A DNA stretch of 64,000 nucleotides from Patescibacteria group bacterium. Its GTDB lineage: Bacteria; Patescibacteriota; Microgenomatia; Levybacterales; UBA12049. The stretch spans positions 43,029 through 107,028 of the forward strand of contig JBBTTO010000003.1 of assembly GCA_038064195.1 (NCBI GenBank). The letters are read 5' to 3'. Below, one piece after another: positions 1-64,000 of this stretch. The translations under genes and the position numbers were made by a program. Each line of letters starts with the position of its first letter. Position 1 is the stretch's first letter. The notes below the pieces were generated by a model. It saw only the letters and a list, made by a program, of their open reading frames with translations, did no database searches and had not been told where the DNA came from.

Positions 1-2
1 TC

Positions 3-656
3 AACGAAGCTGATATCGCTATCTGTGACGGGGCAGGCCTCTACCTCGCGGCTAAATACCTCGGGGTCCCTCTTCACGAGCGGATTACCGGGGTTGATCT
101 CATGCAGAAACTCTGCGGTGAAGCAGCAAAAAAGGCTGTCACAGTAGGCTTTCTCGGAGGTCGAGGTAACGTAGCAGAGCGAACCGCCCAGTGCTTACGT
201 GAAAAGTACCCGGGGCTCAAGGTTGTCTTCGTTGCACCGGAGTGGAGTGAGGAAGGATTTGCTGTTGCGGAGCAATTGCGCAGAACTACTCAGAATCCTA
301 CGCGGAAAAACGCAGAGAGAAAGGATCAGCGCCTGCCTGTCGGTAGGCAGGCAGTTCAGCGTGTAGTTCCGCAAAGTTCAGCGCCTGTCATTGACATCTT
401 ATTTGTTGCCTTCGGCTTTCCTAAGCAGGAAGAGTGGATTGCACACAATCTGCCGATCTTACCTGTCAAAGTGGCCATGGGAGTAGGCGGGGCCTTTGAC
501 TATCTCAGCGGTGAGGTCATTCGCGCGCCATTTTTTATTCGTGCCATAGGCTTGGAATGGCTTTTCCGCCTTATCCGTCAACCCTGGAGATGGAGGAGGC
601 AACTAGCTCTCTTGACCTTTGTGAGACAAGTCGTGTCCGCCCGTCTGCGTACATGA
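3..656 (+). CDS. WecB/TagA/CpsF-family glycosyltransferase, 5'-partial (gene starts before the window)
   Basis: The frame is open from the first bases of the window (NEADIAICDGAGLYLAAKYLGVPLHERITGVDL...). The C-terminal half (PILPVKVAMGVGGAFDYLSGEVIRAP..IRAIGLEWLFRL) matches the conserved core of WecB/TagA/CpsF N-acetylmannosaminyltransferase-like enzymes. Confidence 0.65.
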   Translation, partial: NEADIAICDGAGLYLAAKYLGVPLHERITGVDLMQKLCGEAAKKAVTVGFLGGRGNVAERTAQCLREKYPGLKVVFVAPEWSEEGFAVAEQLRRTTQNPTRKNAERKDQRLPVGRQAVQRVVPQSSAPVIDILFVAFGFPKQEEWIAHNLPILPVKVAMGVGGAFDYLSGEVIRAPFFIRAIGLEWLFRLIRQPWRWRRQLALLTFVRQVVSARLRT

Positions 657-740
657 GATCAGGGACAAAGTTTTCAGCTATTTTGACCACGTACTTTATA
701 GATTGATACCTTTATTTTCGGTTTGAGATCTCACCCTCAT

Positions 741-765
741 ATCCCTCTCCTTACAGGAGAGGGAA
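741..765. terminator. 9-bp perfect hairpin (TCCCTCTCC-ttaca-GGAGAGGGA) between convergent genes; candidate bidirectional terminator
   Basis: Seen directly. It lies between the stop of the + strand glycosyltransferase (656) and the stop of the - strand PIN gene (782). No clean U-tract follows on either strand. Confidence 0.3.
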
Positions 766-781
766 GAGATAGGTTGAGTTA

Positions 782-1207
782 TCAGATGGGAAGATAAAAT
801 AACTGCAGGCCAAAGAGTTGAGGCATATAGTCAAAAGTACAGATCTGGGGTACTCCACGTTTGTTCGCCAGTACTGAGAGCAATGCTTTAGGATAGGTAA
901 GATCAGTTGTCTTGAAGTTGACGATAGCCTTCAATGCTGCCTTGACATCTGATTCCTCAGCATAGACTAAGTTGATATTGGAAATTGCCATCACCCGCAT
1001 AAAGTCTTTGGCTAGACTTGGACTGATATCGTTATAAAACTTATTGTATGCTTCAACTAAGGTAATCGGATCACTAAAGAGTTGATACTCCTCAATTCCG
1101 AAATAGCGAAAATAGGCAGTAGCCTGTTCATATTTGATGTGCGCCCTATCTATAAATGCCACAAAGCAGGAAGCATCGAGATAAACTTTTTTACTTAATA
1201 TTGGCAT
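782..1207 (-). CDS. PIN-domain protein (VapC-like toxin nuclease)
   Basis: 141 aa. N-terminal VYLDASCFVAFID with a conserved acidic residue pattern typical of PIN domains. The size fits VapC. Confidence 0.65.
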   Translation of the reverse strand: MPILSKKVYLDASCFVAFIDRAHIKYEQATAYFRYFGIEEYQLFSDPITLVEAYNKFYNDISPSLAKDFMRVMAISNINLVYAEESDVKAALKAIVNFKTTDLTYPKALLSVLANKRGVPQICTFDYMPQLFGLQLFYLPI

Positions 1208-1220
1208 GGTTTTAAATTAA

Positions 1221-1320
1221 AATTCGAAATCCGAAATAATATCTAAATCTTAATTTTCAAAATTGAAAGTGTTTCGTAGTTTATGCTTTTGATTATCAGA
1301 ATCTGTTTCGAATTTCGTGT
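1221..1320. repeat. MITE-like intergenic repeat, copy 1 (terminal inverted repeats cgaaatCcgaaa / tttcgAatttcg)
   Basis: Left arm ttcgaaatccgaaat (about 1223-1237) and right arm gtttcgaatttcgtg (about 1305-1319) are near-perfect inverted repeats. The same two arms recur at 21402-21494. Confidence 0.4.
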
Positions 1321-1334
1321 TTTGGTATTCGTAT

Positions 1335-1670
1335 TTATGATGACAATTTGATACTGGCTCCGCGTCCGTTCAAACGTAAAAAAGGGTCTTCCATCGAGAA
1401 ATTTTTGGCCGGGTTGATCTTGGCTCGCATTGCTCCATTCGGATCAGCAGCCCTTGTATTGGGAGTATAGTCTTTGTTAAATTCATTGAGATCTTTTTCT
1501 CTGATTCTGATGGCACCGCCAACCTTAAGTGCTTTGAGTCGTCCTTCTTTGATGTAGCGGCGGATTGTTAGGGGGTGGACCTTCAAAATAAAAGCAGCTT
1601 GATTGACATTAAACAGATTATCCATTGCTAAATTGCTAAATTGCTGATAACAATTTAACACTTTAATCAT
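1335..1670 (-). CDS. Excisionase/MerR-type HTH DNA-binding protein (HTH_17-like); possible antitoxin partner of the PIN gene
   Basis: FNVNQAAFILKVHPLTIRRYIKEGRLKALKVGGAIRIREKDLNEF matches the excisionase-family helix-turn-helix pattern. The true start may be the internal Met (MDNLFNV, about 1625). A paralogous motif occurs at 6825-7040. Confidence 0.55.
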   Translation of the reverse strand: MIKVLNCYQQFSNLAMDNLFNVNQAAFILKVHPLTIRRYIKEGRLKALKVGGAIRIREKDLNEFNKDYTPNTRAADPNGAMRAKINPAKNFSMEDPFLRLNGRGASIKLSS

Positions 1671-2229
1671 TTAACAATCAGCGAAGCATGTCTGTCAATA
1701 TGCAAATTTATACATAGTTATTCAAGCGTATATAATCCCGTGAAAAATTTGACGCTGGTTAGAGAATGGTGTTAACTATTTTCACAAGAACATTCTCTCG
1801 TCTGTCTGAAAGATAACGGGTTATCTTTAAAAAAGACATGTCGCCAGGCAAATATGCTTGATTTAAAGTTCGGATAGTTGCTTGTACATGGCTCTTGGTA
1901 TACATGGCATAACGTATGGCGGTGATAATGGTGAGTTATATAACAGGGAGGCATGTATCTTTAGTAAAGGCTTGTGCCTGGTGCCCCCGTTCAAGGCAAC
2001 CTGAGTTGGGGGAAGATCAAGAATACACACATGGTGTGTGTAGAGATCATTTGCTTGTGCTCATGGATAGGCTTAAAAGCAAGAGGAGAAGGAAAATATG
2101 GCTATCATAGGTAAAGACATACGTAGGTCAATACACAAATTTTACAACAAGACACTGAGGAATGTGCAGGCAGTATTCAGTCTGCTGCAGATGTCCCAGC
2201 TGAGTTAATTGTAAGACTGATCCGGTTAC

Positions 2230-2255
2230 TGAAGAGACTCACCTGAGTCTCTTCA
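2230..2255. promoter_or_regulatory. 26-nt perfect palindrome TGAAGAGACTCA-cc-TGAGTCTCTTCA (12-bp arms) in a 700-bp noncoding stretch
   Basis: Seen directly. There is no T-tract on either strand. It could be an operator or a structured-RNA stem. Confidence 0.3.
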
Positions 2256-2373
2256 GTTGGTTGCTCCAGACTCACTTCTTTCAGCAGGAAGCTATTTAAC
2301 CGTAATCACCAGGCGTTCTTGCGGGTTGGTGCTGTCGGCAATAACACACTTGACGGCATAGAGTCTTCTTTCT

Positions 2374-3138
2374 ATGATAGGGATAATGTCTAAAGAAAAA
2401 GAAGGGTCAGCCCCTTCAAAAGAAAAGAAAAAGTCCCTGAGGAAGAAGTTGGTGATTACTGGTGCTGTAGGCTTAGTCATTGTCCTGCTCATTGCTTCAA
2501 GTATTTATTTCTTCCTCCAGTACCAAAAGACACAGTCTCTTCTTAAAAATCCATCAAGTGCTACTCAACGGGAGGTAAATTCCCTGGTCGAGAAGGTGAG
2601 TAGGCATTATGATTTGCCGTCAAATGACCAGGTAACAGTTGCGACTGTCTCTGATGTCGGTAAGCTTTACGGCCAAACTTTTTTTGTCAAAGCTAAAAAC
2701 GGTGATAAGGTGCTGATTTATCCTAAATCAGGTATAGCTATTTTGTATCGTCCCGCGACTGATAAGATCATCAATATCGGTCCGGTGAATACTCAGGGAG
2801 ATACGTCTCCAGCAAAGGCTACTACTCCTGTGAAAGTTGCTCTCTATAACGGTACACAGACCAATGGCTTGACCAAAAAAGTCGAAGAAACACTGCCCAC
2901 ACTCTCATCTATAAAGACTACTGTAGTAGTCAAGGCAAATGCCGCGAATAATTATCAGGATTCAGTCGTCGTCGATTTAACGGGTAAAAATAAAGCAGCC
3001 GCCATCCAACTTGCCACTTTTGCTAAAGGGGAAGTTATGTCTCTGCCTGCCGGGGAAGTAAAGCCGGATGGCGTCGATATCCTCATCATTTTAGGTCAAT
3101 CATATGTTGGCGAGCCAACAGCTACACCGACCCCTTAA
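2374..3138 (+). CDS. Membrane-anchored LytR_C-domain protein (cell-envelope associated)
   Basis: N-terminal K-rich cytoplasmic tail plus one TM helix (LVITGAVGLVIVLLIASSIYFFL). The C-terminal VALYNGTQTNGLTKKVEETL...VVVDLTG block resembles the LytR C-terminal domain. Confidence 0.5.
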   Translation: MIGIMSKEKEGSAPSKEKKKSLRKKLVITGAVGLVIVLLIASSIYFFLQYQKTQSLLKNPSSATQREVNSLVEKVSRHYDLPSNDQVTVATVSDVGKLYGQTFFVKAKNGDKVLIYPKSGIAILYRPATDKIINIGPVNTQGDTSPAKATTPVKVALYNGTQTNGLTKKVEETLPTLSSIKTTVVVKANAANNYQDSVVVDLTGKNKAAAIQLATFAKGEVMSLPAGEVKPDGVDILIILGQSYVGEPTATPTP

Positions 3139-3227
3139 TACTTGATACTTTATACGTAATACATAATACTTAATCTATGGCCGATTTTTCCGCCAAAGGC
3201 GGATCAGCCTCTGGCTGACAGTTTATA

Positions 3228-4106
3228 ATGAGCGATTTTACCTTTTTAAAAAACGCGGTTACTAAAAAATGGGTTATCTCAGCCCCAAGGCGTGCTAAAA
3301 GGCCTGACGTCGCCAACGGCACTGAGCCTGCCTGTCCTTTTTGCCCTGAACATAAGGAAGATGCTGAGCTCTATCGTGTCGGAGGAATACCCAGTGATGC
3401 GGGTTGGCAGATACGAGTTGTTGCGAACAAATTTCCTTTTGCTCCGATTCATGAGTTGGTCATTAATACGCCGGATCATCATAGCTCCTTTGATAATTTT
3501 ACGATTGAACAAATTCAGACTATCCTCCAGACGTACAGGCATCGTTTTAACGAGCATCATCATGCAGGGCAGGTCTATATCTTTCATAATCACGGTGAGA
3601 AAGCAGGGGAGAGCATCCCACATTCTCATACCCAGATTGCAGTCGTACCAGAAAAAGTATTTTTGGATATTCCACGACTCCAATCGGTAATTGAGGATGT
3701 GCCTCAAGGCTTGACGACTAAGCATTTTACCATCTTTTGTCCTACGACGTCAGTTTGGCCGGACGAGGTATGGGTGGCGCCCAAGGTATCAGGGAGACTT
3801 TTTGGCGAGATCACCGACGATGAGATAGGGGATTTTTCAGGCATTCTTTCCAGCCTGACTAAGATCTTTGATCTCAGGTATAACAAGGATTTCCCCTACA
3901 ACTTTTATCTCTACCCGGGTGGGGACTGGTATTTCAGACTCATTCCCAGACTCAAGACACTAGGTGGTTTTGAGGTGGGGACCAATGTTTTTGTAAATAC
4001 GCAAAAGCCACAAGAGACTATGGAGTTTATCAAAGAACACTTCAAAGAGCCTAACTTTGAAAAGATTATGAAAGAGCACCAAGCCGAATACCACCGCACT
4101 GTCTAG
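3228..4106 (+). CDS. Galactose-1-phosphate uridylyltransferase-like (GalT/HIT superfamily) nucleotidyltransferase
   Basis: Zn-site CPFCPEH and the HIT-like HSHTQ (HxHxQ) motif, with GalT-like spacing. 292 aa. Confidence 0.6.
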   Translation: MSDFTFLKNAVTKKWVISAPRRAKRPDVANGTEPACPFCPEHKEDAELYRVGGIPSDAGWQIRVVANKFPFAPIHELVINTPDHHSSFDNFTIEQIQTILQTYRHRFNEHHHAGQVYIFHNHGEKAGESIPHSHTQIAVVPEKVFLDIPRLQSVIEDVPQGLTTKHFTIFCPTTSVWPDEVWVAPKVSGRLFGEITDDEIGDFSGILSSLTKIFDLRYNKDFPYNFYLYPGGDWYFRLIPRLKTLGGFEVGTNVFVNTQKPQETMEFIKEHFKEPNFEKIMKEHQAEYHRTV

Positions 4107-4257
4107 GAGTTAGATATTAGTTGTTAGAAGTTAGTTTTCTAACTAATCACTAATTCCTAATAACTAACTGCTAAACAGGCCTATAGTTGACTTCTTTGAG
4201 GCTATCAAGTACAATTCTCTTATTCATCCCAGTTAGGGATGTTTTGTCTTTCAGCAA

Positions 4258-4719
4258 GTGAAAGAGAGGTTTGTCATGGCTCTCGGATTTGGGCAAAAGC
4301 ACAAAGGGTCGGTCACCCTCCAAATGACCATCCCAAACCGCGAGACACACGATGCTCGCGTCGTCGTGCGGTTCGTGCAGATCAACGGCGTGAATACCTA
4401 TGGCAAGGAGGTCACTTTGGTGATCACCTCGTCAGAAGGGCGTCGGATGTGGTTGCCGGCATCTGTTGGCGATTTCGTCATTGAGAAGCGAGCGACTGCG
4501 ACGCATCTTGTCCCGAAAGGGGCGAAGGCGGAGGTCTATCTGGATGTGATGGGCGATTTCTTTTCGCCAGAGTCCAGATCAGGGACGACTCATGTCACAG
4601 TGCAGGTGCAAGTCGACGGCAAGCTGATCAGCAGCAAGCCGATTCTCGATGTCGTTTTGAGGCGTGATCCTCGGTTTGGCAGCGAGCGGATTGCTCGTGA
4701 GACATTTTCCAGAGCTTGA
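4258..4719 (+). CDS. Hypothetical protein (first ORF of the GC-rich island)
   Basis: 153-aa ORF in a region of clearly higher GC (about 55-60%). No recognisable motif. A likely start is MALGFGQ. Confidence 0.35.
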   Translation: MKERFVMALGFGQKHKGSVTLQMTIPNRETHDARVVVRFVQINGVNTYGKEVTLVITSSEGRRMWLPASVGDFVIEKRATATHLVPKGAKAEVYLDVMGDFFSPESRSGTTHVTVQVQVDGKLISSKPILDVVLRRDPRFGSERIARETFSRA

Positions 4720-5086
4720 ATGAAGGGTAAAGCTAGGAGGCACTAGGGCGACCTGCCCGCAATGCTACACATAGCGTTGCAGGCGGGGAAAGCCAACTGG
4801 TTTGGGATTGTCCGCCTATGGCGAGACGGTCTCAGGGCAGCCGTGCCTCCGGCTTCGCCAAGTCTGACTTGGCTTCGCTTATATCTTTGCACATTAACAC
4901 AACTCATAGGGAGTTATCCCGCTTACAAGCAGGATAGGGTTCTTCATGGAAGTCTCATATGCATGACTCTCCATTGATGAGCACCATAATTTGTTTGTAG
5001 TGGGATCGTCTCTCTGTGAATCTATATGATGGAACTGTCTGCGACAGCCTAGAGGTAAGCATACTTACTTCTCGGGTGTTGCAGGC

Positions 5087-5497
5087 ATGCGCTTGCAGCC
5101 TAACGCTCAGCATTTACTCCAAAGGGAGGAGTGGATTATGAAAGCTTCAGAGCTCGCGGATGAGCTGATCAAAATGGGTGTCAGGTCGGTGCCGTTTAAG
5201 TATCGTGAGACGCTCGCGGGACTGGTCGAGTGCGGCGGTGACGATTGGAAGTTAACGCTCGTGGTCATCCGAACTGCCGTTGAGCTACTTAACGCGAAGT
5301 CGCTGGTCGGCATCGATGAGTCGAATCTGTTGGCCGCCTTGGTTTTCCCAGACCGGTTGGAAGAGCTTATCCAGACGCGTGGATGGGCGGTCACCCTCAC
5401 CGGCGCCTTGCCTCTTGCGGCGTTCAGGTTGGCAATCTTCCTCTACATTCAGGATCGCAAGCCGGGCTTCAACGTCCACCGATCATCAGATTTCTAA
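5087..5497 (+). CDS. Hypothetical protein (GC-rich island); likely start MKASELADEL at about 5137
   Basis: ORF with coding-like composition. No recognisable domain. Confidence 0.3.
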   Translation: MRLQPNAQHLLQREEWIMKASELADELIKMGVRSVPFKYRETLAGLVECGGDDWKLTLVVIRTAVELLNAKSLVGIDESNLLAALVFPDRLEELIQTRGWAVTLTGALPLAAFRLAIFLYIQDRKPGFNVHRSSDF

Positions 5498-5859
5498 TTC
5501 CATCAGCAACTTCACAGATGACGATTGGCCGACTCCATCGAGAGTCGGCCGCGTCCCATGTATTTGAGCTCCTTCTCAAATCTATGGAGCGGACAAGTGT
5601 ACTTTAACAGTTTAGCTTCATAAGGAGTTATCTGGATTTAAGCGATAGGAGAAAAGAGATAAGCAATAAGGAGTTGACTATATGTTAACTTATCACTTGT
5701 TGCTTCTTGCTTATTACTTACTTCCAGATCGTCTCCTTATGAACCCCGATTTAATTGGGGTCAACTCAGATTTTTGTCTGACGACGGCTTTTTGTCTCTT
5801 AAAGACAGGAGATAGGAAGCCGTCGTTAGGTACGACGTAGTAGTCTCTCTCGCTCCCGC

Positions 5860-6114
5860 TTGCGGGATAGGAGAAAGGAGCGGACAGGTATGCCCACCGA
5901 GGCAGAGTTATTCTGGTTTCCAAAGGTTCGTAAGAGGTTCCTCGATTGGATCGAAGGGCCAAACGGCGAAATTTGTTGCGCCGGATTCTCTCCGATGTCC
6001 AAGCACGCGGAAAGGTTGGGTCAGCTTGAACGTTTCGCCCGAAACCTTCCAAGCAGATACGAGAAGGTCGTATCGGTTCTGGCGAGTCAGCCGACCATGA
6101 GGAGTAAGTCTTAG
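5860..6114 (+). CDS. Hypothetical small protein (GC-rich island)
   Basis: 84-aa ORF. The internal start MPTEAELF is possible. No motif recognised. Confidence 0.2.
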   Translation: MRDRRKERTGMPTEAELFWFPKVRKRFLDWIEGPNGEICCAGFSPMSKHAERLGQLERFARNLPSRYEKVVSVLASQPTMRSKS

Positions 6115-6122
6115 TATTCGAG

Positions 6123-6533
6123 TTGGGGTGGACAGCTTTGCGGCAAAAGCCGATCAAGAAGGGGTTAGCAATGCAAGTCTGGGTTCCGGCTCGCCGACGA
6201 TTTCCTCAAGGAAGGGGTCACGGGATCATGAGAACTCGAACGACAAGGCTTCCGCTAACGGCTGAACAAGCCGCGGAAGCTGCAGAAAGAACTCAGGTTC
6301 GCCGCCTAGCCGATCAAATCGAGCGAGACCAAGCTCGAATCGCCGAACTAACCAGCCGGAACTGTCATCGGCGGAACGACCGCAAGTTTCTTCGTGAGTG
6401 CTCGATTCGCTCCGAGGCTAACCTGCAACGGCTTGCTGTAGTTCGCCCCGAACACCCGTTGATTACGGGCAAAGCCCGATGCAAGCGCAAGCGTCGCGCG
6501 CGCAATGGGAACTGGAAGCGCAACAAGAACTGA
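6123..6533 (+). CDS. Hypothetical basic protein with an Arg/Lys-rich C-terminus (GC-rich island)
   Basis: 136-aa ORF ending ...KARCKRKRRARNGNWKRNKN. Two hairpins follow it immediately. Confidence 0.3.
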   Translation: MGWTALRQKPIKKGLAMQVWVPARRRFPQGRGHGIMRTRTTRLPLTAEQAAEAAERTQVRRLADQIERDQARIAELTSRNCHRRNDRKFLRECSIRSEANLQRLAVVRPEHPLITGKARCKRKRRARNGNWKRNKN

Positions 6534-6552
6534 GTTCTAAGAGACGAGGAAA

Positions 6553-6580
6553 GGCCACGTCAAACGTGGCCCCCTGAATC
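6553..6580 (+). terminator. Tandem hairpins GGCCACGT-caa-ACGTGGCC and CCCTGA-a-TCAGGG followed by a T-rich tract
   Basis: Seen directly, 20 nt after the stop of 6123..6533. The second hairpin is followed by taaagttttt. Confidence 0.4.
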
Positions 6581-6596
6581 AGGGTAAAGTTTTTGG

Positions 6597-6720
6597 CTCG
6601 AGGGTACACGGTCCCGATGCAAATCGGGGCCACCAGTCAGTCGACACCCATGCTACAAAGGCGTAGCCGGACGGCGTCGTCAGAGTGGCCGTACCCTCGG
6701 CCTCGCTCTTTTGCTTTTAA
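6597..6720 (+). other. Structured non-coding element: 9-bp long-range inverted repeat (ctcgagggtac ... gtaccctcg) closing about 100 nt, then hairpin GGCCG-taccct-CGGCC plus TCGCTCTTTTGCTTTT
   Basis: Seen directly. It resembles a small RNA with its own intrinsic terminator at the right edge of the GC-rich island. Confidence 0.3.
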
Positions 6721-6824
6721 GATTTTTGAAAGTAGAAAAGTGAGGCTAATATAGGGACAAATGATATCCTTGAGTAGTAGTTTGATCTGGATCAAAATGA
6801 AGGCAATGATGGGGGAGAAGTAAG

Positions 6825-7040
6825 CTAAACAGTACCGCTTTTTTCTTGAATTCCCAAAAGCCAAAGGACCGCTTCTTTTTTGTAGCGGCGGTCACCGCGG
6901 GAGTTGATACGGATGGCGGGGAGTTTGCCTCTTTTGCCCCAGCGTTTGATAGTCAGGGGAGAGACTCTGAGAACTTCGGCTACCTCACGTACTGTTAGGA
7001 GATCTGGTAGGTCGTTGATTGATATCTTTTGATCGGTCAT
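6825..7040 (-). CDS. Excisionase-family HTH DNA-binding protein (HTH_17-like)
   Basis: LLTVREVAEVLRVSPLTIKRWGKRGKLPAIRINSRGDRRYKKEAV. Same family signature as the 1335..1670 protein. Confidence 0.55.
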   Translation of the reverse strand: MTDQKISINDLPDLLTVREVAEVLRVSPLTIKRWGKRGKLPAIRINSRGDRRYKKEAVLWLLGIQEKSGTV

Positions 7041-7149
7041 AGCCTGAAGAGTATTGCTTAGATAATCATTATGATGGTTACCTGCTAATAAAGTAACAAA
7101 CTATAACATCTATGTCAATGCCCTATAACTTTTTGGATGAGCAAAATAC

Positions 7150-7404
7150 CTAATTGGGGAGGACTCCAAGCAGCACGGTAACTTCATCATTAACAACTGA
7201 AAGCATCCCGCGCGTTACATCGTAGGATTTTTTTTCGCCGGGGAGATGGATTTCAACTTTGTTCAGGATAAGGGAGATAAAATGCTCATGTCCTGACAGA
7301 ATATCAAATGATCCTTTCTCATTGCGAGAGGAGACAGCCTCAGCATCTCCGGTAAATAATACGCCGGTTCGATCATGAACAGTAACTTTAAGAAATTGTG
7401 ACAT
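7150..7404 (-). CDS. atpC: F-type ATP synthase epsilon subunit (short form)
   Basis: 84 aa immediately downstream of beta. The N-terminal beta-sandwich pattern (LKVTVHDRTGVLFTGDAEAVSSRNEKGSFDILSGHEHFISLI) resembles epsilon. Confidence 0.7.
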   Translation of the reverse strand: MSQFLKVTVHDRTGVLFTGDAEAVSSRNEKGSFDILSGHEHFISLILNKVEIHLPGEKKSYDVTRGMLSVVNDEVTVLLGVLPN

Positions 7405-7406
7405 AG

Positions 7407-9612
<2,206 letters not shown>

Positions 9613-9616
<4 letters not shown>

Positions 9617-11088
9617 GGGTTGTCGGCGAAAATGTCATTAGCGGTTTTGCGAGCAAGTTGGCCGGCCTCAAAGAGCGAAGAAGACAGCTCAACCTTTCCA
9701 ACCTTTTCTCTGACAGTAGAGTGTTTGGAAGTAAGCGCATGAAGCCTGTGAAGGTCTGAGAGTAACGTATCATTTTCTGATGTAATCCAGTACCCGTCCC
9801 AGACCAGCGCGATCATAAAAAACTGAAACCAGCTCTCATAGTTGCCAAGTTGCGGGAGATTGAAAAGAAGAGATAATTTGTCTGCTTTATGCAATGTGTC
9901 TTTAGCATCAGCAGATAGCTCCTGACTAAAATGACTAATCTGTAATAACCGTTCCGCTTGACTGAGAAAAGAGGTAACTGTTGAGATCGTTTCACGCATG
10001 AGCGGGGTCCTGGTCTGTCTGCCAACACGGGTTACTGACAGGAAGGGGTGAATAGCCGGGCGTTGTCCTTCCAGAAAACGTTCTTCGTCAAAGTATAAAT
10101 GCCCGTCTGTCATGGACATGAGGTTGGTCTGAATATAACCGGTGAGATCTCCCTGCTCTGTCTCGGCAATAGGAAGACAGGTTATAGAGACTGTTTTATC
10201 GTCAGTTATTTTGAAATTTCCCGCTCTCTCAAGTAATCTGGCATGCAGGTAGAAAATATCGCCCGGGTAGGCGTTTCGTCCGGGGAAGCGGCGGGCCAGG
10301 AGTGAGAGTTGGCGGTAAGCACGCGCGTGAGTAGTTACGTCATCCAAAACGATAAGGGTATCCTGTCCCATGTCTCTAAAGTATTCAGCGAGTCGCATGC
10401 CGCTAAAAGGAGTCAGCAGGATAAGTCCGGCAGGATCTTCAGGAGACGAGGCAATGATAACTACTTTTTCCAGACATTCGTGCTCTCGTAGTGTTTGAGC
10501 CATTGCCTTAACCGATGAAAGGGGCTTACCAATTGAGACATAAATACAGATTGTACCTAATCTGGCCTGAGTGATGAGTGTATCTTTAGCAAACTGCGTC
10601 TTTCCTGTTTTTCTGTCTCCTAAAAGTAATTCACGCTGGCCCATGCCAAGAGGAAGGAGTGTATCGACAAGGAGCGATCCGGTGAGACATTGTGTCTTTA
10701 TCTTCGCCCGTCGGCTGATCCCGCTTGCCTTTATTTCGACCTCAAGCGGTTCTGGTGTCCGCATCCGGTATGAACTTATGTAGTCATCTCCTAAGGGTGA
10801 AACAATCTTTCCCAGCAGATGCTCACTGGCTGGGAACATGACGCGTTCACCTGTTCTGACAGCTTTTATATCAGGAGTAGGTGGGTCACCTTTAATAAGG
10901 ACAATTTGACTACTCTCCTGGCCGATACTAAAGACAAATCCAATCGCCTCATTCTCAAGGAGGATTTTCTCATTAAGGAGTACTCCTTTGAGCCCTGAGA
11001 CAGTAAATAGGTGTCCATCGGCCGTTATGACAATCCCTTGTGGAAATTGCTTTTGAGAATAGGCCGCGAATGTTTCCTGTTCTGTCAT
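9613..11088 (-). CDS. atpA: F-type ATP synthase alpha subunit
   Basis: Walker A GDRKTGKTQFAKDTLITQ and an alpha-type N-terminal beta-barrel. 491 aa. Confidence 0.95.
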
Positions 11089-11132
11089 ATAAGTTTATGT
11101 TTTTATCTATTTCGATAGATATTGATATGGTA

Positions 11133-11903
11133 TTAGATAACGAGCATGAAATAGGCTACTCCGACTCCGACAAGGATGATGAGTGCTGCCAGAATAACAT
11201 GAAAGACTACGCTCAGAAGGATAAGTTTACCAGCCAGGGGGTTGCGTCCGATAGCTTCAATGCCAAGTGATGAAATTTTGCCAAAAAAGGTTACCGCGAT
11301 AAAAAATGAGGCTATGATAAGAGCCGCGGCGAAAAGATAACGGAGCGCGTTAAGGGGGGAGAGGTAAGGGGCAGTGAGAGCAGTTTGAAATGTACTGAAA
11401 AGATTTTGCTTAACCCCACCTGATTCGGCATTAAAACTGATATTAAGAACAACAAGTATCTTCCCGATAGCTTTGCTGTCTTTTGCCGTGTAATCCTGGA
11501 TAGCTGTTCCTATGACATAACCGTCACTCGTGGCTTTTTGTCCGACTCCAGGTATACTTGAGGCGGTAATGAGATCGCCTCGCTTGATTACTCCGTTGAT
11601 AGTTGAGACTCTTACATGGACTTTTCCCGTGGATATGACAGGCTTGGTGTTAGGAAGAGCAGTATTCTCAAATGAAACGGAGGGATTTTCAGCGACAACG
11701 CCAAAGACGCTTGCCTCATAGCTGCTTCGGGTCAGGTCATAGCCATTTTTCGTCAGACGGATGATATCTCCTTCCTGAACCGGTCCTTTAAGAGGTATAT
11801 AGGTAGCAATTCCGCTGGATATTGCTTCTTGCGCGTGAGCCGGACGGGAAGCCAGTAAAGAGAGACTAAATACTATGAGTAGGATAGAACTGAATTTGCT
11901 CAT
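11133..11903 (-). CDS. Secreted/membrane protein leading the atp operon: signal peptide, soluble domain, and a C-terminal two-helix hairpin resembling an ATP synthase c-subunit but without the ion-binding carboxylate
   Basis: N-terminal MSKFSSILLIVFSLSLLASRPAHA signal. The C-terminus (ALIIASFFIAVTFFGKISSLGIEAIGRNPLAGKLILLSVVFHVILAALIILVGVGVAYFMLVI) has the Gly-rich helix 1 and an RNP loop like c-subunit 'ARQP'. Helix 2 has no Asp/Glu. It sits 45 nt upstream of atpA on the same strand. Confidence 0.35.
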   Translation of the reverse strand: MSKFSSILLIVFSLSLLASRPAHAQEAISSGIATYIPLKGPVQEGDIIRLTKNGYDLTRSSYEASVFGVVAENPSVSFENTALPNTKPVISTGKVHVRVSTINGVIKRGDLITASSIPGVGQKATSDGYVIGTAIQDYTAKDSKAIGKILVVLNISFNAESGGVKQNLFSTFQTALTAPYLSPLNALRYLFAAALIIASFFIAVTFFGKISSLGIEAIGRNPLAGKLILLSVVFHVILAALIILVGVGVAYFMLVI

Positions 11904-12128
11904 GGACAGGCAGGGGATCTAATCCCATTATTCTACTCTACTAAGGTAATGCGTGAGTGTCAAGGAAGGAGAAAGTGTGATCAGGTAGTGCTCTCCCTCC
12001 CCACGCTAAATCAGCCAGACATTAAGTTCAAAAAATGTGTTCTAAAAAGAGAATAGGCCAATTATTTTTTTCGCGAAAAGAGGGCTTTTAACACGTACAG
12101 AAGAGATCTTAACAGTAGCCTTAAAAAG

Positions 12129-12155
12129 CTTGACATCCAAGCATGGGAATATAAT
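12129..12155 (+). promoter_or_regulatory. Candidate sigma70-like promoter (TTGACA-15nt-TATAAT) for the large surface-protein gene
   Basis: Seen directly. The TTG that opens the ORF-track call at 12130 is the -35 box itself, so the true start must be downstream. Confidence 0.3.
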
Positions 12156-15100
12156 ACTGTACATAGAGGAAGTATTTTCACAGATTCAGGCAATAAATTG
12201 GAGGCTTCATCTGCTCAACCAACAATCTCTTATATCAGGTTTAATCGCTCAGTTGAGAACAACGAGGGGAAAGCTTAGCTTTCTCTTCTTTGGCATGGTT
12301 TTATTTTCCGGCTTGAGTGTCATTGGCGTTAATGCCTTCTTACGGTTTGTTTTTTCTCCTGCCAAGCCTCAAGAATTAAGCTCCGCTACAAGGGGCGGCC
12401 TGGCAGTACTGGCGGCAACTGACGAGCAGCCGGAGTTTATCTTTAATGTGAATGTTCCTGCTTTCTTCAAAGAGAAAAGTGAATTTCAGTCAGATGTTCT
12501 GGTTAAGGGCGGGATGGTCGTGACAGGTGAGACTGTGATGAATGGCAAGATCATCGTTGGGAATGTCATTTATTCATTGACCGCGGGGAGTGGTATTAGT
12601 ATCAGTTCCGGACAGACACCAACTATTGCCAATACAGGGGTCTTATCTCTTCAGGATAAGAGTGGTGATCTTGACTTTACTCAAGGTGACGGAATCACGA
12701 TTGATGGCTTGAAGTTCACTAATGCTGATCGGGGATCGTCACAAAAGATGTTTAAGACCATTACGGTCTCAGGTCAAACAGATATTGTCGCTGCCAATAA
12801 CACGGATACACTGATTTTTGCTGCCGGCAGTGGAGTGACACTCACCACAAACGCGACTACCAAGCAGTTAACCATCGCTGCCTCAGGCGGCAGCAGTCAG
12901 TGGACGACAAGTGGCCTTGACATCTACTACTCCTCAGGTAACGTCGGAATTGGAACTACAAGTCCCACAGAGGCTCTGCACATTGTTGGCAATCTCAAGC
13001 TTAGCGGCACGACGACATTTAATGGGGTAACTTATACGTGGCCCTCAAGCGATGGATCGGGTAACTATGTCCTGTCAACAAATGGTTCAGGCACACTCTC
13101 ATGGGCAAATGTCTCAAGTTTAGTTACTAACTACTGGCAGCTTAGTAGTGGGGCAGTATCTCCTGCCAGCATTACAAACGATCTATTGCTGGGCGGGACA
13201 TCAACTGCTTCGGCGCTGATCAAATTTACTGGTACCTCAGGAGGAAATAGCTTTATTAATACTGCAAATCTTGGAATAGGCAGTACTAATCCGCAAGCAA
13301 AGCTTGATGTCAATGGCAGCATTATCGCAGCCGGAACCATAACTGGCTTGACAGGACTTACCTCCAGTGGAACGATTACTTTTTCAGGTTTTTCAACCAA
13401 TGGTGGGCTGCTCTATACCAATGGCAGTGGTGTAATGGCTCAAGCCGGAGCAGGTACAGGCTCTCAATGTCTTTTGGGAGGTACCACCCCTGCCTGGGGA
13501 TCATGCGGGGTAGACTCACAGTGGACGACAACAGGAAGTGATATTTATTACAATACCGGGAATGTCGGTATCGGCACAACTGCGCCTGTCGGCAAGCTGG
13601 ATGTAGAGGGTAAAGTGACCGGAAAGGCATTAGTCGTCCTTAACGAGACAGGCAACCAGGATATCTTCACAGCCAGTAGCTCAGGAGCTTCTAAATTCTC
13701 AATCACCAATGCCGGTAATATTAATTTCAAATCATCATCTTCATCAATTGGTCAGGGCAATACCATCTATGGATCAGATCTCTCAAGCGGTAATCTCTTC
13801 CTCATCTCTACAACTCATGCTACCAAAGGACGAGTCAATTTCCATGACACCCTTAACTATATAGATAGCACAGGAACTCTTAGCTTACAGGGTGATGCGA
13901 CGTTTAGCGGTGGTAACATCGGTATTGGTACAGGAGCAAATCCGGTTGCTGCTATCAGGTTAAATGGCACCTCAACCTTTGATGTCTATTCGGTAATCGG
14001 TTCGCCGACCTTGACTATCACCAATACGGGGGTTGGACTGAAGCCAACAATTGCTATTGTGGGGAACCTGAGTGTCTCCCAGTATGCCACCGTCAGCGCT
14101 TCCCTGGCTGTCGGGTACTCTTCCGTCCCGGCTGGTACAGGCAATGCCGTCTTCTCCGGCAATGTCGGTATCGGGACGACTCTTACTTCCACATCTCCTT
14201 TGGCAGTTGCCAATTTGCCAACCGGTGGGATCATAACCCTCATGGTTGATGCTGATGGCAATGTCTTTAAGGCAGCCTCGTCTATCCGCTATAAAGACAA
14301 TATTCAACCTTTCTCAACCGATTTCAAAAAGATTCTTTTTGCCTCACCCAAAAAGTATACTTACAAGTCAACCGGGACAGCCGATATCGGTTATTTAGCT
14401 GAGGAGTTTGATCAACTGGGATTGACAGACTTGGTTATCTATGACAAAGACAACAGACCGGATGCGTTAAAGTACGACAAGATCTCCCTTTTTATGCTGG
14501 AGGTGATGAAAGGTCAACAAAACGATATCCAGGCTCTTAAAGCTGCTCTTCCCGGGTTGACGACCACGCAGTCTAGTAGTCAGCTTGATGCGGTTGACGT
14601 GAAGGACTTGGTCGCAACCTCAGTTGCCGGTCTCAGTACAAAAGCCTCAGATCAGGGACCTTCGACAAGTGATGGGCTGAGTGCCTCTCTTGCGACAATC
14701 TCAGGTGAGCTGAGGGTCAAAGGGAATGGCCTCATTGAGGGTATCCTCACTGTCGTTGATACGCTGATTGCTCATAACGTTATCCTGAGCGGAACGGTTA
14801 ACTTCTTCGGTGATACGATCTTTAAAGGCGCAGTTGATTTTTATAAACCGCCCGTCTTTAGTAGAGATACTGCAGGTATGGCTATCATCACCAGGGACGC
14901 GACTGAGGTGGAAGTCGTCTTTGGGACTGAGTATAAGGCTGTGCCAATGATTAATGCGACTATCGATGTCATTAAGCTCACGCGGAATAAGGATGAATCT
15001 GATGACGCGTACGCGAAGCGTCAGGATGACCTGGAGCAGGCCTTATTAAATAGTGACGTACGCTTTATCGTTACACGTAAAACCGTCAAAGGATTTGTCA

Positions 15101-15288
15101 TTCGTTTGAGTAAGCCAGCGTCTGTTGATGTCTCATTTTCCTGGACAGCGCTAGTGGTCAAAGATCAGTTGACAGATGTGCCTAAGCTGGATAACAATGC
15201 CAAGCAGTTCATTCCTGCTCCAACAGTCACTACTCCACCGGGTTTACCTCCTGATCAGTCTTCATCCTCGAGCGCTACTCAGAACTAA
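12130..15288 (+). CDS. Giant cell-surface protein with tail-fibre-like repeats and a C-terminal S74-type intramolecular chaperone domain; probable real start ATG at about 12295 (MVLFSGLSVIGVNAFL signal anchor)
   Basis: Internal repeats SQWTTSGLDIYYSSGNVGIGTTSP..L.V.G recur at about 12895, 13520 and 13900. The C-terminal block SSIRYKDNIQPFS...GYLAEEFDQLGL...PDALKYDKISLFMLEVMKGQQ matches the autoproteolytic chaperone domain of phage tail-spike/endosialidase-type fibres. Confidence 0.65.
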   Translation: MTSKHGNIILYIEEVFSQIQAINWRLHLLNQQSLISGLIAQLRTTRGKLSFLFFGMVLFSGLSVIGVNAFLRFVFSPAKPQELSSATRGGLAVLAATDEQPEFIFNVNVPAFFKEKSEFQSDVLVKGGMVVTGETVMNGKIIVGNVIYSLTAGSGISISSGQTPTIANTGVLSLQDKSGDLDFTQGDGITIDGLKFTNADRGSSQKMFKTITVSGQTDIVAANNTDTLIFAAGSGVTLTTNATTKQLTIAASGGSSQWTTSGLDIYYSSGNVGIGTTSPTEALHIVGNLKLSGTTTFNGVTYTWPSSDGSGNYVLSTNGSGTLSWANVSSLVTNYWQLSSGAVSPASITNDLLLGGTSTASALIKFTGTSGGNSFINTANLGIGSTNPQAKLDVNGSIIAAGTITGLTGLTSSGTITFSGFSTNGGLLYTNGSGVMAQAGAGTGSQCLLGGTTPAWGSCGVDSQWTTTGSDIYYNTGNVGIGTTAPVGKLDVEGKVTGKALVVLNETGNQDIFTASSSGASKFSITNAGNINFKSSSSSIGQGNTIYGSDLSSGNLFLISTTHATKGRVNFHDTLNYIDSTGTLSLQGDATFSGGNIGIGTGANPVAAIRLNGTSTFDVYSVIGSPTLTITNTGVGLKPTIAIVGNLSVSQYATVSASLAVGYSSVPAGTGNAVFSGNVGIGTTLTSTSPLAVANLPTGGIITLMVDADGNVFKAASSIRYKDNIQPFSTDFKKILFASPKKYTYKSTGTADIGYLAEEFDQLGLTDLVIYDKDNRPDALKYDKISLFMLEVMKGQQNDIQALKAALPGLTTTQSSSQLDAVDVKDLVATSVAGLSTKASDQGPSTSDGLSASLATISGELRVKGNGLIEGILTVVDTLIAHNVILSGTVNFFGDTIFKGAVDFYKPPVFSRDTAGMAIITRDATEVEVVFGTEYKAVPMINATIDVIKLTRNKDESDDAYAKRQDDLEQALLNSDVRFIVTRKTVKGFVIRLSKPASVDVSFSWTALVVKDQLTDVPKLDNNAKQFIPAPTVTTPPGLPPDQSSSSSATQN

Positions 15289-15937
15289 GCGGGATTCGTC
15301 TGCCGAATTGATCAACTAGGGTGAAGGAATCAGAGATAGTGCCAGCCTCTTGCGCGGTTTGAACGCTTTGTCTGACCTGCTCTATCACAGGGGTAGTATT
15401 AAAGCGGGCGTCAGAAATTTGGGAGGCTTCCAGGGCGGGAAAAAGCAAGAATACCATTCCCAGTAGATCACCAGACTCTATAGCTAACTGCCCCTGAACC
15501 TCTAAATGGTTTTGATCTGTTATTGCAACTCTTTCAGAAGGCACGACATAGCCAATTCGAAGGGAGGGATTACGAACAAATCTGTCTGAGAGATAGTTGG
15601 CTGTTTTAAGAGCGTCCCTTATCCGATCATGCCCGTCAAATCCGATTCCGGACAGTCTGCCAGTCAATCTGTCAAAAAGAATGGTATCTTGACTACTTGG
15701 GTAGGTTTTATCTTTATTTTCTCCAGCTGGAGTCAATCCATGAGCTAAATCTTCATCAAGACTTGTCAGGCTTCCTCCAACTAGCGCGTGTTGAGGGGTA
15801 AAAAGGCGGAACTCTGTCATATGGTGCCCTTCATGTCGCGTGTTATCTGATCTTAATTTCTCAGTCATTGGGGAATAGTATACCAAAGTCAGAATCGACG
15901 AGGCCGTAGAATGCCCTGGAAGGCCTGTGAGGGACAA
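15275..15937 (-). CDS. Hypothetical protein (convergent with the surface-protein gene, 14-nt overlap)
   Basis: 220-aa ORF. No confident motif. Possible internal start at MTEKLRSD. Confidence 0.35.
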   Translation of the reverse strand: MSLTGLPGHSTASSILTLVYYSPMTEKLRSDNTRHEGHHMTEFRLFTPQHALVGGSLTSLDEDLAHGLTPAGENKDKTYPSSQDTILFDRLTGRLSGIGFDGHDRIRDALKTANYLSDRFVRNPSLRIGYVVPSERVAITDQNHLEVQGQLAIESGDLLGMVFLLFPALEASQISDARFNTTPVIEQVRQSVQTAQEAGTISDSFTLVDQFGRRIPLSSE

Positions 15938-16576
15938 AAGATAGGGGATAGAGAGATCAAAATAGAGAGTACAGCACAGTAAAATGTTATAAGACTTACT
16001 GACAATTACATATTTTCCTATAGTCTGTCATTATGAGTCTAACGGAGAGGGGCTTAGAGTAGGTTCGAAAATTGTGGATATCCACAGGAAAACTTTTTAT
16101 TTCAAAATTTCGTCAAAGATTTTGTCGGATTCCTGGAATTTTAGTGAGTTTTAGGAAAAGTATATTTTACCGGATTTACCAAAACTACAGACTTTTCACG
16201 TCAGTAGATTTTATAAACACAATTTGTGTTCATTCGGGAATTGTTCGATTACGCCGCGTCGGATTGTCTGTGAAGTTATTTTCCGACACGTCGCGTAATG
16301 AAGGACCTGTTTTAGTTGCCGAAAACGACACAAAAAACTATATCAGAGACCATCAAATCGTTTTGTTCACTATGATCTAGTTGCTGAGGTTTTTTTAGTA
16401 GAGAAGGAAGTGCTTTCCAGGGAAGTATTTAGTACCCCAAGGGTATTAGCTATTATATAGCTGCATATTTTGTATCTAGTATTTAGCATAGAGGTCATAA
16501 AAAAAGTATCTAGCAAAAGCAGATATAAATATAAATTCTATACTGTATACCAAATACTTAATACTAGATACTAATT

Positions 16577-16975
16577 TTATTTAAGTTCAACAGTAGCACC
16601 GGCTGCTGTGAGCTTTTCCTTAGCTTCATCAGCGGTCTTTTTGTTAACTTGAGTCATTACTTCTTTAGGTGCTGTATCAGCGAGATCTTTAGCTTCCTTA
16701 AGACCAAGTGTTGGGACGAGTTCACGGATAGCTTTAATAACACCGATTTTGTTAGCACCAGTTGATGCCAAAACAACGTTGAAGACTGTTTGTTCCTCAG
16801 CTGGTTCGGCTGACGCGTCAGACGCGCCTGCGCTTACTCCGGCTGCAGGTGCAGCCATCATTGCGCTTGCACTGACACCGAATTTCTCCTCTAAAGCCTT
16901 TACGAGATCGGAAAGTTCGAGAACAGACATTTCTTCAATTGCTTGCATTAATTCATCTTTAGTTAATTTTGCCAT
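16577..16975 (-). CDS. rplL: Ribosomal protein L7/L12
   Basis: [34 protein letters not shown]..., an Ala-rich hinge, and a C-terminal domain. Strong SD AAAGGAGGTG upstream. Confidence 0.95.
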
Positions 16976-16993
16976 AAAATCTGTTCACCTCCT

Positions 16994-17554
16994 TTAAGCT
17001 TTCTTCTGAGCGATAGCATTGAGTGTCATAACGAGAGTCTGCATATTCCAAGCAAGTGCGCGGTGAAGGCCTTGGATAGGGGACTTCATCATACCCAGTA
17101 ACTGGGCACGCATCTGCGGTAATGCTGGAAGGGTAGCCAGTAGTAAGACCTGGTCGGAAGAAATTGCTTTTTTATCGAGGATTCCGAATTTAACAGTCGG
17201 GAGACCTAATTCTTTTGAAGTTTTGGCTAAGTTCTTGAGTGGTTCGACGATGTCGCCGTAGATAAAAAGAGTAGCTGTCGGTTGTTCAAAATTTTTCTTG
17301 TCTTCATCACTGAGGTTGTACTCACTGAGCGCTCGGATCATAAGCGTGTTTTTGACTGCGACAAAATCTGCATCCATTTTTTTGGAAGCTTTTTTAAGCG
17401 CTTCCAGCTGATGATGTGTAAGGCCTTGATAATTTACAAAGACAAAAGCATTAGCCTTAGCTACTTTGCTAGATAGTATAGCCAGTAACTCTTCTTTGCG
17501 ACCCTTACCCTGGTGGGGTTTGGGTTGATATTTCATTGATGTTGTCTTAGCCAT
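16994..17554 (-). CDS. rplJ: Ribosomal protein L10
   Basis: L10-like N-terminus (KANAFVFVNYQGLTHHQLEALKKA) and its position immediately upstream of rplL. Confidence 0.9.
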   Translation of the reverse strand: MAKTTSMKYQPKPHQGKGRKEELLAILSSKVAKANAFVFVNYQGLTHHQLEALKKASKKMDADFVAVKNTLMIRALSEYNLSDEDKKNFEQPTATLFIYGDIVEPLKNLAKTSKELGLPTVKFGILDKKAISSDQVLLLATLPALPQMRAQLLGMMKSPIQGLHRALAWNMQTLVMTLNAIAQKKA

Positions 17555-17580
17555 AAAAAATGCACTCCTTAGGAGTGCTT
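17555..17580 (-). promoter_or_regulatory. Hairpin GCACTCC-taa-GGAGTGC plus TTTTTT immediately 5' of the rplJ ATG; the SD (AAGGAG) is inside the 3' arm
   Basis: Seen directly on the minus strand: aaGCACTCCtaaGGAGTGCaTTTTTTatg. It looks like an intrinsic terminator, and it sequesters the ribosome-binding site. Confidence 0.4.
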
Positions 17581-17739
17581 ATAAAGTGGGTAGTAGGTAG
17601 AAGTTAGTGTGTAGTTTTTATTCAACTAAACACTATCTACTAATTTCTATACACTAGTAAAGCCCTCGGCAAGTCTTAGTTGTGTGCTTGCTGTCTTAGG
17701 ACCTGATAATGATATCAGATTGAAAGGGGAGAGTCAAGG

Positions 17740-18534
17740 CTAGGCAGTTTTTTCTTGGATAAGCCCATGTTCAATAAGTTGTTGTCCCATATCAGGTATG
17801 CCTTGCTTATTAGCTGGAATTTTAGGGTTATAGCCAGGAACTGAGTCAATAAGACGGGCTATATTTTCAGGATCGGTTATTCCTTGCTCTCTGAGTGTAT
17901 GTTCTTTGATTATTCTATTGATATCAGCATAGTTATGTTTAATTCCTTCTTCAACTTTTTTCTTCCATGCTTCAGCTTTCTGCAAGTTTGCTTCTCGATT
18001 ATATCCTGGCTCACCCATACCTTCATCAAGAATTAAAGTATATCCAGCAACAACGTAGGCTGCTAAATGTGTTGGGGGGAGAGGATTTTTTACTTTGGTT
18101 AAGAGAGTCTCGATAGCCTCAGGCGTTGCATCGACAAGAACGAACTTTTCCTCAAAATGAAAGTCGCCTTCTTTAGGTTTACTACGAGGAGCAGATATTG
18201 CTCGTTGTTCAAGCTCTGAGGAAGTTAGGCTTAGGTATCCAAATAGACCAAACTCATCGTGGATAAACGTGTGGTCTTTAAATGTTCCAAGGATTCGTAA
18301 TCCTTCTACTTCTCCAGGATTAACTGCGATTTCTTGGAATGTTTCCTCAAGAAATTTTCTTTTTACAGTATCAGTGTCAATTGGCTGGGGCCGACCTTTC
18401 AGGTAAGGGGTTTTACCCGTAGTAGGGTTAGGTGTAAGGGCAATTTGTAATTTTTCTCGGTCAAACATTCCCGCAGCACTTGCTCCCAGAACTTCATCAA
18501 AAATTCGATTACCTGAGCGCATTTGGACAACCAT
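17740..18534 (-). CDS. Hypothetical protein inserted between rplJ and rplA
   Basis: 264-aa ORF with coding-like composition. No motif recognised. It overlaps the upstream ORF by 26 nt in another frame. Confidence 0.45.
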   Translation of the reverse strand: MVVQMRSGNRIFDEVLGASAAGMFDREKLQIALTPNPTTGKTPYLKGRPQPIDTDTVKRKFLEETFQEIAVNPGEVEGLRILGTFKDHTFIHDEFGLFGYLSLTSSELEQRAISAPRSKPKEGDFHFEEKFVLVDATPEAIETLLTKVKNPLPPTHLAAYVVAGYTLILDEGMGEPGYNREANLQKAEAWKKKVEEGIKHNYADINRIIKEHTLREQGITDPENIARLIDSVPGYNPKIPANKQGIPDMGQQLIEHGLIQEKTA

Positions 18535-19060
18535 TTTTGTCTTTAGTGACGAGAATTCCTGCGACAGCCGCTACATTTGTTAAGTCTTGACTTTCTTTGC
18601 TATCGTGAGGATTACTTCCTATTTCATAACTTGGATAGGGAACGTCTTTAACGTCGACCCATAGCGTATTTCCTTCTAGTCTTTGATTCCTGATTCCTAG
18701 TTTGTAAGCCATTTCTTCAGTAAGATTAATATTATTTGCTTCAAGAGCAGCGGTGACAAGTTGCCATTGTCTTTCTGGGTCTTTCTCGTCCTTCATTTCT
18801 TTCGTGAAGAGCTTTTTCCGCTTTAAAACAAATGCAACTTCATCTCGCATACCTGCCTTCAGTGCGACTCGTTGATCATCTGTTAATGGGTATTTATCGA
18901 TGTCTTCGCGCCTACTCATACTGTAGTGAGTATCAACGTCAATACCTTGAGGATTAGATGAAATGAAGTTAATTGTGACAATATCTGTCTCAAATGCTGG
19001 CTGAGGTAATCCTTCGTATTCACGATTTAGAGGTGATGATTCTAATTCAGACATAATCAA
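18509..19060 (-). CDS. Hypothetical protein inserted between rplJ and rplA; possibly the N-terminal part of one frameshifted gene together with 17740..18534
   Basis: 183-aa ORF. Its stop overlaps the start region of the downstream ORF. Confidence 0.45.
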   Translation of the reverse strand: MIMSELESSPLNREYEGLPQPAFETDIVTINFISSNPQGIDVDTHYSMSRREDIDKYPLTDDQRVALKAGMRDEVAFVLKRKKLFTKEMKDEKDPERQWQLVTAALEANNINLTEEMAYKLGIRNQRLEGNTLWVDVKDVPYPSYEIGSNPHDSKESQDLTNVAAVAGILVTKDKNGCPNALR

Positions 19061-19099
19061 ATTGTAGATACTTAGATTAGTGAAGTCAAAGTCAGCTGA

Positions 19100-19969
19100 T
19101 TAAAGCGAAGCGAGGTCTAAATGGATTGCAGGCGACATGGTTGATTTAAGAGTTGCGTTTTTGATCTTTTTCTTATCAATTGCCCCCATAACTGTTTTGA
19201 CATTGGCTTTTATCTTGTCATCACCAAATGAAACTTTTCCAACTGCGATATGAAGAAGCGGGAATTTGGCCTCAGTCTTAAAATTGATCTGACCACCGGC
19301 ATATTTCTCAGCCACTTCTTCAGGCTTTGGAGTGACAGTGCCATTTTTAGGATTTGGCATAAGACCCTTTGGTCCGAGTACTCGAGCAACTTTAGCTAAC
19401 TTCGGCATAGCATCAGGAGTGGCGATCAGGACATCAAAATCGATTGTTCCGGATTCGATTTTCTTGATCAGTTCATCAATTTCTTTTTGATCAGCCCCAT
19501 TAGCGATAGTGACCCGAGTCTCCTTGCCTGTGCCATGGGGGAGGCTCACAGTGCCTGAGACACCTGTCTCGGTAGTCGTCAAATGGATCTCGACAGTTTC
19601 ATCAAATTTAGCTCTTTTGAGTTGAGGAAGAAGAGCTACAGCTTCAGTAAGTGGATAGTTTTTCATTTTATCGACAAGTTCGGCTTTCTCTTTATAACTC
19701 TTTGAGCGGGTAACCTGAGCAGCCTTTTTAAATTTATCTTTTTTTCGTCCAGAGGACGATCGGCCTTTGGCCGAGGCTTCTTTTGTTTCTTCAGTAGGTT
19801 GAGCGACAACTACTTCATCACTTGAACCACTCTCAGCTTGCTTTTCGGCCTTCTTAGCCCGCTTCGACTCGTTCTCAGCGAGGCGAGCTTCTTTACGAGC
19901 TTTAGCATCATCAGCTTGCTGACGCTCTAACTCTTCATCTCCGACTGCTTTGACTCTGATTTTTCCCAT
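19100..19969 (-). CDS. rplA: Ribosomal protein L1 with an about 85-aa Lys/Glu-rich N-terminal extension
   Basis: The core from ...KSYKEKAELVDKMKNYPLTEAVALLPQL aligns with L1 (HGTG, FDVLIATPDAM, GPKGLMPNPKNGTVT). The ATG at 19969 is preceded by the same 92-nt leader as rplK. Confidence 0.85.
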   Translation of the reverse strand: MGKIRVKAVGDEELERQQADDAKARKEARLAENESKRAKKAEKQAESGSSDEVVVAQPTEETKEASAKGRSSSGRKKDKFKKAAQVTRSKSYKEKAELVDKMKNYPLTEAVALLPQLKRAKFDETVEIHLTTTETGVSGTVSLPHGTGKETRVTIANGADQKEIDELIKKIESGTIDFDVLIATPDAMPKLAKVARVLGPKGLMPNPKNGTVTPKPEEVAEKYAGGQINFKTEAKFPLLHIAVGKVSFGDDKIKANVKTVMGAIDKKKIKNATLKSTMSPAIHLDLASL

Positions 19970-20061
19970 ACCTTGATTGAATGATTTTCACTGATTATGA
20001 ACTGATTCTCACGGATATTTAAATATCTGTGTTAATCCGTTTTAGATCTGTGTAAATCTAT
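19970..20061 (-). repeat. 92-nt leader/promoter repeat, copy upstream of rplA
   Basis: Near-identical (1 mismatch) to 20481-20572. It contains the palindrome gatatttaaatatc and ends ...aatcaaggtATG. Confidence 0.6.
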
Positions 20062-20480
20062 CCAGACACCTCCACACCCATGCTGCGTGCAGCACCCGCG
20101 ACAATACGACTGGCCATCTCGACATCAGTTGTATTAAGATCTTCCATTTTGTCTTTAGCAATCTGTTCAGCTTGAGCCTTAGTGATCGAGCCTGCCGGTT
20201 CTTTGCCCGGTTTTTGTGAGCCGCCGCGACCGAGGGCTTTTTTGATCATTTCAGCCACGGGTGGCTTCTTGGTGATAAAGGAGAACGTACGATCTTCATA
20301 GACAGTGATGACAACAGGCAGGATATTGCCTTTTTGATCGGCTGTTTTGTCATTAAACGCCTTCACAAACTCCATGATAGGCAGTCCATGCTGACCCAGT
20401 GCCGGTCCGACAGGTGGTGCGGGAGTAGCACTTCCAGCGGGGATATTCAATTTAATTAATGTTTTTATCTTTTTAGCCAT
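20058..20480 (-). CDS. rplK: Ribosomal protein L11
   Basis: [32 protein letters not shown]... is the canonical L11 N-terminus. Confidence 0.95.
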
Positions 20481-20572
20481 ACCTTGATTGAATGATTTTC
20501 ACTGATTATGAACTGATTCTCACTGATATTTAAATATCTGTGTTAATCCGTTTTAGATCTGTGTAAATCTAT
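20481..20572 (-). repeat. 92-nt leader/promoter repeat, copy upstream of rplK
   Basis: Same sequence as 19970-20061. Confidence 0.6.
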
Positions 20573-20574
20573 TC

Positions 20575-21171
20575 TTAAATTTTCTGAACTTGTAAAAAAT
20601 CTAATTCAACTGGTGTTTCTCTTCCGAAAATACTGACCAGGACGCGTAGTTTACCACGAGTCTCATCTATGTTGTCAATAGTTCCTAAGAAGTCAGCAAA
20701 CGGTCCGTCAATAATTTTGACCGCCTCACCCATAACAAAGGCTGTTTTGTAGAGAGGCTCTTCCTGCGTCATGAACTGTTGGATAGCCTCAACTTCTTTC
20801 TCAGAAATCGGTGTCGGCTTGTTCCCGGCTCCGATAAAGGCTGTAACGCCTTGCGTCGTGCGCACCAAAAGCCACGATTCATCATCTAAGATCATTTTGA
20901 CGAGGACGTAGCCCGGGAAAATTTTCTCACTGACTTCTTCTTTTTTGCCGCCCTGGACTTTGATCGTCTGGCGGGTAGGGACGATAATATCAAAAATGCG
21001 TGTCTCAAAACCCATGGTCTCAACGCGCTGTTTGAGATTGCGAGCTACTTTATTTTCATGTCCGGCATACGTATGCACGATGTACCACTTAGCATCACTT
21101 GATGTTGCGGCCTCTTTAATTTGCTCCTCAGATGGTCCTGTTTTTTGTGGTGTAGTTATTTCGTCTGTCAT
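20575..21171 (-). CDS. nusG: Transcription termination/antitermination factor NusG
   Basis: NGN domain (KWYIVHTYAGHENKVARNL) and KOW motif (GEAVKIIDGPFADFLGTI). Confidence 0.9.
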   Translation of the reverse strand: MTDEITTPQKTGPSEEQIKEAATSSDAKWYIVHTYAGHENKVARNLKQRVETMGFETRIFDIIVPTRQTIKVQGGKKEEVSEKIFPGYVLVKMILDDESWLLVRTTQGVTAFIGAGNKPTPISEKEVEAIQQFMTQEEPLYKTAFVMGEAVKIIDGPFADFLGTIDNIDETRGKLRVLVSIFGRETPVELDFLQVQKI

Positions 21172-21207
21172 AAATTAGTTGATAGTTATTAGCGTATAGC
21201 GTTTAGT

Positions 21208-21390
21208 TTATTTAATTAAAACCTCTGTTAATTTAGTTAGAATAAAGTCAATTCCTCCTATATAAAGTCCGACGACGACGCTGATAAAAATGACGATAAA
21301 GGTCAAACGTACAAGCTGTTCGCGTGTCGGCCAGACCACTTTTTTCAGTTCATCAAATGTTTGCTGGATGAAAGCGACTGGAGTTGTCAT
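21208..21390 (-). CDS. secE: Preprotein translocase subunit SecE
   Basis: 60 aa (FDELKKVVWPTREQLVRLTFIVIFISVVVGLYIGGIDFIL) directly upstream of nusG. Confidence 0.8.
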   Translation of the reverse strand: MTTPVAFIQQTFDELKKVVWPTREQLVRLTFIVIFISVVVGLYIGGIDFILTKLTEVLIK

Positions 21391-21401
21391 AAACTAAAAA
21401 C

Positions 21402-21494
21402 TCGAAATCCGAATATCGAAATCCTAAACAAATTCAAATGTTCAAAATTCGAATTTTTGTATTTAGAATTTTGATATTGTTTCGAATTTCGTGC
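21402..21494. repeat. MITE-like intergenic repeat, copy 2 (same terminal inverted repeats as 1221-1320)
   Basis: ctcgaaatccgaatatcgaaatcc ... tgtttcgaatttcgtg, with an internal perfect palindrome aaaattcgaatttt. It lies immediately upstream of secE. Confidence 0.4.
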
Positions 21495-21682
21495 TTCGCA
21501 TTTAGGATTTAATTTTATCAGATTCAGCCTGACATGTAAAGTAGCCCCTAGACGCTACTTGCAATTTGGTCAGCAACGTTGCTATCATAGTGAATATTCT
21601 ATGGCCCCAACAAAGCTTACCTGCTCCCGAGGCTTACACCCTCGCATCGCAAGAGCGCTTATACGGGGCAGGCAAAGTTCAT

Positions 21683-22561
21683 ATGAAGAAAATTACTAAA
21701 GCAGTAATCCCCGCAGCCGGTTTCGGTACCCGCTTCCTTCCTCAGACCAAAGCCATGCCCAAAGAGATGCTCCCGATTGTGGATAAGCCCGTCATCCAAT
21801 ACGTCGTGGAGGAGGCAGTCAATTCAGGAATTAAGGATGTTGTGATCGTTACAGGCGCACTCAAGCGTGCTATTGAGGATCATTTTGATGTCCCGAATGC
21901 CGATCTGGTCAAAAATCTTGAGGCAGGCAATAAACTGGAGTTGCTGGATCAGATCAGAAAAGTAGCTGACATGGCCAATTTTATATATGTACGCCAGAAA
22001 GGTCCTTATGGTAATGGCACGCCTGTTCTTTCTGCCGAGTCAGTGGTGGGAGGCGAGTCGTTTGCCGTCCTCTGGGGAGATGAATTTATCTACTCAACTC
22101 CTCCGCGCTTAGCACAAATGATGGAGGTTTATGAGAAATACGGCGGTATTGTCATCTCAGGTGTACGAATTGAAAAGAAGGCTGATCTGAAGCGCTATGG
22201 TATTGCTGATTTAGAGCCGGTTGAAGGAAGAGTCTCGAAAATTAAAGCGATAGTTGAAAAACCTGAACCTGATGAGGCGCCATCTGACATTGCAACGCAT
22301 GGAGCCTATATCCTCCCGCCTGAAATTTTTCCAGCCTTAAGAGGGCTTGCTCCCGGTAAAGGGGGCGAGATCTGGTTGACAGATGCCATCAACGTCCTCA
22401 AAGATCAAGGTGTGCCTGTCTATGCAGTTGAGATTGAGAATGGTAAATATTATGATACCGGTAACAAGCTTGAATATATGAAGACTGCTCTTGATCTGGC
22501 CCTCGCGCATCCTGAGATCGGGGATGACCTGCGTGAGTACCTCAAATCCCTAAATTTATAA
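21683..22561 (+). CDS. galU: UTP--glucose-1-phosphate uridylyltransferase
   Basis: KAVIPAAGFGTRFLPQTKAMPKEMLPIVDKPVIQYVVEEA is the nucleotidyltransferase G-x-G-T-R motif. The track ORF begins at a TTG at 21566; the ATG at 21683 (MKKITKAV) is the likelier start. Confidence 0.85.
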   Translation: MKKITKAVIPAAGFGTRFLPQTKAMPKEMLPIVDKPVIQYVVEEAVNSGIKDVVIVTGALKRAIEDHFDVPNADLVKNLEAGNKLELLDQIRKVADMANFIYVRQKGPYGNGTPVLSAESVVGGESFAVLWGDEFIYSTPPRLAQMMEVYEKYGGIVISGVRIEKKADLKRYGIADLEPVEGRVSKIKAIVEKPEPDEAPSDIATHGAYILPPEIFPALRGLAPGKGGEIWLTDAINVLKDQGVPVYAVEIENGKYYDTGNKLEYMKTALDLALAHPEIGDDLREYLKSLNL

Positions 22562-22564
22562 AGC

Positions 22565-22918
22565 ATGCTTGAACATGAACATAGGGAGCCTCCTGAGGAA
22601 GAGGATCCCTCTTTCTATGATTTGAGTACTATTCAGGGAGAACAGTCAGGGATCCCTATGGTTGCAACCACACTTTCGGTTAATGATATAGGGCATGATA
22701 TGCTCACGACAGATGAGGGATTGGAGAACTTCGCAGCTATACACCCTTATATTCAGGAGCAAACACGGAGAGGAAATGTCGTTGCATTAGCCAGAAGAGC
22801 TTCACAAGCGGTTGTCACTGTCGCTACCAAGCCTGAATATATCGCAGCTGCGACAGCTGTTGCTGTCGGTGGAGTAGTTTTTTGGCATAAGTTCCATCAG
22901 AAAAAGGATAAGTCTTGA
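22565..22918 (+). CDS. Hypothetical protein with a C-terminal hydrophobic segment
   Basis: 117-aa ORF in the galU-PAP2 operon context. No motif recognised. Confidence 0.3.
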   Translation: MLEHEHREPPEEEDPSFYDLSTIQGEQSGIPMVATTLSVNDIGHDMLTTDEGLENFAAIHPYIQEQTRRGNVVALARRASQAVVTVATKPEYIAAATAVAVGGVVFWHKFHQKKDKS

Positions 22919-22938
22919 GCTAATTTCATATCGTTGCT

Positions 22939-23622
22939 ATGATATGGCTTATGCCCAGGAAAAATCTGTTTTTCTTAGTAACCGGAGGAGCCTCCTTTAT
23001 ACTTTTTGTTTTTTTCTCCTATCTTGTTCACAAAGATGTCTTTACCCAGTTTGACTTTGATACCACTGTTCGGCTGCAGGACATGATCAGTAGGCGGTTT
23101 GATGAGCTTTTTTCGTATTTCAGTGCAGTTGGTAGCTTTGAACCGATGGCTATTACGCTTGTTGTTATAGTAGTCGTGTGGCGAAAAATAGTAACCGGCG
23201 CTGCGCTTTTCAGCGGATTTGTCGCGTTTCATGTCTTTGAACTTTACGGCAAATATGTCGTCAATCATCCGCCTCCGCCTGAATTTATGCTACGGACGAA
23301 AAGACTCCTGGAATTTCCGCAGTTTCATGTCAGACAGGAATTCTCCTATCCTTCAGGTCATAGCGGCCGGGCGATCTTTATGGCTATTGTCATTTTGTTT
23401 ATTGTATGGAATAGTAAAAAACTCAAGAAGGAATTGAAATATCTGCTTACTATTGCTGTCGCGGGTTATGTAGTGATTATGATAGTCTCACGGGTCTATT
23501 TGGGGGAGCACTGGACGACTGATATTATCGGTGGAGCCTTACTGGGCGCATCACTTAGTCTATGCGCTTTATCTACCTATCGAACTAAGCGTTATCTTAT
23601 CCCAAAATCTCATCAGACTTAA
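22939..23622 (+). CDS. PAP2-family membrane phosphatase
   Basis: PAP2 motifs PSGHS and SRVYLGEHWTTD in a polytopic membrane protein. Confidence 0.7.
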   Translation: MIWLMPRKNLFFLVTGGASFILFVFFSYLVHKDVFTQFDFDTTVRLQDMISRRFDELFSYFSAVGSFEPMAITLVVIVVVWRKIVTGAALFSGFVAFHVFELYGKYVVNHPPPPEFMLRTKRLLEFPQFHVRQEFSYPSGHSGRAIFMAIVILFIVWNSKKLKKELKYLLTIAVAGYVVIMIVSRVYLGEHWTTDIIGGALLGASLSLCALSTYRTKRYLIPKSHQT

Positions 23623-23687
23623 TGTCTATTTGCTTGGCGAACTTTACAAAACAATAGTGTATACTAGCTATCAGCTTTGTAACAAAC

Positions 23688-25817
23688 ATGGCGTACCGAA
23701 TCACCAACAGGTTCTCTGATCAGTTGGAAAAAGTTATCACACTGGCAGAAGGAAGGCCATTTCTCTTCCGCTATGGTTTGACTGTTACTACGTGTCTGCT
23801 TGCATCCTTCCTGCTTTTTGGAACGCATGCCATTATCGGCCCGACTAATCCTTATCTTTTTCTTCTGGGAGCTGTTCTTGTTAGTTCATGGTATGGGGGG
23901 AGCAGACCCGGTTACCTGGCATTTCTCTATAGTGTGGTATTCTCCTGGTTAACCTATGTGCAACCGGCAATTGATGCGCGTGATCCGGCTCTTATTAGGG
24001 TTCTTTTGCAGGACGGACTATTTATTGTCGAATCAATCCTCGTATTACTGCTGGCCTATCGCCGCCACAAAAACTACATTGAAATGCAGGTGCGTACAGC
24101 TCAACAGGCAGTGATTGCCACGATCGGGCAGTACGGACTTGAGGAACAGAATTTAACGGGGTTTATCCAGCGCGTCATGCACGCTATATCTAAAACATTA
24201 GACGTGGAGTATTGTCAGGTTTTAGAGTTACTGCCGGATAACAAATCACTGCGCTTTCGTTCGGGAATCGGTTGGAGGAGAGGCTTACTTGGTAAAATTA
24301 TTTATACCGGGGATAGCAATTCACAGGCTTCATATACGTTGCAGGTTAACCGTCCGGTAATTTTTAGAAATCTTCAGAAAGAGCGTCGTTTTAGCGGAAC
24401 GGAATTGCTTGAGGAGCAGGAAATTGTCAGTGGCATGAGCGTAGTAATCCCGGGTTCGCCCCAACCATATGGAGTGCTTGCAGTCCATACAAAAAAACAG
24501 CGCGAGTTCACTCGAGATGATGTCAATTTTCTAACAGCACTTGCGAATGTTATTTCTACAACAATTGAACGTCGAACAATCAGGTACGAACTTGAATTGA
24601 TGTCAAGACTTAACTCCGAGCTGGTTAACTCACTTGATCTTGATCAAACACTTGCCGGAGTGGTCTCAAGTCTAGTTCCTAACTTTGCTGAGACTTGTGA
24701 GATATATATCAAAGACGCGGAGCAAAGGACAAGTTTATTTGAAGTTAAATCAACAGTTAAAGAAAAAGAGCGTCTTTTTCGTGAGATCGGCGATAAATAT
24801 CCGCCGCTTTTTTCCTCCAAGCGGCCTACTGCTCGTGTTTTGCGTAGTGGTAAGCCTTTGTATATGCCCTTACTTTCTTTATCTTATCTTGATGATGTAT
24901 CAACCGATGCTTATCATAAGAAACTTATCAGACAACTCGGACTTACCTCGATTATGGTTTTGCCGATTAAAGCACGGCATAAGATAATCGGGACAATAGG
25001 GTTTGGCTCATTTGATCGTGGCCGTATCTTTAATGAAAGGAATTTCCTGCTGGCTCAGGAGATAGCTGATCGTGTTGCTGTGGCGATAGATAATGCTAAT
25101 TTATATCAGGAGGCACGTAATGCTGTTCAAGCCCGCGATGAGTTCCTTTCCATTGCCTCACACGAACTCAAAACACCGCTTACTTCAATGCTCCTGCAGC
25201 TTCAAGCAGTTCTGCACAGTATCAAAAATGAGTCTCTTGCCAGTTTTTCAATTGAAAAGACTATGATCATGCTTGAGAGTACTCTTTCACAAAGTAAACG
25301 TTTGACACGACTTGTCAATGATCTCTTAAATATTTCACTCATCACCACAGGTAGGCTTCAGCTGGAGAAAGAGAAAGTTGATTTGACAAGGACAGTCAAG
25401 GATGTCATGCAAAAGCTCAGCCCCCAGATAAAAAAAGACAAGATCACTATTTCATTTAACGGCCCTGAGTCTTTAATAGGCAATTGGGATCCTATTCGTC
25501 TGGAACAGGTTCTCATCAACTTACTGACCAACGCGATTAAATACGGAGAGGGTAAGCCGGTTGAGGTAGAGCTTCAGGAGAAAAATAACATAGCACTGCT
25601 TCGAATCATTGATCATGGCATGGGGATTCCTCAGGATCAGCAGGGGAAGATTTTCAAACGTTTTCAGAGGGGGAAAGTTAAAGCATCTATTAAAGGACTT
25701 GGGGTAGGGCTTTATCTGGTTAATGAAATCGTTTTGGCCCATAAAGGCAAGATAGAATTGGAGAGTACTCTTAAGCAAGGATCCACATTTAGTATCGAAT
25801 TACCACTCTCAACGTAA
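23688..25817 (+). CDS. Orphan sensor histidine kinase (N-terminal membrane domain, two GAF-like domains, HisKA, HATPase_c)
   Basis: H-box SIASHELKTPLTSM. N/G boxes NLLTNAIKYGEG, IIDHGMGIP, GLGVGLYLV. N-terminal TM bundle. No response regulator nearby. Confidence 0.85.
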   Translation: MAYRITNRFSDQLEKVITLAEGRPFLFRYGLTVTTCLLASFLLFGTHAIIGPTNPYLFLLGAVLVSSWYGGSRPGYLAFLYSVVFSWLTYVQPAIDARDPALIRVLLQDGLFIVESILVLLLAYRRHKNYIEMQVRTAQQAVIATIGQYGLEEQNLTGFIQRVMHAISKTLDVEYCQVLELLPDNKSLRFRSGIGWRRGLLGKIIYTGDSNSQASYTLQVNRPVIFRNLQKERRFSGTELLEEQEIVSGMSVVIPGSPQPYGVLAVHTKKQREFTRDDVNFLTALANVISTTIERRTIRYELELMSRLNSELVNSLDLDQTLAGVVSSLVPNFAETCEIYIKDAEQRTSLFEVKSTVKEKERLFREIGDKYPPLFSSKRPTARVLRSGKPLYMPLLSLSYLDDVSTDAYHKKLIRQLGLTSIMVLPIKARHKIIGTIGFGSFDRGRIFNERNFLLAQEIADRVAVAIDNANLYQEARNAVQARDEFLSIASHELKTPLTSMLLQLQAVLHSIKNESLASFSIEKTMIMLESTLSQSKRLTRLVNDLLNISLITTGRLQLEKEKVDLTRTVKDVMQKLSPQIKKDKITISFNGPESLIGNWDPIRLEQVLINLLTNAIKYGEGKPVEVELQEKNNIALLRIIDHGMGIPQDQQGKIFKRFQRGKVKASIKGLGVGLYLVNEIVLAHKGKIELESTLKQGSTFSIELPLST

Positions 25818-25859
25818 AATTATACTAATTCTTTTGTTCTTTTGTAAAGGTGGGGGGGG

Positions 25860-27299
25860 CTAGACGGTGGCGTTGATATCGCCGATGAGGACCTCAAAGG
25901 GTAGACGGTAAAGCCCCCTTTCAACGCCGTAGTTCACACGATTAATGATGGAGGAGGTATAGTCCATGGAGAGATAATCATCCTTGGGACGGTAATACGC
26001 TCCCAGGAAAGCAAAGGCATCGACATTGCGATACAGTTTGTTGATAGCCTCATTGATTGACTTACCGGCTCCGGTAATAATGGCTAAATTCCAATCCGTA
26101 CCTACTGAGACAAGGTTGCCATGCTCATTACGGCGCACATCCCACATCCAGACATCTTTTTCGATCTCAGGTTTGTAATTGATGAGAATATCACTTGAGA
26201 CAGACTCATCTTCCTCATCCTGGTTCATATTAAAGATTCGGACGCTGCTTGCTACAGTTCCTACAGTAAAAGGATTTTTCTTTTTAACGATATTTTCAAA
26301 GAATGCGTTTGGCGAACCGCATTGTGCCATCTCTGTAAAGAGACAGTTATAGCCCGGGCGGTTAGAACAAAATTCACCAAAGTACATTTTGCCGTCTTTT
26401 TTACTAACTAAGATTGAAGCATCCCAGATGAACCAGCCTTTATGTTCTTTGGCCATTTCATCAACAATAGGCGGGAAAGCAATCTTATTGAGCCTTTCTT
26501 CCATATCAGTTGGGAAGACGAGGTCTTCGCTGCATCCTGTCTGAACGGAGATATTGCCGCTGCCAAAGGATTTATTCTCAAAAAGTACCGAGGTCGCGAT
26601 CGGGACACCATCGTAGTAATACTTTTCAGGAGTCAACTCAATAATGGAGGGGATAAAACGCTCCAGGATATATCCCAGTCGCTCATATTTGTCCGGGAAA
26701 TTCGTCAGAATTTCAGTAATTTGATTATTGGCCAGCTCGGGGTCATCGTTACTGGGGACATAGGTCATGGCACTATCATGCTGGCCTTTTAAGACCCAGA
26801 TATCTTTACTGTCTTTAAGAAATGTTATCCCTTCCTCAACTTTTTTAAATTCAAGGATCTCCGGAGTATAGAGTTTTGGGTAGTGCTCTTTGACAAATTG
26901 TTTGGCCCTATCCCGATCAACCTCGAAAAGAAAATCATCACGGGTTGGGAAGTTGCCGTGAAAACCAAGATCTTTAATTTGATCAGCCCAGCGAAAAAGA
27001 TTGTTTTCTTCAAAAAAGATGAACCACTCATCGGGGTTTTCGATTTTCTTCATTTTTTCAATGACAGCATGGGCATCTTCAAGCGGCATCATCCCCTGAA
27101 AAAGTTGCAGCCTGCGCTTTCTGTTAAAGTCTGTTTCTTTAGCAATTTCTCCTTCCATGACGTAGTCACTGATGTTTTGAATGACACCTACCATGACTTC
27201 AAAACCTTGCTGGTGGAGTTTGTAGGCGATGGGGAGTCCGAGGCCTGAAAAAGTGATAAAAATATACTTCATGAAGTGATAAAAATTAGTATTAAACAA
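25860..27299 (-). CDS. Divergent PurD-like (phosphoribosylamine--glycine ligase family) ATP-grasp enzyme, orphan
   Basis: KYIFITFSGLGLPIAYKL resembles the PurD N-terminus. WVLKGQHDSAMTYV resembles the lysine region. GEFCSNRPGYNCLF resembles the EFNCRFGDPE motif. No other pur genes are in the window. Confidence 0.45.
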   Translation of the reverse strand: MFNTNFYHFMKYIFITFSGLGLPIAYKLHQQGFEVMVGVIQNISDYVMEGEIAKETDFNRKRRLQLFQGMMPLEDAHAVIEKMKKIENPDEWFIFFEENNLFRWADQIKDLGFHGNFPTRDDFLFEVDRDRAKQFVKEHYPKLYTPEILEFKKVEEGITFLKDSKDIWVLKGQHDSAMTYVPSNDDPELANNQITEILTNFPDKYERLGYILERFIPSIIELTPEKYYYDGVPIATSVLFENKSFGSGNISVQTGCSEDLVFPTDMEERLNKIAFPPIVDEMAKEHKGWFIWDASILVSKKDGKMYFGEFCSNRPGYNCLFTEMAQCGSPNAFFENIVKKKNPFTVGTVASSVRIFNMNQDEEDESVSSDILINYKPEIEKDVWMWDVRRNEHGNLVSVGTDWNLAIITGAGKSINEAINKLYRNVDAFAFLGAYYRPKDDYLSMDYTSSIINRVNYGVERGLYRLPFEVLIGDINATV

Positions 27300-27381
27300 A
27301 TAGCAAAAAAACGCAATAGACCAATATCGTTTTTACTGATTCTTCGGCCCAAACGATAGAATTATTTTTATAAAATATGTC

Positions 27382-29061
27382 TTATTGCACCAGGAGAGAA
27401 TTACTGGTGAGTGTGGGATGATAGGTATAACCTGATCGGGTAATATCTATGATGGTACTGATGAAAGTTCCTTTTTCTTTAGTTCGTTGCTTAAAGCTTA
27501 CCTTGCCTGAAGTATTTGTCGTTGCTGAATATGAGTAAATAGTTCCTGAGGGAGTCTTGAGTTGTAATTTGACTGTCGCTGAGGAGAGAGGAGTGGAGGT
27601 CGCTTCATTTATAACAGTCACGGTAGTATTTATCCGACGATAGGCTCCTGAAAGAGTGGTGTAGGATAGGGAGATATTAGAGGCAGTCATAGTGGGTAGA
27701 GGTGTAGGCGTAGGTTTCGCGGTAGGCGTTGGAGTAGGGGTAGTAGTGGGAGTAGGCGTGGGTGTAGCACTCGGAGTAGCCAAAATAGAGACTGCTTTAA
27801 ACGTATTTATACGGCCGTAGGTAAAGTAAGTACCGGTTCCCGATATGTGATCAGCTGTCGTTTCGATTTGATTCCTGGTACATGTATTGGTCGCGCAGAG
27901 TCCTGTTGCGAAGATGAGAGCCGCTTCGCCTGCAACAAATGGTGTAGCCATCGATGTGCCGGAGAGTGTCGCGTAGGAATTATTATCATAGGTTGAATAT
28001 ATATTTACCCCCGGGGAAGCGACATCGACCCAACTCCCACGATTAGACCAAGTGGCCAGATTATCATTACTGTCGGTTGCGGCGACCGCAATGACATTTG
28101 GATAATACGCCGGGTAGGAAGGTGCAGTTGAACCGTTATTCCCGGCAGCTGCAACTACGACAGCGCCTTTACTCCAGGCATAGTTCACTGCATCAGAGAG
28201 GGCTTGTGAACTGCTGGAGCCACCAAGACTCATACTGATCACTTGCGCGCCATTATCTGCTGCCCAGGTAATACCATTTATAATCCATGAATAGTATCCG
28301 GAGCCATTGCTATCCAGAACTTTACCATTGATCAGACCGGTATTGTATCCGGCTCCGGCAACTCCTGTTCCATTATTCGTATTGGCAGCAACAATCCCCG
28401 CGACATGTGAGCCATGGCCGTTGTTATCAAGACTACTGGCATCTGTCGTGAAGTTGGCATCCAATATGACTTTGCCTGTCAGGTCAGGATGTGATTCGTC
28501 AATACCGGTATCGAGAATTGCTACCTTAATTGACGGGTCTCCATGGGTAATATCCCATGCACTTGCGCTCTGGGTACTCGTATTGGTAGCATTTATTTTA
28601 AATAACCCCCATTGTTGCGGGAGTGAGGGGTCGTTAGAGATTGACGTTGCCTGGGCTATGAAGTCAGGTTCCGCATATTGAACGAAGGGATTATTATTTA
28701 AGCTTTGGAGTACGAGATCTTTCTTATCTGAGGGGACGTGAATGACTTCTATTTTGAGCTTATTAATTCGGTGTTTGAGTATCGCGCCGGATTGTTTACG
28801 CACATTTTGCTTATCACTTTCGAGAGCTCCTGCTTTATATTTCACGATGATTTCGTCAGGAGATGAAGGAGCCGGAGGCGCTGATGGAGAAGATGGGGGG
28901 AGAGGTGCGATAAGGCTGGAATATGCAGGCCATGATGGAACAAAGATCAGGAACAGAATAATGACTGAGATACCTAACAAACGAGACAAAAATACATGTT
29001 GACGCATTCGAAGAGGAAAATATTCTTTGTGCTGTTTGTGAATTCGGGAAGGATGCCTCAT
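27382..29061 (-). CDS. Subtilisin-like serine protease (S8), signal-anchored, with a Pro/Thr linker and a C-terminal beta domain
   Basis: Catalytic triad motifs VAILDTGID, HGSHVAGIVAA and GTSMATPFVAGEAALI. PTPTPTTTPTPTPT linker. Confidence 0.85.
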   Translation of the reverse strand: MRHPSRIHKQHKEYFPLRMRQHVFLSRLLGISVIILFLIFVPSWPAYSSLIAPLPPSSPSAPPAPSSPDEIIVKYKAGALESDKQNVRKQSGAILKHRINKLKIEVIHVPSDKKDLVLQSLNNNPFVQYAEPDFIAQATSISNDPSLPQQWGLFKINATNTSTQSASAWDITHGDPSIKVAILDTGIDESHPDLTGKVILDANFTTDASSLDNNGHGSHVAGIVAANTNNGTGVAGAGYNTGLINGKVLDSNGSGYYSWIINGITWAADNGAQVISMSLGGSSSSQALSDAVNYAWSKGAVVVAAAGNNGSTAPSYPAYYPNVIAVAATDSNDNLATWSNRGSWVDVASPGVNIYSTYDNNSYATLSGTSMATPFVAGEAALIFATGLCATNTCTRNQIETTADHISGTGTYFTYGRINTFKAVSILATPSATPTPTPTTTPTPTPTAKPTPTPLPTMTASNISLSYTTLSGAYRRINTTVTVINEATSTPLSSATVKLQLKTPSGTIYSYSATTNTSGKVSFKQRTKEKGTFISTIIDITRSGYTYHPTLTSNSLLVQ

Positions 29062-29120
29062 GGGTCTATATAGGATTACTGTACAACTCTTTTTTCAGGA
29101 TTGCAAGATGGTCGGGGAAA

Positions 29121-29246
29121 TTACTTGAGGAAGAGGATAAGCCCGATATAGGCAATCGCGAGTCCTAAAGAAAGGACACTCAGACTGATAGCTATGATGC
29201 GCAGCTCGGTTGAAGAGAAAAGTGGTTTTTTATTGCTCAGTGTCAT
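29121..29246 (-). CDS. Possible small hydrophobic protein (41 aa)
   Basis: MTLSNKKPLFSSTELRIIAISLSVLSLGLAIAYIGLILFLK read from the minus strand between the S8 and L,D-transpeptidase genes. It is below the ORF-track size cutoff. Confidence 0.2.
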   Translation of the reverse strand: MTLSNKKPLFSSTELRIIAISLSVLSLGLAIAYIGLILFLK

Positions 29247-29258
29247 AGAGTAATGATA

Positions 29259-29981
29259 TTAGTTTGCCGGAGCGTTTCCATAGATCTTAACAGGTGTTCC
29301 TGGATTTTCAATTGTGGCTAAGGTGGTGTTGGCAGTTGAGACAGGTGTAGCCCAGTCATAGAGAATCTTTGCATCAGCTACTGAGAGGTTGATACACCCA
29401 TGGCTCATTGGATGACCAAAATTATTATGCCAATATGCACCGTGAATTCCATAGCCTCTTGCTTTGGGGACCTGTGCGTTATAAAAATACATGGTGGAGG
29501 GGACGTTAGGCAGGTCATAGTATGTGCCAAGTAGCTTATTGCCTCCTTTCATACGGGTATAGCTCAGCTTTATCCAGATTGTAAAATCACCGGTTGGTGT
29601 TCGCCCCCATTTGCCGGTAGAAACAGGAAAAGAATACACGACAGTATTATCTTCAAATGCATAGAGATGCTGGTTGGTCAAATCAATTTCAATCCGTTTG
29701 TTAGCTCCCGAGGTCGTGCCAAGGACAGGGACATTTGTCATCTGCGGTGTGTCATAGGATACTACACTTATTTGTCTGCCCAAAAATTCCCCCTTTTGCG
29801 TATCGTGATTATAGCTACCCGAGAGGTCAGAAATGCAACTGATAGAGTTGGCACAGAGGGAGGTTTGCATTTGAGTGAAGAAAGTCAGGAAAAAGAGAGT
29901 AACAGCAGCTATGAGAAAGAGGCGCTTGAGAGGTATTCGGTTAGTAATTCCTGGACGGGAGTTTTTTTTATGTTTTTTCAC
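29259..29981 (-). CDS. L,D-transpeptidase (YkuD domain)
   Basis: Catalytic motif HGAYWHNNFGHPMSHGCINLSVADAKILYDW with the conserved His/Cys, plus an N-terminal TM anchor. Confidence 0.8.
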   Translation of the reverse strand: MKKHKKNSRPGITNRIPLKRLFLIAAVTLFFLTFFTQMQTSLCANSISCISDLSGSYNHDTQKGEFLGRQISVVSYDTPQMTNVPVLGTTSGANKRIEIDLTNQHLYAFEDNTVVYSFPVSTGKWGRTPTGDFTIWIKLSYTRMKGGNKLLGTYYDLPNVPSTMYFYNAQVPKARGYGIHGAYWHNNFGHPMSHGCINLSVADAKILYDWATPVSTANTTLATIENPGTPVKIYGNAPAN

Positions 29982-30029
29982 TCTAAAAAAATCCTGCCAA
30001 GTTCAGTATTTCAACCTGCCTCGTTGCTG

Positions 30030-30626
30030 TCAAGCAGCCGGTTGTTCTTTCCTCGCTAGTGCTACTGTATAGTTGCGGCTTTGGCCTAATTTTTCATAAT
30101 TCCCAAAGACTTCCTCAAACGTTCTTTTAATATATTCTTTGAGTCCTGAGATAGTAACGACATATAGTTTACCACCAGGCTTGAGATGCTCCAGGCTATC
30201 TGCGAGCAAAATATAGTGGAGTTCTTTGCCTGTTTTGGCAGGGAGGTTGGAGATGATGACATCAAATTTTTTGTCCACTGGTACATCGCTGAATCCATTA
30301 CTGAGATAAATTTCAGTGTTTTTAATCTCATTTATCTTGGCATTTTTGCGGGTGTATTGGACTGCAACGAAATCCTTATCGACCAGGTCAGTAATCCCAA
30401 GGGGCGCCAATTTGGCAGCAATGAGGCCTAAGACTCCATACCCACAACCCAGGTCCAGGACATCATCCGTTGGCTTGATTTCCAAGTATTTGAGAAGGAG
30501 GAGTGAGCCCTCATCAATTTCTTTCGGGCTGAAAAGCCCCCAGGTTGTAAAGAGTTTGATCTGCTGTCCGAGGAGGTCAACTCGGATCAGATTATCTTTT
30601 TTGAGCCTGGTGATATCTACACTCAT
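30030..30626 (-). CDS. Class I SAM-dependent methyltransferase (small-domain, RsmC/RlmG-like)
   Basis: Motif I VLDLGCGYGVLG. Motif IV-like DVIISNLPAK. Confidence 0.65.
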   Translation of the reverse strand: MSVDITRLKKDNLIRVDLLGQQIKLFTTWGLFSPKEIDEGSLLLLKYLEIKPTDDVLDLGCGYGVLGLIAAKLAPLGITDLVDKDFVAVQYTRKNAKINEIKNTEIYLSNGFSDVPVDKKFDVIISNLPAKTGKELHYILLADSLEHLKPGGKLYVVTISGLKEYIKRTFEEVFGNYEKLGQSRNYTVALARKEQPAA

Positions 30627-31099
30627 TGATTGAATCCTCCGGCTTTTTCCCAGTTGTTAACTATTTCCAGAGACTCTTTTTCAAGATCGGCCAGAAAAAC
30701 CAGTTCTATCTGACGATTATTTTCCTGATTGATTTTTGTCAGATCGGTCATGCCTTCGTAATACTGTTTTTTGATCATTTCAGGTGTTTTGCGGACTGCA
30801 AAAACAATTCGTGCGATACCTGCCCAATAGGCAACGGAAAAGCACATAGTACATGACTCGATAGATTCATAGAGTGTGATGCCGGTCAGATCTGCCGTGT
30901 GTAATTTAGCACAAGCTGCCCGGACGGCAGCTGTCTCAGCATGGGAGGAGGGGTCATGCTGTATAAATCCTAGACTCACTCCCTCAGATACCACCTCACC
31001 GTCTTTGACCACTACGGCACCGGCCGGGAAGCCACCTTGAGTGACTGATTTCTGCGCCTGGACTATGGCGAGTTTGAGAAAAGTGAAATCTTCCTGCAT
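30623..31099 (-). CDS. CDA-fold nucleoside/tRNA adenosine deaminase (TadA/guanine deaminase-like)
   Basis: Zinc motifs HAETAAV and SCTMCFSVAYWAGI (H-A-E ... P-C-x-x-C pattern). Confidence 0.75.
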   Translation of the reverse strand: MQEDFTFLKLAIVQAQKSVTQGGFPAGAVVVKDGEVVSEGVSLGFIQHDPSSHAETAAVRAACAKLHTADLTGITLYESIESCTMCFSVAYWAGIARIVFAVRKTPEMIKKQYYEGMTDLTKINQENNRQIELVFLADLEKESLEIVNNWEKAGGFNQ

Positions 31100-31179
31100 G
31101 TAAACAGATTATATCATTCCTGCAAGGGAGGAGCGTTGAGAGGTGTACTTATCGGCTTAAGCGCAGTATAATCGGGACA

Positions 31180-32634
31180 ATGGAGAAAGCTGTCAGCCCC
31201 GATTTGATCGGGGTCTGGGATCTCAAATCTCAGTTTGAAAAGTATAAAGATCAGGAAGTCTTTGACTGCATGATCGCCGAGTTCTTGCTATGTGACGGGC
31301 GGTATATCCCTCAAGAAGAAAAAGCTTTAGAAGATTACAAAGTTACAAGTTTAGAAGATCTTGCAAAGAAGCAAAGAGAACGCTTCGAAGAACTGCCAAA
31401 GCTCGAAAAGCTCTATTACGACATTGAACTGCCGTTAGCACGGGTCCTGGCGCAGATGGAGCGGACGGGTATTACCCTTGATACCAAAACCTTACGCCTG
31501 GTGGGCGAGGAAATCGCTCAAGCAATTGTCGTAACTGAAGCAAAGATCAAAAAAGAAATGGGGGTTGATATCAATCTCAATTCCAGTATCCAGGTTGGGA
31601 ATTACTTGGCTGAAAAAGCCGGAGTTCCCTTAAGTAAAACCAAGACCGGACGCTACGCGACTAACGAGCAGGAAATCGCGAAATTTGCAGCGGATTTTCC
31701 TATCGTTGCCGACCTCTTGGTCTATCGTGAGTTATCGAAGCTGAGGTCTACCTATGTCGAAAGTCTGGTCGACAAAGTTGACGCGGAAGGCAGAGTCCAT
31801 ACCAGTTACAACCAGGTCGCAGTCAGTACAGGCAGGCTATCATCCTCAAATCCCAATCTGCAGAATATCCCGGTAACAGGTGAGTTCGGGCAAAAAATTA
31901 AATCATGCTTTATCGCCGGTAAAAATAACGTCTTTCTCTCGTTTGACTACTCCCAGCAGGAGCTACGGATTCTTGCCCATCTGACAGGAGAGGAGAAGTT
32001 GATACAGGCATTTAAGGAGTCCCGTGATGTGCATAAGACGACAGGGAGTTTGCTTTTTAATGTTGATTATGCGGATGTCACTAAAGACCAGCGGTCTGTT
32101 GCCAAGACGATCAATTTCGGCATCATCTATGGTATGAGCAGTTTTGGAATGAGCCAAGGGCTCACTATCCCAGTCGATGAGGCGCAGAAGTTTATCAATA
32201 CTTTTTATGAGACCTATCCCAAGATCCGCAGTTTTTATGATAATTACATGCAGCAGGGGAAAATTGACGGCTATGTCGAGACATTACTCGGGAGACGACG
32301 TTATGTCTTTGAATATCCGGGTCAGAAATTTATCGACAACGGTATGCGTCGGGTACTCATGAACTATCCGATCCAGGGGACAGCTGCAGACTTGATGAAA
32401 AAAGCGATGGTGGAGATTGATCGTGAAGTTTTAGCCAAAGAAAAAGATGTCAAACTTTTACTTCAGATTCATGATGACCTGGTCTTTGAGGTATCAAATG
32501 ATCCTTTGGTTTACAAAAATATAATTGAGAAGATCAGAAAAATCATGTGTGATGTCTATCCACTTTCAGTCCCAATTGAGGTTGATGTAAAGATAGGTAA
32601 GAACTGGGGAGAGATGGAGAAAGTCGAAGTTTAG
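31180..32634 (+). CDS. polA: DNA polymerase I family polymerase domain only (no 5'-3' exonuclease, vestigial 3'-5' exo region)
   Basis: Family-A motifs: RRVLMNYPIQGTAADLMKKAM (motif B) and LLQIHDDLVFEV (motif C). Only 484 aa. Confidence 0.85.
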   Translation: MEKAVSPDLIGVWDLKSQFEKYKDQEVFDCMIAEFLLCDGRYIPQEEKALEDYKVTSLEDLAKKQRERFEELPKLEKLYYDIELPLARVLAQMERTGITLDTKTLRLVGEEIAQAIVVTEAKIKKEMGVDINLNSSIQVGNYLAEKAGVPLSKTKTGRYATNEQEIAKFAADFPIVADLLVYRELSKLRSTYVESLVDKVDAEGRVHTSYNQVAVSTGRLSSSNPNLQNIPVTGEFGQKIKSCFIAGKNNVFLSFDYSQQELRILAHLTGEEKLIQAFKESRDVHKTTGSLLFNVDYADVTKDQRSVAKTINFGIIYGMSSFGMSQGLTIPVDEAQKFINTFYETYPKIRSFYDNYMQQGKIDGYVETLLGRRRYVFEYPGQKFIDNGMRRVLMNYPIQGTAADLMKKAMVEIDREVLAKEKDVKLLLQIHDDLVFEVSNDPLVYKNIIEKIRKIMCDVYPLSVPIEVDVKIGKNWGEMEKVEV

Positions 32635-32755
32635 TTCCCCTGAATCCTTCATGATGATATAATCTCCGCAATAAGAAGCCAGTTGATTTTGCTCACTGTA
32701 GTTTTTTATTGAACTTTAATAAGCCAACGTGTAGGTATCACTTTGTCCATATATT

Positions 32756-33604
32756 ATGGACAGGATGATGCCTATACGATCGTGTATACGGCAAAGTATA
32801 GAGGAGGAAGTTCGGATGACAGCGTCTCCATTTTCACCGCTCTATGACCTCGTGACGGGGGGAACACGTGGTGCCGGTCGCGAGACCGTCCTCGCGCTTG
32901 TCCGGGCAGGTCGTCCGGGCGTGATGTTTCTCTATCGACAGAAGGAGGGGCGGGCACAAGAGCTCGTGAAAGAGGCCAGGGAAATCAACCCTGATATCGA
33001 TATTGTCGCCATCAAGTGCGACATTACCGATTCTTCCCAGATCACTCAGATCGTAGCAGAGCTCAACGCGCGTAAGGCCTATCTAAGTAGCCTTTTCTTG
33101 GTCGCCTCCGGCGGCCTGGAACGAGGTATGTCCGAAGACTACCCGATGCTCATGAATAAGGATGCCCAGCTAGCGGTCGTGAACGCGTGCTGGAAGCTGT
33201 TCGCCTTCGGCGCGAGGGTTATCTACGACACTTCGCACTGGGCGCACAGGTTCGGTGAAGTCGAACAGTTGCCCGACTACGAGCCAATCGCGTCATCCAA
33301 GAACGCGGGCGAGAGGTCTCTCCTGAAGCTCATTCCGACTCTTGAGAGACTTGATCAACGCAATGTCAAGTTCGTCATCGTCACCGGCGATATGCTGGTA
33401 GACTCGATGGTCGTGAGGTTGATGGAGCGGAAAAGCCCTGGCATTATCTCAGCGCGTCTTAAAGCGGCGGGTGTTGAAGAGCTTCCAACATATCTCACGT
33501 TCGGACAGAAGAACGTCGATGTCCTCCTCGATCAGGATATCAGGAACGGCGACGTCATTGTCGTTGGAGGAGCTCTCGAAACGCTGACGCCGCTTCAGGC
33601 GTAG
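32756..33604 (+). CDS. SDR-like oxidoreductase in a GC-rich patch; likely start MTASPF at about 32816
   Basis: Rossmann motif VTGGTRGAGRETVLAL and a Y..ASSK region. Local GC is clearly higher than its surroundings. Confidence 0.45.
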   Translation: MDRMMPIRSCIRQSIEEEVRMTASPFSPLYDLVTGGTRGAGRETVLALVRAGRPGVMFLYRQKEGRAQELVKEAREINPDIDIVAIKCDITDSSQITQIVAELNARKAYLSSLFLVASGGLERGMSEDYPMLMNKDAQLAVVNACWKLFAFGARVIYDTSHWAHRFGEVEQLPDYEPIASSKNAGERSLLKLIPTLERLDQRNVKFVIVTGDMLVDSMVVRLMERKSPGIISARLKAAGVEELPTYLTFGQKNVDVLLDQDIRNGDVIVVGGALETLTPLQA

Positions 33605-33630
33605 TCACACGATTTAACGTTGGCGATTTG

Positions 33631-33668
33631 GGGGCCCCTCACAAAGGGGCCCCTCGTCATTTTGAAAA
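33631..33668 (+). terminator. Hairpin GGGGCCCCT-cacaa-AGGGGCCCC followed by a T-rich tract
   Basis: Seen directly downstream of the SDR gene. The stem is itself palindromic, so it may serve both convergent genes. Confidence 0.4.
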
Positions 33669-33696
33669 TTAAGAGTTAAAAATTGCCCGGAGCTGT

Positions 33697-34335
33697 TTAT
33701 TGGAGAGTGACGTGAATTTTTGACTGAACGAGATTGGCTGTAGATTGTAACTGTGTCTTCATCTGGACTTGGTAGAGTTTGGTACCGGTATCATAACTTA
33801 CAGCAGGGGAGGTAAGATAGGCTGATGGTCCGCCAGCCATCGTGACTTCGGAGTACCAGACCGGGTGTTTGTCTGTGACGTTATACAGGCGCACTGACAC
33901 AGATTGATTGGCCGTCGGGACATAGACTGAGGCTTCAAAATGAACTTCTTTTATGCGATTGTATGATCCGAAATCAAGCGATGTCACTACACCCGGGACA
34001 TCTGTCCAGTCGCTTGCTGTACTTGAACCTGAGCCAAGGGGGATAAAATACTCCTTGACTCCTGCGGGCGTGGATGTGGTTTTGGTCAAGGGAGCGGTTG
34101 TCGGTAAGGGTGTGGGAGAAAGTAGTGGTGTTGGGGTGTTAGACTCAATCTGAGTAATTTGCGTCTGAGATGATTGTTGGGGGGCTTGTTGTTGCAGAAT
34201 ATAAAGGCTTAAATAAACCGTGCTTATAATAAGCAGAATGATAAGTATTCCCTCAAAACTGAGGGCAAATTTGACCCAGTTCTCATCTTTTTGCAATCGG
34301 GTTTGTAATCTGTCATTAAGATTATTGATTAACAT
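33697..34335 (-). CDS. Signal-anchored hypothetical protein with a Pro/Thr-rich linker
   Basis: TM helix ILIILLIISTVYLSLYIL, a PTPLLSPTPLPTTAPLT linker and a beta-rich C-terminal domain. Confidence 0.4.
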   Translation of the reverse strand: MLINNLNDRLQTRLQKDENWVKFALSFEGILIILLIISTVYLSLYILQQQAPQQSSQTQITQIESNTPTPLLSPTPLPTTAPLTKTTSTPAGVKEYFIPLGSGSSTASDWTDVPGVVTSLDFGSYNRIKEVHFEASVYVPTANQSVSVRLYNVTDKHPVWYSEVTMAGGPSAYLTSPAVSYDTGTKLYQVQMKTQLQSTANLVQSKIHVTLQ

Positions 34336-34418
34336 AGTTTTAGCGTAGAGGAGACTGAGTTAAAAGTAAAGCCGAAGTAGGCAAGGGGGGAACAAGAAAG
34401 CTGATAGAATAATAATGT

Positions 34419-35462
34419 ATGAGAAATACTATTCTTGGGTTTATTGTGGGTATCCTTGTTGCGATAACAACCGGCTTATTGTTATTTTACTTCAACGGTT
34501 CTCAGTCTGTAATTAGCCCGATCGCTCCACTTATACCTAAGCCATTGTTAGCCTATACTTTCCAAAATCTTAAAAAAGGTGTCTTTCCACCCTCAGAAAT
34601 AGTTTTGGGAGAAAAAGTTAGTGAGGATAGTACTTCAATCCAACAAATCTTTTACTTCCAAGTGCCTGTGACTCCCAATTCGACAAAAATGAAGCGGGTA
34701 AGTGGTCTTGCTAATATCCCCAAAGCCGAAGGTAACTATCCGGTCATAATTATGTTTCGTGGTTTTGTCCCCAATGATATATACAAGCCGGGTGTAGGTA
34801 CTCAGCCATCAGCACAAGTCTTTGTCCATAACGGTTTTATCACCCTTGCGCCTGATTTTTTGGGATACGGCCAGTCAGCAAGCGGCTCGGCTGATGGCTT
34901 CGAGAATCGCTTTCAGACCTATACAACTGCTTTGACACTACTCTCATCTCTTGCAAAGCTCAATACAGGGTTGTCCTCTGAGTATTCGGGTACGATCTCA
35001 GCCGACATGACGAAAATCGGTATCTGGGGACATAGTAATGGTGGGCATGTCGCACTCTCAGTGCTTGCTCTCAGCGGTGTTACGTATCCTACAGTCCTGT
35101 GGGCACCGGTCTCAAAGTCGTTCCCTTATTCGATTCTTTATTACACTGATGAAAGTGATGATCAGGGCAAAGCTCTGCGTAAGGCTCTGGGAAGCTTTGA
35201 AGCAATCTATAACACTGATGATTTTTCACCTGAGAGGTATTATAAGTGGATCAAAGCCCCTCTTGAGATCAATCAAGGGACAGCTGATCAGGAAGTGCCG
35301 TATTGGTGGTCTGAGGATTTGGTAGCAACGCTTACAAAACAGGGCACAGATGTGACCTATCTGAGTTATCCCGGTGCGGATCACAATATGCGACCGACAG
35401 GGTCATGGGATGAAGCGGTACAAGCCAGCCTGACGTTCTACCAAAAATATTTTTCTCAATAA
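34419..35462 (+). CDS. Alpha/beta hydrolase (dienelactone hydrolase/S9-like), membrane-anchored
   Basis: Nucleophile elbow IGIWGHSNGGHVAL (GxSxG), with downstream acidic and His residues. N-terminal TM helix. Confidence 0.6.
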   Translation: MRNTILGFIVGILVAITTGLLLFYFNGSQSVISPIAPLIPKPLLAYTFQNLKKGVFPPSEIVLGEKVSEDSTSIQQIFYFQVPVTPNSTKMKRVSGLANIPKAEGNYPVIIMFRGFVPNDIYKPGVGTQPSAQVFVHNGFITLAPDFLGYGQSASGSADGFENRFQTYTTALTLLSSLAKLNTGLSSEYSGTISADMTKIGIWGHSNGGHVALSVLALSGVTYPTVLWAPVSKSFPYSILYYTDESDDQGKALRKALGSFEAIYNTDDFSPERYYKWIKAPLEINQGTADQEVPYWWSEDLVATLTKQGTDVTYLSYPGADHNMRPTGSWDEAVQASLTFYQKYFSQ

Positions 35463-35540
35463 TTGTTTGCAGGGCTCTACGGATCGAGGGGTTGCTCGTA
35501 TACTAGCTTCTTTGGTACAATGATGCGTACCTAATATCGT

Positions 35541-35613
35541 GCCGACTTAGCTCAGCGGTAGAGCAGTTGTTTTGTAAACATCAGGTCGTCGGTTCAAATC
35601 CGACAGTCGGCTC
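35541..35613 (+). tRNA. tRNA-Thr (anticodon UGU)
   Basis: Hand-folded: acceptor GCCGACT/AGTCGGC, D arm GCTC..GAGC, anticodon loop TTTGTAA, T arm GTCGG-TTCAAAT-CCGAC. Confidence 0.8.
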
Positions 35614-35617
35614 CCAG

Positions 35618-35704
35618 GCTGGGTTGGCAGAGTAGCAATCGCATCTGGCTGTAGACCAGACGTCCGAAAGGGCTCCGGGGGTGCAATTCCCTCACCCAGC
35701 ACCA
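35618..35704 (+). tRNA. tRNA-Tyr (anticodon GUA), long variable arm, CCA encoded
   Basis: Acceptor GCTGGGT/ACCCAGC, anticodon stem TCTGG/CCAGA with loop CTGTAGA, a long variable arm, and 3' ACCA. Confidence 0.7.
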
Positions 35705-35724
35705 AACGTTTTGAGCCGGTGTAG

Positions 35725-35797
35725 GCCCAAATGGCTCAGTGGTAGAGCGAGTTCTTGGTAAGAACTAGGTCGCGAGTCCGATTCTCGCTTTGGGCTC
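35725..35797 (+). tRNA. tRNA-Thr (anticodon GGU)
   Basis: Acceptor GCCCAAA/TTTGGGC, D arm GCTC-AGTGGTA-GAGC, anticodon arm AGTTC-TTGGTAA-GAACT, T arm GCGAG-TCCGATT-CTCGC. Confidence 0.8.
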
Positions 35798-35799
35798 AA

Positions 35800-35925
35800 A
35801 AATGTGGGTCAGTGGAGCGGACCGAACAAAGTGAAGGAGCTCGCCTGCTTGACAGGGCGGAATGAGCAAGTTCATGAATAAGAACTAGGTCACGGGTCCG
35901 ATTCCCGTCTTCGGCTCAAAGCTAT
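35800..35925 (+). pseudogene. tRNA-like element: a D-arm-like segment plus a copy of the tRNA-Thr(GGU) 3' half with compensatory T-stem changes and an 8-nt anticodon loop; no pairing acceptor 5' strand
   Basis: GGTC-AGTGGAGCG-GACC (D-like), then a 45-nt spacer, then AGTTC-ATGAATAA-GAACT-AGGTC-ACGGG-TCCGATT-CCCGT-CTTCGGC-TCA. Compare with the upstream tRNA-Thr. Confidence 0.3.
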
Positions 35926-35975
35926 TTTATTTCTGCCTCAAATACTGTATAATATCTCTCTAGAGGAAAATTTGT

Positions 35976-36152
35976 ATGCCAAAAAAAGGTGAACATAGAA
36001 TTATTATTGGACTCGTCTGTTCGGTTTGCAAAAACCGCAATTACGTCTCACAAAAAAATAAGCTTGAGACGCCTGACAAGTTGAAATTTAACAAATTCTG
36101 CAAGCATTGCCGTAAAGTAACTGAGCACAAAGAGTCTGAAAAATTGAAGTAA
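35976..36152 (+). CDS. rpmG: Ribosomal protein L33
   Basis: MPKKGEHRIIIGLVCSVCKNRNYVSQKNKLETPDKLKFNKFCKHCRKVTEHKESEKLK: a CxxC...CxxC zinc ribbon plus the L33 pattern. An SD (AGAGGA) and an extended -10 (TGTATAAT) lie upstream. It is below the ORF-track size cutoff. Confidence 0.8.
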   Translation: MPKKGEHRIIIGLVCSVCKNRNYVSQKNKLETPDKLKFNKFCKHCRKVTEHKESEKLK

Positions 36153-36298
36153 AACTTCAATTTATGTTTAGGGCATAGAGTACCCCAAGGGTACTAGCTA
36201 CACAGTAGCGGCGCACGCGCATAGAGTTAATGGTAACCTATGTGCTTTTTTTGTATAATGAACCCTACGCGCTAAGCTCTTTGCGCTTAGCTATACCT

Positions 36299-36371
36299 AG
36301 GGGTGTAGTGAAATGGTTATCACAGCAATCTCCAAAATTGCTTTTCACGGTTCGAGTCCGTGCGCCCCTGC
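36299..36371 (+). tRNA. tRNA-Trp (anticodon CCA)
   Basis: Acceptor AGGGGTG/CGCCCCT, D arm GTGA-AATGGTTA-TCAC, anticodon arm GCAAT-CTCCAAA-ATTGC, T arm CACGG-TTCGAGT-CCGTG. Preceded by an extended -10 TGTATAAT. Confidence 0.8.
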
Positions 36372-36381
36372 AAAGAAGAAA

Positions 36382-36408
36382 AACCAGACACTTGTCTGGT
36401 TTTTTAAT
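36382..36408 (+). terminator. Rho-independent terminator (CCAGACA-ctt-GTCTGG plus TTTTTT) after tRNA-Trp
   Basis: Seen directly. Confidence 0.6.
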
Positions 36409-36728
36409 AAATTCTACTCTTTGAATACCGAGCGAACGGTTGCTCATTTTTCTCGAAGGTTAAATTAGGGAGGCTATCTTTATTTTTTCAAATAAAGAAA
36501 ACCGCCTTGTTTCCGCCTCACCAACTGGTGAAGGCGAGATACCTCAATTAAATGGTTTGTAGAAAAAATTAAACGCAACCAACTCAAGTATCAAAGAGCT
36601 GCCACAGTATATGTTTGAAGTCTTGATGTGTCAAGGTATATAGTCTTTCTAGTCAGGTCCCGATAGTAGTTTCTATACGGGATTCCGAATAAATAGAATA
36701 CATCGGGAAAAAAGGTGGAAATTAAGAC

Positions 36729-37376
36729 CTAGAGACCAAGAATCCGGAGGCTGAAATTAAAAATAGTACTGACAAATGTCATAAGTGAGAAGCTGCCGAT
36801 TGGGAAAGCTAAGAGTAGAAGAAGGATAATGGCCCCGAAAGAGCTGAGCGAGAGATAACTATCGGCAAGCTTCTCAGGCAGAATGAGCGCAAAAATCTTC
36901 GATCCATCCAGAGGAGGGATAGGCAGGAGATTAAAAATTGCTAAGGAAAGATTGACTTTGATTACTAAAAGCAGAAAAACATTGAGAAAAATAAGAAAAA
37001 GATTGGTTGAATTAAGTCCGACAAATTTAAAAAGAGCGGTGGCGATGAGGGCAAGCGCGATATTGGTCGCGGGGCCTGCCAGTGAGACGAGTGCCATATC
37101 TTTTCTGCCGTCTTTAAGGTTATAGGGGTCAACAGGTACAGGTTTGGCTCCGCCGAAAATGATCCCCGTATGCGAAAGAATAAGCAGAAGGGGGAGAATA
37201 ATTGTCAGAAATAAGTCAATATGGGGAAGGGGATTGAGGGTTAATCTGCCTAGTAAGCGAGCAGTCGGATCACCGAGTCTTTCAGCTACATAACCGTGCG
37301 CAATCTCGTGTAATATGGCTGAAAAGACAAGAACGACTAGAACAATAAGAAAAACCGGATTTAATAATGAGTCCAT
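36729..37376 (-). CDS. M50 (site-2 protease family) zinc metalloprotease
   Basis: HExxH in a TM helix (ILHEIAHGYVAERLGD). Polytopic membrane protein, 215 aa. Confidence 0.75.
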   Translation of the reverse strand: MDSLLNPVFLIVLVVLVFSAILHEIAHGYVAERLGDPTARLLGRLTLNPLPHIDLFLTIILPLLLILSHTGIIFGGAKPVPVDPYNLKDGRKDMALVSLAGPATNIALALIATALFKFVGLNSTNLFLIFLNVFLLLVIKVNLSLAIFNLLPIPPLDGSKIFALILPEKLADSYLSLSSFGAIILLLLLAFPIGSFSLMTFVSTIFNFSLRILGL

Positions 37377-37431
37377 AATCTTGTAATTATACTCATTTTC
37401 TAGTATACTAGCAATTCAAGAAAGGTTATTT

Positions 37432-37656
37432 ATGGCACTCCATTGCGCATCATGTTCTAAAGGTATCCAGTACGGACACAACGTCTCCCACTCAAAGAGG
37501 CGAACTGCTCGTGTGTTCAAACCCAACTTACAGAGTGCACGAGTTACTGTAGACGGTACGACTAAGCGTGTTAAGCTTTGCACAAAGTGTCTGCGCATGT
37601 ATAAGCGGGTAGCTGAGGCTGCTATTGAGGCAAAAGTCGCTCAAGCAACTGCTTAA
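37432..37656 (+). CDS. rpmB: Ribosomal protein L28
   Basis: CASCSKGIQYGHNVSHSKRRTARVFKPNLQSARV matches the L28 signature. Confidence 0.8.
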   Translation: MALHCASCSKGIQYGHNVSHSKRRTARVFKPNLQSARVTVDGTTKRVKLCTKCLRMYKRVAEAAIEAKVAQATA

Positions 37657-38485
37657 GTTCAGGGTAGCCGTTCAAAAATTCCTTTACTGTAACAATATTT
37701 TTCCCCTCCATCTGTATTTTCCCTTCAGGATAGAGCTTCACTATTTTTTCTTCGCTATCTCTGATTTTTACTTTCGTCCAGGCTGTCGGCCAGGGATAAT
37801 AAGCTCGTATCATACGATCAAGTACCTCAGGTGAGGGAGGACTATCTGTTGTGAAATATCCATCCTCTTTTTTTATCTTTTGGCAATACGTTGCCTCCGC
37901 CTCATTTTGTTCTTTGGGTGTTAATTTGCCGTCAATATATTCTGAGATGATATCTGGAAGTTTTTCAGCCGCATCTTTGAAAAGGAGGTGATGGAGTGTG
38001 GCGTAGGTATCAGTAGGGGCGATTGGTTTTTCCCACTGACTCAAAATTGGGCCGTGATCCATCTTCTCATCCATTTTGATGATTGAAACTCCTGTTAGAC
38101 TGTCGCCATTTATAAGCGCATTTTGGATTGGGGAGGTTCCTCTGTATTTGGGGAGGAGTGAAGGATGCACATTGAGTGATCCATGTGGTGGCAAATTAAT
38201 AATCTTCAAGGGGATAATCCTGCCATAAGCAGCGACGACAAAAAGATCTGGATTGAGAGAGCTTAATTGTTTAATTGTTTGATTGTTAAATTGTTCAAAG
38301 GTAAAGATAGGCAGGGAGTGGTCTGTTGCAAATTTTTTAACAGGTGAGGGAGTAAGTATTTTTTTATGACTATCTAAGCTGTCGGGAGCTGTGACTATAC
38401 CGACCAGCTCAAACGTATCAAAGAGGTTTTGGACGATAGGCACGACAAAATCCGGTGTGCCAAAGAAAACTATTCGCGGTTTCAT
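37622..38485 (-). CDS. fmt: Methionyl-tRNA formyltransferase
   Basis: MKPRIVFFGTPDF... and HPSLLPKYRGTSPIQNALINGD (formyltransferase active-site region). It lies downstream of def. Confidence 0.9.
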   Translation of the reverse strand: MKPRIVFFGTPDFVVPIVQNLFDTFELVGIVTAPDSLDSHKKILTPSPVKKFATDHSLPIFTFEQFNNQTIKQLSSLNPDLFVVAAYGRIIPLKIINLPPHGSLNVHPSLLPKYRGTSPIQNALINGDSLTGVSIIKMDEKMDHGPILSQWEKPIAPTDTYATLHHLLFKDAAEKLPDIISEYIDGKLTPKEQNEAEATYCQKIKKEDGYFTTDSPPSPEVLDRMIRAYYPWPTAWTKVKIRDSEEKIVKLYPEGKIQMEGKNIVTVKEFLNGYPELKQLLERLLPQ

Positions 38486-39042
38486 AGACTTATCTCTTCA
38501 AACTCTGTCTCGCCCTTGGCGTCCTTGACTGATTTATAGAGCTTGCCTTTTTGTTCCAGGACACGACGCGGGAAAAGAATTCCCTGCAGATGATCATACT
38601 CGTGTTGGATGATCGTTGCCAAAAACCCGTCAAAATGTTTGGTATGAGATTTACCCGTCGCGTCCTGATAGGTCAGGCCAATTTCAGGGTAACGATTCAC
38701 AACTCCCCAGACATCCTGCAGGGAGAGGCAGCCTTCGAGTTTGACCTCTTTTTCCTTTCTCCCTTTCTCATTATCTGTCGGCAGCAGTGATTGTCCTTTG
38801 GGGATGGTTAGCTCCGGGTTGATAAAAACCAGCAACGGATCCTTGGGGGACTCTTTAATAATAAATAATTGAAGAGATTTACCAACTTGTGGAGCTGCCA
38901 GGCCGATTCCTTCAGGACTTGTAGCCTTAACGAGCGCATCTGTCATATCATTGATAATATTTTTTATGTCTTTATCAATTTTTCCGATGCGTTTTGCAGG
39001 TGTTGAAAGGACAGATGCCGGGGCTTGAACAATAGATAGCAT
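38482..39042 (-). CDS. def: Peptide deformylase
   Basis: Motifs GIGLAAPQVG, EGCLSL and QHEYDHLQG. Confidence 0.9.
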   Translation of the reverse strand: MLSIVQAPASVLSTPAKRIGKIDKDIKNIINDMTDALVKATSPEGIGLAAPQVGKSLQLFIIKESPKDPLLVFINPELTIPKGQSLLPTDNEKGRKEKEVKLEGCLSLQDVWGVVNRYPEIGLTYQDATGKSHTKHFDGFLATIIQHEYDHLQGILFPRRVLEQKGKLYKSVKDAKGETEFEEISL

Positions 39043-39090
39043 AGCTTAGGATTATACCCAAAATACATGAGTCATACAAGAAATAAGGAA

Positions 39091-41358
39091 TTATTTGACC
39101 TTGATACCCCATTCGTCAAGCATTTTTTTGGCCTCAGTGTCATGGCTGAAATTTTCATACTGGAAGGTAAGGTCAGCTATTGCTTTATTTTGGTAATCGC
39201 TTTTTTTAGCAAATTCAGTCGCATTTTCTGAGAGCTGATGATAGAAAATCCCACGGGCGTAATAGGCATCGCGGTAATTAGGTTTCATTCTCAGTGTATT
39301 GTCAAGTTCTTTAACCGCATTTTCAAATTGATTATTCTGGCCATACATAATGGCTACATTGTAGGAGATCTTAGCATCAGTCGGAGCTAATTTTTTCGCA
39401 TGGAGAATCCCCTCAAGTGCTTTGGGGAAGTAGTGCGGATCTACCTGTCCCAGGGCATAGAAAACACGAACACGTGATTTCCAAAAGACTACATTATTGG
39501 GATGATGCATAACAACGTCATCACTGAGTGCGATAGCTTGTTGAGCCAGTTCACCGGCAGTTGTGGCATTATTATTTTGTGCGAAGGCTATTGCCAACGT
39601 GCCGAGGTTGGTTGAGAGCTCGTCTTTAAAAGTAGGTTCTGCCTGACGGATTTTCACAGCTTCAGCCAGATTTGGATACGCTGCCTGATATTCACCCGCG
39701 CGATCCAAATTCATACCGAGGGCATATGCCACATCTGCCTGCCAAAAACGGATCAGCTGGAAGATAAAAATCCCTCCAATCAGGATTACTCCGACAAGGA
39801 CTGTCCATTGATAGGAGTTAAGACGATTTTGAGCGTGTTTGGCCGGAGTAGAAAAGGAATAATGATAGTTTTTTTCAGGATTAAGCATGCCGTTGAAAAT
39901 AAAAAACCACGCAGGCAGGAAGTAAAGAAAGATATTGATTATGACAACTGAAAAACCGAAGAAATTAGAAATGATAATACTGATAAATGCAGCCGGCAAT
40001 GCCGCAGCATAAAAAACACCTTCTTCAAGTCGCAGTTCTTTTCTCTCGCTTTTTACTTTTCGGATACGTAACGCGGCAAAAATAAGAAAGCCCGCCAAAA
40101 GTAATAGATGAGTTCCAAGTCCGACAATACCGGTCGTCGTCAGGTAGTTAAGGTATTCATTATGTGCTTTGTTGTATAAATAATCCCATTCGGAAGTCAT
40201 ATTGTGCTGTTGAGGCCGGTGTTGATAATAGGCAAAAGCAAATGTCTCAACCCCCGTGCCGAAGATCGGATGGGCCTTCCAGGCATCAAGTGCGCCTTTC
40301 CAAACGAGGAGACGAATATCTCCGGAGTCGGTAATACCGGTATCAAGCAGGCCCTGCCCGGCCGGTCGGGGAGAGGGAGTCGGTGTGACAGGGGAGGCTT
40401 CCCCCGGCACCGTTGCCGGGGCAGGATTGGAGTGACTGATTAAGGATTTCAGAGAGAGTCTTTCCAGTTGAGGGATAGGGCTGCCGCTGATAAAGTTCAC
40501 GCCAAGGAAGAGGATATTAAAGAGGGCAGCGTATATGAAAAGCTTTTTAAGGGGAAAAAGACGAAGGACAAGAATAGTCAGCCAGAAAATTCCATTTGCT
40601 GCCCAAAAGGCCATAAAGCCCCCTCTGGTATCGGTATAAATGAGATCAAAATAAAAAAGGAGAGAAAGAATAACCAGTCCGACTATTTTATAATTTTTTA
40701 CTGCATCGGTTAGGTTTTTGATATTATTTTTTTCAATACGCCACAGAGTCAAGGCCATCGTCATCGGGAGAAGTACGGCTAAATAAGCTGCCATCCAGGC
40801 AGGCTGTCCAAGGCTTGAAAAAATACGGATAGTCGGTTTAAATGCATCAGTCCAACACGATGTATCCAGTGTTCCTCTAAAGAGGAGACAGGTTGGATCA
40901 TAGCCAAAATGAGACGGCCATCCCCATAGAGCTACAAAGATTGCGCCGAGAACAGTTACGAGAAAATACTTTTTTGCCCGAACAAGTGTCGTATTGGAGA
41001 CGAATGCATAATAAAGGAGTGTATAGGAAAGAAGCGAGAGAAATCCGCCGTTAAAGCGGGAGTAATATCCCCAAAAAGACATGCGTGAATCCAAAGAGAA
41101 AATAGTTGAAATAAGCTGTGACAGGAGAAAAAGAAGAATCGGGATATCAAGCGGTGTGCGTTGAATAACGAATTCTCGTTGAACAGTCATTTTGATAATC
41201 CAGGATCCGATGATAATTACTGTCAGCCCCCAGGTGAGCCACATTTTATTGAGTTCAAAAAGTTCTGAGGTGTTGCTGGTAAAGAAAAGCGGGACGAAAA
41301 AGAGAAGGGTATAAAATGACCAATGGATTAATTTATCACAGAACTGACTTATGAGCAT
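39091..41358 (-). CDS. Polytopic membrane protein with a Wzy_C (O-antigen ligase/polymerase-like) domain and C-terminal TPR repeats
   Basis: EWDYLYNKAHNEYLNYLTTTGIVGLG and LLVWKGALDAWKAHPIFGTGVETF match the WaaL/Wzy_C signature. More than 10 TM helices. The C-terminal 250 aa are TPR-like (AxxAxxY repeats). Confidence 0.6.
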   Translation of the reverse strand: MLISQFCDKLIHWSFYTLLFFVPLFFTSNTSELFELNKMWLTWGLTVIIIGSWIIKMTVQREFVIQRTPLDIPILLFLLSQLISTIFSLDSRMSFWGYYSRFNGGFLSLLSYTLLYYAFVSNTTLVRAKKYFLVTVLGAIFVALWGWPSHFGYDPTCLLFRGTLDTSCWTDAFKPTIRIFSSLGQPAWMAAYLAVLLPMTMALTLWRIEKNNIKNLTDAVKNYKIVGLVILSLLFYFDLIYTDTRGGFMAFWAANGIFWLTILVLRLFPLKKLFIYAALFNILFLGVNFISGSPIPQLERLSLKSLISHSNPAPATVPGEASPVTPTPSPRPAGQGLLDTGITDSGDIRLLVWKGALDAWKAHPIFGTGVETFAFAYYQHRPQQHNMTSEWDYLYNKAHNEYLNYLTTTGIVGLGTHLLLLAGFLIFAALRIRKVKSERKELRLEEGVFYAAALPAAFISIIISNFFGFSVVIINIFLYFLPAWFFIFNGMLNPEKNYHYSFSTPAKHAQNRLNSYQWTVLVGVILIGGIFIFQLIRFWQADVAYALGMNLDRAGEYQAAYPNLAEAVKIRQAEPTFKDELSTNLGTLAIAFAQNNNATTAGELAQQAIALSDDVVMHHPNNVVFWKSRVRVFYALGQVDPHYFPKALEGILHAKKLAPTDAKISYNVAIMYGQNNQFENAVKELDNTLRMKPNYRDAYYARGIFYHQLSENATEFAKKSDYQNKAIADLTFQYENFSHDTEAKKMLDEWGIKVK

Positions 41359-41540
41359 TGTTATCGGTTTTCAGGTTTCAGTTGTCAGAAAATAGTTTAT
41401 CGGTTTTCGGTTGATCGGACTGAAAAACAGGCATCCGATAAACTTCAATCAGAAAACTGACAACGGAGAACTGATAACTGAAATTTATCCTATCATATTG
41501 GCAAAGCACGGGCAAGTTGTTAGAATGGGAGGCATCATAA

Positions 41541-42662
41541 ATGTTCAATAAACTTTTTTCACTTTTTTCTCATGATATCGGAATCGATTTAGGAACAGCT
41601 AATACCCTGGTCTATGTTAAAGGCAAGGGGATTGTGATTCGTGAGCCATCAGTTGTCGCGATGCGCAAGCGTACTAAGCAGGTCATAGCAATAGGAACCG
41701 AGGCCAAGCAAATGGTCGGGAAGACTCCGGCAAGTATTATCACCATTCGTCCGCTGAGAGCGGGAGTCATCTCAGACTTTGATGCGACTGAGGCGATGAT
41801 CTCACATTATATTAAGCAAGTGCATGAGCTCGGCGGTCCTCTTCAATCATTTTTGGCCCGCCCGCGTGTCGTGATCGGGATACCCTCCTCTGTTACCGAA
41901 GTGCAACGTCGTGCTGTCTGGGAAGCAACCCTCTCAAGTGGCGCACGGGAAGCATTTTTAATTGAAGAACCGATGGCTGCTGCTATCGGGGAGGGGATAT
42001 CGGTTTCATCCTCAACAGGTGTGATGGTAGTTGATATCGGAGGCGGGACTACTGAGATAGCGGTTATTTCATTGGGAGGAATTGTCGTCAGCCGTTCGCT
42101 TCGGCTGGCGGGAGATGACATGGATCAAGCAATTCTTCATTATGTGCGACTTCGGCATGGGTTGTTATTAGGCGAGAAAACAGTTGAGGATGTCAAAATA
42201 CGCATCGGCAGTGCCTATCAAAAAAACGTAAAGCGTAAAGGACAACCAGTCAAAATAAAAAAAGATGTTGATGAAGATGAGGGAATTTTAGAAGAACATG
42301 GTGAAAAAATGGCAATTGTCAGAGGTCGTGATATCGAGACAGGATTGCCTCGAAGTATCAAGCTTTCAGAATCTGAAATACGTGAGGCTCTCTCTCCGGT
42401 CCTTGCACAGATTGCTCAAGGAATAGCTGATGTCATTGAGGAGGCACCGCCTGAACTTTTGGGTGATATTTTAGAGCGGGGAATTCTGGTTACGGGTGGA
42501 GGGTCAATGTTAGCAGGACTTGATCAGCTGATCGTTGAACGCACCCATATGCCGGTTATTTTGTCTGATGATCCTCTGACCAGTGTCGTACGGGGGACAG
42601 GGAAGGTCTTGGATGATGCTGAGCTACTCGATCGGGTAAAAGTTATCGGGGGACTGAAGTAA
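41541..42662 (+). CDS. mreB: Rod-shape protein MreB (with an about 25-aa charged insertion)
   Basis: DIGIDLGTANTLVYVKGKGIVIREPSVVA, VVDIGGGTTEIAVISLGG and typical actin-fold motifs. Confidence 0.9.
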   Translation: MFNKLFSLFSHDIGIDLGTANTLVYVKGKGIVIREPSVVAMRKRTKQVIAIGTEAKQMVGKTPASIITIRPLRAGVISDFDATEAMISHYIKQVHELGGPLQSFLARPRVVIGIPSSVTEVQRRAVWEATLSSGAREAFLIEEPMAAAIGEGISVSSSTGVMVVDIGGGTTEIAVISLGGIVVSRSLRLAGDDMDQAILHYVRLRHGLLLGEKTVEDVKIRIGSAYQKNVKRKGQPVKIKKDVDEDEGILEEHGEKMAIVRGRDIETGLPRSIKLSESEIREALSPVLAQIAQGIADVIEEAPPELLGDILERGILVTGGGSMLAGLDQLIVERTHMPVILSDDPLTSVVRGTGKVLDDAELLDRVKVIGGLK

Positions 42663-42702
42663 ATTTGGTTTATTATTTCTGAGCCCATGGTACAATAAAC
42701 GC

Positions 42703-43500
42703 ATGTCAAAACGTCGCGGTATTTTCTCTGTCTTCATTTTTTTCTTTATCCTGTCTCTTATCCTTTACGGAATTTCACTAACCTCCGTCGGTCAAGCAGG
42801 AGTAGGACTGACTGAAGTTGCTCTCGCTCCTCTTCAAGAGGGAGTCGCGTCAGTTCTGGCCTTATCAAAAGGAGAGCTCACGCCTCTGCAAAAGCTGGAG
42901 GAAGAAAATAGACTACTCCGCGCGCAGTTGGCAAAGATCAAAGATCAGGAAAAAGAAATTCACGCACTCCAGGATCAATTTAACACACAACAGCCCGTCT
43001 CCAACCAGCTTCTCCCCGCGCGAATTGTCGGATTTAAAGGACTTATCCCCGGTCTTTCAATGCCCGAGCAAATTGTCATTGATAAGGGAGAAAAAGACAA
43101 TGTTCATGTCCAAAATATCGTCGTCTATAAAAACTTTCTGATAGGTAAAATCAGCAGACAAACAGATCACCTGTCTGTTGTTGATTTGTCATTTAAAAAA
43201 GGTTTTTCAATTACCGCCATTACTTCTCCAACAAACGCGATTGGTATTGTCAAAGGACAAGGACAGGGGACACTGCTTTTGGATAATGTTGTTTTGTCTG
43301 AAAATCTGCAGAAAAATGATAGTGTTGTCACGCAGGGCACTACTGATCTGGATGGTAGTGGTGCCGTGCCCGGCCTTGTTATAGGTAAAATTCTCTCAAT
43401 TGATAAAAAACCAAGCAGTCTTTTCCAGACCGCCAAATTGCAGCCTTTTTTTGATATCAATCACCTGACAACTGTCTTTATCATCAAGCCCGCTTTGTAA
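42703..43500 (+). CDS. mreC: Rod-shape protein MreC
   Basis: N-terminal TM helix, coiled coil (LEEENRLLRAQLAKIKDQEKEIHALQDQ), a beta-rich C-terminus, and its position after mreB. Confidence 0.7.
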   Translation: MSKRRGIFSVFIFFFILSLILYGISLTSVGQAGVGLTEVALAPLQEGVASVLALSKGELTPLQKLEEENRLLRAQLAKIKDQEKEIHALQDQFNTQQPVSNQLLPARIVGFKGLIPGLSMPEQIVIDKGEKDNVHVQNIVVYKNFLIGKISRQTDHLSVVDLSFKKGFSITAITSPTNAIGIVKGQGQGTLLLDNVVLSENLQKNDSVVTQGTTDLDGSGAVPGLVIGKILSIDKKPSSLFQTAKLQPFFDINHLTTVFIIKPAL

Positions 43501-43501
43501 A

Positions 43502-43927
43502 ATGGAAAAAGTACTCATAGGACTACTTATTATTGCCGTTGTTCTCCAGGGGACTGTGACCTCTTTACCACTTGTCCTGCTCATTCTTATTTTACTGGCC
43601 GTAAAGATGCGGTCCCCGAATGTCTTTCTTCTGGCATTTGTAAGCGGGATGGTGCTTGATATTATTCTTGTACATCCACCGGGTGTATCAAGTATTTTTT
43701 TTCTGAGTGTTCTTCTGGTGATTTTTCTTTATGAACGGAAATATGAATTGTCATCGCTGATTTTTGTTTTGAGTATCACCGCGGTCATGAGTCTGATATC
43801 AAGTTTTCTGTTCCCGACACCTCAGCGATTTCTCCAGGTGATTTTGGCGATAGTCATAAATGGAATGGTATTCAGTTTGATTGAATTTTTAACGGTAAGC
43901 CAAAAAAAGGAATATCGAAGGGCATGA
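43502..43927 (+). CDS. mreD: MreD-like small polytopic membrane protein
   Basis: 141 aa, 4-5 TM helices. Placed by synteny between mreC and PBP2. Confidence 0.5.
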   Translation: MEKVLIGLLIIAVVLQGTVTSLPLVLLILILLAVKMRSPNVFLLAFVSGMVLDIILVHPPGVSSIFFLSVLLVIFLYERKYELSSLIFVLSITAVMSLISSFLFPTPQRFLQVILAIVINGMVFSLIEFLTVSQKKEYRRA

Positions 43928-45693
43928 AACACGGAATTGCTTTTGCCGACTCTATCAGAACAGAAAAGATAAAAAGACGCTATCGTCCTGATGAAAATCC
44001 TCCTGAAATGCGGGGGCGTGTGTTATTTGTCCTTTTGGCAGCAGCAGTCATCATTCTTTTTTTAAAATTAATTTCTTTGCAGATTATCAAGGGGTCATAT
44101 TATCGTAACCTCTCAGACTCCAATCGTATCCGTACCAAGATTATCTATGCTCCACGGGGAGTACTTTTTGACCGGAACGGAATCCCTCTTGTCTATAATC
44201 TACCCGGATTCCGTCAAACAGAAGGAACAAAGACGACACTGCTTGATCGAGACAAAGCACTCGATCTTATCGCCAAAGGCACGCCGGATATTTCAATTGA
44301 TTCATTGAGGCACTATCCGTATAAAGACGCTTTAGCACACATCATCGGCTATCTGGGGCAGATTACAGCAAGTGATTTGAAATCCCCCCGCTATACGGAG
44401 TACGCACTTACCGATCTGATCGGTAAGTCAGGTCTTGAATATCAATATGAGAACTTCCTGCGAGGTGTAAACGGTAAACAACTGCTTGAAGTTGATGCGA
44501 CAGGTAAGGAAGTGAGAGTCCTCGGACAGACAGATCCCATCCCGGGGCAAAATTTAGCACTTACAATTGACGCAAAATTACAGCAGGCAGCATATGACGC
44601 GATGAATGGTGTAAAAGCAGGAGCTGTTGTCATTTCAACTCCTGACGGACAGATCCTGAGTCTTATCTCCAAGCCCTCCTTTGACCCCAATCTTTTTACT
44701 ATGGGGGAGTCTTATCAGCGAGGCAGTTCGTCTGCCTCCATTGAAACAGTTTTGACAAGCTCCAGTCAGCCGCTACTTAACCGGGTAATTGATGGAACGT
44801 ATCCGCCGGGATCTACTTTTAAAATAGTTATGGCTGCCGGGGCCTTAGAGAGTCATAAGATTGATGAAAAATATGAATTTGATGATAAGGGCAAATTGAC
44901 GATCGGCCCGTATTCATACAGTAACTGGTATTTTACTCAGTATGGGAGGGCAGAGGGAAATATCAATGTCGTACGGGCCCTTACGCGATCTAACGACACC
45001 TTTTTCTATGAGTTAGCAGATAAAATCGGGCTTTCAACAATTGTTAATTATGCTTCCAAAATGGGGGTTGGGAAAAGATTAGGTATTGATTTGCCCGGTG
45101 AAACAGCAGGAGTACTGCCGGATGCGCAATGGAAGCGGGAAAATATCGGTGAGGACTGGTATACGGGGGATACATATATCTATGGCATCGGGCAGGGGTA
45201 CTTGTTGACAACACCCTTACAAGTTAACGCCTGGACCCAGGTGATTGCTAACGGCGGAACACTGTATACACCCCGTCTTCTCAAAAATACGAGGCCACAA
45301 GTATTGACACAAAAATTTCTCTCAGATAAGACAGTTGATCTGGTCAGACAGGGTATGATCGGTGCCTGTGATCTCGGTGGTACCGCCTGGCCACTTTTTA
45401 ATTTTAAAGTGCAAAATACAAAAATCAAAGATGATGGAAAAAATTTCTTACCAGCACCTGAGGCCACAGTATCAGGCGGATTAAAAGATTATCATCACGT
45501 GGTGATAGCTTGTAAAACCGGGACAGCCGAGCATGGAGACGCTACAACCGAACCTCATGCATGGCTTACCTTGTTTGCACCCGCCTACGATCCGCAAATT
45601 GTCGTAACCGTTCTTAATGAGTCAAGCGGGGAGGGATCAAATGAGGCAGGTCCTGTCGTCAAAAAGATTCTGGAAGCGTATTTCTCCAGGTAA
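43924..45693 (+). CDS. mrdA: Penicillin-binding protein 2 (class B transpeptidase)
   Basis: Active-site motifs STFK, SND and KTGTA. N-terminal TM anchor. Follows mreBCD. Confidence 0.85.
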   Translation: MKHGIAFADSIRTEKIKRRYRPDENPPEMRGRVLFVLLAAAVIILFLKLISLQIIKGSYYRNLSDSNRIRTKIIYAPRGVLFDRNGIPLVYNLPGFRQTEGTKTTLLDRDKALDLIAKGTPDISIDSLRHYPYKDALAHIIGYLGQITASDLKSPRYTEYALTDLIGKSGLEYQYENFLRGVNGKQLLEVDATGKEVRVLGQTDPIPGQNLALTIDAKLQQAAYDAMNGVKAGAVVISTPDGQILSLISKPSFDPNLFTMGESYQRGSSSASIETVLTSSSQPLLNRVIDGTYPPGSTFKIVMAAGALESHKIDEKYEFDDKGKLTIGPYSYSNWYFTQYGRAEGNINVVRALTRSNDTFFYELADKIGLSTIVNYASKMGVGKRLGIDLPGETAGVLPDAQWKRENIGEDWYTGDTYIYGIGQGYLLTTPLQVNAWTQVIANGGTLYTPRLLKNTRPQVLTQKFLSDKTVDLVRQGMIGACDLGGTAWPLFNFKVQNTKIKDDGKNFLPAPEATVSGGLKDYHHVVIACKTGTAEHGDATTEPHAWLTLFAPAYDPQIVVTVLNESSGEGSNEAGPVVKKILEAYFSR

Positions 45694-45985
45694 ATTATTT
45701 ATTCTTCGTATCGTTAGCAGTAGTCCTGATGGCGTCTTACACTGTTGTCTGATTGATCTGATTGACAGCTTCATAAACATCAACAATTGCGATAACAGAC
45801 TTCTTAGGGTCAATAATATGGAAATAGTTAACAGCTGTTATATCAATTTAAACGTTATCTTTTGTTATAATTTTTTGTTCAGGGATTTCTTGGGTCACTG
45901 TACGAAGAGATACCTTAGCCATTAGTGTAAAAAAGAGTATAAAAAGCGATAATCAAACAGGAGTTATACTTCCCGTACTATATAC

Positions 45986-47116
45986 TTGAGGTACGGAGAG
46001 ATTACTAATGGTCATATCGCTATGAGTGAAAGAGATTACTGGTTAGGATTTTCATTGTGTGAGGGGATCGGGCCTAAGCGTTTTGATCAGCTTTTAAAAG
46101 CTTTCGGTTCAGCCAAAGACGCGTGGCACGCGAGTGAAGCAGATATCGTGGGAGTTATCGGTCGTGTTTTTGCTGTAAAGGTCGCAGCCTTTCGATCAAC
46201 ATTTGATGGAGACACTTACCTAAAGAAACTGGAGAAAGCCAAGGCGTGGTTTGTAATACTAAATGAAGACAGCTATCCGGAACTTCTCAACAGAAGTCAT
46301 AATCCTCCTTTCGTGCTTTTCGGGATTGGTAGTAAAGATTTACTGCGCCACTCCCAGACAATCGGTATAGTCGGTACTCGTAAAGTCACAACGTACGGCA
46401 GGCAGGTGACTGAGATGATCACCTCAACTCTGGTGCAGGCTGATTACTGTGTGGTGTCAGGGCTTGCAATGGGGGTAGATGCTCTGGCTCATGCCACAGC
46501 ACTGAACAACGGGGGTAAAACAATTGCCGTTCTGGGATGTGGAGTTGATTGTTGTTCTCCTGCGGAGAACTATCAACTTTATAAAGAAATTATTACATCT
46601 GGCAATACGGTTGTTTCGGAATACCCGCTCTCTATGCCGCCGACTCCGGGGTCTTTTCCGTCTCGTAATCGTATCATTGCCGGTTTATCACAAGCAGTCA
46701 TCGTGACCGAAGGAGCAGCTGATAGCGGAGCTCTTATTACTGCTCGTGATTCTTTTACTGATAATCGTCCGGTCTTTGCGGTTCCGGGCCCAATTACTTC
46801 CAGTCTTTCTTCAGGACCGAATTCTCTTTTACAGAAGGGCGGGAAGCTGGTGACAAGCGGAGAAGATATCCTATGTGAACTAGGGGTCAAGGGAGACAAA
46901 AGAGACAAAGGGGTCAAAAGCGGAGCAATAAAGGGTGAGACCAGGGAGGAGCAAAAGGTAATTGATCTTTTGTCGAATGAACTGATGAATTTTGATGAAA
47001 TAGCCAAAAGATTGAAGATGAAGTCTTCTGATATCGGGGTACTTCTTTCGATAATGGAGATGAAAGGATTTATAGTGAGATCTGACAGGGGAGATTATCA
47101 GCTAAAAGCCAGTTGA
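45986..47116 (+). CDS. dprA: DNA processing protein DprA/Smf
   Basis: Rossmann-like IGIVGTRKVTTYGRQVT...VVSGLAMGVDALAHATAL...NRIIAGLSQAVIVTEGAADSGALITA...AVPGPITS, plus a C-terminal winged-helix-like tail. Confidence 0.85.
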   Translation: MRYGEITNGHIAMSERDYWLGFSLCEGIGPKRFDQLLKAFGSAKDAWHASEADIVGVIGRVFAVKVAAFRSTFDGDTYLKKLEKAKAWFVILNEDSYPELLNRSHNPPFVLFGIGSKDLLRHSQTIGIVGTRKVTTYGRQVTEMITSTLVQADYCVVSGLAMGVDALAHATALNNGGKTIAVLGCGVDCCSPAENYQLYKEIITSGNTVVSEYPLSMPPTPGSFPSRNRIIAGLSQAVIVTEGAADSGALITARDSFTDNRPVFAVPGPITSSLSSGPNSLLQKGGKLVTSGEDILCELGVKGDKRDKGVKSGAIKGETREEQKVIDLLSNELMNFDEIAKRLKMKSSDIGVLLSIMEMKGFIVRSDRGDYQLKAS

Positions 47117-47120
47117 GGAT

Positions 47121-48623
47121 TTATTTCACCTGACGGATAATAACACTTATATCTCCGAACCAAAATCTTCCAGCCTCTCCTTTACCCCATTGTGAGACAG
47201 TATCCTGTAGCCAATTCCACTGAAAAAGCCGATCTGATGGATTGTCCTGTACGATAACAAAAAGCTTATCAGGATTATCTTTTACAGGCAGTTTCAAATG
47301 TTTTTGTGTGCCCTCATACCAGAAAAGATAGAGCCACCCCTCCTGTTTCCAATAAGGAATTGTAAATGCTTGAATGGAAAAAGGTCTATTCTCGGCTCTC
47401 TTATAGGTTTCTGCGATTATTTTTTGCTGGTCGCTGTAATAGAAATGAGGCTGATTTGCCTGAAAAAATATATTGCTGTTTGCAGGAATGTTTTTTACAT
47501 AAATAAAAAGATTAAAAAGTATAAGGGCTAGAAATACAGCAAAACCGAGTATTTTATTACGGGTAAAAAGGAGATCCAGGCCGTAAGCAATTGCCAAGAT
47601 GAATGCCGGTAGAAACGGTATGAAGTAATGACTGATCAGATCATGATGCAAAAGAAAAAAGATTATAAAAGGGGTAAAAAGCCAGACAGCAAGTATGGTT
47701 TGGCTGCTGTTTGTGATCGGATGGGTGATCTTCTTTAGGAGTAAAACTGCGAGCAGAATAAAGATAGGGGGCGTAAAAGCCGAAAAAGTCGGTGTCAATA
47801 TCCAGGAGTAGAAATCGACCGCTTTAGCATATATTGATGAGAGTATTATATTCGGTGGTAAGTAATAACCTCGTTTACCCGATGCTAGTTCGAGTAATGA
47901 GTTACTTATGAGAAAGTGATGTTTGAGATCAAAAAGTACGAAATTACCGATAGAAATCAGTCCCAGGATGAATAATGATGGTAATAAAATCTTTAGGGGA
48001 GTAGTCAAAATCCTTTTGTAAAAGATGATAATGAGAAATAGTAGTATTGCCGAGAAAAGTATAAGATTGAGAAACTGACTTTGCACCAGAAGTCCAAATG
48101 ATAGCGCTGATAATAAAAGATAACGGTTATTGCCTTTAAGATACCGTGTAAATGAATAGAAAAAAACACAGACCAAGGGTAGAGCTAGCGGTGGAGATGA
48201 GAGCCAGCGGCTATTAACAATTGCTGAATATGAGACTGTAAAAAGAATGGCGGCCATAAAGCCTACTTGTCTGTTCCATAGTTCCTTCCCCAGTCCGTAA
48301 AGAGGGAAAATACTGAGTGCTTGGATAAGAATAAGGGTAAAAATTACCGCGATGGGGTTACCTCCGGTTGTGGCAAAGGGGACAGCACTTATATAATAGT
48401 AAAGCGGTCCGTGAAAAACTCCCGGGATATCGGTTTTGGATCCGATGAGTGTGAGCTTGTGCCCCGTGGCGATATCGCGAATGACAGTAAAATCAATTCC
48501 CTGCTCAGGCCCGAAAAATAAGTGCTGCGGGATAAGATAAAAGCGAAGCGTGAAAGCTATAGTAGCAAGAAGAAGCAGTAGGGGGACAGTTTGGGAGGAG
48601 AGAGATATTTTTTTTGTTTTCAT
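47121..48623 (-). CDS. Polytopic membrane protein, GT-C fold glycosyltransferase-like (ArnT/PMT family-like)
   Basis: 500 aa with about 12 TM helices and an N-terminal periplasmic loop. The family assignment is by architecture only. Confidence 0.4.
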   Translation of the reverse strand: MKTKKISLSSQTVPLLLLLATIAFTLRFYLIPQHLFFGPEQGIDFTVIRDIATGHKLTLIGSKTDIPGVFHGPLYYYISAVPFATTGGNPIAVIFTLILIQALSIFPLYGLGKELWNRQVGFMAAILFTVSYSAIVNSRWLSSPPLALPLVCVFFYSFTRYLKGNNRYLLLSALSFGLLVQSQFLNLILFSAILLFLIIIFYKRILTTPLKILLPSLFILGLISIGNFVLFDLKHHFLISNSLLELASGKRGYYLPPNIILSSIYAKAVDFYSWILTPTFSAFTPPIFILLAVLLLKKITHPITNSSQTILAVWLFTPFIIFFLLHHDLISHYFIPFLPAFILAIAYGLDLLFTRNKILGFAVFLALILFNLFIYVKNIPANSNIFFQANQPHFYYSDQQKIIAETYKRAENRPFSIQAFTIPYWKQEGWLYLFWYEGTQKHLKLPVKDNPDKLFVIVQDNPSDRLFQWNWLQDTVSQWGKGEAGRFWFGDISVIIRQVK

Positions 48624-48839
48624 TAAGAATTATCGGATTATTTATACTCTACCATAGGACAGAAATCTTGAGAAGTAAAGAAAAATAGTGATAGTCGGCT
48701 TGACCCGATTCAATCGGGGTTGACAGGAGCTGTATAATAGTGACTACAATTAATATCTGCTTAAATGTCATCCCGAACTTGTTTCGGGATCTTTATTGAA
48801 AGAGATGCTGAAATAAATTCAGCATGACATAATAGTTCT

Positions 48840-50990
48840 ATGAAGAATCTCGTTATCGTTGAATCACCTACAAAAGCCCGTACCATCAGCCGTTTTCTGG
48901 GTGATGATTTCGTGATCAAATTTTCCATGGGTCATATTATGGATCTCCCCAAAAGTACCCTGGGCGTTGATGTAGACCATGATTTCAAACCCGAACTTCA
49001 GGTAATCAGTGACAAGAAAAAAATTATTTCAGAACTTAAGGCTGCTGCCAAAGGTGCAGATCGTATTATATTGGCAACAGACCCTGACCGTGAGGGGGAA
49101 GCAATCGCTGCAAACATCAGAGAAGTTTTAACTGAAAGTCGAAAGTCGAAAGTCGAAAGCCGTAAATTTTCTCGGATTGTTTTTCATGAAATTACTGAGG
49201 GGGCCATTAAAGATGCGGTAGAGCATCCGAGGGACGTTGATGTGAATTTAGTCAATGCACAGACTGCGCGTCGTATCTTAGATAGATTGGTCGGTTACAA
49301 ATTATCTCCTCTTCTCTGGCAGAAAGTCAGACGGGGCCTATCTGCCGGACGCGTACAAAGTGTTGCCTTGCGTTTGATAGTTGAGCGGGAGCGGGAGATA
49401 CAGAAATTCACCAAAGAACCGTATTGGACGATTCATGCCCTTCTTCAGAAGATTGCGAAAGGGACAAAAAAGACAAAGCCTGCCCGCAATGCTACGTATA
49501 GTGTTGCAGGCGGGGAGACCGAGGTCGAATTTGAGTTGCAGACAATCGATCAAAAAAAGATAGAGGAGTCTCAGTCTTTTGAATTATATGATGGTACTTA
49601 TAAGATCAGTAAGACGATACTCGATACTACTGAGAAGGCTGATGAAATAGTCCTGGACATGCAGAAACGCCGCTTTGTCGTTGCTGATGTCGCGGAAAAG
49701 CAAGCAAAGAGAAGTCCATACGCTCCTTTTACCACATCCACACTGCAGCAGGATGCCTCACGGAGGTATGGATTCTCCGGTAAGCGGACCATGAGCCTGG
49801 CGCAGAAATTATATGAAGAAGGCTTCATTACCTATCACCGTACAGATTCGACTACGTTATCACCTGTGGCTATCAATCAGATCCGTACTTTTGTGCAAAA
49901 AGAATATGGTGACAAGTATGTGCCTGCGTCTCCACGCCTCTATCTGACCAAGCAAAAATCCGCGCAAGAAGCGCACGAAGCAATTCGTCCGACTAAATTC
50001 GGACCACTCAATACAGGACAGATGCAATCTGTTGAGGAATCACTCGGTAAAGAGTGCGCTCGACTGTATGAGTTGATCTGGCGACGGGCAGTCGGATCAC
50101 AAATGGCTGATGCCTTGATCCAATCGACCACAGTCTATGCCGATACCAAAGATGCCGGTAAACAATATCGTATGAAGGCATCGGGATCAGTGCTACTTTT
50201 CGATGGTTTTCTGGTCATTAATCCGCAGGCGCTTCAGGATAGAAAATTACCTGTCTTTACGATAGGCGACGAGTTGAATGTTAAGAAGGCCTACGGAGAC
50301 GCGCACGAGACACCGCCCCCGCCTCGCTATAATGACGCGTCAATTATCCAAACACTTGAGGAAAAGGGTATCGGCCGTCCGTCTACGTATGCCTCAATTA
50401 TCTCAACACTTGTGGATCGTGCCTATGTTGAGCGGGTAGAAAAGCGTTTTGAAGCAAGCGCTATCGGGAGTGCCGTGAATGATTTCCTCGTTAAAAATTT
50501 TTCAGATATTGATGATATCCCCTTTACCGCTTCGATGGAGGACAGCCTGGATCTGGTCGCATCAGGTGAGAAAGAGTGGGTAAGTATGATGAAGGATTTT
50601 TATGCTCCTTTCTCAAAGAAGCTTATCGAAGTTAAGGATACAGAGCGAGTCAAAATTGAGACAGAGAAAACAGGTGAAAAATGTCCAGAATGCACGGCAG
50701 ATCTGGTCATAAGGACCGGAAAATTCGGTAAATTCGTCTCGTGCAGTCGCTTTCCCGAATGCAAGTATACAAAACCACTGGTTGAGGAGACCAATCTACC
50801 GTGTCCTAAAGATGGAGACCTGCCTGCCGGCAGGCAGGGAAGAATTATTGTTAAGAAAACCCGTAAGGGCCGTAAGTTCTATGGCTGCTCGAATTATCCG
50901 ACCTGTACCTTCGCTAGCTGGACCCGCCCGACTTCGCCTGCGAGCGAACTCGCTGGCGGGCGGGAATTAGAGGATATAAAGAAAGAATAA
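48840..50990 (+). CDS. topA: DNA topoisomerase I
   Basis: Toprim start MKNLVIVESPTKARTISRFLG. Active-site ITYHRTDST. Two C-terminal C4 zinc ribbons (CPECTADL...CSRFPECKY and FYGCSNYPTCTF). Confidence 0.9.
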   Translation: MKNLVIVESPTKARTISRFLGDDFVIKFSMGHIMDLPKSTLGVDVDHDFKPELQVISDKKKIISELKAAAKGADRIILATDPDREGEAIAANIREVLTESRKSKVESRKFSRIVFHEITEGAIKDAVEHPRDVDVNLVNAQTARRILDRLVGYKLSPLLWQKVRRGLSAGRVQSVALRLIVEREREIQKFTKEPYWTIHALLQKIAKGTKKTKPARNATYSVAGGETEVEFELQTIDQKKIEESQSFELYDGTYKISKTILDTTEKADEIVLDMQKRRFVVADVAEKQAKRSPYAPFTTSTLQQDASRRYGFSGKRTMSLAQKLYEEGFITYHRTDSTTLSPVAINQIRTFVQKEYGDKYVPASPRLYLTKQKSAQEAHEAIRPTKFGPLNTGQMQSVEESLGKECARLYELIWRRAVGSQMADALIQSTTVYADTKDAGKQYRMKASGSVLLFDGFLVINPQALQDRKLPVFTIGDELNVKKAYGDAHETPPPPRYNDASIIQTLEEKGIGRPSTYASIISTLVDRAYVERVEKRFEASAIGSAVNDFLVKNFSDIDDIPFTASMEDSLDLVASGEKEWVSMMKDFYAPFSKKLIEVKDTERVKIETEKTGEKCPECTADLVIRTGKFGKFVSCSRFPECKYTKPLVEETNLPCPKDGDLPAGRQGRIIVKKTRKGRKFYGCSNYPTCTFASWTRPTSPASELAGGRELEDIKKE

Positions 50991-51016
50991 AGAAGATGGT
51001 ATAAAGTATTAGGGGA

Positions 51017-51047
51017 ATTCTTAATTCTTAATTCTTAATTCTTAATT
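51017..51047. repeat. Heptanucleotide SSR (aattctt)x4 overlapping the stop codon of the 51035..51796 gene
   Basis: Seen directly: gaattcttaattcttaattcttaattcttaatt. Confidence 0.6.
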
Positions 51048-51796
51048 ATGTTTTGTGGGCAGGCAGCAAATGCGCAAGTAGGCCCTTGTCTGCTAACGTA
51101 ACTTCCATCAGGGCAGAGTTTGGCTTCTTGGGTACAGGCTACGGCGCTTCCATTATCAGGTGTAGGTGTAAAGGTTTTATCACGTAAGGTATTCAATATC
51201 TCTTCAGCCTGACTCGAAAGGCCTCCTCTGGATGTATCAAAGTAAAGCTGATAATACGTAGGGCCGACTGAAAATTGATCAAGTCGATAGTCACAATCGA
51301 CGCCGCAATTTACGGTATATTCTTTAACCGTGAGATTGTTAATATAGCGAGCCTGGGTGTCATCAATTGAAAAATACTGAGTGGGAGTATGATTATTATC
51401 TCCGTTTTGGGGATCGGTAAAGGGAGTTGTCTGCTTGGTCAGAACAAGAGCGTTAGTCAGAGAGGAGTCATCTGCTGTTTTTATCTTCCATGAGATGGTG
51501 GTATCGGATTTGGTATCAACGACCATGGTCCCGGGATAGAAAAAGGAAATAGCATCGTCTGTGTATTCTTGAGGCTCAGCAAGAGTAGTGGAAGTCTTAG
51601 TAGGCGTGGTAACTATTTTTTTTGTTTGTGAACTGGTGTGTTGTGTTTTATTTAAGAGATAGACATAACTTCCTATTGTTACTGCTATTGTCGCTACAAA
51701 GAGGATAAAAATTATCAGTGTTTTGCCGGTCACGAAATGGTGCACTTTGTGGGGAACATTCAGTGAAGTTTGTTGATCTGAGGTTTGTGAGATCAT
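51035..51796 (-). CDS. Signal-anchored hypothetical protein with a Cys-rich C-terminus
   Basis: TM helix LIIFILFVATIAVTIGSYVYLL. The C-terminal region has 6 Cys (VNCGVDCDY ... VACTQEAKLCPDGSYVSRQGPTCAFAACPQ). Confidence 0.4.
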   Translation of the reverse strand: MISQTSDQQTSLNVPHKVHHFVTGKTLIIFILFVATIAVTIGSYVYLLNKTQHTSSQTKKIVTTPTKTSTTLAEPQEYTDDAISFFYPGTMVVDTKSDTTISWKIKTADDSSLTNALVLTKQTTPFTDPQNGDNNHTPTQYFSIDDTQARYINNLTVKEYTVNCGVDCDYRLDQFSVGPTYYQLYFDTSRGGLSSQAEEILNTLRDKTFTPTPDNGSAVACTQEAKLCPDGSYVSRQGPTCAFAACPQNIIKN

Positions 51797-51831
51797 ATAT
51801 CTAGTATCCCCATCATTACCCCCAATGTCAA

Positions 51832-52290
51832 TTAAGCCAGATAGAGTGTATGGGCGATAAAAAGAAAAAAGAGGAGAATACCTATCTGTCCGATAATGCC
51901 CCAGGGTTTGTCCAGACGGTGATCAAATGACTTTTGGAGTGCGTAAAAGTACGAAAAAGGGGGAAATTTCCATTTCAAAAAGACCCAGGGCGCGGTTGCC
52001 CAGTCCAAACCTTGAGCGGCAATAATCATCACAAATACATATATAAGGTTGATCCCGGGAAAGAGGAATTGCGTTAAGAGGTAGGCGAGGATAAAGCTGA
52101 TTGTCAGATCAATGACTGATCCGACCACGAATTCATGTCGACTTTTTTTCAGCATATTCGTGCCGGTATCCCAATGCGGGAAGGCATCGGCTGCCACGTG
52201 TGAAAGGACAGCCAGGGGAATCCCGATGATGGGGTCGGGAATTGCTGCCGCTATGGCTACTCCGAGTACCGCGTGTCCTGTTGCCGTCAT
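51832..52290 (-). CDS. Hypothetical polytopic membrane protein
   Basis: 152 aa, 4 predicted TM helices. No motif recognised. Confidence 0.35.
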   Translation of the reverse strand: MTATGHAVLGVAIAAAIPDPIIGIPLAVLSHVAADAFPHWDTGTNMLKKSRHEFVVGSVIDLTISFILAYLLTQFLFPGINLIYVFVMIIAAQGLDWATAPWVFLKWKFPPFSYFYALQKSFDHRLDKPWGIIGQIGILLFFLFIAHTLYLA

Positions 52291-52432
52291 AGAAGTTTAA
52301 GTATAACAGAAAGTGGTGAACAGAGATCAATAAGCATGCTCCATTTCTTTTTTTCTTTCTGTTTTCTGATCTCTGTTTATTTTTTTGGGGCTGGCTCTTG
52401 ACAACTTTGCAAAAGCGGTACACAATCAATAT

Positions 52433-53404
52433 ATGAGGTACTTAGTACCACTTGCTGCATTATCACTTTTGCTTTCTACGTCATTGCCGGCCTTTGCCTA
52501 CAGAGACGCTGCAGTTCTAGGATCATCAACTGCAATAACTGACGCTGTATTTCCGCCTGTCACTTCAGGGCCGGGACATATCCTGCCTGACAGCCCTTTT
52601 TATTTTCTTGATAAGCTGTATCAGGATTTCAGACTCGCTCTTGTTTTTACTCCCGCAAATAGAGCCCGTTTGCATATGACGATCTCGGGAGAACGCATGG
52701 CAGAATTGCGGGTTGAGTCCGCACGTAACAATCAGGCAGGAGTTGACGCCGCGCTTACTGAGCTCGGACATGAGGCTATGGCAGCTGCTAATGATGTCCG
52801 CGACGCTGCTTCTCAAGGTCAAGACGTCACCCAATTGGCGCGTGATATCCATCAAACGATGACTGATTACCGGGATGTTTTAATTACTGTCCGATCTCAG
52901 GTTCCCGACACAGCCTACGCGCAAAAGCTGACAACTGCAGGTGACGTACTCTTTGAAGCTCGTGTCGTGACGGAAGACGCGTTTCCTGTAGCAGATATTG
53001 AAAGGGAGACAATGGCCGCTCTTGACGAACAGATTGATGAAGCGATCCTTGGTATTAGTGACAAATCAGACAGACTTGAGAAAAAACTCAATATCTATAA
53101 CAAGTATGCGAGTAAGGCAGCTGAGAGAGAAGTGAAAAAGCAGCAGGAGTCTGCTAGCCGTGCGGCGACCAAAGCTCAGACGCAAGCCATTATTGAAGCC
53201 CGAAAAAAAGCTATTCAGGAGTATCTGGCCAAAGCTGAGGCACTTCGTAGACAGCGTGAAGAAGAGTTAGCCAAACTTAAAGCAACTATTCGTGAGCTTC
53301 AGGCACAGTTGAAGCAGCTTCGTCAGGGTAAAGTCCCAAGTACTACCCTTACACCAACTATAACGCTCACTCCAACTTCCACCCCGACCCCTTTTGAGAA
53401 CTAG
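52433..53404 (+). CDS. Secreted coiled-coil protein (signal peptide MRYLVPLAALSLLLSTSLPAFA); the track ORF starts at 52385
   Basis: Signal peptide, long helical/charged repeats (KAQTQAIIEARKKAIQEYLAKAEALRRQREEELAKLKATIRELQAQLKQL) and a Thr/Pro tail. Confidence 0.4.
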   Translation: MRYLVPLAALSLLLSTSLPAFAYRDAAVLGSSTAITDAVFPPVTSGPGHILPDSPFYFLDKLYQDFRLALVFTPANRARLHMTISGERMAELRVESARNNQAGVDAALTELGHEAMAAANDVRDAASQGQDVTQLARDIHQTMTDYRDVLITVRSQVPDTAYAQKLTTAGDVLFEARVVTEDAFPVADIERETMAALDEQIDEAILGISDKSDRLEKKLNIYNKYASKAAEREVKKQQESASRAATKAQTQAIIEARKKAIQEYLAKAEALRRQREEELAKLKATIRELQAQLKQLRQGKVPSTTLTPTITLTPTSTPTPFEN

Positions 53405-53420
53405 TGTATAATCTAACACT

Positions 53421-53963
53421 ATGATTAAGCTCGGCGCTGCGGAGCTGCGCACAACTAATCCTGATCCTGAGGATTTAAAAAAAATCAAAAAGAATCCTGT
53501 GTATCTGATTGTAGATAATGTTTTGGATACTTATAACGTGGGAGCAATTTTTCGCTTGGCAGATGCTGTTGCTGCTGAGAAAGTACTTCTTTGTGGTGCT
53601 ACTGAGACACCACCGCATACCAGGATAAAAAAAGCCTCTATTAATACCACCGAGTGGGTGAAGTGGGAACATGCTTCGACAGCTGTTGAGGCTATTAAAG
53701 ATTTACGATTAAGGATTAAAGATATTCAAGTGGTGGCAGTGGAGTTAGATAAAAAAAGTAAGCCGTATGATCAGATTGACTATACATTTCCGATTGCTCT
53801 AGTTGTTGGGCATGAATCTGACGGTATTTCACAAGAGACGCTTGCCGCCTGTGATGAGATTGCGGAAATTCCGATGTGGGGAGTGAATAAGTCGATGAAT
53901 GTCATGGTCTCACTCGCCATCGTGCTTTTTGAAGTCATGAAACACTTTAGGGAACAAGCATAA
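53421..53963 (+). CDS. SpoU-family RNA 2'-O-methyltransferase (TrmH/TrmL-like)
   Basis: VYLIVDNVLDTYNVGAIFRLADA, LVVGHESDGIS and IPMWGVNKSMNVMVSLAIVLFE are SPOUT motifs. Confidence 0.8.
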   Translation: MIKLGAAELRTTNPDPEDLKKIKKNPVYLIVDNVLDTYNVGAIFRLADAVAAEKVLLCGATETPPHTRIKKASINTTEWVKWEHASTAVEAIKDLRLRIKDIQVVAVELDKKSKPYDQIDYTFPIALVVGHESDGISQETLAACDEIAEIPMWGVNKSMNVMVSLAIVLFEVMKHFREQA

Positions 53964-53964
53964 A

Positions 53965-54552
53965 ATGACAAAACAGACTCAGCTTGACAAGATTACTAGG
54001 GAAATTGAAGAGTGTAGGATTTGTAAAAAAGAGAAAATCGGAGTTGCTGTGCCGGGTGAGGGTAATCCTGATGCAGATATAGTTTTTATTGGTGAGGCGC
54101 CGGGGAAGCAGGAATCGGTATCAGGTAGGCCATTTATTGGCAGATCAGGGCAACTTCTGCGGAGTTTGATCCGGGAGATTGGCCTTGATGATGTGAAAGA
54201 TGTTTATATTACCAGCCCGGTTAAATACTTGCCGCTTAGAGGAACTCCGACTTCTGAAGATATTGCCCACGGTCGTAGCCATTTACTGGGACAATTGGAA
54301 GTAATTCAACCGAAATTTGTAGTTTTACTGGGTCGAGTGGCAGCCGAAGGGGTACTTGAGAAAAAGGTTTTTGTAACAAAAGAACACGGGGAAGTGATTG
54401 AAGAAAAAGACGGCCCGTCTCGCCTCGGCGAGCCGAGGCGGAGAATTAAGTATTTTTTGACCTACCACCCGGCAGCAGTTCTGAGATTTCCGAACAAATT
54501 TAAAGCATTAATGAAAGAAGATTTTATTAAAGTTAAAAAACTACTGAAGTAA
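53965..54552 (+). CDS. Uracil-DNA glycosylase, family 4-like
   Basis: ECRICKK (Fe-S Cys), GEAPG, GRSGQLL and the C-terminal HPAAVLR motif. Confidence 0.75.
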   Translation: MTKQTQLDKITREIEECRICKKEKIGVAVPGEGNPDADIVFIGEAPGKQESVSGRPFIGRSGQLLRSLIREIGLDDVKDVYITSPVKYLPLRGTPTSEDIAHGRSHLLGQLEVIQPKFVVLLGRVAAEGVLEKKVFVTKEHGEVIEEKDGPSRLGEPRRRIKYFLTYHPAAVLRFPNKFKALMKEDFIKVKKLLK

Positions 54553-54553
54553 C

Positions 54554-55411
54554 TTATTTATTGCGCAGAAAAGCATAAACTTCTGTTCTGGAAGTTGGGT
54601 TATGCGGACTGCCATCAAATCTTCCCAATAATCCTTGGATTACTTTCTCACCTTTTTCATTGATTTCCTGACTCAATTTCCGGCAAGCAAAATTACTGTT
54701 TTTAGGAAGGAAGTAGCCCTTACCGTAATAGGCTGTTCTGAATAAATCCCCAATCATTATATATTCCTGCACATGTTCGTTTGTACGGAAATCTTCAGTC
54801 CAATCGACATCCACATTCATCCAACAGCTAATGACAATTGTTGGAGTTTTGGCATAGTTTTTAAGGCAATCTTTGTAGTCTAGATTCAAGATCTGGTCTT
54901 TTGGATCTTTATTTGTTTCTCCGCTTTTCTCCCAGTTTTTATTATCACTGGCAATAATAGTTACTTTTTTTGCATCTATTAACAGAGACAGTTTTTGTTT
55001 GAGAAAATGCGATAGTCGTCCATCACCGGCCCCGACTTCAAGAATTGTGACGGGGGAGGAGAAAGTCGTGTAGTACTCATTAATTCTGACTGAGAGGTAG
55101 CTAACTAATGAATCAATAAACTCTTGAGTATAGACTTGATAGACATTATTTTTATACAGAAATTTTGTAAACTCAGGATCAAGATACGGCAGCTCCTCAC
55201 TATTTGTCGGTAAAGAATCGCTGCGCGGGAAGACAGCTCTTATCTCAGCAAGTGTTGGAAGCGAATAATAATCTGTTATTTTTAAGGTGTCAGTTGTTGG
55301 TTGCATATCTATATTGTACTCCTTAGTAACTTTATTTGATTTCCAGAGAATAAAGAGGTCTTTTATCGAAATGAAATGCTTCTTTCCAGCCCAAGTTCTC
55401 AGATCTGGCAT
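54554..55411 (-). CDS. Class I SAM-dependent methyltransferase (last gene of the ATP-grasp operon); likely start MQPTTD at about 55306
   Basis: Motif I ILEVGAGDGRLSHFL. Its start overlaps the stop of the upstream paralog unless the internal Met is used. Confidence 0.6.
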   Translation of the reverse strand: MPDLRTWAGKKHFISIKDLFILWKSNKVTKEYNIDMQPTTDTLKITDYYSLPTLAEIRAVFPRSDSLPTNSEELPYLDPEFTKFLYKNNVYQVYTQEFIDSLVSYLSVRINEYYTTFSSPVTILEVGAGDGRLSHFLKQKLSLLIDAKKVTIIASDNKNWEKSGETNKDPKDQILNLDYKDCLKNYAKTPTIVISCWMNVDVDWTEDFRTNEHVQEYIMIGDLFRTAYYGKGYFLPKNSNFACRKLSQEINEKGEKVIQGLLGRFDGSPHNPTSRTEVYAFLRNK

Positions 55412-56219
55412 CGTAGAGTGTCGCTCCCAGTGAGAGAGCTTGAGTCATTTTCTGGAGGATCAGGAATTTGCCGAGACCATTGATTGAGCTATCTGTCCCG
55501 GAATTAAGCCCCACATATGTACCCTTATAAAAAATTGACATACCGATTGATACTTTTTTACCATTGAGAGATATTGAGATTATCTGCATTGGAAAGAGAG
55601 TCATGATTTCTTTAAAAAATTCGAGACGATGCGGTCTGAGGAATCCTGATTCTTCCCCAAAGCGCATCTTATTCAACTCAACCATCAAATCAAAGTCTGA
55701 AAAGACATTGTATTCGACTTTTATGTTCTGCTCGTGCAACTTTCGTAGCTGAGCTCTTAAATTCTGTCGAGGTTTGGCATTCCAGTACCTCTCAAGGTAG
55801 TCATCAATACTCGTAATCTTACTCAACGGAAATTCATATTTATACTCCTGGATCTGTACATTAGGGATACCCGGGATGTCGTCCGTCATCCATTCAAGCA
55901 GTGCAGGCCGATCAATTTGTTTGATAAGAGCTGCTTTTAGAGATTCGTAGCCGGGTTTGACATACATTTGATTGTCTTCCATGTGACTTCCCCCAAAAAA
56001 TTGCAAAACATTAGAATCAGAATTCCACTGGAGAGGAAGTACCCCGACGGCTTTCTCATCCTCAAATGCAGTAAAGAAAAAGAGGGGATAGTTAAAGAAT
56101 TTGTAGTAGGTATAGCGATAAGCCCAGTCGTCAGTTAAGCGAGCACTAGGTGAAAGTTCTCTCCATATTTCTTCAGCAGTTGCTAGATCAGTGATAGTTT
56201 TAAATGTTATATTATTCAT
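55332..56219 (-). CDS. FemAB/CelD-like (BioF2-like GNAT fold, PF13480-like) acyl/aminoacyl-transferase, paralog B
   Basis: The hallmark basic helix NAKPRQNLRAQLRKLHEQ (S-K-x-R-K-N-L-R-R-x-x-R-K-L type), and an N-terminal domain sharing L..W.ELSP...DDW.FRYTYYK.FNYPL with the upstream paralog. Confidence 0.55.
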   Translation of the reverse strand: MNNITFKTITDLATAEEIWRELSPSARLTDDWAYRYTYYKFFNYPLFFFTAFEDEKAVGVLPLQWNSDSNVLQFFGGSHMEDNQMYVKPGYESLKAALIKQIDRPALLEWMTDDIPGIPNVQIQEYKYEFPLSKITSIDDYLERYWNAKPRQNLRAQLRKLHEQNIKVEYNVFSDFDLMVELNKMRFGEESGFLRPHRLEFFKEIMTLFPMQIISISLNGKKVSIGMSIFYKGTYVGLNSGTDSSINGLGKFLILQKMTQALSLGATLYDARSENLGWKEAFHFDKRPLYSLEIK

Positions 56220-57229
56220 GCTTGATCACTCCTTGTATCACGAAGGTATTGCGGTTTTTTTAAGAGATTAAAATCAGTTTTCCAGCCAAAAGCACCTGAC
56301 CCACCTGCGTCGTATATCTTCATTCGTTCTTTTATAGCTGCATCGATTTTGAGCAACGTAATATATTTGCCAAGGTTTTTGACCTCTGGGTTGTAACCAG
56401 TATTAATTCCATAACAAATATTTTTATAGAATAGTACAAAACCCACACCTTGTTTTTCTCCGTTCAGCGTGACGGTAATAATTTTTGAGGGATATTTAGT
56501 AGCTATTTCACTAAAGAATTCGTCCCAGTGAGGGCGTTCATTAAAACTTGAGGTATTACCAAAACGAATTTTATTCCAGTATTCAAGAACCTTAAGATCT
56601 TCGACATTGTCATAACTTACTTCAACAGTATTGTTTTCTGTAAGCTTTCGTATTTGGGAGTTGAGGTTACGGCGACTGTCTCCGTCCAGGTACTTGGTTA
56701 CAAAGTCGGAGTAGTTAGTCATACCTGCAAGCTCTATGTAATAGTTATAGTCATGGATGGTTGTCTGAGCAAGAGACCCCATGTCAGGGCGCATATATTC
56801 AAGGACTGCGGGACCTTCTAGTTGTTCTAAAAATTGAGGTATTGTTTCTTCATAACCGGGTTTATAAAAAATTGCATTGTCTTCCATATAGCCAAACCCG
56901 GCAAAAAAATCATAGCAGCCTTTGGTCGGGTCCCACATCAGAGGGAGGAGCCCGACTAGCTCTCCCTGGTCATAACCGGCAATAAAGTTCAAAGGATAAT
57001 TAAAGTATTTATAATACGTGTAACGAAAATCCCAGTCGTCATAGAGGACTTTATTTGGAGAAAGAGATTTCCAGGCTTTCTCTGCTTCTTCGAGGTTAGA
57101 TATGTTTCTGAAGGTCAAGTTTTTCATACGGAGTAATGGTAAACCTGACTTCAGAGAATAGACGTTCCAGGTTGCTGGTTGCTTGTTTGGCATCCTTACC
57201 CGTTGCGGTAATCCAACCCATATAATCAA
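56216..57229 (-). CDS. FemAB/CelD-like (PF13480-like) acyl/aminoacyl-transferase, paralog A; likely start MKNLTF at about 57127
   Basis: DGDSRRNLNSQIRKLTEN motif. Co-linear similarity to paralog B. 4-nt overlap (ATGA) with paralog B. Confidence 0.55.
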   Translation of the reverse strand: MIIWVGLPQRVRMPNKQPATWNVYSLKSGLPLLRMKNLTFRNISNLEEAEKAWKSLSPNKVLYDDWDFRYTYYKYFNYPLNFIAGYDQGELVGLLPLMWDPTKGCYDFFAGFGYMEDNAIFYKPGYEETIPQFLEQLEGPAVLEYMRPDMGSLAQTTIHDYNYYIELAGMTNYSDFVTKYLDGDSRRNLNSQIRKLTENNTVEVSYDNVEDLKVLEYWNKIRFGNTSSFNERPHWDEFFSEIATKYPSKIITVTLNGEKQGVGFVLFYKNICYGINTGYNPEVKNLGKYITLLKIDAAIKERMKIYDAGGSGAFGWKTDFNLLKKPQYLRDTRSDQA

Positions 57230-58415
57230 AATCCTGAGGTGGCAGGAGAATCTTATCGCCTATGTTTTTAGTAAGGCGAAGTTCAAAGAGATGGAAATCA
57301 GTGTGAATTTTTTGATCAATATCAATCTTGCGAACGAGTCCTTCTTTAATTGGTAAGAAATATTTTCCTTCTAGATGAATTAAAGGTTGGGATGGTTTGC
57401 GAACTTTAAGCGGCTCACCGACAGCAATTTTGGCCGCATTTTCGATCAAATCTACGTTCCAGGCATGCTTGACAAAGCTATATACCTCATCTCCACCCAT
57501 GCGTAAATTAATCTCAATCGGGACAGGCCCTACGGATGAAGACTTAGCTTCAAAATGGATAACCCCGTTTTTGATCCCCAATTCGGAGAGTACCTTGGTA
57601 GCCATTCTAACAAGAGCATCCTGTTTGGCCTGAGGCAGACGAGAAGGGATAGCCTGTCCTGTCTCTATAAAGTAAGGCTCATGAGTCTGAAAGTTGTCAC
57701 TGATAGACCAGAACTTGACCTCACCATCTTGAAGGAGCATATCGATATCAACTTCAGTTCCATCAATATATTCCTCGACAAATACTTCCACATTTTCCCA
57801 TTCAGGTGCAAGCCAAAAGGAAGTGATGTAATGTCGGATTGCATCATAGCCCTTTTCCAGCTCTTCTATAGTGTCTACACGGATAACAAACGCACTACAT
57901 GCACCGTACATAGGCTTAATGACGAGGGGGAACTGTAGCTTTTGTGGAACATCGAGGATATCCTCTCTATTTTTTAAGGTATGATGACGTGGTGAGGGGA
58001 GACCGTGTTCACTACATACCTCTCGGAAGGTAAATTTATTCTTAATTTTAGCCACTGACTCAAAAGGATTACCTGTCCAGTCAAAAGTATCGGTGATTTT
58101 TGCTGTCAGGAGGATTGCTTCTTCCCAGAAAGTAAGAGTACCATCCAAATGATTACCGGGAGTATCTATGTAGGCCTTGATTTTAGTCAAACATTCTTCA
58201 TAGTTAGTAAGATCAGCTACTATCCATTCGTCAGCATAGACATCAGGGCAACTCTTCTCGGTATCTAAGATCACCACGTAATAGTCTAATGATTTCAGTT
58301 TTTTTAACACGAACTCTTTGGAAGGATACGCACTTCTAACTAAAAGGATATGTTTTGGATTGAGTGGTTTCATAATAGATAATAAATATCTTTCGTCTAG
58401 AGCAAAAATGCTCAA
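57096..58415 (-). CDS. ATP-grasp ligase of the L-amino-acid-ligase / D-Ala-D-Ala-ligase type
   Basis: FPLVIKPMYGACSAFVIRVD (Lys loop), VEEYIDGTEVDIDML and IEINLRMGGDEV (Mg/ATP motifs). 439 aa. The internal start MKPLNPKHILLV is possible. Confidence 0.7.
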   Translation of the reverse strand: MSIFALDERYLLSIMKPLNPKHILLVRSAYPSKEFVLKKLKSLDYYVVILDTEKSCPDVYADEWIVADLTNYEECLTKIKAYIDTPGNHLDGTLTFWEEAILLTAKITDTFDWTGNPFESVAKIKNKFTFREVCSEHGLPSPRHHTLKNREDILDVPQKLQFPLVIKPMYGACSAFVIRVDTIEELEKGYDAIRHYITSFWLAPEWENVEVFVEEYIDGTEVDIDMLLQDGEVKFWSISDNFQTHEPYFIETGQAIPSRLPQAKQDALVRMATKVLSELGIKNGVIHFEAKSSSVGPVPIEINLRMGGDEVYSFVKHAWNVDLIENAAKIAVGEPLKVRKPSQPLIHLEGKYFLPIKEGLVRKIDIDQKIHTDFHLFELRLTKNIGDKILLPPQDFDYMGWITATGKDAKQATSNLERLFSEVRFTITPYEKLDLQKHI

Positions 58416-58520
58416 TTATGCACTGTTCGGATGAAAAAGGGGAGAAAAAGAGGCAGAGGAGCAAACTCCCTCTAAAGAAGGGGAAAGTATAACTGTGTCG
58501 ATATTATTGCCTGTTTTCAT
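58416..58520 (-). CDS. Possible 34-aa leader/precursor-like peptide ORF immediately upstream of the ATP-grasp gene
   Basis: MKTGNNIDTVILSPSLEGVCSSASFSPLFHPNSA read by hand on the minus strand. Its stop abuts the ATP-grasp start. No clear SD. Confidence 0.12.
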   Translation of the reverse strand: MKTGNNIDTVILSPSLEGVCSSASFSPLFHPNSA

Positions 58521-58725
58521 AGGTTCGCTCTGTACTAAGACAGGTAGAGAACGTAAAAAAGTATTATACACTATTGTCAAGGGAAAATCAAGCCTATAGT
58601 GAAGCTAAATTATTACAGGATTACGGAGTAATTTTTCACAATCCCGAAGCAATTTGTTATAAGATATTTTCATAGACCACTTTTTTGGATTAAAAACGTC
58701 CCAAAACATAATCTATTTCTGAGCC

Positions 58726-58753
58726 TTGACAATCTCTAAAATGAAGCTATAAT
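58726..58753 (+). promoter_or_regulatory. Candidate rRNA promoter (TTGACA-16nt-TATAAT) with an AT-rich upstream element
   Basis: Seen directly, about 260 nt upstream of the 16S 5' end. Confidence 0.45.
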
Positions 58754-59009
58754 AGCTAATACGTATGTAGGGATAAGACATGGAATCTTTCTGTGACTCG
58801 CTCTCTAGCGAGTTTTTTTGTCCTTACCTACTCTTCATTACCTCTTAACTTGTCCGATGTTCATCGGACTAACAAGTAGTAATTCGAACTTTGACAGTCA
58901 GAAAGTGGTAGGGAATATTTAGGACTTCAAACTTCCCTTTAGCAGTGCACACGCTTTGCTATTTTTTGTTTGAAGACCGTCAAAGTACTTTGACGTAAGT
59001 TGAAGTATT

Positions 59010-60503
<1,494 letters not shown>

Positions 60504-60747
60504 AATTTTTTCTATTCGCCCTCGTAAGAGGAACGAAAATCTAAATTAGATCTGGGGAAGACATAAAACTTGCTCTAAACAGTCATCTAGACTGGGTTAG
60601 ACAAGGAGCAGTGTAAACCAAGCAACCAAGCTGAGTGAGTAGAGCTTGAGTAACCTCGTTAATACTGAGAGGTTACATAAAATCTACTCTCGCCTTTCCT
60701 ACCACTTTTTGATTAGTCAGAGCCCCGATTTAATCGGACAAGCTTAA

Positions 60748-60775
60748 AAGCCACCTAACTGGTGGCTTTTTTGTG
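60748..60775 (+). terminator. Rho-independent terminator (AGCCACC-taact-GGTGGCT plus TTTTTT) ending the rRNA transcript
   Basis: Seen directly, about 250 nt after the 16S 3' end. No 23S follows. Confidence 0.5.
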
Positions 60776-60781
60776 ACTATT

Positions 60782-62005
60782 TTAGGAGTTTTTTTGAGCT
60801 GTAATGAGGTTGGTATAGATATCTTCAAGTTTGTTAACGTATTCCTCAATACTGAACTGTTTGGCCATTTTGGCACTTTCTTTACCGTATTCCAGACGTT
60901 TTACATCATCTGAGAGAAGATCACAGATTTTTTCGGCAAGCATTACGGGATCTTTAGGTGCCAATTCACCATTTTTACCAGGGATTACAAGATCCACGAC
61001 GGCTTTATCATCAACTGCGACAATTGGCTTGTGGGCGGTAAGTGCCTCGATAAGAACTGTCGGGAAATTATCGGTATCACTCGTGAAGAAAACAACGTCC
61101 GCTGCATGATTGGCGCTGGCAATCATATTCGGATCGACAAAACCTGTAAAAATAATATTATTCTGGAGCTGTAACTCAGCCGTCATTTTTTCAAGAGCCG
61201 GTCGCTGTGTCCCATCTCCTAAGATAGCTAAGTGGGCCTCCGGAAATTTCCTGACGACAAGTGCCCAGCTCTTGATCGCCACGTCAATATTTTTGGCTTT
61301 TTCAAGCGAGCCGACAATAATACTGAGAGGGTGTCTGGGATTGATATCCCATTTTTCATAAAAATCTTTGTCAGTTATTTTTTGGGCTATTTTCTGATCG
61401 ATAGCATTAGGGAAGTGATCGATTTTGGCACTGACATGGGCATGTTCGAGTTCATCAACCGCTTTAAGCGAAGGTGCGAGAATAAGATCAAATCTATTGT
61501 AGTAATTCCTGGTCACTGCATCGGCAATCGGCCGGGTAAAAGCCTGTGCGCGAGGGAGCATCCAAGCGAAATACTGGCTGACAAATGTGTGGATCGTAAC
61601 AACTGAGGGTATCTTGAGTTTTTTGGCAATGCGGGTGGCCATAAAGCCGCTGAAAAAAAGGTGACTGTGTACAATGTCGGGCTTAAGAGCGAGAATTTGC
61701 TGCTCAAGTTTTCTGTTATAAGGAACAGCTAAGGCATCATCGGCGTGAGTGTAGGTTTTAACTGACGGGAGGTAGAAGATATCGTCCCCTGTCTTCTGGG
61801 TTTTGGTGACACGCGGGGTCAGGATAAGGACCCTATGACCTCTTTTGCGTAATTCATCCTGGAGCATGATCACATGTCTGACAATACCGTTAACATGCGG
61901 GGGATAATGATCGGTGGCAAAGAGGATGGTCACGAATTTAATTATAGATGAATGAGAAGAAATTGAATAGGGAAATGTGGGTAGCCGTGGAATCGGACCA
62001 CGCAC
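60782..62005 (-). CDS. GT4-family glycosyltransferase (RfaB/GT1-like); probable start GTG at about 61933 (VTILFATDHYPP)
   Basis: N-terminal ILFATDHYPPHVNGIVRHV and C-terminal EALTAHKPIVAVDDKAVVDLVIPGKNGEL (E-x7-E region), typical of GT4 retaining glycosyltransferases. Confidence 0.75.
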   Translation of the reverse strand: MRGPIPRLPTFPYSISSHSSIIKFVTILFATDHYPPHVNGIVRHVIMLQDELRKRGHRVLILTPRVTKTQKTGDDIFYLPSVKTYTHADDALAVPYNRKLEQQILALKPDIVHSHLFFSGFMATRIAKKLKIPSVVTIHTFVSQYFAWMLPRAQAFTRPIADAVTRNYYNRFDLILAPSLKAVDELEHAHVSAKIDHFPNAIDQKIAQKITDKDFYEKWDINPRHPLSIIVGSLEKAKNIDVAIKSWALVVRKFPEAHLAILGDGTQRPALEKMTAELQLQNNIIFTGFVDPNMIASANHAADVVFFTSDTDNFPTVLIEALTAHKPIVAVDDKAVVDLVIPGKNGELAPKDPVMLAEKICDLLSDDVKRLEYGKESAKMAKQFSIEEYVNKLEDIYTNLITAQKNS

Positions 62006-62102
62006 CTCGTTCTTATCAGGAACGCGTTCTAACCGATGAACTAGCTACCCTCAAGTCAGGCTCTTATTCTAGCAGATTTAAACCCTGTTTGGAAAGACGA
62101 TG

Positions 62103-62175
62103 AGGCGCGAATCGGATTCGAACCGACGAATGGCTGTTCTGCAAACAGCTGTGTTAACCGCTTCACCACCGCGCC
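62103..62175 (-). tRNA. tRNA-Cys (anticodon GCA)
   Basis: The reverse complement folds: acceptor GGCGCGG/TCGCGCC, anticodon arm GCTGT-TTGCAGA-ACAGC, T arm GTCGG-TTCGAAT-CCGAT. Confidence 0.8.
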
Positions 62176-62298
62176 ATGTATGTATGGATTTTACCATAGC
62201 TTTCGATAAATTGCCTCTAGCTTTGCAATAAACGGGTAAAGTGCGTATAATACCCCATAGTTCTTTGACTTGTCGTTTTTCGTGACAGGAGGGTCACG

Positions 62299-62826
62299 GT
62301 GGACCGATTCTTGAAGCCCATTCCGATAATCTATCGGATTGGGCCACGACGCTTAAGGCCATGGATCGCCGGGGGGATCACGCTTAGCGGCCTCTACGGG
62401 ACTATGCAAGCGGTGCGTCTTTCAACAGGTAACCCTTGGAAGGGGACGACTGACGTCTTCAACCGAGGGGACCCGAGTCTCGCCATCATGGCCGCGGCGA
62501 TTGCCGCCGGTCTTCGCGATTATGCTCCTGAGAGCCTACGTCCAAAGGAGACGTACTTCAGAGTCGGAGGGGTCTTCCTTGCGCTCAATACCGTCGGGGA
62601 GATCTTAAACCTGCTCAATGGCATGGAGCTTAGCAAAGAGTTGGAACCGGGGCAGATTGCTCACTTCCTGCTCACTCCGATCTGGGGTGCGTTTTTGGGC
62701 GTTCCCTTGTTTGATCTCCTCTTTCACGTGGAGGGGAAAAGAGTAGAACGATTTGTGGCTATTGCTGTCCTGAGTTATTACATCTATACGCTCGTAACGT
62801 CGATGTCGCAGGGCAGCCTCGCCTAA
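62299..62826 (+). CDS. Hypothetical membrane protein in a GC-rich patch adjacent to tRNA-Cys
   Basis: 175-aa ORF with clearly elevated GC and 3-4 hydrophobic segments. No motif. Confidence 0.35.
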   Translation: MDRFLKPIPIIYRIGPRRLRPWIAGGITLSGLYGTMQAVRLSTGNPWKGTTDVFNRGDPSLAIMAAAIAAGLRDYAPESLRPKETYFRVGGVFLALNTVGEILNLLNGMELSKELEPGQIAHFLLTPIWGAFLGVPLFDLLFHVEGKRVERFVAIAVLSYYIYTLVTSMSQGSLA

Positions 62827-62956
62827 GAACTACAGCACCGGCTAGGTGCGCACAGTGTCGATAGTCAGATTTTTGTCTGCAACAGCAGACGGGAAAGTAG
62901 CTGGGGACCTGTTCGTTACCCCGGTGCTTTTTCGTGGCTATTAATTGATTGTTTTT

Positions 62957-64000
62957 CTATTTTTCTTTCTTCCAAAACTCTTCCTGGCGGCAGAGGTTTT
63001 TACGATCATTTTTATCAGCCAAAATCTGCTTGACTGCTTCTTCCAGGAAAATTGTATTTTGTGAACCCTTAGCCAGGACGATGCTATTCTTTACCAGATT
63101 TTCTTTCATAAATTCCCCGGCACGAATTGAAGTATCAAACCAGCGAATTTCCTTGAAGAGTGACTCGTTTAGTTGTACAACGGGTAAAACATATTCCCGA
63201 GTAAGGGGCCCAACAAGATACAGGTAGTCAACAATCCCTATCAATTTGACAGCTACTTCCTCATGCTCTATCTTGCTCTCTTCACCTAATTCGCGCATAT
63301 CTCCAAGGAGAAGTGTTACCGGTCGATCGGTTTCTTTTTTAAGAGTATCTACCAAATCGAGAAAAGTACTAATCGATGCTTTGGAGGCGTTGTAGGTGGA
63401 ATCAATGATCATGGTATTATTAATACCGCTAAAAAGACTGGAGCGCCCTTTAGGCAATACATAGTTTTTTTCAAGTGACGCTTTGATTTGTTCTAGAGTT
63501 AGTCCCGTTTGTAATCCAACCAGGATAGCAGCAGCAAAAACCTCGCGATATTCACGAGGAAGGATGAATCGGGGGAAATTAACAGTAACTTCTTCGCGTT
63601 TATCTTCAGTTTTAACGTAAAAAGCAAAAGATGTTCCTTTAAGACTTACTTTATAAAGACCATAGGAAATGTCGCAGCTATTTTTAGTGCCGAATGAAAG
63701 AAGCTTTGTACTCGTCGGTGTTTTACTTTTAATTTGTTCTGATACATATTCATCATCTGTATTATAAATTCCGATAGCACATTGAGATTTCGTAATTATT
63801 TTGGTATCTTCCTCGGCAATTTTCTGAATTATCAATTTAAGTCTCTCTTCTTCGCTTAGCGCATTGCGATTATCGCTTAGCGTCTTGTCAAATTGCAGTG
63901 AGTGAGTTGCCGAGACATTAAGTGAGACAGCAATGTGAGGTTTGAGAATTGTGAGCAGATACCCCATATTCTTAGGTGGGTCAGGTTCATCTATACCCAT
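62957..64000 (-). CDS. murF: Mur ligase family (UDP-MurNAc-tripeptide--D-Ala-D-Ala ligase-like), 5'-partial at window edge (N-terminus beyond 64000)
   Basis: Mur ligase central/C-terminal motifs TMIIDSTYNASKAS and LLLGDMRELGEES. The frame stays open to the window edge, so the track's Met at 64000 is artificial. Confidence 0.7.
   Translation of the reverse strand: MGIDEPDPPKNMGYLLTILKPHIAVSLNVSATHSLQFDKTLSDNRNALSEEERLKLIIQKIAEEDTKIITKSQCAIGIYNTDDEYVSEQIKSKTPTSTKLLSFGTKNSCDISYGLYKVSLKGTSFAFYVKTEDKREEVTVNFPRFILPREYREVFAAAILVGLQTGLTLEQIKASLEKNYVLPKGRSSLFSGINNTMIIDSTYNASKASISTFLDLVDTLKKETDRPVTLLLGDMRELGEESKIEHEEVAVKLIGIVDYLYLVGPLTREYVLPVVQLNESLFKEIRWFDTSIRAGEFMKENLVKNSIVLAKGSQNTIFLEEAVKQILADKNDRKNLCRQEEFWKKEK

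Follow-up and report, generated by a model that had tools for sequence, protein, structure and literature searches.

A GC-rich island of ORFan genes and structured intergenic RNA in a variable slot of Candidatus Levyibacteriota genomes

The GC-rich island described here lies within a 64-kb window (the whole stretch of DNA that was analyzed) and may represent a lineage-specific, cassette-like operon in a hypervariable slot flanked by a GalT-like gene and an HTH gene, a reading that we hold with evenly balanced confidence. Its mRNA would carry conserved cis-acting RNA modules, and its ORF cassettes would turn over. The predicted transcript would start at a sigma-70-type promoter, pass through a leader hairpin with a U-tract, and carry four ORFan genes with ∼1.3 kb of sense-strand RNA structure between them. 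The features of the island and its immediate flanks are as follows.

4104..4173, plus strand: left-flank hairpin, 66 nt, AT-rich and near-perfect (fold -25 kcal/mol, z -4.7)
4180..4215, plus strand: island promoter, CCTATAG-TTGACT-17 nt-TACAAT (10 of 12 consensus positions)
4225..4251, plus strand: leader hairpin with U-rich tract (terminator scan)
4276..4719, plus strand: ORF1, 147 aa, beta-rich, with Shine-Dalgarno (SD) site AGAGAGG (GC at codon positions 1/2/3 of 0.58/0.43/0.65)
4730..4858, plus strand: A element, predicted three-way-junction RNA closed by GGAGGCAC/GUGCCUCC (z -7.0)
4857..4873, plus strand: short hairpin GCCAAGUCUGACUUGGC
4904..5022, plus strand: LH1, long hairpin of 119 nt (z -6.3; covariance model 109.8 bits on the plus strand)
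5035..5089, plus strand: hairpin in the 5' leader of ORF2
5116..5132, plus strand: hairpin ACUCC...GGAGU, pairing with the SD site of ORF2
5138..5497, plus strand: ORF2, 119 aa, helical, with a hydrophobic C-terminal helix
5527..5550, plus strand: GC-rich hairpin downstream of ORF2
5618..5745, plus strand: LH2, second LH copy, 128 nt, with an AT-rich apex (z -7.6; 102 bits on the plus strand, 29.8 on the minus strand)
5744..5829, plus strand: two hairpins in the ORF3 leader (5744-5760 and 5778-5829)
5851..5882, plus strand: hairpin CGCUCC...GGAGCG, pairing with the SD site of ORF3
5890..6114, plus strand: ORF3, 74 aa, small family F3, with a homologue in L028
6171..6533, plus strand: ORF4, 120 aa, Arg/Lys-rich, with a predicted coiled-coil, a basic tail, and SD site AAGGGG
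6553..6584, plus strand: two short hairpins, the second followed by a T-run
6595..6718, plus strand: A' element, predicted three-way junction closed by CGAGGGUAC/GUACCCUCG, with a T-tract (z -5.0; terminator scan)
6781..6796, no strand assigned: palindrome TTTGATCTGGATCAAA, in the gap that separates the island from the HTH gene (3' end)
6825..7040, minus strand: gene for a 71-aa HTH_17/MerR_1 protein, the slot neighbor (HTH_17 match 1.7e-10)

The island is set apart by its base composition. GC content is 52.9% (0.529) in 4216-6720 and 44.0% (0.440) across the remainder of the window, and this interval is the GC peak among 2.5-kb stretches (mean 0.443, sd 0.025 across the 64 kb); the second independent peak is 0.484. 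The shift thus agrees with the original prediction, although the predicted figure of about 55–60% was slightly high: 300-nt windows of the island range from 0.52 to 0.57, and its ORFs from 0.53 to 0.58. The shift in GC and GC3 is limited to 4216-6720, and GC3 is 0.65–0.70 in ORF1 and ORF2, compared with 0.41–0.47 in the flanking genes. An AT-rich interruption, expected at about 5600-5720, is present at 5601-5800 (GC 0.36) and corresponds to the apical portion of the 128-nt hairpin LH2. Non-coding DNA makes up 1,326 of the 2,718 nt of the ∼2.7-kb island.

The promoter at 4180..4215 is the sole strong promoter site in 3900-7300. An extended form of its motif, TATAGTTGAC-N17-TACAAT, is found once in each of seven loci of five genomes, every time where the island begins (the window, L019, L022, L023, L025, L026, and L028), with a variant in L015 and L016. 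The leader hairpin that follows (stem 4225-4241, then TTTTGTCTTT) has the stem and U-tract of an intrinsic terminator, and L019 and L028 possess an equivalent hairpin and U-tract in which the stem sequence is different. This promoter-proximal structure looks like an attenuator or a terminator. On the other side of the promoter, the left flank, earlier described as a TAACT/AGTTA-rich stretch, is the AT-rich 66-nt hairpin; it begins at the stop codon of the GalT-like gene, is without counterpart in L028 or L022, and is probably a terminator or insulator of that gene.

Downstream of the leader, four small ORFs are encoded on the plus strand, each with an SD site. The reading frames originally listed (4258-4719, 5087-5497, 5860-6114, and 6123-6533) all exist, but their starts required revision, as ATG codons preceded by an SD site fit better and give 4276-4719, 5138-5497, 5890-6114, and 6171-6533. 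Public gene calls adopt the revised starts for ORF1 to ORF3, and include for ORF4 the 120-aa product from 6171 as well as a 101-aa call from an internal ATG. The description of the four products as unannotatable and free of recognizable motifs was upheld, with no match in Pfam, PHROGs, PADLOC, or PDB sequences, and this ORFan cargo is very rare in databases.

Coding periodicity occurs in ORF1 and ORF2. The sole true homologue of ORF1 is P0004, encoded on L019 (47–50% amino acid identity), and the coding parts of these two genes have no detectable nucleotide similarity; the AF2 model of ORF1 is all-beta, at low confidence (pLDDT 50). ORF3 is 45% identical to a 75-aa ORF of the L028 island (E 8e-13), which itself weakly matches a 60-aa ORF on L019 (E 1e-4). 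On this sequence evidence ORF1 and ORF3 are real genes, and ORF2 is probably one. The GC content of ORF4 at codon positions 1/2/3 is atypical (0.64/0.53/0.55), and its position corresponds to that of the basic F4 proteins of L028, to which homology is undetectable; its coding status is doubtful and the least certain of the four. Any role of the cargo in strain-specific interaction or defense would be a guess. A type II toxin-antitoxin pair formed by ORF3 and ORF4 was considered, but Pfam, PADLOC, and PDB gave no match to a known toxin or antitoxin family, and the resemblance amounts to two small adjacent genes.

The original suggestion of structured RNA is borne out between the genes, where three intergenic stretches fold at z -8.9, -8.7, and -6.6, with the ORFs near background, and the sense strand of the island folds much better than the antisense strand. 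Hairpins predicted at 5527-5549, 5741-5760, and 5778-5830 were found at 5527-5550, 5744-5760, and 5778-5829. Beyond the last structure of the island, the palindrome is conserved in part in L015 and L016.

In two of the intergenic structures, LH1 and LH2, a basal stem of 10 bp leads to an invariant, asymmetric UU/CGU internal loop, above which a second stem carries an apex that varies (∼30–90 nt). The fold is common to five copies from three genomes (96.7% of cells paired), and the base reads TCATARRGAG...CTCYYTRTGA in all five. Both sides have changed in nine of 18 pairs, compared with 0–2 such pairs in slid controls, a covariation statistic that is weak because the alignment consists of five sequences from three related genomes, whose relatedness alone can exceed shuffle controls. 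Matches to the LH covariance model are confined to islands (77–112 bits for the sense strand, 25–32 bits for the antisense strand), and G-U pairs make the coding (top) strand of LH the better folded one. In L028, an LH hairpin lies directly after the leader terminator. Inspection of the sequence revealed no target-site duplications at the LH copies.

The A architecture, a three-way junction, occurs in six copies from three genomes, in which the arm sequences are unrelated. In the 206 kb searched (the 64-kb window and ∼140 kb of related loci), the closing motif of A is confined to islands, and no LH was found outside them either. The placement of both elements with respect to stop and start codons is fixed across three genomes. 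The first arm of A in the window, a 36-nt hairpin at 4752-4787, recurs in frame within topA (49479-49516) at 92% identity. Hairpins similar to this arm were also observed in intergenic DNA of L014. At the 3' end of the island, where an inverted-repeat element with a terminator had been proposed (6597-6720), A' is indeed predicted to form a three-way junction, with CGAGGGUAC/GUACCCUCG as its closing stem and a T-tract behind it. Its closing stem (6687-6702, then TCGCTCTTTT) has the form of an intrinsic terminator, and the element is 77% identical to the corresponding element of L028 across 97 nt; A' is the predicted operon terminator. Neither A nor LH had a match at gathering score in Rfam 15. 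Searching the island up to E 10 returned only chance miRNA/snoRNA matches, and the related islands gave a single chance miRNA match in L026, far under the gathering score.

The slot, with the GalT-like gene on one side and the HTH gene on the other, is found in a clade of Candidatus Levyibacteriota, and comparison among these relatives shows that it is occupied in some and vacant in others. GC-rich ORFan islands are present in the same slot in L015 and L016, L022 to L025, and L028, and the island of L026 is on the opposite side of the HTH gene, after a LytR_C gene. The site is empty in L029 and filled by ordinary low-GC genes in L017 and the P0030 contig. GC and GC3 are raised in every island, in hosts of 39–46% GC. 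The cargo ORFs differ almost wholly among relatives, while the promoter with its leader hairpin and U-tract, the A element, and the LH hairpin are conserved. Order also varies: a cassette of the ORF3 family leads the L028 island and stands third in the window. L016, which is ∼90% identical to L015, has ∼1.8 kb of extra island DNA, and repeated CCAGGTAC...GTACCTGG terminators border its gene modules. In L019, the promoter-ORF1 module is preceded not by GalT but by another island-type module, and a terminator comes before the promoter and ORF1, an order that could also be compatible with a free or mobile element. Because the islands of relatives occupy the same site and have the same promoter and RNA elements, the region looks, at the level of sequence, like a conserved locus with rapid turnover rather than a one-off or decaying insertion.

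An alternative that we regard as unlikely is that the island is a site-specific integrated mobile element, or the remnant of one, which targets the GalT-HTH slot in Levyibacteriota and has its own base composition. This would fit the GC and GC3 elevation of all islands over their hosts, the rarity of the ORFan cargo, the empty site of L029, and the permuted module order of L019, which a circular or tandem form could give. The original prediction had likewise proposed a phage or plasmid remnant, a reading that is partly supported: the composition shift, the ORFan cargo, and the variable occupancy of the slot favor it, but mobility genes, att sites, and phage or plasmid similarity were not found. 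No integrase or recombinase (Pfam families) was called within 10 kb on each side of the island, no recombinase family was found in or near the L022 and L028 islands, and integrase, relaxase, and replication genes are absent in or near any island. Flanking att-like direct repeats were not found, and the repeats that span the island are short, of low identity, and attributable to chance. Comparison at the DNA level with 50,697 phage and 72,556 plasmid records found nothing similar, and viral-contig collections gave no match. The dinucleotide signature does not look foreign either, being no outlier (delta* 76, compared with 53 ± 15 for host chunks). Finally, the island is at one site in all public copies of the source genome, with no presence polymorphism.

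The HTH gene, originally taken as an excisionase-type boundary, further weakens the case for a mobile element. Its HTH_17 domain is real, but the protein has 6,595 homologues (E<1e-10) and is 94–99% identical in close relatives in which GalT is only 59–77% identical. In most cases the gene is linked to rplJ-rplL, and it also occurs in loci without an island, where it adjoins an empty site or ordinary genes. By this distribution it is a core Levyibacteriota gene, and a neighbor of the slot rather than island cargo.

Less probable again is an integron-like cassette array (a CALIN, or cluster of attC sites without an integrase) in which the LH hairpins would serve as attC sites for some recombinase. 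Co-oriented small ORFan genes behind a single promoter, content and order that vary among relatives, and the conserved base, unpaired spacer, variable terminal structure, and attC-like length of LH are all features of such arrays. However, a tyrosine recombinase is absent within 10 kb, and the R''/R' core sites (RYYYAAC/GTTRRRY) are absent in five of five LH copies, flanks included. Moreover, attC recombines via the bottom strand, whereas LH folds best on the coding strand; some cassettes end without an LH, and the several further intergenic structures are unlike compact integron cassettes.

We attach a slim probability to the view that the intergenic structures are not functional RNAs but selfish palindromes, akin to REP, MITE, or Rickettsia palindromic elements, that have built up in a dispensable region under little constraint. 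The recurrence of an A arm in topA, together with the similar hairpins of L014, is what such repeats would produce, and LH, which is present twice in the island, ends in inverted repeats of 10 bp. Nevertheless, LH and the closing stems of A are island-only within the DNA searched and their positions are fixed with respect to stop and start codons, foldability is strongly strand-biased, compensatory changes keep the pairing, and LH copies are without target-site duplications.

Of 13 public contigs from varied samples and assemblers, 11 match the island region perfectly (100% identity), and the remaining two, L009 and L012, are 99.2–99.8% identical, with mostly indel differences; the 13 contigs with matching island junctions include one of 1.08 Mb and long-read-type assemblies. 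The GC-rich patch in the source genome is not an assembly artefact. A chimera or contamination from a GC-richer organism, to which the contrast in composition with the flanks might point, is negligible as an explanation, given that independent samples and assemblers yielded the same junctions in 13 contigs and that related genomes have islands at the same site.

In the cassette-like operon that we favor, the RNA modules would work in cis on a polycistronic mRNA, with A after cistrons, LH ahead of the next cistron, hairpins that pair with SD sites, and A' at the end. LH may be a processing or protein-binding hairpin, by analogy with the RNase III sites of phage T7, and A may protect 3' ends. 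The leader and anti-SD hairpins could gate transcription and translation, and the shared promoter, RNA-element, and terminator DNA would provide homology for the gain, loss, and reordering of ORF cassettes. The persistently high GC3 is without explanation in this cis-regulatory model, and an additional assumption is therefore required, namely that gene conversion is biased at a recombination hot spot or that DNA is repeatedly imported from donors richer in GC.

A bolder proposal, which we consider improbable, is that LH and A are the defining parts of an undescribed cassette system of the Candidate Phyla Radiation (CPR), in which a fixed expression platform captures, reorders, and expresses ORFan cassettes. 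The platform would consist of the conserved promoter, the leader terminator, and the neighboring universal HTH protein, and the system would be a functional analogue of an integron that uses other sites and relies on a different recombinase or on RNA-level chemistry. Lasting GC enrichment would then be the footprint of very frequent recombination.

CPR genomes are ∼1 Mb and tightly packed, and ORFans form a large share of them; the source organism, a groundwater bacterium, devotes 2.7 kb, half of it non-coding, to this slot, and its relatives hold the locus in place while swapping nearly all of its proteins. The locus is a testable case of strain-level gene novelty in ultra-small symbionts without recognizable mobile-element machinery. 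LH and A are two candidate RNA families absent from Rfam, with early covariation support, and should the hairpins prove to be signals for recombination or processing, they would offer handles for many more loci and for the function of CPR ORFans.

Each of several known systems resembles the island in part. A prophage or integrative remnant with an excisionase (Xis/HTH_17) would share the HTH_17 "excisionase family" neighbor, the atypical composition, and the ORFan cargo, but here the HTH gene is core and found without the island, and integrase, att sites, and phage or plasmid similarity are lacking. The 36-nt hairpin of A, with its further occurrences in frame within topA and between genes of a related genome, is reminiscent of Rickettsia palindromic elements and REP/BIME sequences, although the likeness is limited to this one small hairpin, and LH and the A junction are island-only. 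Antitermination RNAs (HK022 put, EAR) also place a structured RNA after a strong promoter, and the island might be compared with them for its immediate terminator-like hairpin and internal terminator-like structures; there is no sequence or Rfam match to them, and such a role is conjectural. Integron arrays and CALINs share the small, mostly ORFan, co-oriented genes under one promoter, with variable content and order, and the imperfect hairpin of ∼120 nt between cassettes, with its conserved base, unpaired spacer, and variable apex. The island differs from them in having no nearby IntI or RYYYAAC/GTTRRRY sites, a better folded sense strand, extra structures (A and the leader hairpins), and cassettes that LH does not follow in every case.

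RNase III sites of the T7 R1.1 type lie between cistrons and have two stems, lower and upper, separated by an asymmetric internal loop. The RNase III hairpins of T7 early mRNA, and stabilizing stem-loops, are approached by the island in its long intercistronic two-stem hairpins and its structured 3' ends after stop codons, a resemblance by analogy, as there is no sequence relation, LH is longer and has a smaller internal loop (2/3 nt), and the host is a CPR bacterium. Flexible genomic islets, lastly, also occupy a slot amid core genes, filled with differing, atypical, and mostly hypothetical genes and empty in some genomes. The islands described here are 1.2–2.9 kb, are without mobility genes, and depart from that pattern in that the promoter and RNA scaffolds are kept and the ORFs alone turn over.

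Between the genes for a GalT-like HIT-family protein and a 71-aa HTH protein of this Candidatus Levyibacteriota (CPR/Patescibacteria) genome from Hainich groundwater, GC content is 0.52-0.57 in 300-nt windows. The mean for this island (4216-6720) is 0.529, compared with 0.440 in the remainder of the window, and is the highest 2.5-kb value present (mean 0.443, sd 0.025), the next independent peak being 0.484; the GC-rich patch of the original prediction is therefore real, although its figure of 55-60% was slightly high. Besides a contig of 1.08 Mb, a dozen more public contigs carry the window DNA. The island is not a chimera, because 11 of 13 independent contigs carry this stretch at 100% identity and the other two (L009 and L012) at 99.2-99.8%, with differences that are mainly indels. 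Non-coding DNA makes up 1,326 of 2,718 nt, which is extraordinary for a CPR genome, and we found no description of such a locus in the literature. A second, longer HTH_17 protein (111 aa; 1335-1670, minus strand) is encoded 2.5 kb upstream of the island, adjoined by a 141-aa ORF without a family. The features of the island and its neighbors are as follows:

3228-4106, GalT-like HIT-family gene, left neighbor
4187-4215, promoter TTGACT-17-TACAAT, the sole strong promoter in the region and the predicted start of the unit
4225-4251, leader hairpin and U-tract, 3' of the promoter
4276-4719, plus strand, ORF1, ATG start with Shine-Dalgarno sequence
4730-4858, A element, three-way junction with closing stem GAGGCAC/GUGCCUC, just 3' of the stop codon
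4904-5022, LH1, 119-nt long hairpin
5138-5497, plus strand, ORF2, ATG start with Shine-Dalgarno sequence
5618-5745, LH2, 128-nt long hairpin
5890-6114, plus strand, ORF3, ATG start with Shine-Dalgarno sequence
6171-6533, plus strand, ORF4, ATG start with Shine-Dalgarno sequence
6595-6706, A' variant, closed by GAGGGUAC/GUACCCUC and followed by a T-tract, the predicted end of the unit
6825-7040, minus strand, 71-aa HTH gene, right neighbor

The four ORFs lack recognizable motifs, as had been predicted, with no matches in Pfam, PHROGs, PADLOC, or PDB sequences. ORF1 and ORF2 matched only themselves among 5.8 billion proteins, and a full HMMER scan of 1.84 billion representatives yielded one true relative of ORF1, P0004 (47-50% identity), encoded on the 1.4-kb contig L019. 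The giant repeat proteins P0003, P0005, and P0007 were treated as repeat- or composition-driven matches. Two further candidates, P0001 and P0006, were rejected as frameshifted calls from error-prone assemblies of the window's own genome: contigs L009 and L020 (ENA ERZ1286166) carry many single-base indels, as in a long-read assembly, and these produce the false homologs. ORF3 has a homolog of 75 aa in the L028 island (45% identity), and this ORF in turn weakly matches a 60-aa ORF on L019. Public gene calls use the same starts for ORF1, ORF2, and ORF3, and for ORF4 the protein collection contains two versions, the 120-aa product and a shorter call from an internal start. GC3 of ORF1 and ORF2 is 0.65-0.70, compared with 0.41-0.47 in neighboring genes, with an otherwise normal coding signature; by codon-position GC, ORF3 is intermediate and ORF4 atypical. 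A single-sequence structure model of ORF2 is helical and fairly confident (pLDDT 72), and its structural neighbors were uninformative. The codon-position GC, Shine-Dalgarno sites, and protein-level homologs lead us to reject spurious ORFs in GC-rich DNA as an explanation for ORF1-3, and we conclude that these are real, fast-evolving proteins; whether ORF4 is a real protein is uncertain.

The three intergenic stretches are strongly folded (z-scores of -8.9, -8.7, and -6.6), while a sliding scan placed the ORFs and flanking genes near background. The plus strand folds far better than the minus strand (e.g., -9.7 vs. -2.9), which points to structure in a sense RNA using G-U pairs. Each LH is built from a 10-bp base (UCAUARRGAG/CUCYYURUGA), an invariant UU/CGU internal loop, a second stem, and a variable apex; the AT-rich interruption noted earlier within the patch is the apex of LH2. 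When the five LH copies are compared, base pairing holds in 96.7% of cells, and both sides have changed in 9 of 18 pairs. Slid controls yielded 0-2 pairs of this kind, and none of 500 shuffles reached the count of 9. A covariance model detected no LH outside islands in 206 kb, and scored the sense strand three to four times higher than the antisense. The closing motif of A is likewise restricted to islands, and its six copies share one junction fold with unrelated arms (z -5 to -9.6). The predicted element with a terminator at the island end corresponds to A' and its T-tract. The Shine-Dalgarno sequences of ORF2 and ORF3 are paired within smaller hairpins. Rfam, at gathering thresholds and at E up to 10, gave no real match to LH, A, or any other island structure, and on these grounds we rejected the idea of one large ncRNA of a known type (rRNA fragment, group I/II intron, GOLLD/ROOL/OLE, ribozyme). 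An LH pattern scan of a metagenome collection recovered only the window's own genome, and neither the LH 3' arm nor the promoter motif was detected in scans of viral contigs.

Loci in several other Levyibacteriota were located by scanning genomes with the GalT-like protein and by looking up HTH homologs. The GalT-HTH slot holds GC-rich stretches of 1.2-2.9 kb in L028, L022-L025, and L015/L016 (island GC 0.50-0.54 vs. 0.41-0.46); in L026 the stretch lies beyond the HTH gene, on its other side, after a LytR_C gene. The site is empty in L029 (GalT-HTH distance 300 bp) and holds ordinary low-GC genes in L017 and the P0030 contig. The island-bearing relatives share a non-coding scaffold. In the window, L019, L022/L023/L025, L026, and L028, each locus has exactly one copy of the extended promoter TATAGTTGAC...TACAAT, placed where the island begins, and L015 and L016 contain a variant of it. 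A leader hairpin and U-tract are found again in L019 and L028, but there the stem differs in sequence. One LH is present in L022/L025, two in L028, and a 3' half at the contig end of L019, while A and A' number two each in L022 and L028; the conserved RNA elements are so far limited to three or four genomes, all close relatives. By contrast, hardly any island proteins are related from one genome to another. Proteins of the L019-type element are singletons, and no distant homology was found between ORF4 and the basic F4 proteins of L028, between the ORF1 family and a 230-aa family of L016, or between ORF2 and a 142-aa ORF of L028. L022 and L025 differ by 23 SNPs in 3.1 kb, too few for population dN/dS.

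The cargo is also rearranged between loci. In L028 the leading cassette is the ORF3-family gene with its basic partner, a pair that comes last in the window. ORF1 has first place in the window, and in L019 lies downstream of another island-type module. The region upstream of ORF1 (promoter and 5' UTR) is 78% identical over 94 nt between the window and L019, and is more conserved than the coding part, which has no detectable nucleotide similarity. L015 and L016 share about 90% identity, and the island DNA is about 1.8 kb longer in L016. The gene modules of L016 are flanked by repeated terminators (2531-2565, 3303-3335, and 4070-4120) with a common CCAGGTAC...GTACCTGG stem and a T-run, each closing a promoter-ORF module. 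Two paralogous small proteins with KGG stress-protein repeats (PF10685; L016 3457-4056), missing from L015, are the sole island cargo anywhere with a Pfam match. The promoter spacers of L015 and L016 contain TAGCCTCAA, and its reverse complement, TTGAGGCTA, lies at the corresponding place in the window and L019; this motif may be an operator.

The HTH gene had been taken for an excisionase marking the island boundary, which is not borne out. The protein (HTH_17/MerR_1) has 6,595 homologs at E<1e-10, its gene also occurs at island-free loci, and its usual neighbors in relatives are rplJ-rplL. Its identity is 85-99% across Levyibacteriota, and 94-99% in genomes where GalT is only 59-77% identical. 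Its behavior is that of a core regulator or a nucleoid protein, not of an excisionase. The motif ATAAAGTAACAAACTATAACA upstream of the gene (7085-7110) is almost invariant. In L029, 1.4 kb of AT-rich DNA without called genes (4601-6001; GC 0.28-0.37) separates rplL from the HTH gene. Near-gathering matches to the L10 leader (RF00557; 41 and 39 bits vs. a gathering score of 44) occur at L016 6694-6811 (minus) and L022 4767-4962 (plus), and are probably genuine diverged CPR versions because they are positioned upstream of rplJ.

We favor the interpretation of the island as a lineage-specific hypervariable operon, in which selection has conserved the promoter and the mRNA structures, since the alternatives fall short. 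The intergenic structures could be selfish repeats, and one small hairpin (4752-4787) does recur elsewhere, but within the 206 kb searched the fit is limited to that hairpin. An integron-like cassette array is attractive, since the ORFan cassettes are co-oriented and the hairpin combines a conserved base with a variable apex, but this reading fails on the recombinase (none within 10 kb), the core sites, and the strand that folds. A mobile element, or the phage or plasmid remnant originally predicted, lacks its defining parts, with no integrase within 10 kb, no att repeats around the island, no similarity to phages, plasmids, or viral contigs, a dinucleotide signature inside the host range, and a core gene in place of the boundary excisionase. 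In a hypervariable operon, the conserved promoter and RNA sequences could double as recombination anchors for cargo turnover. Judging from their architecture, LH may serve in processing or protein binding, A may protect the 3' end or act in termination, and the leader and anti-Shine-Dalgarno hairpins may work as gates. The lasting GC3 excess falls outside this model; it may come from gene conversion that is biased at a hot spot of recombination, or from DNA imported repeatedly from GC-richer donors.

The recurring hairpin forms one arm of the A element (4752-4787). A GC-rich hairpin of 36-38 nt (CCTGCCCGCAATGCTAC..GTTGCAGGCGGGG; 49479-49516) with 92% identity to this arm lies in frame inside the topA ORF (48840-50990), where it encodes KPARNATYSVAGGE within topoisomerase I, and similar hairpins occur in intergenic DNA of another Levyibacteriota genome (L014 15115-15148 and 15217-15251). 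It looks like a small palindromic element able to insert into genes, and in this apparent capacity it resembles the Rickettsia palindromic elements.

Follow-up and report, generated by a model that had tools for sequence, protein, structure and literature searches.

The gene on the forward strand at 12130..15288 of the window (the whole 64,000-nucleotide stretch of DNA that was analysed) was found to encode a protein that, on the balance of the evidence, is best read as a membrane-anchored surface fibre of type II topology, constructed like a phage fibre and akin to the mosaic adhesive trimer (MAT) fibres of Bdellovibrio bacteriovorus, and as the local version of a gene that is old, syntenic, lineage-wide and mosaic distally. 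The gene belongs to an ultra-small groundwater bacterium of the Patescibacteria, probably of the Microgenomates type. Throughout the fibre family, the proximal part (short cytoplasmic tail, transmembrane helix and juxtamembrane domain) was conserved and the distal part was mosaic. The fibre is inferred to be trimeric, cleaved, exposed at the surface and able to bind some ligand.

Features of the fibre gene, with the basis of each assignment, were as follows.

12130..12158, forward strand: promoter-like element TTGACA-N17-AATACT (10 of 12 matches; same element upstream of the L002 and L082 genes)
12200..12204, forward strand: Shine-Dalgarno-like GGAGG, 6 nt 5' of the in-frame CTG at 12211 (read from sequence)
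12211..15288, forward strand: predicted fibre coding sequence, ~1025 aa (GGAGG site; N-termini of relatives L082 and L086)
12268..12354, forward strand: single transmembrane signal-anchor, aa 47-75, after basic RTTRGK (hydropathy scan)
12355..12894, forward strand: conserved juxtamembrane domain, aa 76-255, with motif VLAAxDEQPxFIFNVNVPxFF (alignment of relatives)
12895..14277, forward strand: shaft and tip, aa 256-716, with five MAT-type GNVGIGTTxPxxKLxVxG repeats (repeat motif; repeat-profile search)
14278..14544, forward strand: S74 intramolecular chaperone/autoprotease domain, aa ~717-805 (Pfam, 21.9 bits; 25-sequence profile; catalytic dyad)
14545..14703, forward strand: Ser/Thr/Ala-rich linker, aa 806-858 (read from sequence; pLDDT below 50 where modelled)
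14704..15165, forward strand: conserved C-terminal module, consisting of a short stalk (aa 859-909) and an H-type-lectin-like beta-sandwich (aa 910-1012)
15166..15285, forward strand: Pro/Ser-rich C-terminal tail, aa 1013-1052 (read from sequence; hydropathy scan)

Reading frame, translation start and membrane anchor

Residues are numbered throughout in the 1052-codon frame (12130..15288), which was the maximal ORF and was open without interruption. The 1052-aa protein described in an earlier note on this DNA thus stands as an ORF, although its 5' end was probably over-called. The TTG that opens the frame at 12130 is part of the -35 box TTGACA and, of the candidate start codons (CTG 12211, TTG 12130 and TTG 12253), the sequence points to CTG 12211 as the probable translation start, which would give a product of ~1025 aa. 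The N-termini of relatives L082 and L086 aligned near codon 28 of the fibre ORF, and L002 retained GGAGG 7 nt ahead of an in-frame TTG. The architecture cTTGACA-N17-A(T/A)TA(A/C)T was also seen ahead of the related genes of L002 and L082, the two closest relatives; the number of promoter-like sites in the region, where the element at 12130 scored 10 of 12, was at chance level. The same protein has been recorded at 997 and at 1052 aa by different gene callers, both versions falling into a single 90%-identity cluster that also contains NCBI MEK7605624.1, a "hypothetical protein" of a Patescibacteria group bacterium. The Gly/Thr/Ser/Asn-rich character reported earlier was borne out by the composition (T 11.4%, G 11.2%, S 11.1% and N 5.7%).

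The N-terminal signal anchor of the earlier description was likewise recovered, since a hydropathy scan of the fibre protein revealed no hydrophobic segment besides aa 47-75. In approximately 22 of 120 relatives, the same helix was preceded by a cytoplasmic MerR/HTH_17 domain of 60-200 aa, and the position of the helix behind a cytoplasmic domain in so many relatives indicates that it is a membrane anchor rather than a cleaved signal. The juxtamembrane domain that follows (aa 76-255) was the part common to all fibres found at the same genomic position. This domain gave no match in a Pfam search and, on sequence comparison, showed no similarity to the N-terminal part of a MAT-like protein from Bdellovibrio.

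Relationship of the shaft to Bdellovibrio MAT fibres

The repeated blocks noted earlier in the shaft were readily confirmed, with five copies of the core N[VIL]G[IL]G[TS] at aa 271, 380, 478, 596 and 678, an SQWTT at aa 256 and again at aa 463, and the extended prefix SQWTTxGxDIYY in two of the repeats. Their supposed kinship with phage and T5 fibre shafts was not. A repeat profile searched against the whole PDB matched Bdellovibrio MAT structures only, with E values of 5.9e-22 for 8ond, 3e-13 for 8oml, 1.8e-12 for 8ol4, 7.7e-7 for 8ojn and 7e-6 for 8on4, and the repeats had no match by tblastn in 50,697 deposited phage records. Proteins of Bdellovibrio sp. HCB-110 carried identical shaft motifs together with a terminal S74 domain, and a BLASTP comparison with a 1504-aa MAT-like protein from this strain aligned only the shaft and S74 domain, with nothing upstream of aa 195.

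MAT fibres, with which Bdellovibrio binds its prey, are likewise cellular surface fibres of ~1000 aa (Caulton et al. 2024, PMC10769870) and share with the present protein a capping-loop shaft repeat, an S74 domain with a S-x4-K dyad and a mosaic, swappable distal part. The capping-loop consensus printed for them, V-G-G/N-pi-x-x-P-x-x-x-L, is one residue shorter than the VGIGTTxPxxxL of the fibre (PMC10769870). Other differences were more substantial. The signal peptide and invariant ~130-aa beta-rich N-terminal domain of MATs are replaced in the fibre by a transmembrane anchor and an unrelated-looking juxtamembrane domain; its S74 domain is internal, whereas the 13 MATs of the S74 group are described as "terminating" in S74 (PMC10769870); it combines S74 and a lectin-like fold in series, a pairing not described for MATs, whose variable C-terminal tips consist of S74 or an adhesive fold; and it belongs to a different phylum, where its place next to an atypical atp operon is fixed.

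An internal S74 domain followed by a lectin-like module

The Pfam Peptidase_S74 model (PF13884) matched aa 717-769 with 21.9 bits (E 2.1e-4), 0.1 bit under its gathering score of 22, and precomputed PF13884 matches were present in relatives of the fibre. Despite the borderline Pfam score, comparison at the sequence level of a profile of 25 relatives with solved S74 domains settled that the domain is genuine; E values were 1.3e-14 for 6f45, 9.3e-13 for 8jov, 3.1e-11 for 7dc3 (MYRF), 1.3e-8 for T5 pb1 (8hqz) and 4.8e-7 for GA-1 (3gud). Phage minor tail proteins also matched the domain, at E values down to 1e-7. The SSIRYKDNI block begins at aa 717, and the dyad formed by Ser717 and Lys722 (Ser-x4-Lys) was invariant across the 25 aligned sequences. 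From this arrangement the cleavage site is predicted to lie at Ala716|Ser717, with Lys722 as the general base. The self-cleaving domain proposed earlier is therefore real as regards its family and its dyad; it is not C-terminal, as 247 residues including a conserved folded module follow it, and the expectation that a terminal chaperone is simply removed, as in phages, is at odds with this arrangement.

The beta-sandwich in the C-terminal module carries a helical insert of ~35 aa and shares its fold with the H-type lectins (Helix pomatia and Helix aspersa agglutinins, discoidins I and II, and SLL-2) as well as with the C-terminal domains of phage tailspikes and R-pyocin fibres. Pfam H_lectin (PF09458) matched 7 of 13 aligned members of the module, with a best E value of 2.4e-7, and precomputed matches were present in relatives P0040 and P0051. 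Unlike the H-type lectins, the fibre's own module includes the insert and fell below any Pfam threshold, and sugar binding by it is putative. Neither an LPXTG motif nor a second hydrophobic anchor was found in the tail (aa 1013-1052) by sequence reading and hydropathy scan.

Cleavage of the canonical kind would detach the lectin-like module, an odd fate for an adhesive tip, so the chain may instead stay uncleaved or be cleaved late. Under such a mode, the S74 domain would be an internal trimerisation node that is cut not at all or only when triggered, and the lectin-like head would be the true tip of an intact fibre of ~1000 residues. This arrangement is rated rather unlikely. It is favoured by the finding that in at least 1292 protein clusters the module takes up the extreme C-terminus, the place expected of a fibre tip, by the lack of S74 in most carriers of the module, and by the sugar-binding or tip function of H-type lectins and of the similar tailspike domains. 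Moreover, approximately 25 of 35 S74-bearing relatives examined had at least 90 residues beyond S74, from which the order of S74 and then extension appears to have been selected for. On the other hand, Ser717 and Lys722 were invariant in relatives with and without such an extension. In endoNF, T5 pb1 and MYRF the S74 dyad cuts upon folding, and in MYRF it does so even though the domain is internal. To our knowledge, the dyad cleaves on folding in every S74 protein tested experimentally. Among MATs, both self-cleavage of S74 and surface location have been demonstrated for Bd3182 (PMC10769870).

The MYRF ICA domain (7dc3) resembles the present case in being an internal S74-type domain of a membrane-bound protein with further domains downstream. 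Its topology is reversed, in that the N-terminal product of the fibre would stay in the membrane and its C-terminal product would be freed outside. The fibre, moreover, lacks a DNA-binding domain, although many of its relatives carry an N-terminal MerR-type HTH.

A cellular gene family rather than a phage remnant

A scan of the larger ORFs of the 64-kb window, which contained housekeeping genes throughout, found no phage structural or packaging gene, and the related loci examined had a similar housekeeping context in which the fibre did not lie among phage structural or packaging genes. The earlier view of the gene as chromosomal and not a prophage remnant was thus upheld. Its view of a single "domesticated" fibre was not, as at least 850 relatives were found and the gene occupied the same place beside an ATP synthase operon in 10 of 10 related loci. 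These two observations indicate that the gene is old and has been kept vertically, while its distal part is mosaic. Relative P0002 was 60% identical over aa 26-452 and then continued into a Beta_helix domain without S74, and the distal parts of P0004 and P0014 were different again.

A recently domesticated phage tail fibre or prophage remnant is accordingly disfavoured and considered very improbable. Such an origin would account for the 29-32% identity of the S74 region to Streptomyces phage minor tail proteins, for the resemblance of the lectin-like module to tailspike C-terminal domains, and for the automatic naming of some relatives as "tail fiber domain-containing protein". It is opposed by the phage-free window, by a GC content that was unremarkable along the gene, by the restriction of all matches in the phage records to aa 675-815, by a shaft that matched cellular MAT fibres only, and by the conservation of position across genomes whose nb proteins (see below) were only 40-45% identical. 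Phage S74 fibres and spikes (K1F endosialidase, T5 pb1, S16 gp37 and GA-1 gp12) have a homologous S74 domain and share the catalytic Ser and Lys. They differ from the present non-virion protein, which has a shaft unrelated by sequence to deposited phages and, past the chaperone, ~250 residues with a folded domain among them. Any ancient exchange with phages may have run in either direction.

Association with an ATP synthase operon

The divergently transcribed neighbour of the fibre gene, here called nb, heads an operon of the following composition.

11133..11903, reverse strand: nb, 256 aa, divergent neighbour
6825..11088, reverse strand: rest of the operon downstream of nb (same operon next to the fibre gene at every related locus examined)
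9613-11088, reverse strand: atpA
8783-9616, reverse strand: atpG
7407-8798, reverse strand: atpD
7150-7404, reverse strand: atpC
6825-7040, reverse strand: stand-alone 71-aa MerR/HTH_17 protein at the operon end

The gene order beside the fibre was nb-(b-delta)-alpha-gamma-beta-epsilon, such that nb stood in the place of a c subunit, ahead of the b-like, delta and alpha genes. The 10 loci came from diverged Microgenomates-type genomes, and the sampling started from the fibre as well as from nb; in all 10 the fibre gene adjoined the nb-atp operon, mostly in divergent transcription. Adjacency to the ATP synthase operon, previously taken as incidental, is the most conserved feature of the fibre locus.

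The nb protein consists of a signal peptide, an ectodomain with the autochaperone fold of phi29 gp12 (Peptidase_G2; PDB 3gqh) and a hairpin like that of F-ATPase c subunits. In contrast with c subunits, the ion-binding carboxylate of TM2 was absent from all 40 nb sequences, and the sequence match of the hairpin to c subunits was weak (E about 0.5-1.3). The ectodomain was homologous to a domain that other members of the fibre family carry in cis, never together with S74. No description of a c-subunit-like hairpin fused to a gp12-type autochaperone emerged from a literature search on Microgenomates ATP synthase c subunits.

These observations raise the prospect, at present a rather doubtful one, that in Microgenomates-type Patescibacteria the fibre gene belongs with nb and the F1 genes to a single machine or regulatory unit, in which an atypical F-type ATPase would assemble, anchor or move the fibre or regulate it in a contact-dependent manner. 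A c-like ring unable to carry ions would then display gp12-type chaperone or decoration domains outside the cell, and regulation could use the MerR-type HTH, which in many relatives is part of the fibre protein and here stands alone. The conserved adjacency, the place of nb in the operon, its missing carboxylate and the kinship of its ectodomain with the in-cis domain of other fibres all agree with such a unit, as does the finding that many fibre genes at this position encode an N-terminal MerR-type HTH facing the divergent operon, with a stand-alone MerR HTH closing the operon in the window. A precedent exists in mycoplasmas, whose F1-like ATPases are coupled to gliding and to MIB-MIP (PMC3369863, PMC8406192, PMC12994834), the F1-like X0 ATPases being atypical F-type ATPases that are also tied genetically to a surface system in a genome-reduced bacterium. 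However, adjacency does not amount to function, the hairpin match to c subunits is a weak one, and genes for an a subunit and for a c subunit of the ordinary kind may lie in another part of the genome.

Proposed assembly and function

For the favoured reading of an anchored, MAT-like surface fibre, the following course is envisaged. The chain would be exported by Sec and kept anchored by its uncleaved N-terminal helix. By homology to solved S74 domains, the chaperone at aa 717-805 would set three chains in register, whereupon the shaft (aa 256-716), with its MAT-type capping-loop repeats, would fold as a trimer. Ser717 and Lys722 would then cut between Ala716 and Ser717, and the mature anchored fibre would end at residue 716, with an exposed tip that may bind a glycan or a protein on the surface of a partner or host cell. 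The C-terminal fragment of 336 residues (S74, linker, stalk and lectin-like head) would be freed as a trimer or loosely retained, and its head may bind sugar.

By analogy with Bdellovibrio MAT fibres (PMC10769870) and phage receptor-binding proteins, the use as an adhesin suggested earlier remains the most reasonable function. A structural envelope fibre, S-layer-like or acting as a spacer and without a specific ligand, would fit a family that is large and looks abundant, in organisms whose envelopes are unusual, and a protein in which a search for enzymatic or toxin domains found none. It is nevertheless improbable, as distal parts that are mosaic and hypervariable while the locus stays fixed mark receptor-binding proteins and not scaffolds, and a lectin-like module is present.

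Significance

The manner in which ultra-small Patescibacteria recognise and attach to partner cells is largely unknown, and in the literature surveyed only type IV pili have been tested. The fibre family provides a second, widespread candidate for attachment, comprising at least 850 membrane-anchored, phage- or MAT-like fibres with swappable tips. It extends the design of Bdellovibrio MAT fibres to a monoderm-like, genome-reduced phylum and places the S74 chaperone at mid-fibre. The strict pairing with the nb operon, which encodes a "c subunit" unable to bind ions and fitted with a phage-type ectodomain, raises the questions of what role the ATP synthase of these organisms has and whether it serves the cell surface. 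This link to an ATPase, though unproven, is the newest lead to come from the locus and, if true, would parallel the way in which F1-like ATPases drive surface systems in mycoplasmas.

Fibre gene and its surroundings

The protein considered here was encoded by one uninterrupted open reading frame, and residue numbers follow its 1052-codon numbering:

12130-15288, forward strand, fibre gene, 1052 codons

An identical protein was recorded from a Hainich groundwater 0.1-µm metagenome (416-kb contig), and the 90%-identity cluster of the fibre protein comprised a 997-aa version, the 1052-aa version and NCBI MEK7605624.1, a "hypothetical protein" of a Patescibacteria group bacterium on a 1.08 Mb contig. 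The richness in Gly, Thr, Ser and Asn described in the earlier note was borne out by the measured composition (T 11.4, G 11.2, S 11.1 and N 5.7%), as was the N-terminal signal anchor, which corresponded to a hydrophobic segment at aa 47-75 preceded by RTTRGK; a second hydrophobic segment was not found in the protein. A sortase-type C-terminal anchor was rejected because the LPXTG motif was absent, and a role as a toxin-delivery protein was rejected because no toxin domain was present. No paralogue of the fibre was found elsewhere in the 64-kb window by tblastn. The last 14 nt of the fibre gene were shared with a 220-aa ORF on the reverse strand (15275-15937); this ORF had no Pfam match and its position was not kept in related loci.

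When the larger ORFs of the 64-kb window were scanned with Pfam, only housekeeping genes were revealed, namely those for ATP synthase alpha, gamma, beta and epsilon, for L7/L12, L10, L1, L11 and NusG, for a histidine kinase, a DNA polymerase A domain and topoisomerase I, for MreB, MreC and PBP2, and for glycosyltransferases. On these grounds a prophage origin of the fibre locus was excluded, in agreement with the earlier view that the gene is not a prophage remnant. RNA genes in the window were one 16S rRNA and six tRNA genes, and the GC content of the fibre gene was unremarkable. A stretch of approximately 2 kb (4750-6800) with a GC content of 0.50-0.52, compared with approximately 0.44 elsewhere, contained no convincing ORF, and an Rfam search of 4600-7000 gave no match at E ≤ 0.1.

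Identification of an internal S74 domain

The part of the protein that follows the shaft was divided as follows:

aa 717-805, S74 domain (intramolecular chaperone and autoprotease)
aa 806-858, Ser/Thr-rich linker between S74 and the C-terminal module
aa ~859-1012, C-terminal module

The sequence SSIRYKDNI starts at aa 717, and Pfam Peptidase_S74 matched aa 717-769 with 21.9 bits as compared with a gathering score of 22. The only invariant columns in an alignment of the S74 region from 25 proteins were Ser717, Lys722 and Ala757, of which Ser717 and Lys722 make up the S-x4-K dyad of S74. A profile of this alignment matched solved S74 domains in the PDB, as a profile-search check of the earlier S74 assignment called for: a long tail fibre distal subunit (6f45, E 1.3e-14), a putative tail fibre protein (8jov, E 9.3e-13), MYRF (7dc3, E 3.1e-11), the T5 L-shaped tail fibre (8hqz, E 1.3e-8) and the GA-1 neck appendage protein (3gud, E 4.8e-7). 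Profiles were needed for these matches, since the S74 region as a single sequence gave none in the PDB; phmmer with the whole protein gave only spurious matches to POT1 (E>0.1). Among 50,697 phage records searched by tblastn, the sole part of the protein that matched was aa 675-815, and the matches were minor tail proteins of Streptomyces phages (29-32% identical, E down to 1e-7). PHROGs gave weak "minor head protein" matches over the S74 region and nothing else. Thus, given the invariant dyad, the profile matches to solved S74 domains and the matches to phage minor tail proteins, identification of the S74 domain is sound on sequence grounds. Contrary to what had been supposed, the protein does not end in the S74 block, for 247 residues follow it. 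At least 90 residues were present downstream of S74 in approximately 25 of the 35 S74-bearing relatives compared, which makes an internal S74 a regular trait in the fibre family.

Shaft repeats

The motifs listed in the earlier note (SQWTT, a GNVGIGTT-type core and SSIRYKDNI) were present in the protein, SQWTT at aa 256 and 463 and the core N[VIL]G[IL]G[TS] at aa 271, 380, 478, 596 and 678. Among homologues, the repeat motif occurred 405 times, in 101 of 119 proteins. A profile built on 44 repeat units of the fibre protein and its relatives matched only five sequences in the whole PDB, all of them from structures of Bdellovibrio mosaic adhesive trimer (MAT) surface fibres: 8ond (Bd2133, E 5.9e-22), 8oml (E 3e-13), 8ol4/8onf (E 1.8e-12), 8ojn/8onb/8onc (E 7.7e-7) and 8on4 (E 7e-6). 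No match to aa 1-674 was found by tblastn among the 50,697 phage records. Thus, shaft blocks that had been regarded as typical of phage fibres were matched by MAT fibres and by no phage record, which indicates that they are the "capping-loop" repeat described for MAT fibres (PMC10769870), a repeat of cellular fibres and not a phage shaft signature. The repeat motif SQWTTSGSDIYYNTGNVGIGTT was also present verbatim in MAT-like proteins of Bdellovibrio sp. HCB-110 that end in S74, and species-representative genomes with the repeat motif included many Patescibacteria, Bdellovibrionales, Bacteriovoracaceae, Bacteroidota, Omnitrophota and others.

C-terminal module

A word-indexed search for homologues of the C-terminal 253 aa returned one protein only, and an exhaustive representative search was needed to reveal the extent of this family. 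The latter identified 1292 cluster representatives at E ≤ 1e-3 and 704 at E ≤ 1e-10. The module was almost always located within about 30 residues of the C-terminus, in proteins of roughly 110 to 4430 aa. Pfam H_lectin was matched by 7 of 13 aligned members (best E 2.4e-7) and not by the module of the fibre protein itself, which has an insert of about 35 aa. In the AlphaFold model, pLDDT was approximately 90 over aa 910-1009, and the top Foldseek matches of the module were Helix agglutinins and discoidin II (probability 1.0, E ~6e-3). Fold comparison was needed, as a profile of the module gave nothing significant against PDB sequences. From these findings, the module is considered H-type-lectin-like with moderate confidence.

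Promoter-like element and translation start

The TTG at 12130 forms the first three bases of the promoter-like element TTGACA-N17-AATACT. A promoter and terminator scan of the region gave 7 promoter-like sites compared with 6.1 expected, which is chance level, so that it is conservation in related loci that supports the promoter call. The element cTTGACA-N17-A(T/A)TA(A/C)T was also noted upstream of the fibre genes in L002 and L082, the loci of the two closest relatives, within intergenic DNA that has otherwise diverged; conservation of the element was clear in three loci only. A GGAGG at 12200-12204 lies 6 nt before an in-frame CTG (12211) and was kept in L002, there 7 nt before an in-frame TTG, and in alignments the annotated N-termini of two relatives, from L082 and L086, fall at about codon 28. 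Together, the promoter-like element, the GGAGG and these N-termini favor CTG 12211 as the likely translation start, for a predicted protein of about 1025 aa, while TTG 12130 and TTG 12253 remain alternatives. A start at ATG 12295 would cut the transmembrane (TM) helix.

Association with the ATP synthase operon

The location of the fibre gene beside an ATP synthase operon, pointed out earlier, was confirmed, the operon being upstream and divergent:

11133-11903, reverse strand, nb (neighbour gene), 256 aa, immediately upstream of the fibre gene and divergent from it
6825-11903, reverse strand, operon of nb followed by atpA, atpG, atpD, atpC and a MerR/HTH_17 protein gene
6825-7040, reverse strand, stand-alone MerR/HTH_17 protein, 71 aa, last in the atp operon

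A giant fibre gene was paired with an nb-atp operon in 10 of 10 loci examined. The two were directly adjacent and divergently transcribed in most of these and 2-5 kb apart, with unrelated ORFs between, in L003 and L004. Loci L002, L082, L083/L084, L085, L003 and L004 were picked via fibre homologues and L086, L087 and L088 independently via nb homologues. The giant genes of the latter three loci (1935 aa, at least 4470 aa and at least 1034 aa, respectively) encode proteins that share the TM helix and the F-x-F-N-V-N-V/I-P juxtamembrane region of the fibre protein. Since nb proteins from related loci were 40-84% identical, the arrangement is judged to be old.

Between nb and atpA, loci L003 and L004 contained a b-like and a delta-like gene, and the gene order of L087 and L088 points to the same pair; in the two loci tested, the delta-like gene matched OSCP (L003, E 1.2e-9; L087, E 5.5e-5). 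These findings indicate that nb occupies the c-subunit position of the operon. Genes for a, b, delta and an ordinary c subunit were not found among the window ORFs scanned, and in the related loci, too, neither an a nor an ordinary c subunit gene was seen close to the operon. In L004 (1218-2696), atpA of a Levyibacteriota relative was split into two ORFs, by a frameshift or an assembly error.

The nb protein, whose structure model had a mean pLDDT of 83.7, combines a signal peptide, a phi29-gp12-type autochaperone/capsid-decoration fold and a c-subunit-like hairpin. It has at least 252 relatives of uniform length, some of which carry the JGI name "F0F1-type ATP synthase membrane subunit c". 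The top three PDB matches of the nb family profile were c subunits, the loop VEALGRNP being in register, at E values (0.5-1.3) that are not significant alone; Pfam ATP-synt_C did not match nb. The hairpin is thus read as c-subunit-like from its predicted fold, gene position and JGI names. No acidic residue was seen in TM2 of 40 nb sequences, so that the ion-binding carboxylate is absent, and position 234 was a conserved Asn or His in these sequences. The nb ectodomain was homologous to a block in 128 of 266 giant proteins compared (E down to 4e-24), where the gathering score of Pfam Peptidase_G2 was exceeded in three giant proteins. No match to nb was found in the phage collection by tblastn.

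In many relatives, P0006, P0014 and the giant gene of L088 among them, the cytoplasmic N-terminus of the fibre carries a fused HTH of the same kind as the last protein of the operon. Since the classical target of MerR regulators is a divergent promoter, an HTH-bearing fibre could be a membrane-tethered regulator.

Mosaic structure of the fibre family

A full-length search with the fibre protein identified at least 850 proteins at E ≤ 1e-3. Named relatives were mostly from Woese-, Levy-, Roizman- or Shapirobacteria or "Patescibacteria group", and some had been named automatically as "tail fiber domain-containing protein" or "MerR family regulator". An HTH_17/MerR domain preceded the TM helix in about 22 of the 120 matches listed. 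Coverage of the query by homologues was highest over aa 225-525 and dropped toward both ends, and relatives in the same genomic position had the proximal part in common and differed in the distal part. P0002 was 60% identical over aa 26-452, followed by a right-handed Beta_helix domain, and lacked S74; P0004 was 56% identical over aa 90-289 and 31% over aa 477-1005; P0014 was approximately 30% identical. In L002 (4461-14773), P0002 is the closest same-position relative, its distal half replaced by this Beta_helix domain, of pectate-lyase type, and is followed by a 1905-aa Peptidase_M23 protein, which hints at cell-wall-degrading partners.

Among 120 homologues, S74 was present in 30, a domain of the nb-ectodomain (Peptidase_G2-like) type in 24, and both together in none. 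The lectin module was present in 21, five with S74, 11 with the nb-type domain and five with neither. Either domain could precede the same stalk and lectin module at the C-terminus, and in their distribution in these sequences the two behave as alternative phage-type chaperone cassettes. Proteins with these arrangements include P0023, P0114, P0117, P0126 and P0130.

Proposed mechanism and comparison with known fibres

The analysis showed the domain order, the dyad, the homology of the S74 domain and the shaft repeats to solved S74 and MAT structures, the fold of the C-terminal module and the chromosomal syntenic context. As to mechanism, the fibre would be exported by Sec with its N-terminal signal-anchor uncleaved, as supported by the position of the helix after a cytoplasmic HTH domain in relatives. 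Trimerisation would be templated by S74, and a cut between Ala716 and Ser717 would split the chain into a fibre that stays anchored and a released fragment of 336 aa comprising S74, stalk and lectin head. Self-cleavage has been demonstrated for the MAT fibre Bd3182 (PMC10769870). The anchored fibre may then adhere to the surface of a partner cell. The least certain point of this mechanism is what becomes of the C-terminal fragment and what role it has. A lectin head that serves as the fibre tip would be detached by cleavage, a point in favor of a fibre that is uncleaved or is cleaved only on a trigger, although we regard this as rather improbable.

The fibre probably works as MAT fibres of Bdellovibrio and S74 fibres of phages do. 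It is set apart from both by a membrane anchor, by an internal S74 followed by a lectin-like unit and by its constant association with the nb-atp operon. Because it lacks the invariant N-terminal domain of MAT fibres, it falls outside the MAT family in the strict definition; phage S74 fibres are virion proteins whereas this protein is not. Literature searches gave no account of S74-type or tail-fibre-like proteins in Patescibacteria and nothing relevant on ATP synthase c subunits of Microgenomates. A functional link between the fibre and the ATPase is regarded as rather improbable.

Follow-up and report, generated by a model that had tools for sequence, protein, structure and literature searches.

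We find that the two overlapping open reading frames (ORFs) between rplA and rplJ in the window, by which we mean the whole 64,000-nt stretch analysed here, are the halves of one gene interrupted by a real deletion of 2 nt, in a location that is conserved in the lineage and with a product whose predicted fold is that of a NUDT22-like Nudix protein, and we regard this combined reading as very close to certain. AAB478_03860 and AAB478_03855, which public databases carry as two hypothetical proteins, are encoded by a single split gene, and the fold-level assignment that it now has resolves an annotation problem, although it changes no major paradigm.

One gene in two overlapping reading frames

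The minus strand of the locus carries, in order, secE (21208-21390) and nusG (20575-21171), both taken from the ORF list, then rplK and rplA, an ORF of 181 or 183 aa, an ORF of 264 aa, and finally rplJ and rplL. The N-terminal fragment of the split gene extends over 18509-19054 on the minus strand when started at the ATG at 19054 (181 aa), which is the start used for AAB478_03860 at NCBI, or to 19060 when started at a TTG (183 aa). The C-terminal fragment, on the same strand, occupies 17740-18534 from ATG 18534 (264 aa), and from ATG 18522 it corresponds to the 260-aa version that NCBI lists as AAB478_03855. The overlap of 26 nt in different frames that the first-pass annotation had described was confirmed at 18509-18534, the second ORF being +1 relative to the first. 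That annotation left the choice between two genes and one gene of about 440 aa with a programmed or an erroneous frameshift; of these the single gene has held up, whereas neither kind of frameshift has.

The relatives of this genome carry the gene in one piece. P0001 is an uninterrupted protein of 441 aa (73% identity, 100% coverage) and P0002 is an uninterrupted protein of 454 aa (65% identity), and both intact genes lie between rplA and rplJ. The N-terminal fragment is 67% identical to residues 1-176 of P0001 and the C-terminal fragment 77% identical to residues 176-440, and well over 100 homologues join the two halves in one polypeptide. Where it had been allowed that relatives might have the two ORFs as genes of known function, each with a ribosome-binding site of its own, alignment of the orthologous loci instead revealed a conserved insert with an uninterrupted single ORF in relatives. 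Two separate overlapping genes of unrelated function, as the NCBI annotation of two hypothetical proteins would have it, have next to no chance of being the right explanation: besides the homologues that span both halves, the cut falls inside a beta-hairpin of one predicted domain, and the first ORF closes with 7 residues (GCPNALR) read out of frame.

The lesion itself was located by comparing the junction with those of the related loci L001 and L003. Relatives read ..AAT AAG CTG GTT.. where the window reads ..AAA AAT G-- GTT.. (window allele GACAAAAATGGTTG), which places a 2-nt deletion at 18532-18533 on the minus strand, in the codon that corresponds to Leu178 in the intact orthologue. The deletion shifts the frame by +1 and generates an ATG (18534-18532) in the new frame. 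An identical junction is found in six other assemblies, among them L006, L007, L008 and L009, which derive from four runs or assemblies, and L035, which is a long-read assembly; it is therefore no sequencing error. P0155, a strain variant that differs by a single amino acid, has the same truncated end, and the split allele occurs in samples of several projects. From the sequence comparison we conclude that the deletion is genuine and fixed in the population. A sequencing or assembly error in a genome that truly has an intact 440-codon gene would not be without precedent, as some low-coverage or long-read assemblies do hold family members with clear frameshift errors; the coverage of L025 is 1.2x, and many essential genes are broken in L033, L034 and L035. 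We nevertheless consider such an error a negligible prospect here, where at least five runs and two technologies gave the same junction, in the window and in six other assemblies, where the lesion is a 2-nt deletion with no change in homopolymer length, and where no intact protein of ~100% identity was found among 5.8 billion clusters.

A programmed +1 frameshift would require tRNA-Lys to slip in GAC-AAA-AAU-G, and its full-length product, ...VTKDK-MVVQMRSGN..., would be collinear with the intact orthologues and one residue shorter. The A5 run could permit this, as AAA-AAU, which is a common sequence, would allow the Lys-tRNA to re-pair in +1 on the overlapping AAA; with this possible re-pairing and a downstream ORF in the +1 frame the junction recalls that of prfB. 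Unlike prfB, it has neither a rare codon nor an in-frame stop where the shift would occur (the A-site codon AAU is neither slow nor a stop, and the stop lies 8 codons downstream) and no GGAGG-like Shine-Dalgarno (SD) stimulator upstream, and the RNA structure at the junction is ordinary (z = -0.51). The site is also not conserved, since the sequence here differs in L001 and L003, which are in frame, and the gene of a second split lineage (L004, L005 and L031) is interrupted by a TAA nonsense codon, which cannot be bypassed by a frameshift. In addition, a run of five A residues is below the length for efficient transcriptional slippage. We thus view programmed frameshifting as highly improbable.

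The interrupted L11/L10 cluster

The upstream flank of the cluster is rplK (L11; 20058-20480, minus strand), which is 75-91% identical to that of relatives by tblastn and whose orthologues there match PF03946 and PF00298. The adjacent rplA (L1; 19100-19969, minus strand) encodes 289 aa, matches PF00687 over residues 118-280 (E 2e-34) and has an N-terminal extension of ~60 aa that is K/E-rich. On the other side of the insert lie rplJ (L10; 16994-17554, minus strand; PF00466, E 5e-18) and rplL (L7/L12; 16577-16975, minus strand; PF00542 and PF16320). The canonical adjacency of rplA, leader and rplJ is absent from the window, in which rplA is separated from the promoter and leader of rplJ by ~1.36 kb (17740-19099) that hold a promoter-like site and the split gene. 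The same separation is seen in L001, L003, L004, L011/L013, L014, L016 and L024, and L019 is alike on the rplA side, its contig stopping short of rplJ. The insert of two ORFs reported between rplA and the rplJ leader is therefore real and conserved in the lineage, which within the Patescibacteria is probably Levyibacteriota, and it is not peculiar to the window genome.

Among bacteria the insertion stands out less than the first-pass annotation had implied. In mycobacteria the rplKA/rplJL cluster is likewise interrupted. Genes are also reported to separate rplKA from rplJL in Bradyrhizobium diazoefficiens and Actinomyces israelii (PMC12993453). All of these clusters resemble that of the window in that foreign genes sit at a transcription-unit boundary and the L10 leader stays with rplJ, but the genes inserted in them are other ones, whereas here the insert is a specific Nudix (+/- HAD) module, which is kept at the rplA/rplJ site although its copies are only ~30-37% identical across genomes.

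The insert lies where two transcription units meet, on the upstream side of the promoter and leader of rplJ. Directly after its stop codon, a consensus scan found a promoter-like TTGACT-17-TATCAT with an upstream TG (17709-17737, minus strand), which is almost the same in L001 and which, by its sequence, is likely the rplJ promoter. The L10 leader (17547-17718, minus strand) is still immediately upstream of rplJ and was recognized as a full-length match to RF00557 with 31.5 bits against a gathering score of 44 (E 0.031). Immediately ahead of the rplJ start it has an attenuator-like hairpin, GCACTCC-TAA-GGAGTGC, with a T-run behind it, and its core motif, CCUAAGACAG..CCGAGG, is kept in L001 and L003. 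The same scan found a promoter-like TTGACT-17-TACAAT (19061-19089, minus strand) that ends 6 nt before ATG 19054 and is probably the split gene's own promoter; the layout TTGACx-17-TAnnAT-6..8-ATG is present in 7 of 9 orthologous loci, with diverged spacer sequences. As this conserved promoter lies only 6-8 nt before the ATG, the arrangement suggests that the split gene is transcribed as a leaderless mRNA from its putative own promoter.

Downstream, the first-pass annotation had rplL followed not by rpoB and rpoC but, after a spacer of about 640 bp, by a hypothetical minus-strand gene, and both observations were borne out. The spacer 3′ of rplL (15938-16576, minus strand) is AT-rich and 639 bp long, with a conserved block at about 16015-16133; it contains zero tRNA and zero Rfam matches, and no rpoB comes after it. 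The ORF that does (15275-15937, minus strand) encodes 220 aa with no match in Pfam, PADLOC or PHROGs. No ORF of the size of rpoB or rpoC is present in the window, the largest being one of 1052 aa on the opposite strand, and in six relatives (L001, L003, L011, L014, L016 and L024) rplL is likewise followed by unrelated genes, with no rpoBC there. The window shows no enrichment of DnaA-box-like 9-mers, and an island of 7 genes in L003 has no att-like repeat at its flanks.

A predicted NUDT22-like Nudix fold

The two ORFs had been described as lacking recognisable motifs. This was wrong, as a degenerate Nudix signature is present in the junction region and the second ORF (..AAVAGxLVTKDxKLVVQMRSGN..GASAAG..D ... 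EExxQEIAV in the window), and it is clearer in the family consensus (QHR..N..Y.D.PGASAAG..D ... KExxEELGL). The canonical Nudix box GX5EX7REUXEEXGU was not detected, with no PF00293 match at E <= 1 for the window ORFs, P0001 or P0002. In canonical Nudix hydrolases (PF00293; ADP-ribose pyrophosphatases, NudF, RppH) the box is uninterrupted and its helix is REUXEEXGU, whereas here ~28 residues stand between Gx5E and the REUXEE helix, a helix that reads KExxEELGL for most family members but EExxQEIAV for the clade of the window. Two residues, E241 and E245, do not vary within the family, and the clade of the window has Gln in place of the first Glu of the 'EE' pair. Searches of Pfam, NCBIfam, PADLOC and PHROGs gave nothing significant for both ORFs, the intact orthologues and the other genes of the L003 island, except a weak trehalose-phosphatase/HAD signal for a 318-aa neighbour in that island, so that an origin in a defence system or a phage is unsupported.

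An AF2 model from a 90-sequence alignment (pLDDT 93.1, pTM 0.91) shows the Nudix alpha/beta/alpha sandwich. It consists of an N-terminal domain and a Nudix domain that are superimposable on NUDT22, which Foldseek matched with E 1e-9. In the model the cut falls between strands 165-172 and 177-183, which leaves the N-terminal domain and the first Nudix beta-strand in the N-terminal fragment, and the remaining Nudix domain, including its degenerate helix EETFQEIAV, together with a helical region at the C-terminus, in the C-terminal fragment. In terms of fold, this is a NUDT22-like Nudix protein of two domains. Its family, ~170 sequence clusters in Patescibacteria without any Pfam or NCBIfam model, is the structural counterpart in bacteria of human NUDT22, often fused to a sugar-phosphate-type phosphatase. 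A literature search found no paper linking NUDT22 with Patescibacteria.

The human protein (PDB 5lor, 5lou, 5lf9) is ~15% identical to the bacterial one with no HMM-detectable similarity, and a 90-member family profile run against all PDB sequences at E <= 10 matched only HAD phosphatases, via the fused domain. The bacterial protein further differs from NUDT22 by an inserted helical stretch (about residues 59-117) and by a helical region of ~110 residues at the C-terminus, and the family, found in CPR bacteria, is often HAD-IIB-fused and has an activity predicted from fold. NUDT22 converts UDP-glucose to UMP and glucose-1-phosphate and is missing the conventional Nudix box (PMC10101856; PMC5688067), and only from the human enzyme is a UDP-glucose/UDP-galactose hydrolase activity known (PMC10101856). 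By analogy, we infer that the bacterial protein may be a nucleoside-diphosphate-sugar pyrophosphohydrolase, which would split NDP-sugar into NMP and sugar-1-phosphate. Against this activity stand the absent sequence similarity to NUDT22, the Gln in the 'EE' pair of the clade, and a substrate that is assigned wholly by analogy.

The recurrent fusion to, or adjacency with, a HAD-IIB phosphatase of sugar-phosphate type would fit an NDP-sugar hydrolase. Among the family representatives, 46 of 149 are at least 640 aa long, 37 of these 46 have the DxDG motif, Hydrolase_3 matches were obtained, and the family profile matches the trehalose-6-phosphate phosphatase 5dxl (E 6e-7). HAD is adjacent or fused at 14 of 18 GTDB loci and also in L003 and L004; no HAD partner was detected in the 64-kb window by tblastn with two HAD partners (best E 1.2), and a HAD gene is absent beside the intact gene of L001. 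The arrangement is reminiscent of trehalose-6-phosphate synthase/phosphatase, where HAD-IIB is also joined to or beside an enzyme, here one predicted to make a sugar phosphate, and the HAD-IIB domain of this family is itself closest in sequence to trehalose-6-phosphate phosphatase; the difference is that the HAD partner in this family is a Nudix-fold hydrolase and not a glycosyltransferase, and that the window and L001 have no HAD gene at the locus. As CPR bacteria are thought to rely on salvage for nucleotides, a putative module that would release NMP (and sugar) from NDP-sugar, stably linked to ribosomal-protein operons, is a concrete salvage candidate, with a plausible role in the salvage of both nucleotides and sugars.

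A second split lineage and the fate of the gene

In the three assemblies of the second split lineage (L004, L005 and L031), TAA replaces the codon of Gln181 and the ATG of Met182 is directly next, which puts this stop three codons downstream of the window's deletion site. Since the sister of the window (L001) and the sister of L004 (L003) are both intact, there have been two independent split events, and the two lesions differ in mutational type and lie within 4 codons of each other. Several other candidates were rejected as further splits: L025 (P0135) has its frameshift ~10 codons downstream in a MAG of 1.2x coverage, in L033 the frame is shifted around residue 120, L034 and L035 are long-read assemblies riddled with errors, and L010, which stops at the same hairpin, does so 30 nt from the end of its contig. 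No solid further split at the hairpin was found among distant relatives.

We see the chances that the two pieces still function together as evenly balanced. No further lesions were found in the split genes. For either half, pN is far below pS when the window is compared with its relatives; synonymous sites are saturated, which makes dN/dS unusable for this comparison, and branch-specific amino-acid counts were used in its place. The window has 16 lineage-specific amino-acid changes in the N-terminal half and 22 in the C-terminal half, against 20 and 21 in intact L001; L004 has 19 and 3, against 19 and 13 in intact L003. The window retains 45 of 55 family-conserved residues, compared with 47 in L001.

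The simplest reading of a frameshift or nonsense lesion is inactivation, and a young pseudogene, in which an accessory Nudix gene was put out of action by the deletion, both ORFs are undecayed remnants, and the split in L004 is a coincidence or part of a general loss in the clade, is a serious contender, if one we hold to be somewhat short of probable. A disabling lesion is present in 2 of the 4 known lineages of the clade, and the gene is accessory and patchy, with only 18 loci among GTDB representative genomes. The stop in L004 has removed Gln181, which is conserved in 94% of the family, and conserved residues of its N-terminal half are changed as well (R125S and D137N). The missing HAD partner of the window would also fit a pseudogene, although L001, whose gene is intact, equally has no HAD gene next to it. 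Within each split lineage the assemblies share 99.97-100% identity, so the splits may be very recent, and the missing decay in these clonal lineages is weak evidence for continued function. On the other hand, two lesions of different type would fall within 4 of 440 codons in only ~2% of cases by chance, and both leave an ATG exactly at the junction. Neither an additional lesion nor an excess of amino-acid changes over the intact sisters is seen, the split allele is present in samples from several projects, and compact CPR genomes rarely keep dead genes.

If the gene is still in use, the N-terminal fragment, with the N-domain and Nudix strand beta-1, would be translated from the 5′-terminal AUG, and the C-terminal fragment, from strand beta-2 onward, would be produced by re-initiation or by an SD-independent start at ATG 18534 or 18522. 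No SD was found before either ATG; an SD-like motif precedes only 7 of 40 genes in the window, so that initiation without SD is normal for this genome. The backward overlap of 26 nt is long for termination-reinitiation, and both this overlap and the missing SD speak against continued function. As the cut coincides with the turn in the Nudix domain's first beta-hairpin, the two fragments might then reassemble non-covalently. We put forward only tentatively, as something a little less than an even prospect, a natural two-piece NDP-sugar hydrolase that has been cut twice at one tolerated hairpin and belongs to a CPR-specific, leaderless salvage module kept wedged in the L11/L10 cluster over a deep divergence.

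Naturally split genes for reverse gyrase and alanyl-tRNA synthetase occur in Nanoarchaeum equitans. This organism resembles that of the window in having a tiny genome, in being probably host-dependent and in encoding an enzyme in two ORFs whose products could reassemble; it differs in that the halves here are adjacent and overlapping, that the cut is inside a domain hairpin and not between domains, and that reassembly is putative. If the two-piece hydrolase is real, the hairpin would be a site at which cuts are selectively tolerated and from which the fragments reassemble into an active NDP-sugar hydrolase, and the recurrent cut at this one hairpin offers a natural test case for the tolerance of gene fission.

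An accessory gene between rplA and rplJ

On the minus strand, secE (21208–21390), nusG (20575–21171), rplK (20058–20480) and rplA (19100–19969) are followed in the window by two ORFs and then by rplJ (16994–17554) and rplL (16577–16975), with Pfam matches for L1, L10 and L12. The first-pass annotation had read this gene order correctly: between rplA and rplJ, an N-fragment ORF (18509–19060, minus; 183 aa from a TTG, 181 aa from the ATG at 19054) overlaps by 26 nt a C-fragment ORF (17740–18534, minus; 264 aa) that lies in the +1 frame relative to it. We searched the conceptually fused sequence against 5.8 billion protein clusters and obtained four matches in total, namely the uninterrupted proteins P0001 (441 aa, 73% identity, full coverage) and P0002 (454 aa, 65% identity), the window's own C-half (NCBI MAG Patescibacteria group bacterium, AAB478_03855) and P0004, a 263-aa C-half from another organism. 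The P0001 gene (loci L001 and L002) occupies precisely the position seen in the window, with rplA and rplJ on its flanks, and the P0002 gene (locus L003) is also found between them, but within a seven-gene insert.

At the nucleotide level the junction reads ...ACC AAA GAT AAT AAG CTG GTT GTC CAG ATG CGC... in the relatives and ...ACT AAA GAC AAA AAT G-- GTT GTC CAA ATG CGC... in the window, and this comparison with in-frame relatives places a 2-nt deletion in the Leu178 codon. The ATG that opens the C-fragment ORF (18534–18532) is a product of the deletion itself. The earlier proposal of a single frameshifted gene thus holds, as the insert is conserved in the relatives' loci, where L001 and L003 carry one uninterrupted ORF. 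An erroneous frameshift, also considered at that stage, is contradicted by the finding of the identical junction in independently assembled contigs (ERR3858127, ERZ1292623, SRR32696697 and SRR32696699; overall identity 99.97–100%) and in L035, from an error-prone long-read assembly; this recurrence across separate assemblies rules out a sequencing error. The strain variant P0155, which differs at one amino acid, is truncated at the same point as the window's product, and no intact copy at ~100% identity was present in the 5.8-billion-cluster collection. We conclude that the locus is an accessory, lineage-conserved gene genuinely split by a 2-nt deletion.

The Nudix gene, as we identify it below, lies between rplA and rplJ in L001, L003, L004 and L011/L013, the last encoding the Nudix-HAD fusion P0005 with only 36–38% identity, and in 5 of 18 GTDB loci (L013, L014, L016, L019 and L024, counting L019, whose contig stops before rplJ). 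Several of these five carry the label Levyibacteriota, and in the four with nusG on the contig, NusG is 91–94% identical to that of the window. The presence of the gene in these relatives, distant ones included, shows that this site is an old, lineage-typical home of the Nudix module, with variable extra cargo. Genes that likewise keep rplKA and rplJL apart have been described in Bradyrhizobium and Actinomyces (PMC12993453). The absence of rpoBC after rplL was also noted correctly, no rpoB- or rpoC-sized ORF being found anywhere in the 64-kb window; since rpoB does not come next after rplL in L001, L003, L011, L014, L016 and L024 either, this is a trait of the lineage and not a peculiarity of the window genome.

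In L003 (3459–11401) and L004 (2403–10394) seven genes separate rplA from rplJ, encoding proteins of 389, 176, 211, 454 (Nudix), 318 (HAD-like), 565 and 343 aa. The five that do not encode an enzyme match no model in Pfam, NCBIfam, PADLOC or PHROGs, and several products resemble secreted or membrane-anchored proteins, their linkers being of low complexity and rich in P/T/S. A search for flanking att-like repeats found none. Past rplL, an AT-rich spacer of 639 bp in the window is followed by a 220-aa ORF (15275–15937, minus) with no family match and no homologues in related loci, convergent with a gene for a 1052-aa repeat-rich, probably surface-exposed protein (12130–15288, plus). Relatives have very large proteins with Peptidase_S74 or CBM96 matches in place of rpoBC.

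A NUDT22-like Nudix family with two independent cuts

An exhaustive profile search gave 168 representative clusters (50% identity) at E ≤ 0.001, 71 of them at E ≤ 1e-30. No model in Pfam, NCBIfam, PADLOC or PHROGs matches the protein, and neither window ORF has a Pfam match. The ORFs had been thought to lack recognizable motifs, which does not hold for the family: its consensus contains a degenerate Nudix signature (...QHR..N..Y.D.PGASAAG..D ... KExxEELGL), with the helix reading EExxQEIAV in the window's clade and E241 and E245 invariant. AlphaFold2 (AF2) prediction rose from pLDDT 48 with 5 sequences to pLDDT 93.1 (pTM 0.91) with 90, and on this model we assign the proteins to a NUDT22-like Nudix family. 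NUDT22 hydrolyzes UDP-glucose/galactose to UMP and glucose-1-phosphate and is an outlier among human Nudix proteins, without a conventional Nudix box (PMC5688067, PMC10101856, PMC12847042).

In the model the Nudix domain opens with a hairpin of strands 165–172 (AAVAGALV) and 177–183 (KLVVQMR), and the window deletion falls in its turn, at the start of strand 2. From this position, the N-fragment is predicted to hold the N-terminal domain and strand 1, and the C-fragment all the rest. The gene is split a second time in L004, L005 and L031, three assemblies mutually 99.97–99.99% identical, in which a TAA at the Gln181 codon, near the end of strand 2, is followed directly by the ATG of Met182. 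Because the gene is intact both in L003, the closest relative of this lineage (~86% nucleotide identity), and in L001, the closest relative of the window, the two splits are separate events; they are of different mutational type and 3–4 codons apart in a 440-codon gene. A programmed +1 frameshift, in which tRNA-Lys slipping on AAA-A would yield a collinear product, is very improbable: the site has no slow or stop codon and no SD-like stimulator, RNA structure at the junction is not unusual (z = -0.51), and the site is unconserved, the second lineage having a nonsense codon.

Whether the split gene still works as a two-piece enzyme we regard as an even bet. Split proteins can reassemble when cut at a site of this type, in the turn of a hairpin, and the two fragments may do so here. 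That it is instead a young pseudogene is a possibility we hold somewhat more tentatively; each split lineage is essentially clonal, for which reason the splits may be recent, and L004 has lost the 94%-conserved Gln181. On the other hand, we see no sign of decay. Neither lineage has additional lesions, and lineage-specific amino-acid changes in the N/C halves are not in excess (window 16/22 vs. L001 20/21; L004 19/3 vs. L003 19/13), synonymous sites being saturated between the window and its relatives. Of 55 family-conserved positions the window keeps 45 and L001 47. Moreover, the chance of a second lesion falling so near the first is ~2%, and an ATG is present at the cut in both lineages. What is unusual here is solely that the cut recurs at the same hairpin and is accompanied in both cases by a restart codon. 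We also observed a distant member, P0136 (L010 734–1300, a 1330-nt contig from ERZ4903055), which ends after ...VTKDNRLV, at the same hairpin position, where two stop codons lead into unrelated sequence; the contig runs on for just 30 nt, and its end may be chimeric.

The HAD partner

Among 149 representatives, 46 are at least 640 aa long and 37 of these have the HAD motif DxDG; Pfam Hydrolase_3 (HAD-IIB) was found, C- or N-terminally, in 6 of 10 long members tested. Through this extension the family profile matches trehalose-6-phosphate phosphatase (5dxl, E 6e-7). In 14 of 18 loci of GTDB representative genomes the Nudix gene has a HAD gene fused to it or next to it, and in L003 and L004 the HAD gene overlaps its 3′-end; the window and L001 have none at the locus. 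That the fusion recurs points to a two-step reaction, in which the Nudix domain would convert an NDP-sugar to NMP and sugar-phosphate, and the latter would then be split into sugar and phosphate. In L033 (SRR33375171 contig), a fusion gene of a distant family member, frameshifted near residue 120, has a Wzm/Wzt-type ABC transporter and glycosyltransferases on one side and a gene for an NDP-sugar epimerase/dehydratase on the other; this polysaccharide-biosynthesis neighborhood is compatible with an NDP-sugar substrate.

Expression signals and conserved non-coding elements

The ATG at 19054 is preceded, at a distance of 6 nt, by a sigma-70-like promoter (TTGACT-17-TACAAT). As 7 of 9 orthologous loci share the layout TTGACx-17-TAnnAT-6..8-ATG although their spacers diverge, its geometry suggests that the gene is transcribed from a promoter of its own into a leaderless mRNA. 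This is consistent with the genome at large: an SD-like motif precedes 7 of 40 gene starts examined across the window, and many genes have a TATAAT-like box 6–9 nt upstream of the start codon, suggesting that leaderless or very short-leader mRNAs are widespread. The insert's stop codon is followed directly by a promoter-like TTGACT-17-TATCAT with an upstream TG, then by a full-length but sub-threshold match to the L10 leader (RF00557; 31.5 bits, E 0.031), whose attenuator hairpin abuts rplJ, an arrangement kept in L001 and L003. From these signals the insert sits at the boundary between the rplKA and the rplJL unit, leaving the L10 autoregulatory leader intact.

A direct repeat of ~100 nt (97% identical), ending at each ATG, precedes rplK and rplA (20471–20572 and 19960–20061, minus), each copy with a promoter-like TTTAAA-18-CATAAT. 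The arrangement is shared by L001, where the sequence differs (4396–4491 and 4928–5024; copies 80% identical). Each genome thus appears to have duplicated the leader and kept its copies alike; an L11-operon leader or L1-binding site present twice is one possible reading. L1 itself is 289 aa in the window, with a K/E-rich N-terminal extension of ~60–110 residues (19790–19969) ahead of the Pfam domain (residues 118–280); L1 of relatives is 263–279 aa with a similar extension.

Finally, the spacer after rplL contains a conserved non-coding block (~16015–16133, minus), also found in L001 (8796–8918), L014 (9767–9871) and L013 (6825–6876). It has no Rfam or tRNA match, and the window shows no enrichment of DnaA-like boxes. 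The block includes a perfect palindrome, TGTGGATATCCACA, of two inverted DnaA-box-like 9-mers, and ~35 nt downstream a -10-like CTyATAATG and an invariant GACAGACTATAGG; it could act as a conserved operator/promoter or mark where an unannotated small RNA begins.

Follow-up and report, generated by a model that had tools for sequence, protein, structure and literature searches.

Gene content at the locus

The window, meaning the whole 64-kb stretch of DNA analyzed, is a chromosome segment of a Patescibacteria (Levybacteria-like) bacterium. Its gene content includes L1, L11, NusG, the polymerase domain of PolA, fmt, def, MreB, PBP2, DprA, TopA and ATP synthase. The gene of interest encodes a PurD-like ATP-grasp ligase on the minus strand. 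The open reading frame of 479 aa at 25860-27299(-) that had been reported in the first-pass annotation is present, with TTG as its first codon. However, the true start is most likely the ATG at 27272 rather than the TTG at 27299, since the best 120 of 470 database relatives are 467-478 aa long, except for one of 484 aa, and the orthologues that were read begin with MKY. The coding sequence was therefore taken as 25860-27272(-), 470 aa plus the stop codon, and residues of the window protein are numbered from this ATG throughout.

A histidine kinase gene with GAF-GAF-HisKA-HATPase architecture (23688-25817, plus strand) is convergent with the ligase gene. Upstream of the ligase gene and on the same strand lies a subtilase of family S8 (27382-29061, minus strand), and a YkuD L,D-transpeptidase is found at 29259-29981 (minus strand). 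The gene is thus placed between a histidine kinase and a protease/transpeptidase cluster, as had been described. The lack of a purine-biosynthesis context was also borne out: no pur gene was present among the window ORFs scanned, and no canonical purD or purH was found within the 64-kb window, purD having been searched by tblastn with E. coli PurD. That search did match positions 57720-58211 of the window, which were set aside as belonging to a different enzyme, an ATP-grasp protein of the L-amino-acid-ligase type.

A divergent homologue of PurD

Searches with the single sequence were nearly blind to any kinship with PurD. The first-pass annotation had proposed a profile search with the three PurD domain models GARS_N, GARS_A and GARS_C. 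Only GARS_C was found in Pfam (E=0.043), and its 14.6 bits fall below the cut-off of 34.8. The NCBIfam model TIGR00877 gave 19.7 bits against a cut-off of 288, and in the PDB the PurD structure 2ip4 was matched at E=1.5. The window protein did not reach the curated cut-off of GARS_N, GARS_A, GARS_C or TIGR00877. A profile of 45 family members, in contrast to the single sequence, matched eleven PurD structures at E-values from 6.5e-19 to 1e-5 over profile positions 97-436, the best being 5vev (6.5e-19), 2xcl (2e-13) and 1gso (3e-11).

The predicted structure agreed with the profile. An AlphaFold2 model of the window protein, built from a 61-sequence alignment, had a pLDDT of 93 and a pTM of 0.90. 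It contains the four-domain N-B-A-C ATP-grasp fold of PurD (EC 6.3.4.13; GARS_N/GARS_A/GARS_C; TIGR00877). When the model was compared to the PDB with Foldseek, the first 15 matches were all PurD chains (9e-25 to 9e-20, TM-scores of 0.57-0.70), with biotin carboxylases next in the ranking at about 1e-15. These results confirm that the window protein is a genuine, though highly divergent, homologue of PurD, as first proposed.

Domains and catalytic residues

The domain borders given here are approximate. The N domain (about aa 1-133; 26874-27272, minus strand) is Rossmann-like. The PurD-type N-terminal Rossmann start that had been noted holds as a fold, with a strand at residues 2-7 and a helix at 13-21, but the GGREH motif of PurD is not kept: the window protein has SGLGLPIA where PurD has GGREHA. 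This domain also contains a family-specific insert (about aa 31-75) that PurD lacks, and it carries the invariant residues R54 and N90. The B (lid) domain (about aa 134-207; 26652-26873, minus strand) holds the predicted ATP-binding lysine K162, equivalent to K145 of E. coli PurD, and the hinge residue E204. The A domain (about aa 208-340; 26253-26651, minus strand) comprises E212, the E232-x-K234 pair (D214/K216 in PurD), QTGC247, D284 and the catalytic loop. The catalytic loop, GEFCSNRPGYNC (aa 299-310; 26343-26378, minus strand), is the stretch previously noted as an EFNxRxGDP-like motif; its E300 and R305 are invariant. The C domain (about aa 341-437; 25962-26252, minus strand) is the sole part detected by Pfam and NCBIfam. 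It is followed by a family-specific tail of 33 residues that is missing from PurD (aa 438-470; 25863-25961, minus strand), with Y438, S441, I442 and an invariant R445. The last 6 residues of this tail have low model confidence.

To map individual residues, E. coli PurD (from NC_000913) was aligned to the family HMM. E102, K145, E193, K216, E286 and R290 of PurD are kept as E117, K162, E212, K234, E300 and R305 of the window protein. K105 and D214 are kept in kind as R120 and E232, and the C-domain residues R416 and D418 are kept as R428 and D432. The eight mapped catalytic-core positions are conserved in 45/45 members of the 45-member alignment, or close to it. K162 and E212 are invariant, as are R120, E232, K234 and D284, and a 20-position signature is kept in 99 family members. 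The features expected of an ATP-grasp enzyme thus appear to be present by alignment: an ATP-binding lysine in the B domain, a ribose-binding glutamate, an Mg-binding glutamate and a catalytic arginine. The putative ATP, Mg and acyl-phosphate residues are all invariant or nearly so.

Other positions have been replaced. In the GDPE portion of the PurD loop, D293 corresponds to Y308 (Y or W in the family) and E295 to C310 (S, A or C in the family), so that the R[LF]GDPE of PurD contrasts with RxG-Y/W-N/D-S/A/C here. R383 of the GGR motif aligns to D393 in a variable column. N288, the Mg-ligand asparagine of the E-x-N motif, is replaced by C302, and a cysteine is found at this position in 41/45 and 60/61 aligned members. 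Since a Mg ligand is a cysteine in nearly all members, metal binding may be unusual. One possibility is that Asn304, which follows C302 and is present in 33/45 and 53/61 aligned members, might substitute for the missing asparagine. A second near-invariant cysteine, C247, lies within the QTGC loop that replaces the GPNTGG of PurD.

The determinants of GAR synthetase are lost

The glycine ligands of Aquifex PurD are D212, R287 and E292 (PMC8880213). In human GARS, R13/E14, R292 and R385 form the proposed site for phosphoribosylamine (PRA) and phosphate, with R13/E14 of the GGREH loop as the proposed phosphate and ribose ligands of PRA (PMC2978367). These ligands were compared with the new family. 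The PROSITE signature PS00184, R-[LF]-G-D-P-E-x-[EQIM], is matched by E. coli PurD and by 0/384 family proteins; the window protein reads RPGYNCLF at this position. The GG[RK]EH form of the N-terminal loop was likewise seen in 0/384 relatives, and the C-domain GGR arginine (human R385, E. coli R383) is replaced. The acyl-phosphate side of the active site is therefore kept, while one glycine ligand is lost and the proposed PRA ligands, the GGREH loop and the C-domain arginine, are replaced. Mapping the glycine and PRA ligands had been suggested earlier as a check on the active site, and not all of them proved to be conserved (D293, E295, R383 and GGREH are replaced). The same criteria were used by Brown et al. 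(2011) to reject the "extra" haloarchaeal PurD-like proteins as GARS (PMC3261824).

By sequence criteria, the window protein is not a GAR synthetase. A ligation reaction other than GAR synthesis is likely, because the protein does not retain the residues that give GAR synthetase its specificity. The earlier idea that a lone PurD had been recruited for another amide ligation is only partly supported, in that a different reaction is likely but recruitment of a host PurD within a reduced genome does not fit the age and distribution of the family described below.

An old family of phages and bacteria

A word-indexed search returned 470 relatives. The best 120 of these are 63-100% identical to the window protein and have no Pfam domain; the 100% match is an NCBI protein of "Patescibacteria group bacterium". 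An exhaustive HMMER search covering 1.84 billion representatives found about 354 clusters (50% identity) at E<=1e-3 and 119 at E<=1e-30. A survey restricted to a single genome for each GTDB species yielded 77 loci. They come from Levyibacteriota, other Patescibacteria, Gammaproteobacteria and Coxiellaceae MAGs, Anaerolineales, Udaeobacter, other Verrucomicrobiota, Nitrospirota, Fimbriimonas, an acidobacterium and a Nitrosotalea archaeon. A complete Aquicella lusitana chromosome carries a family gene, and non-reduced bacteria with the family include Anaerolineae, Verrucomicrobiota and a 2.15-Mb Aquicella isolate. Several genomes have 2-3 copies and tandem pairs occur at five loci, with the catalytic signature kept in all copies. 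The view of the gene as a lone host PurD in a reduced genome must accordingly give way to that of a separate, old and tightly conserved family which is also present in phages and non-reduced bacteria and can occur in 2-3 copies.

IMG/VR contains about 17 viral contigs, 24-48 kb long except for one of 86 kb, whose relatives show 32-46% identity. The most diverse branches of the family belong to these uncultured phages. In a neighbor-joining tree, calculated without support values and with a very long branch leading to the outgroup, the viral sequences are deep, long and paraphyletic and the cellular sequences form a compact nested clade with interleaved taxa. This arrangement suggests that the family arose in phages and then spread horizontally.

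The viral contigs also encode an exonuclease, a primase, an SNF2 helicase, a DNA methyltransferase and lysis enzymes. In phages of about 40 kb, the PurD-like gene ends a long co-directional (late) block. One or two genes before it is a gene for a protein of 863-1856 aa, which has a Pfam LPD38 domain in 2/3 annotated phage types; the only proteins in which this domain has been described are phage polyvalent proteins (PMC5512222). Among the genes next in line is an M23 peptidase or one for an endolysin-like protein, and in one phage subgroup a GroES-like gene is located directly upstream. Three relatives have a C-terminal extension consisting of a coiled coil and a beta-rich part.

In four viral relatives the catalytic loop is interrupted by a LAGLIDADG intein, whose insertion point falls exactly between F301 and C302, such that the +1 residue of the intein is the near-invariant cysteine of the family. 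One of these relatives comes from a VirSorter contig, where its gene has the usual place in the late block. Inteins at active sites are typical of important phage enzymes that act on nucleic acids or nucleotides, and the late-block position in uncultured phages is consistent with this pattern.

No model specific to the family was found in Pfam, NCBIfam, PHROGs or PADLOC. PHROGs and PADLOC gave no match for the window protein, its viral relatives or the partner protein described below, BFVD gave generic ATP-grasp matches only, and no family member was found in 50,697 deposited phage genomes. Our literature search on PurD-like proteins, phage ATP-grasp enzymes, LPD38 and zincins together with ATP-grasp found no description of the family. 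This is, then, an undescribed PurD-branch family of ATP-grasp ligases with an unusual distribution across phages and cells.

Linked genes and fused modules

The ORFs of 98 loci were clustered to analyze neighboring genes. A partner protein of 125-180 aa is encoded directly next to the ligase gene in 34/97 loci, in both orientations and in phages as well as cells. The two genes either overlap by 4 nt on the same strand or are convergent with a gap of 1-14 nt. In two further viral loci the partner is directly upstream of the ligase gene. The partner had no Pfam, PHROG or PDB sequence match, including in a profile search of the PDB. Its invariant residues include H50, E51, E54, D69, D72, H92 and E99, and in a fold search its nearest folds were all zincin metallopeptidases: CapP, proabylysin, IrrE, SprT and Wss1. 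The partner is therefore predicted to be a mini-zincin-like hydrolase in which HExxE replaces HExxH. Its ExxE...DxxD pattern had made a MazG-like protein a candidate, which was ruled out by the fold search favoring the zincin-like assignment. No fusion of the partner to any family member was found.

An Amidohydro_2 gene occupies the position of the partner in 12/13 of the loci that carry Amidohydro_2, all in one Verrucomicrobiota/Udaeobacter/Nitrospirota clade, and this replacement may have been a single ancestral event. Besides the partner and Amidohydro_2, no other neighbor was conserved beyond the synteny of one lineage in the cellular loci. No conserved gene for a candidate substrate peptide was seen near the ligase in the clustered loci.

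A HAD-like module of about 115 aa is fused to 26/384 family proteins, at the N-terminus in 24 and at the C-terminus in 2. Its invariant Asp, Thr and Lys residues follow the order of HAD motifs I-III, and an (E/D)(D/N) motif IV is also present. Pfam and PDB profile searches gave no confirmation of the HAD assignment. The HMM of the module did match a stand-alone gene two genes downstream of the ligase in one locus (L098), for which the precomputed Pfam domain is HAD_PNKP (hhalign probability 67%, E=5e-5). The motif order and this one weak bridge suggest that the fused module is a HAD-like phosphatase. Two relatives, P0152 and P0173, have a different HAD-like C-terminal extension, and another locus (L091) has the HAD-ligase fusion and the partner together.

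Conservation of the gene in the window lineage

Levybacteria-type contigs are syntenic around the gene, with the order PolA ... ligase, partner, membrane protein, histidine kinase, PAP2, NTP transferase, SecE and NusG, in which the partner and the membrane protein are not always present. Both are missing from the window and from the orthologous locus L008. By tblastn, the partner was found nowhere in the 64-kb window, and none of its 95 database relatives is named as coming from the source genome. The window gene also has no HAD module. Because it has neither the partner nor the HAD module, the pathway in the window lineage may differ from that in other family members.

The window gene is strongly constrained. 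Its dN to the orthologues is 0.12-0.13 with saturated synonymous sites, for which reason dN/dS is not computable. Identity to the L008 orthologues is 80% for the PurD-like ligase, compared to 79% for PolA and 91% for NusG, and 59%, 65% and 54% for the histidine kinase, PAP2 and NTP transferase, respectively. The gene in this lineage is thus as conserved as PolA.

Proposed function

We infer that the window protein is probably an active member of this undescribed ATP-grasp ligase family, descended from the PurD lineage but acting outside purine synthesis. From the conserved residues and the known mechanism of PurD, MgATP would be bound between the B and A domains and a carboxylate substrate would be phosphorylated to an acyl-phosphate, stabilized by R305, E232 and K234. 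Attack of an amine on the acyl-phosphate would then give an amide. The substrates would be other than glycine and phosphoribosylamine, and the acceptor or product would probably be a phosphorylated small molecule that is nucleotide- or phosphosugar-like. Such a molecule is the likelier substrate class in view of the phosphatase fusions, the partners of amidohydrolase type and the descent from PurD, although we would put this at a little under an even chance. In many relatives, the ligase may work with the small metal-dependent hydrolase and the phosphatase. The family would be rooted in phages and horizontally spread, and in the Levybacteria-like lineage it would have become a fixed chromosomal gene, with the hydrolase partner lost from the locus in the lineage of the window.

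More tentatively, the ligase, the mini-zincin hydrolase and the HAD phosphatase could form a three-enzyme phage pathway that makes or remodels a novel metabolite, a phosphorylated amide such as a modified nucleotide, an adduct on a nucleic-acid base or a precursor of the cell wall. Host-dependent bacteria (CPR, Coxiellaceae-like bacteria and Udaeobacter) could have acquired such a pathway repeatedly, after which the ligase became a core gene conserved like PolA. This scenario is speculative.

The ligase could instead attach an amino acid or peptide to a protein or peptide, such as a virion, cell-wall-precursor or host protein, with the zincin-like partner as the peptidase that processes or removes it, an arrangement known from other ligase/peptidase pairs. 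The peptidase folds nearest to the partner would suit this reaction, as would the place of the phage gene at the end of the late/structural block beside LPD38 polyvalent proteins and lysis enzymes. The coiled-coil and beta-rich extension of some relatives resembles part of a fiber or virion, and the neighbors in the window are envelope enzymes. We consider this reading a serious rival, though a less likely one. PurD, a small-molecule enzyme, leads the other fold families by ten orders of magnitude in E-value, phosphatase fusions of three kinds suggest a phosphoester substrate, an Amidohydro_2 hydrolase takes the place of the partner in one clade, and a conserved substrate peptide gene was not seen nearby. 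The bridge from the fused module to a gene that Pfam calls HAD_PNKP raises another explanation, namely that the protein is an ATP-grasp phosphotransferase paired with a PNKP-type HAD phosphatase for end-healing or the shuffling of nucleotide phosphates. ATP-grasp kinases are known, such as the inositol phosphate kinases. However, the invariant R305, E232 and K234 fit the acyl-phosphate/carboxylate site of PurD and not a hydroxyl kinase, and the linked amidase-type hydrolase is better suited to amide chemistry, which leaves a kinase highly improbable.

Equally far-fetched, in our judgment, is that the protein is a genuine, extremely divergent GAR synthetase with a role in supplying or salvaging purine intermediates. 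In its favor, no family is closer than PurD in either sequence profile or fold, the glycine and acyl-phosphate contacts D214/K216 and R290 have conserved counterparts, and the UniRef and JGI pipelines label some members as phosphoribosylamine-glycine ligase. Against this stand the absence of PS00184 and the GGREH loop from all 384 relatives, the loss of the C-domain arginine and the scores of 19.7 vs 288 bits for TIGR00877 and 14.6 vs 34.8 for GARS_C. Furthermore, no pur gene adjoins the ligase in any locus with annotated or clustered neighbors, some genomes have 2-3 paralogues or tandem copies, and in 40-kb phages the ligase is a late-block gene. The phosphoribosylamine-glycine ligase label would wrongly credit CPR bacteria and phages with a step of purine synthesis.

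The family offers a well-defined target for enzymology: it has a confident model, an invariant 20-residue signature and two recurrent partner enzymes. Discovery of the substrate could reveal a new phage-made metabolite or modification, and it could explain the strong constraint in very different host-dependent bacteria.

Comparison with known systems

Compared to PurD, the family has no pur context and is found in phage late blocks. It also has the invariant D284 at a position where PurD has no Asp. This acidic residue lies near the position of the first Mg-binding acid, as in most ATP-grasp enzymes and unlike PurD. The biotin carboxylase/PurK/PurT branch is the next-best fold family, but its Foldseek E-values are about ten orders weaker than those of PurD, biotin and bicarbonate motifs are absent from the family, and the C domain of the family is PurD-like.

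The haloarchaeal "extra" PurD-like proteins (Hlac_1553 and rrnAC0307), likened here by description only, lack the conserved Asp of PS00184 and diverge in the N-terminal loop; their curators did not accept them as real GAR synthetases (PMC3261824). RimK-type and L-amino-acid ligases that occur with peptidases are likewise ATP-grasp ligases tightly linked to a hydrolase, which in the present family is predicted to be metal-dependent with a zincin fold. They differ in that the ligase of the new family is PurD-like and its hydrolase is a protein of 125-180 aa with HExxE and no Pfam model.

Active-site cysteines and an intein site in the catalytic loop

Two near-invariant cysteines lie in active-site loops of the PurD-like ligase. 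C247 (window 26532-26534) belongs to a QTGC loop, which stands in this family where PurD has GPNTGG, and C302 (window 26367-26369) belongs to an EFC loop, in contrast to the EFN of PurD. Metal binding, a redox function and a role as nucleophile are all candidates for these two residues.

The loop containing the second cysteine is also an intein insertion site. Mutually homologous LAGLIDADG inteins were found in four viral relatives (P0169, P0183, P0209 and P0211), one intein-bearing viral locus being L100:10001-12550. All four are inserted at the same point within the catalytic loop, between GEF and CxNR, which is equivalent to F301/C302 in the window (26367-26372), and the intein +1 residue is the near-invariant Cys of the family. 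To our knowledge, an intein has not been described in any PurD-type enzyme.

Reach and gene neighbors of the ligase family

PurD-like paralogues occur as tandem pairs at five loci (L067, L069, L070, L072 and L073, at about 8001-10810 in each). The two genes are separated by 1-6 nt or share a 4-nt overlap, and each copy carries the full catalytic signature; such pairs may form a heteromer or provide two specificities. A relative from an archaeal MAG, Nitrosotalea sp. (L084:8001-9305), is only 26% identical, yet it retains 19 of the 20 signature positions, the sole mismatch being I in place of N at position 90. Given this retained signature, the family extends to Thaumarchaeota or to one of their mobile elements.

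In one phage subgroup, the gene immediately upstream of the PurD-like one is GroES/Cpn10-like (L098:9654-9995, L100:9697-9993 and possibly L097:9676-9999). In two genomes that are not related, Aquicella (L001:6849-7715) and Levybacteria (L003:2587-3399), genes of nucleoside metabolism lie close to the ligase. One has a PNP_UDP_1 phosphorylase directly upstream of the ligase and the other a nucleoside 2-deoxyribosyltransferase three genes upstream. These neighbors weakly suggest a connection to nucleosides; other ligase loci do not share the arrangement.

Two MAG contigs labeled uncultured Gammaproteobacteria (L011 and L016) showed Levybacteria-type synteny when compared with window 19100-27299, sharing the histidine kinase, PAP2, NTP transferase and SecE/NusG genes, and their ligases are 80-81% identical to that of the window. 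Errors of binning or taxonomy probably account for these labels. The "Gamma" and "Levy" labels also both occur among nearly identical pairs of ligase and mini-zincin-like partner (L025, L026 and L077).

Other features of the window

A near-consensus sigma-70-like site (TTTACA, 18 nt, TATAAT; 11 of 12 matches) is located at 25819-25848(-), shortly beyond the stop codon of the ligase gene. It is oriented antisense to the histidine kinase gene and reads into the 3' end of that gene. It may be due to chance, since two such sites were found in the region versus 3.8 expected.

The sole match of a 1052-aa ORF, 12130-15288(+), was a weak one to Peptidase_S74 (21.9 bits, just below the cut-off of 22), an intramolecular chaperone of endosialidase that is typical of phage tail fibers. 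Its surroundings are otherwise a chromosomal CPR segment. The family-A DNA polymerase ORF at 31180-32634(+) encodes only 484 aa, with the polymerase domain alone (residues 104-478) and no exonuclease domains detected.

The window also encodes a second ATP-grasp enzyme, unrelated to the PurD-like ligase, at 57096-58415(-). It is of the L-amino-acid-ligase type (ATP-grasp_4 and LAL_C2), and it was this ORF that E. coli PurD matched by tblastn (E=1.4e-4). The gene overlaps two FemAB-like GNAT genes, 55332-57229(-), and lies close to a Mur ligase gene. Together, these genes, within 54554-58415(-) and 62957-64000(-), resemble a cluster for peptidoglycan side chains or cross-bridges.
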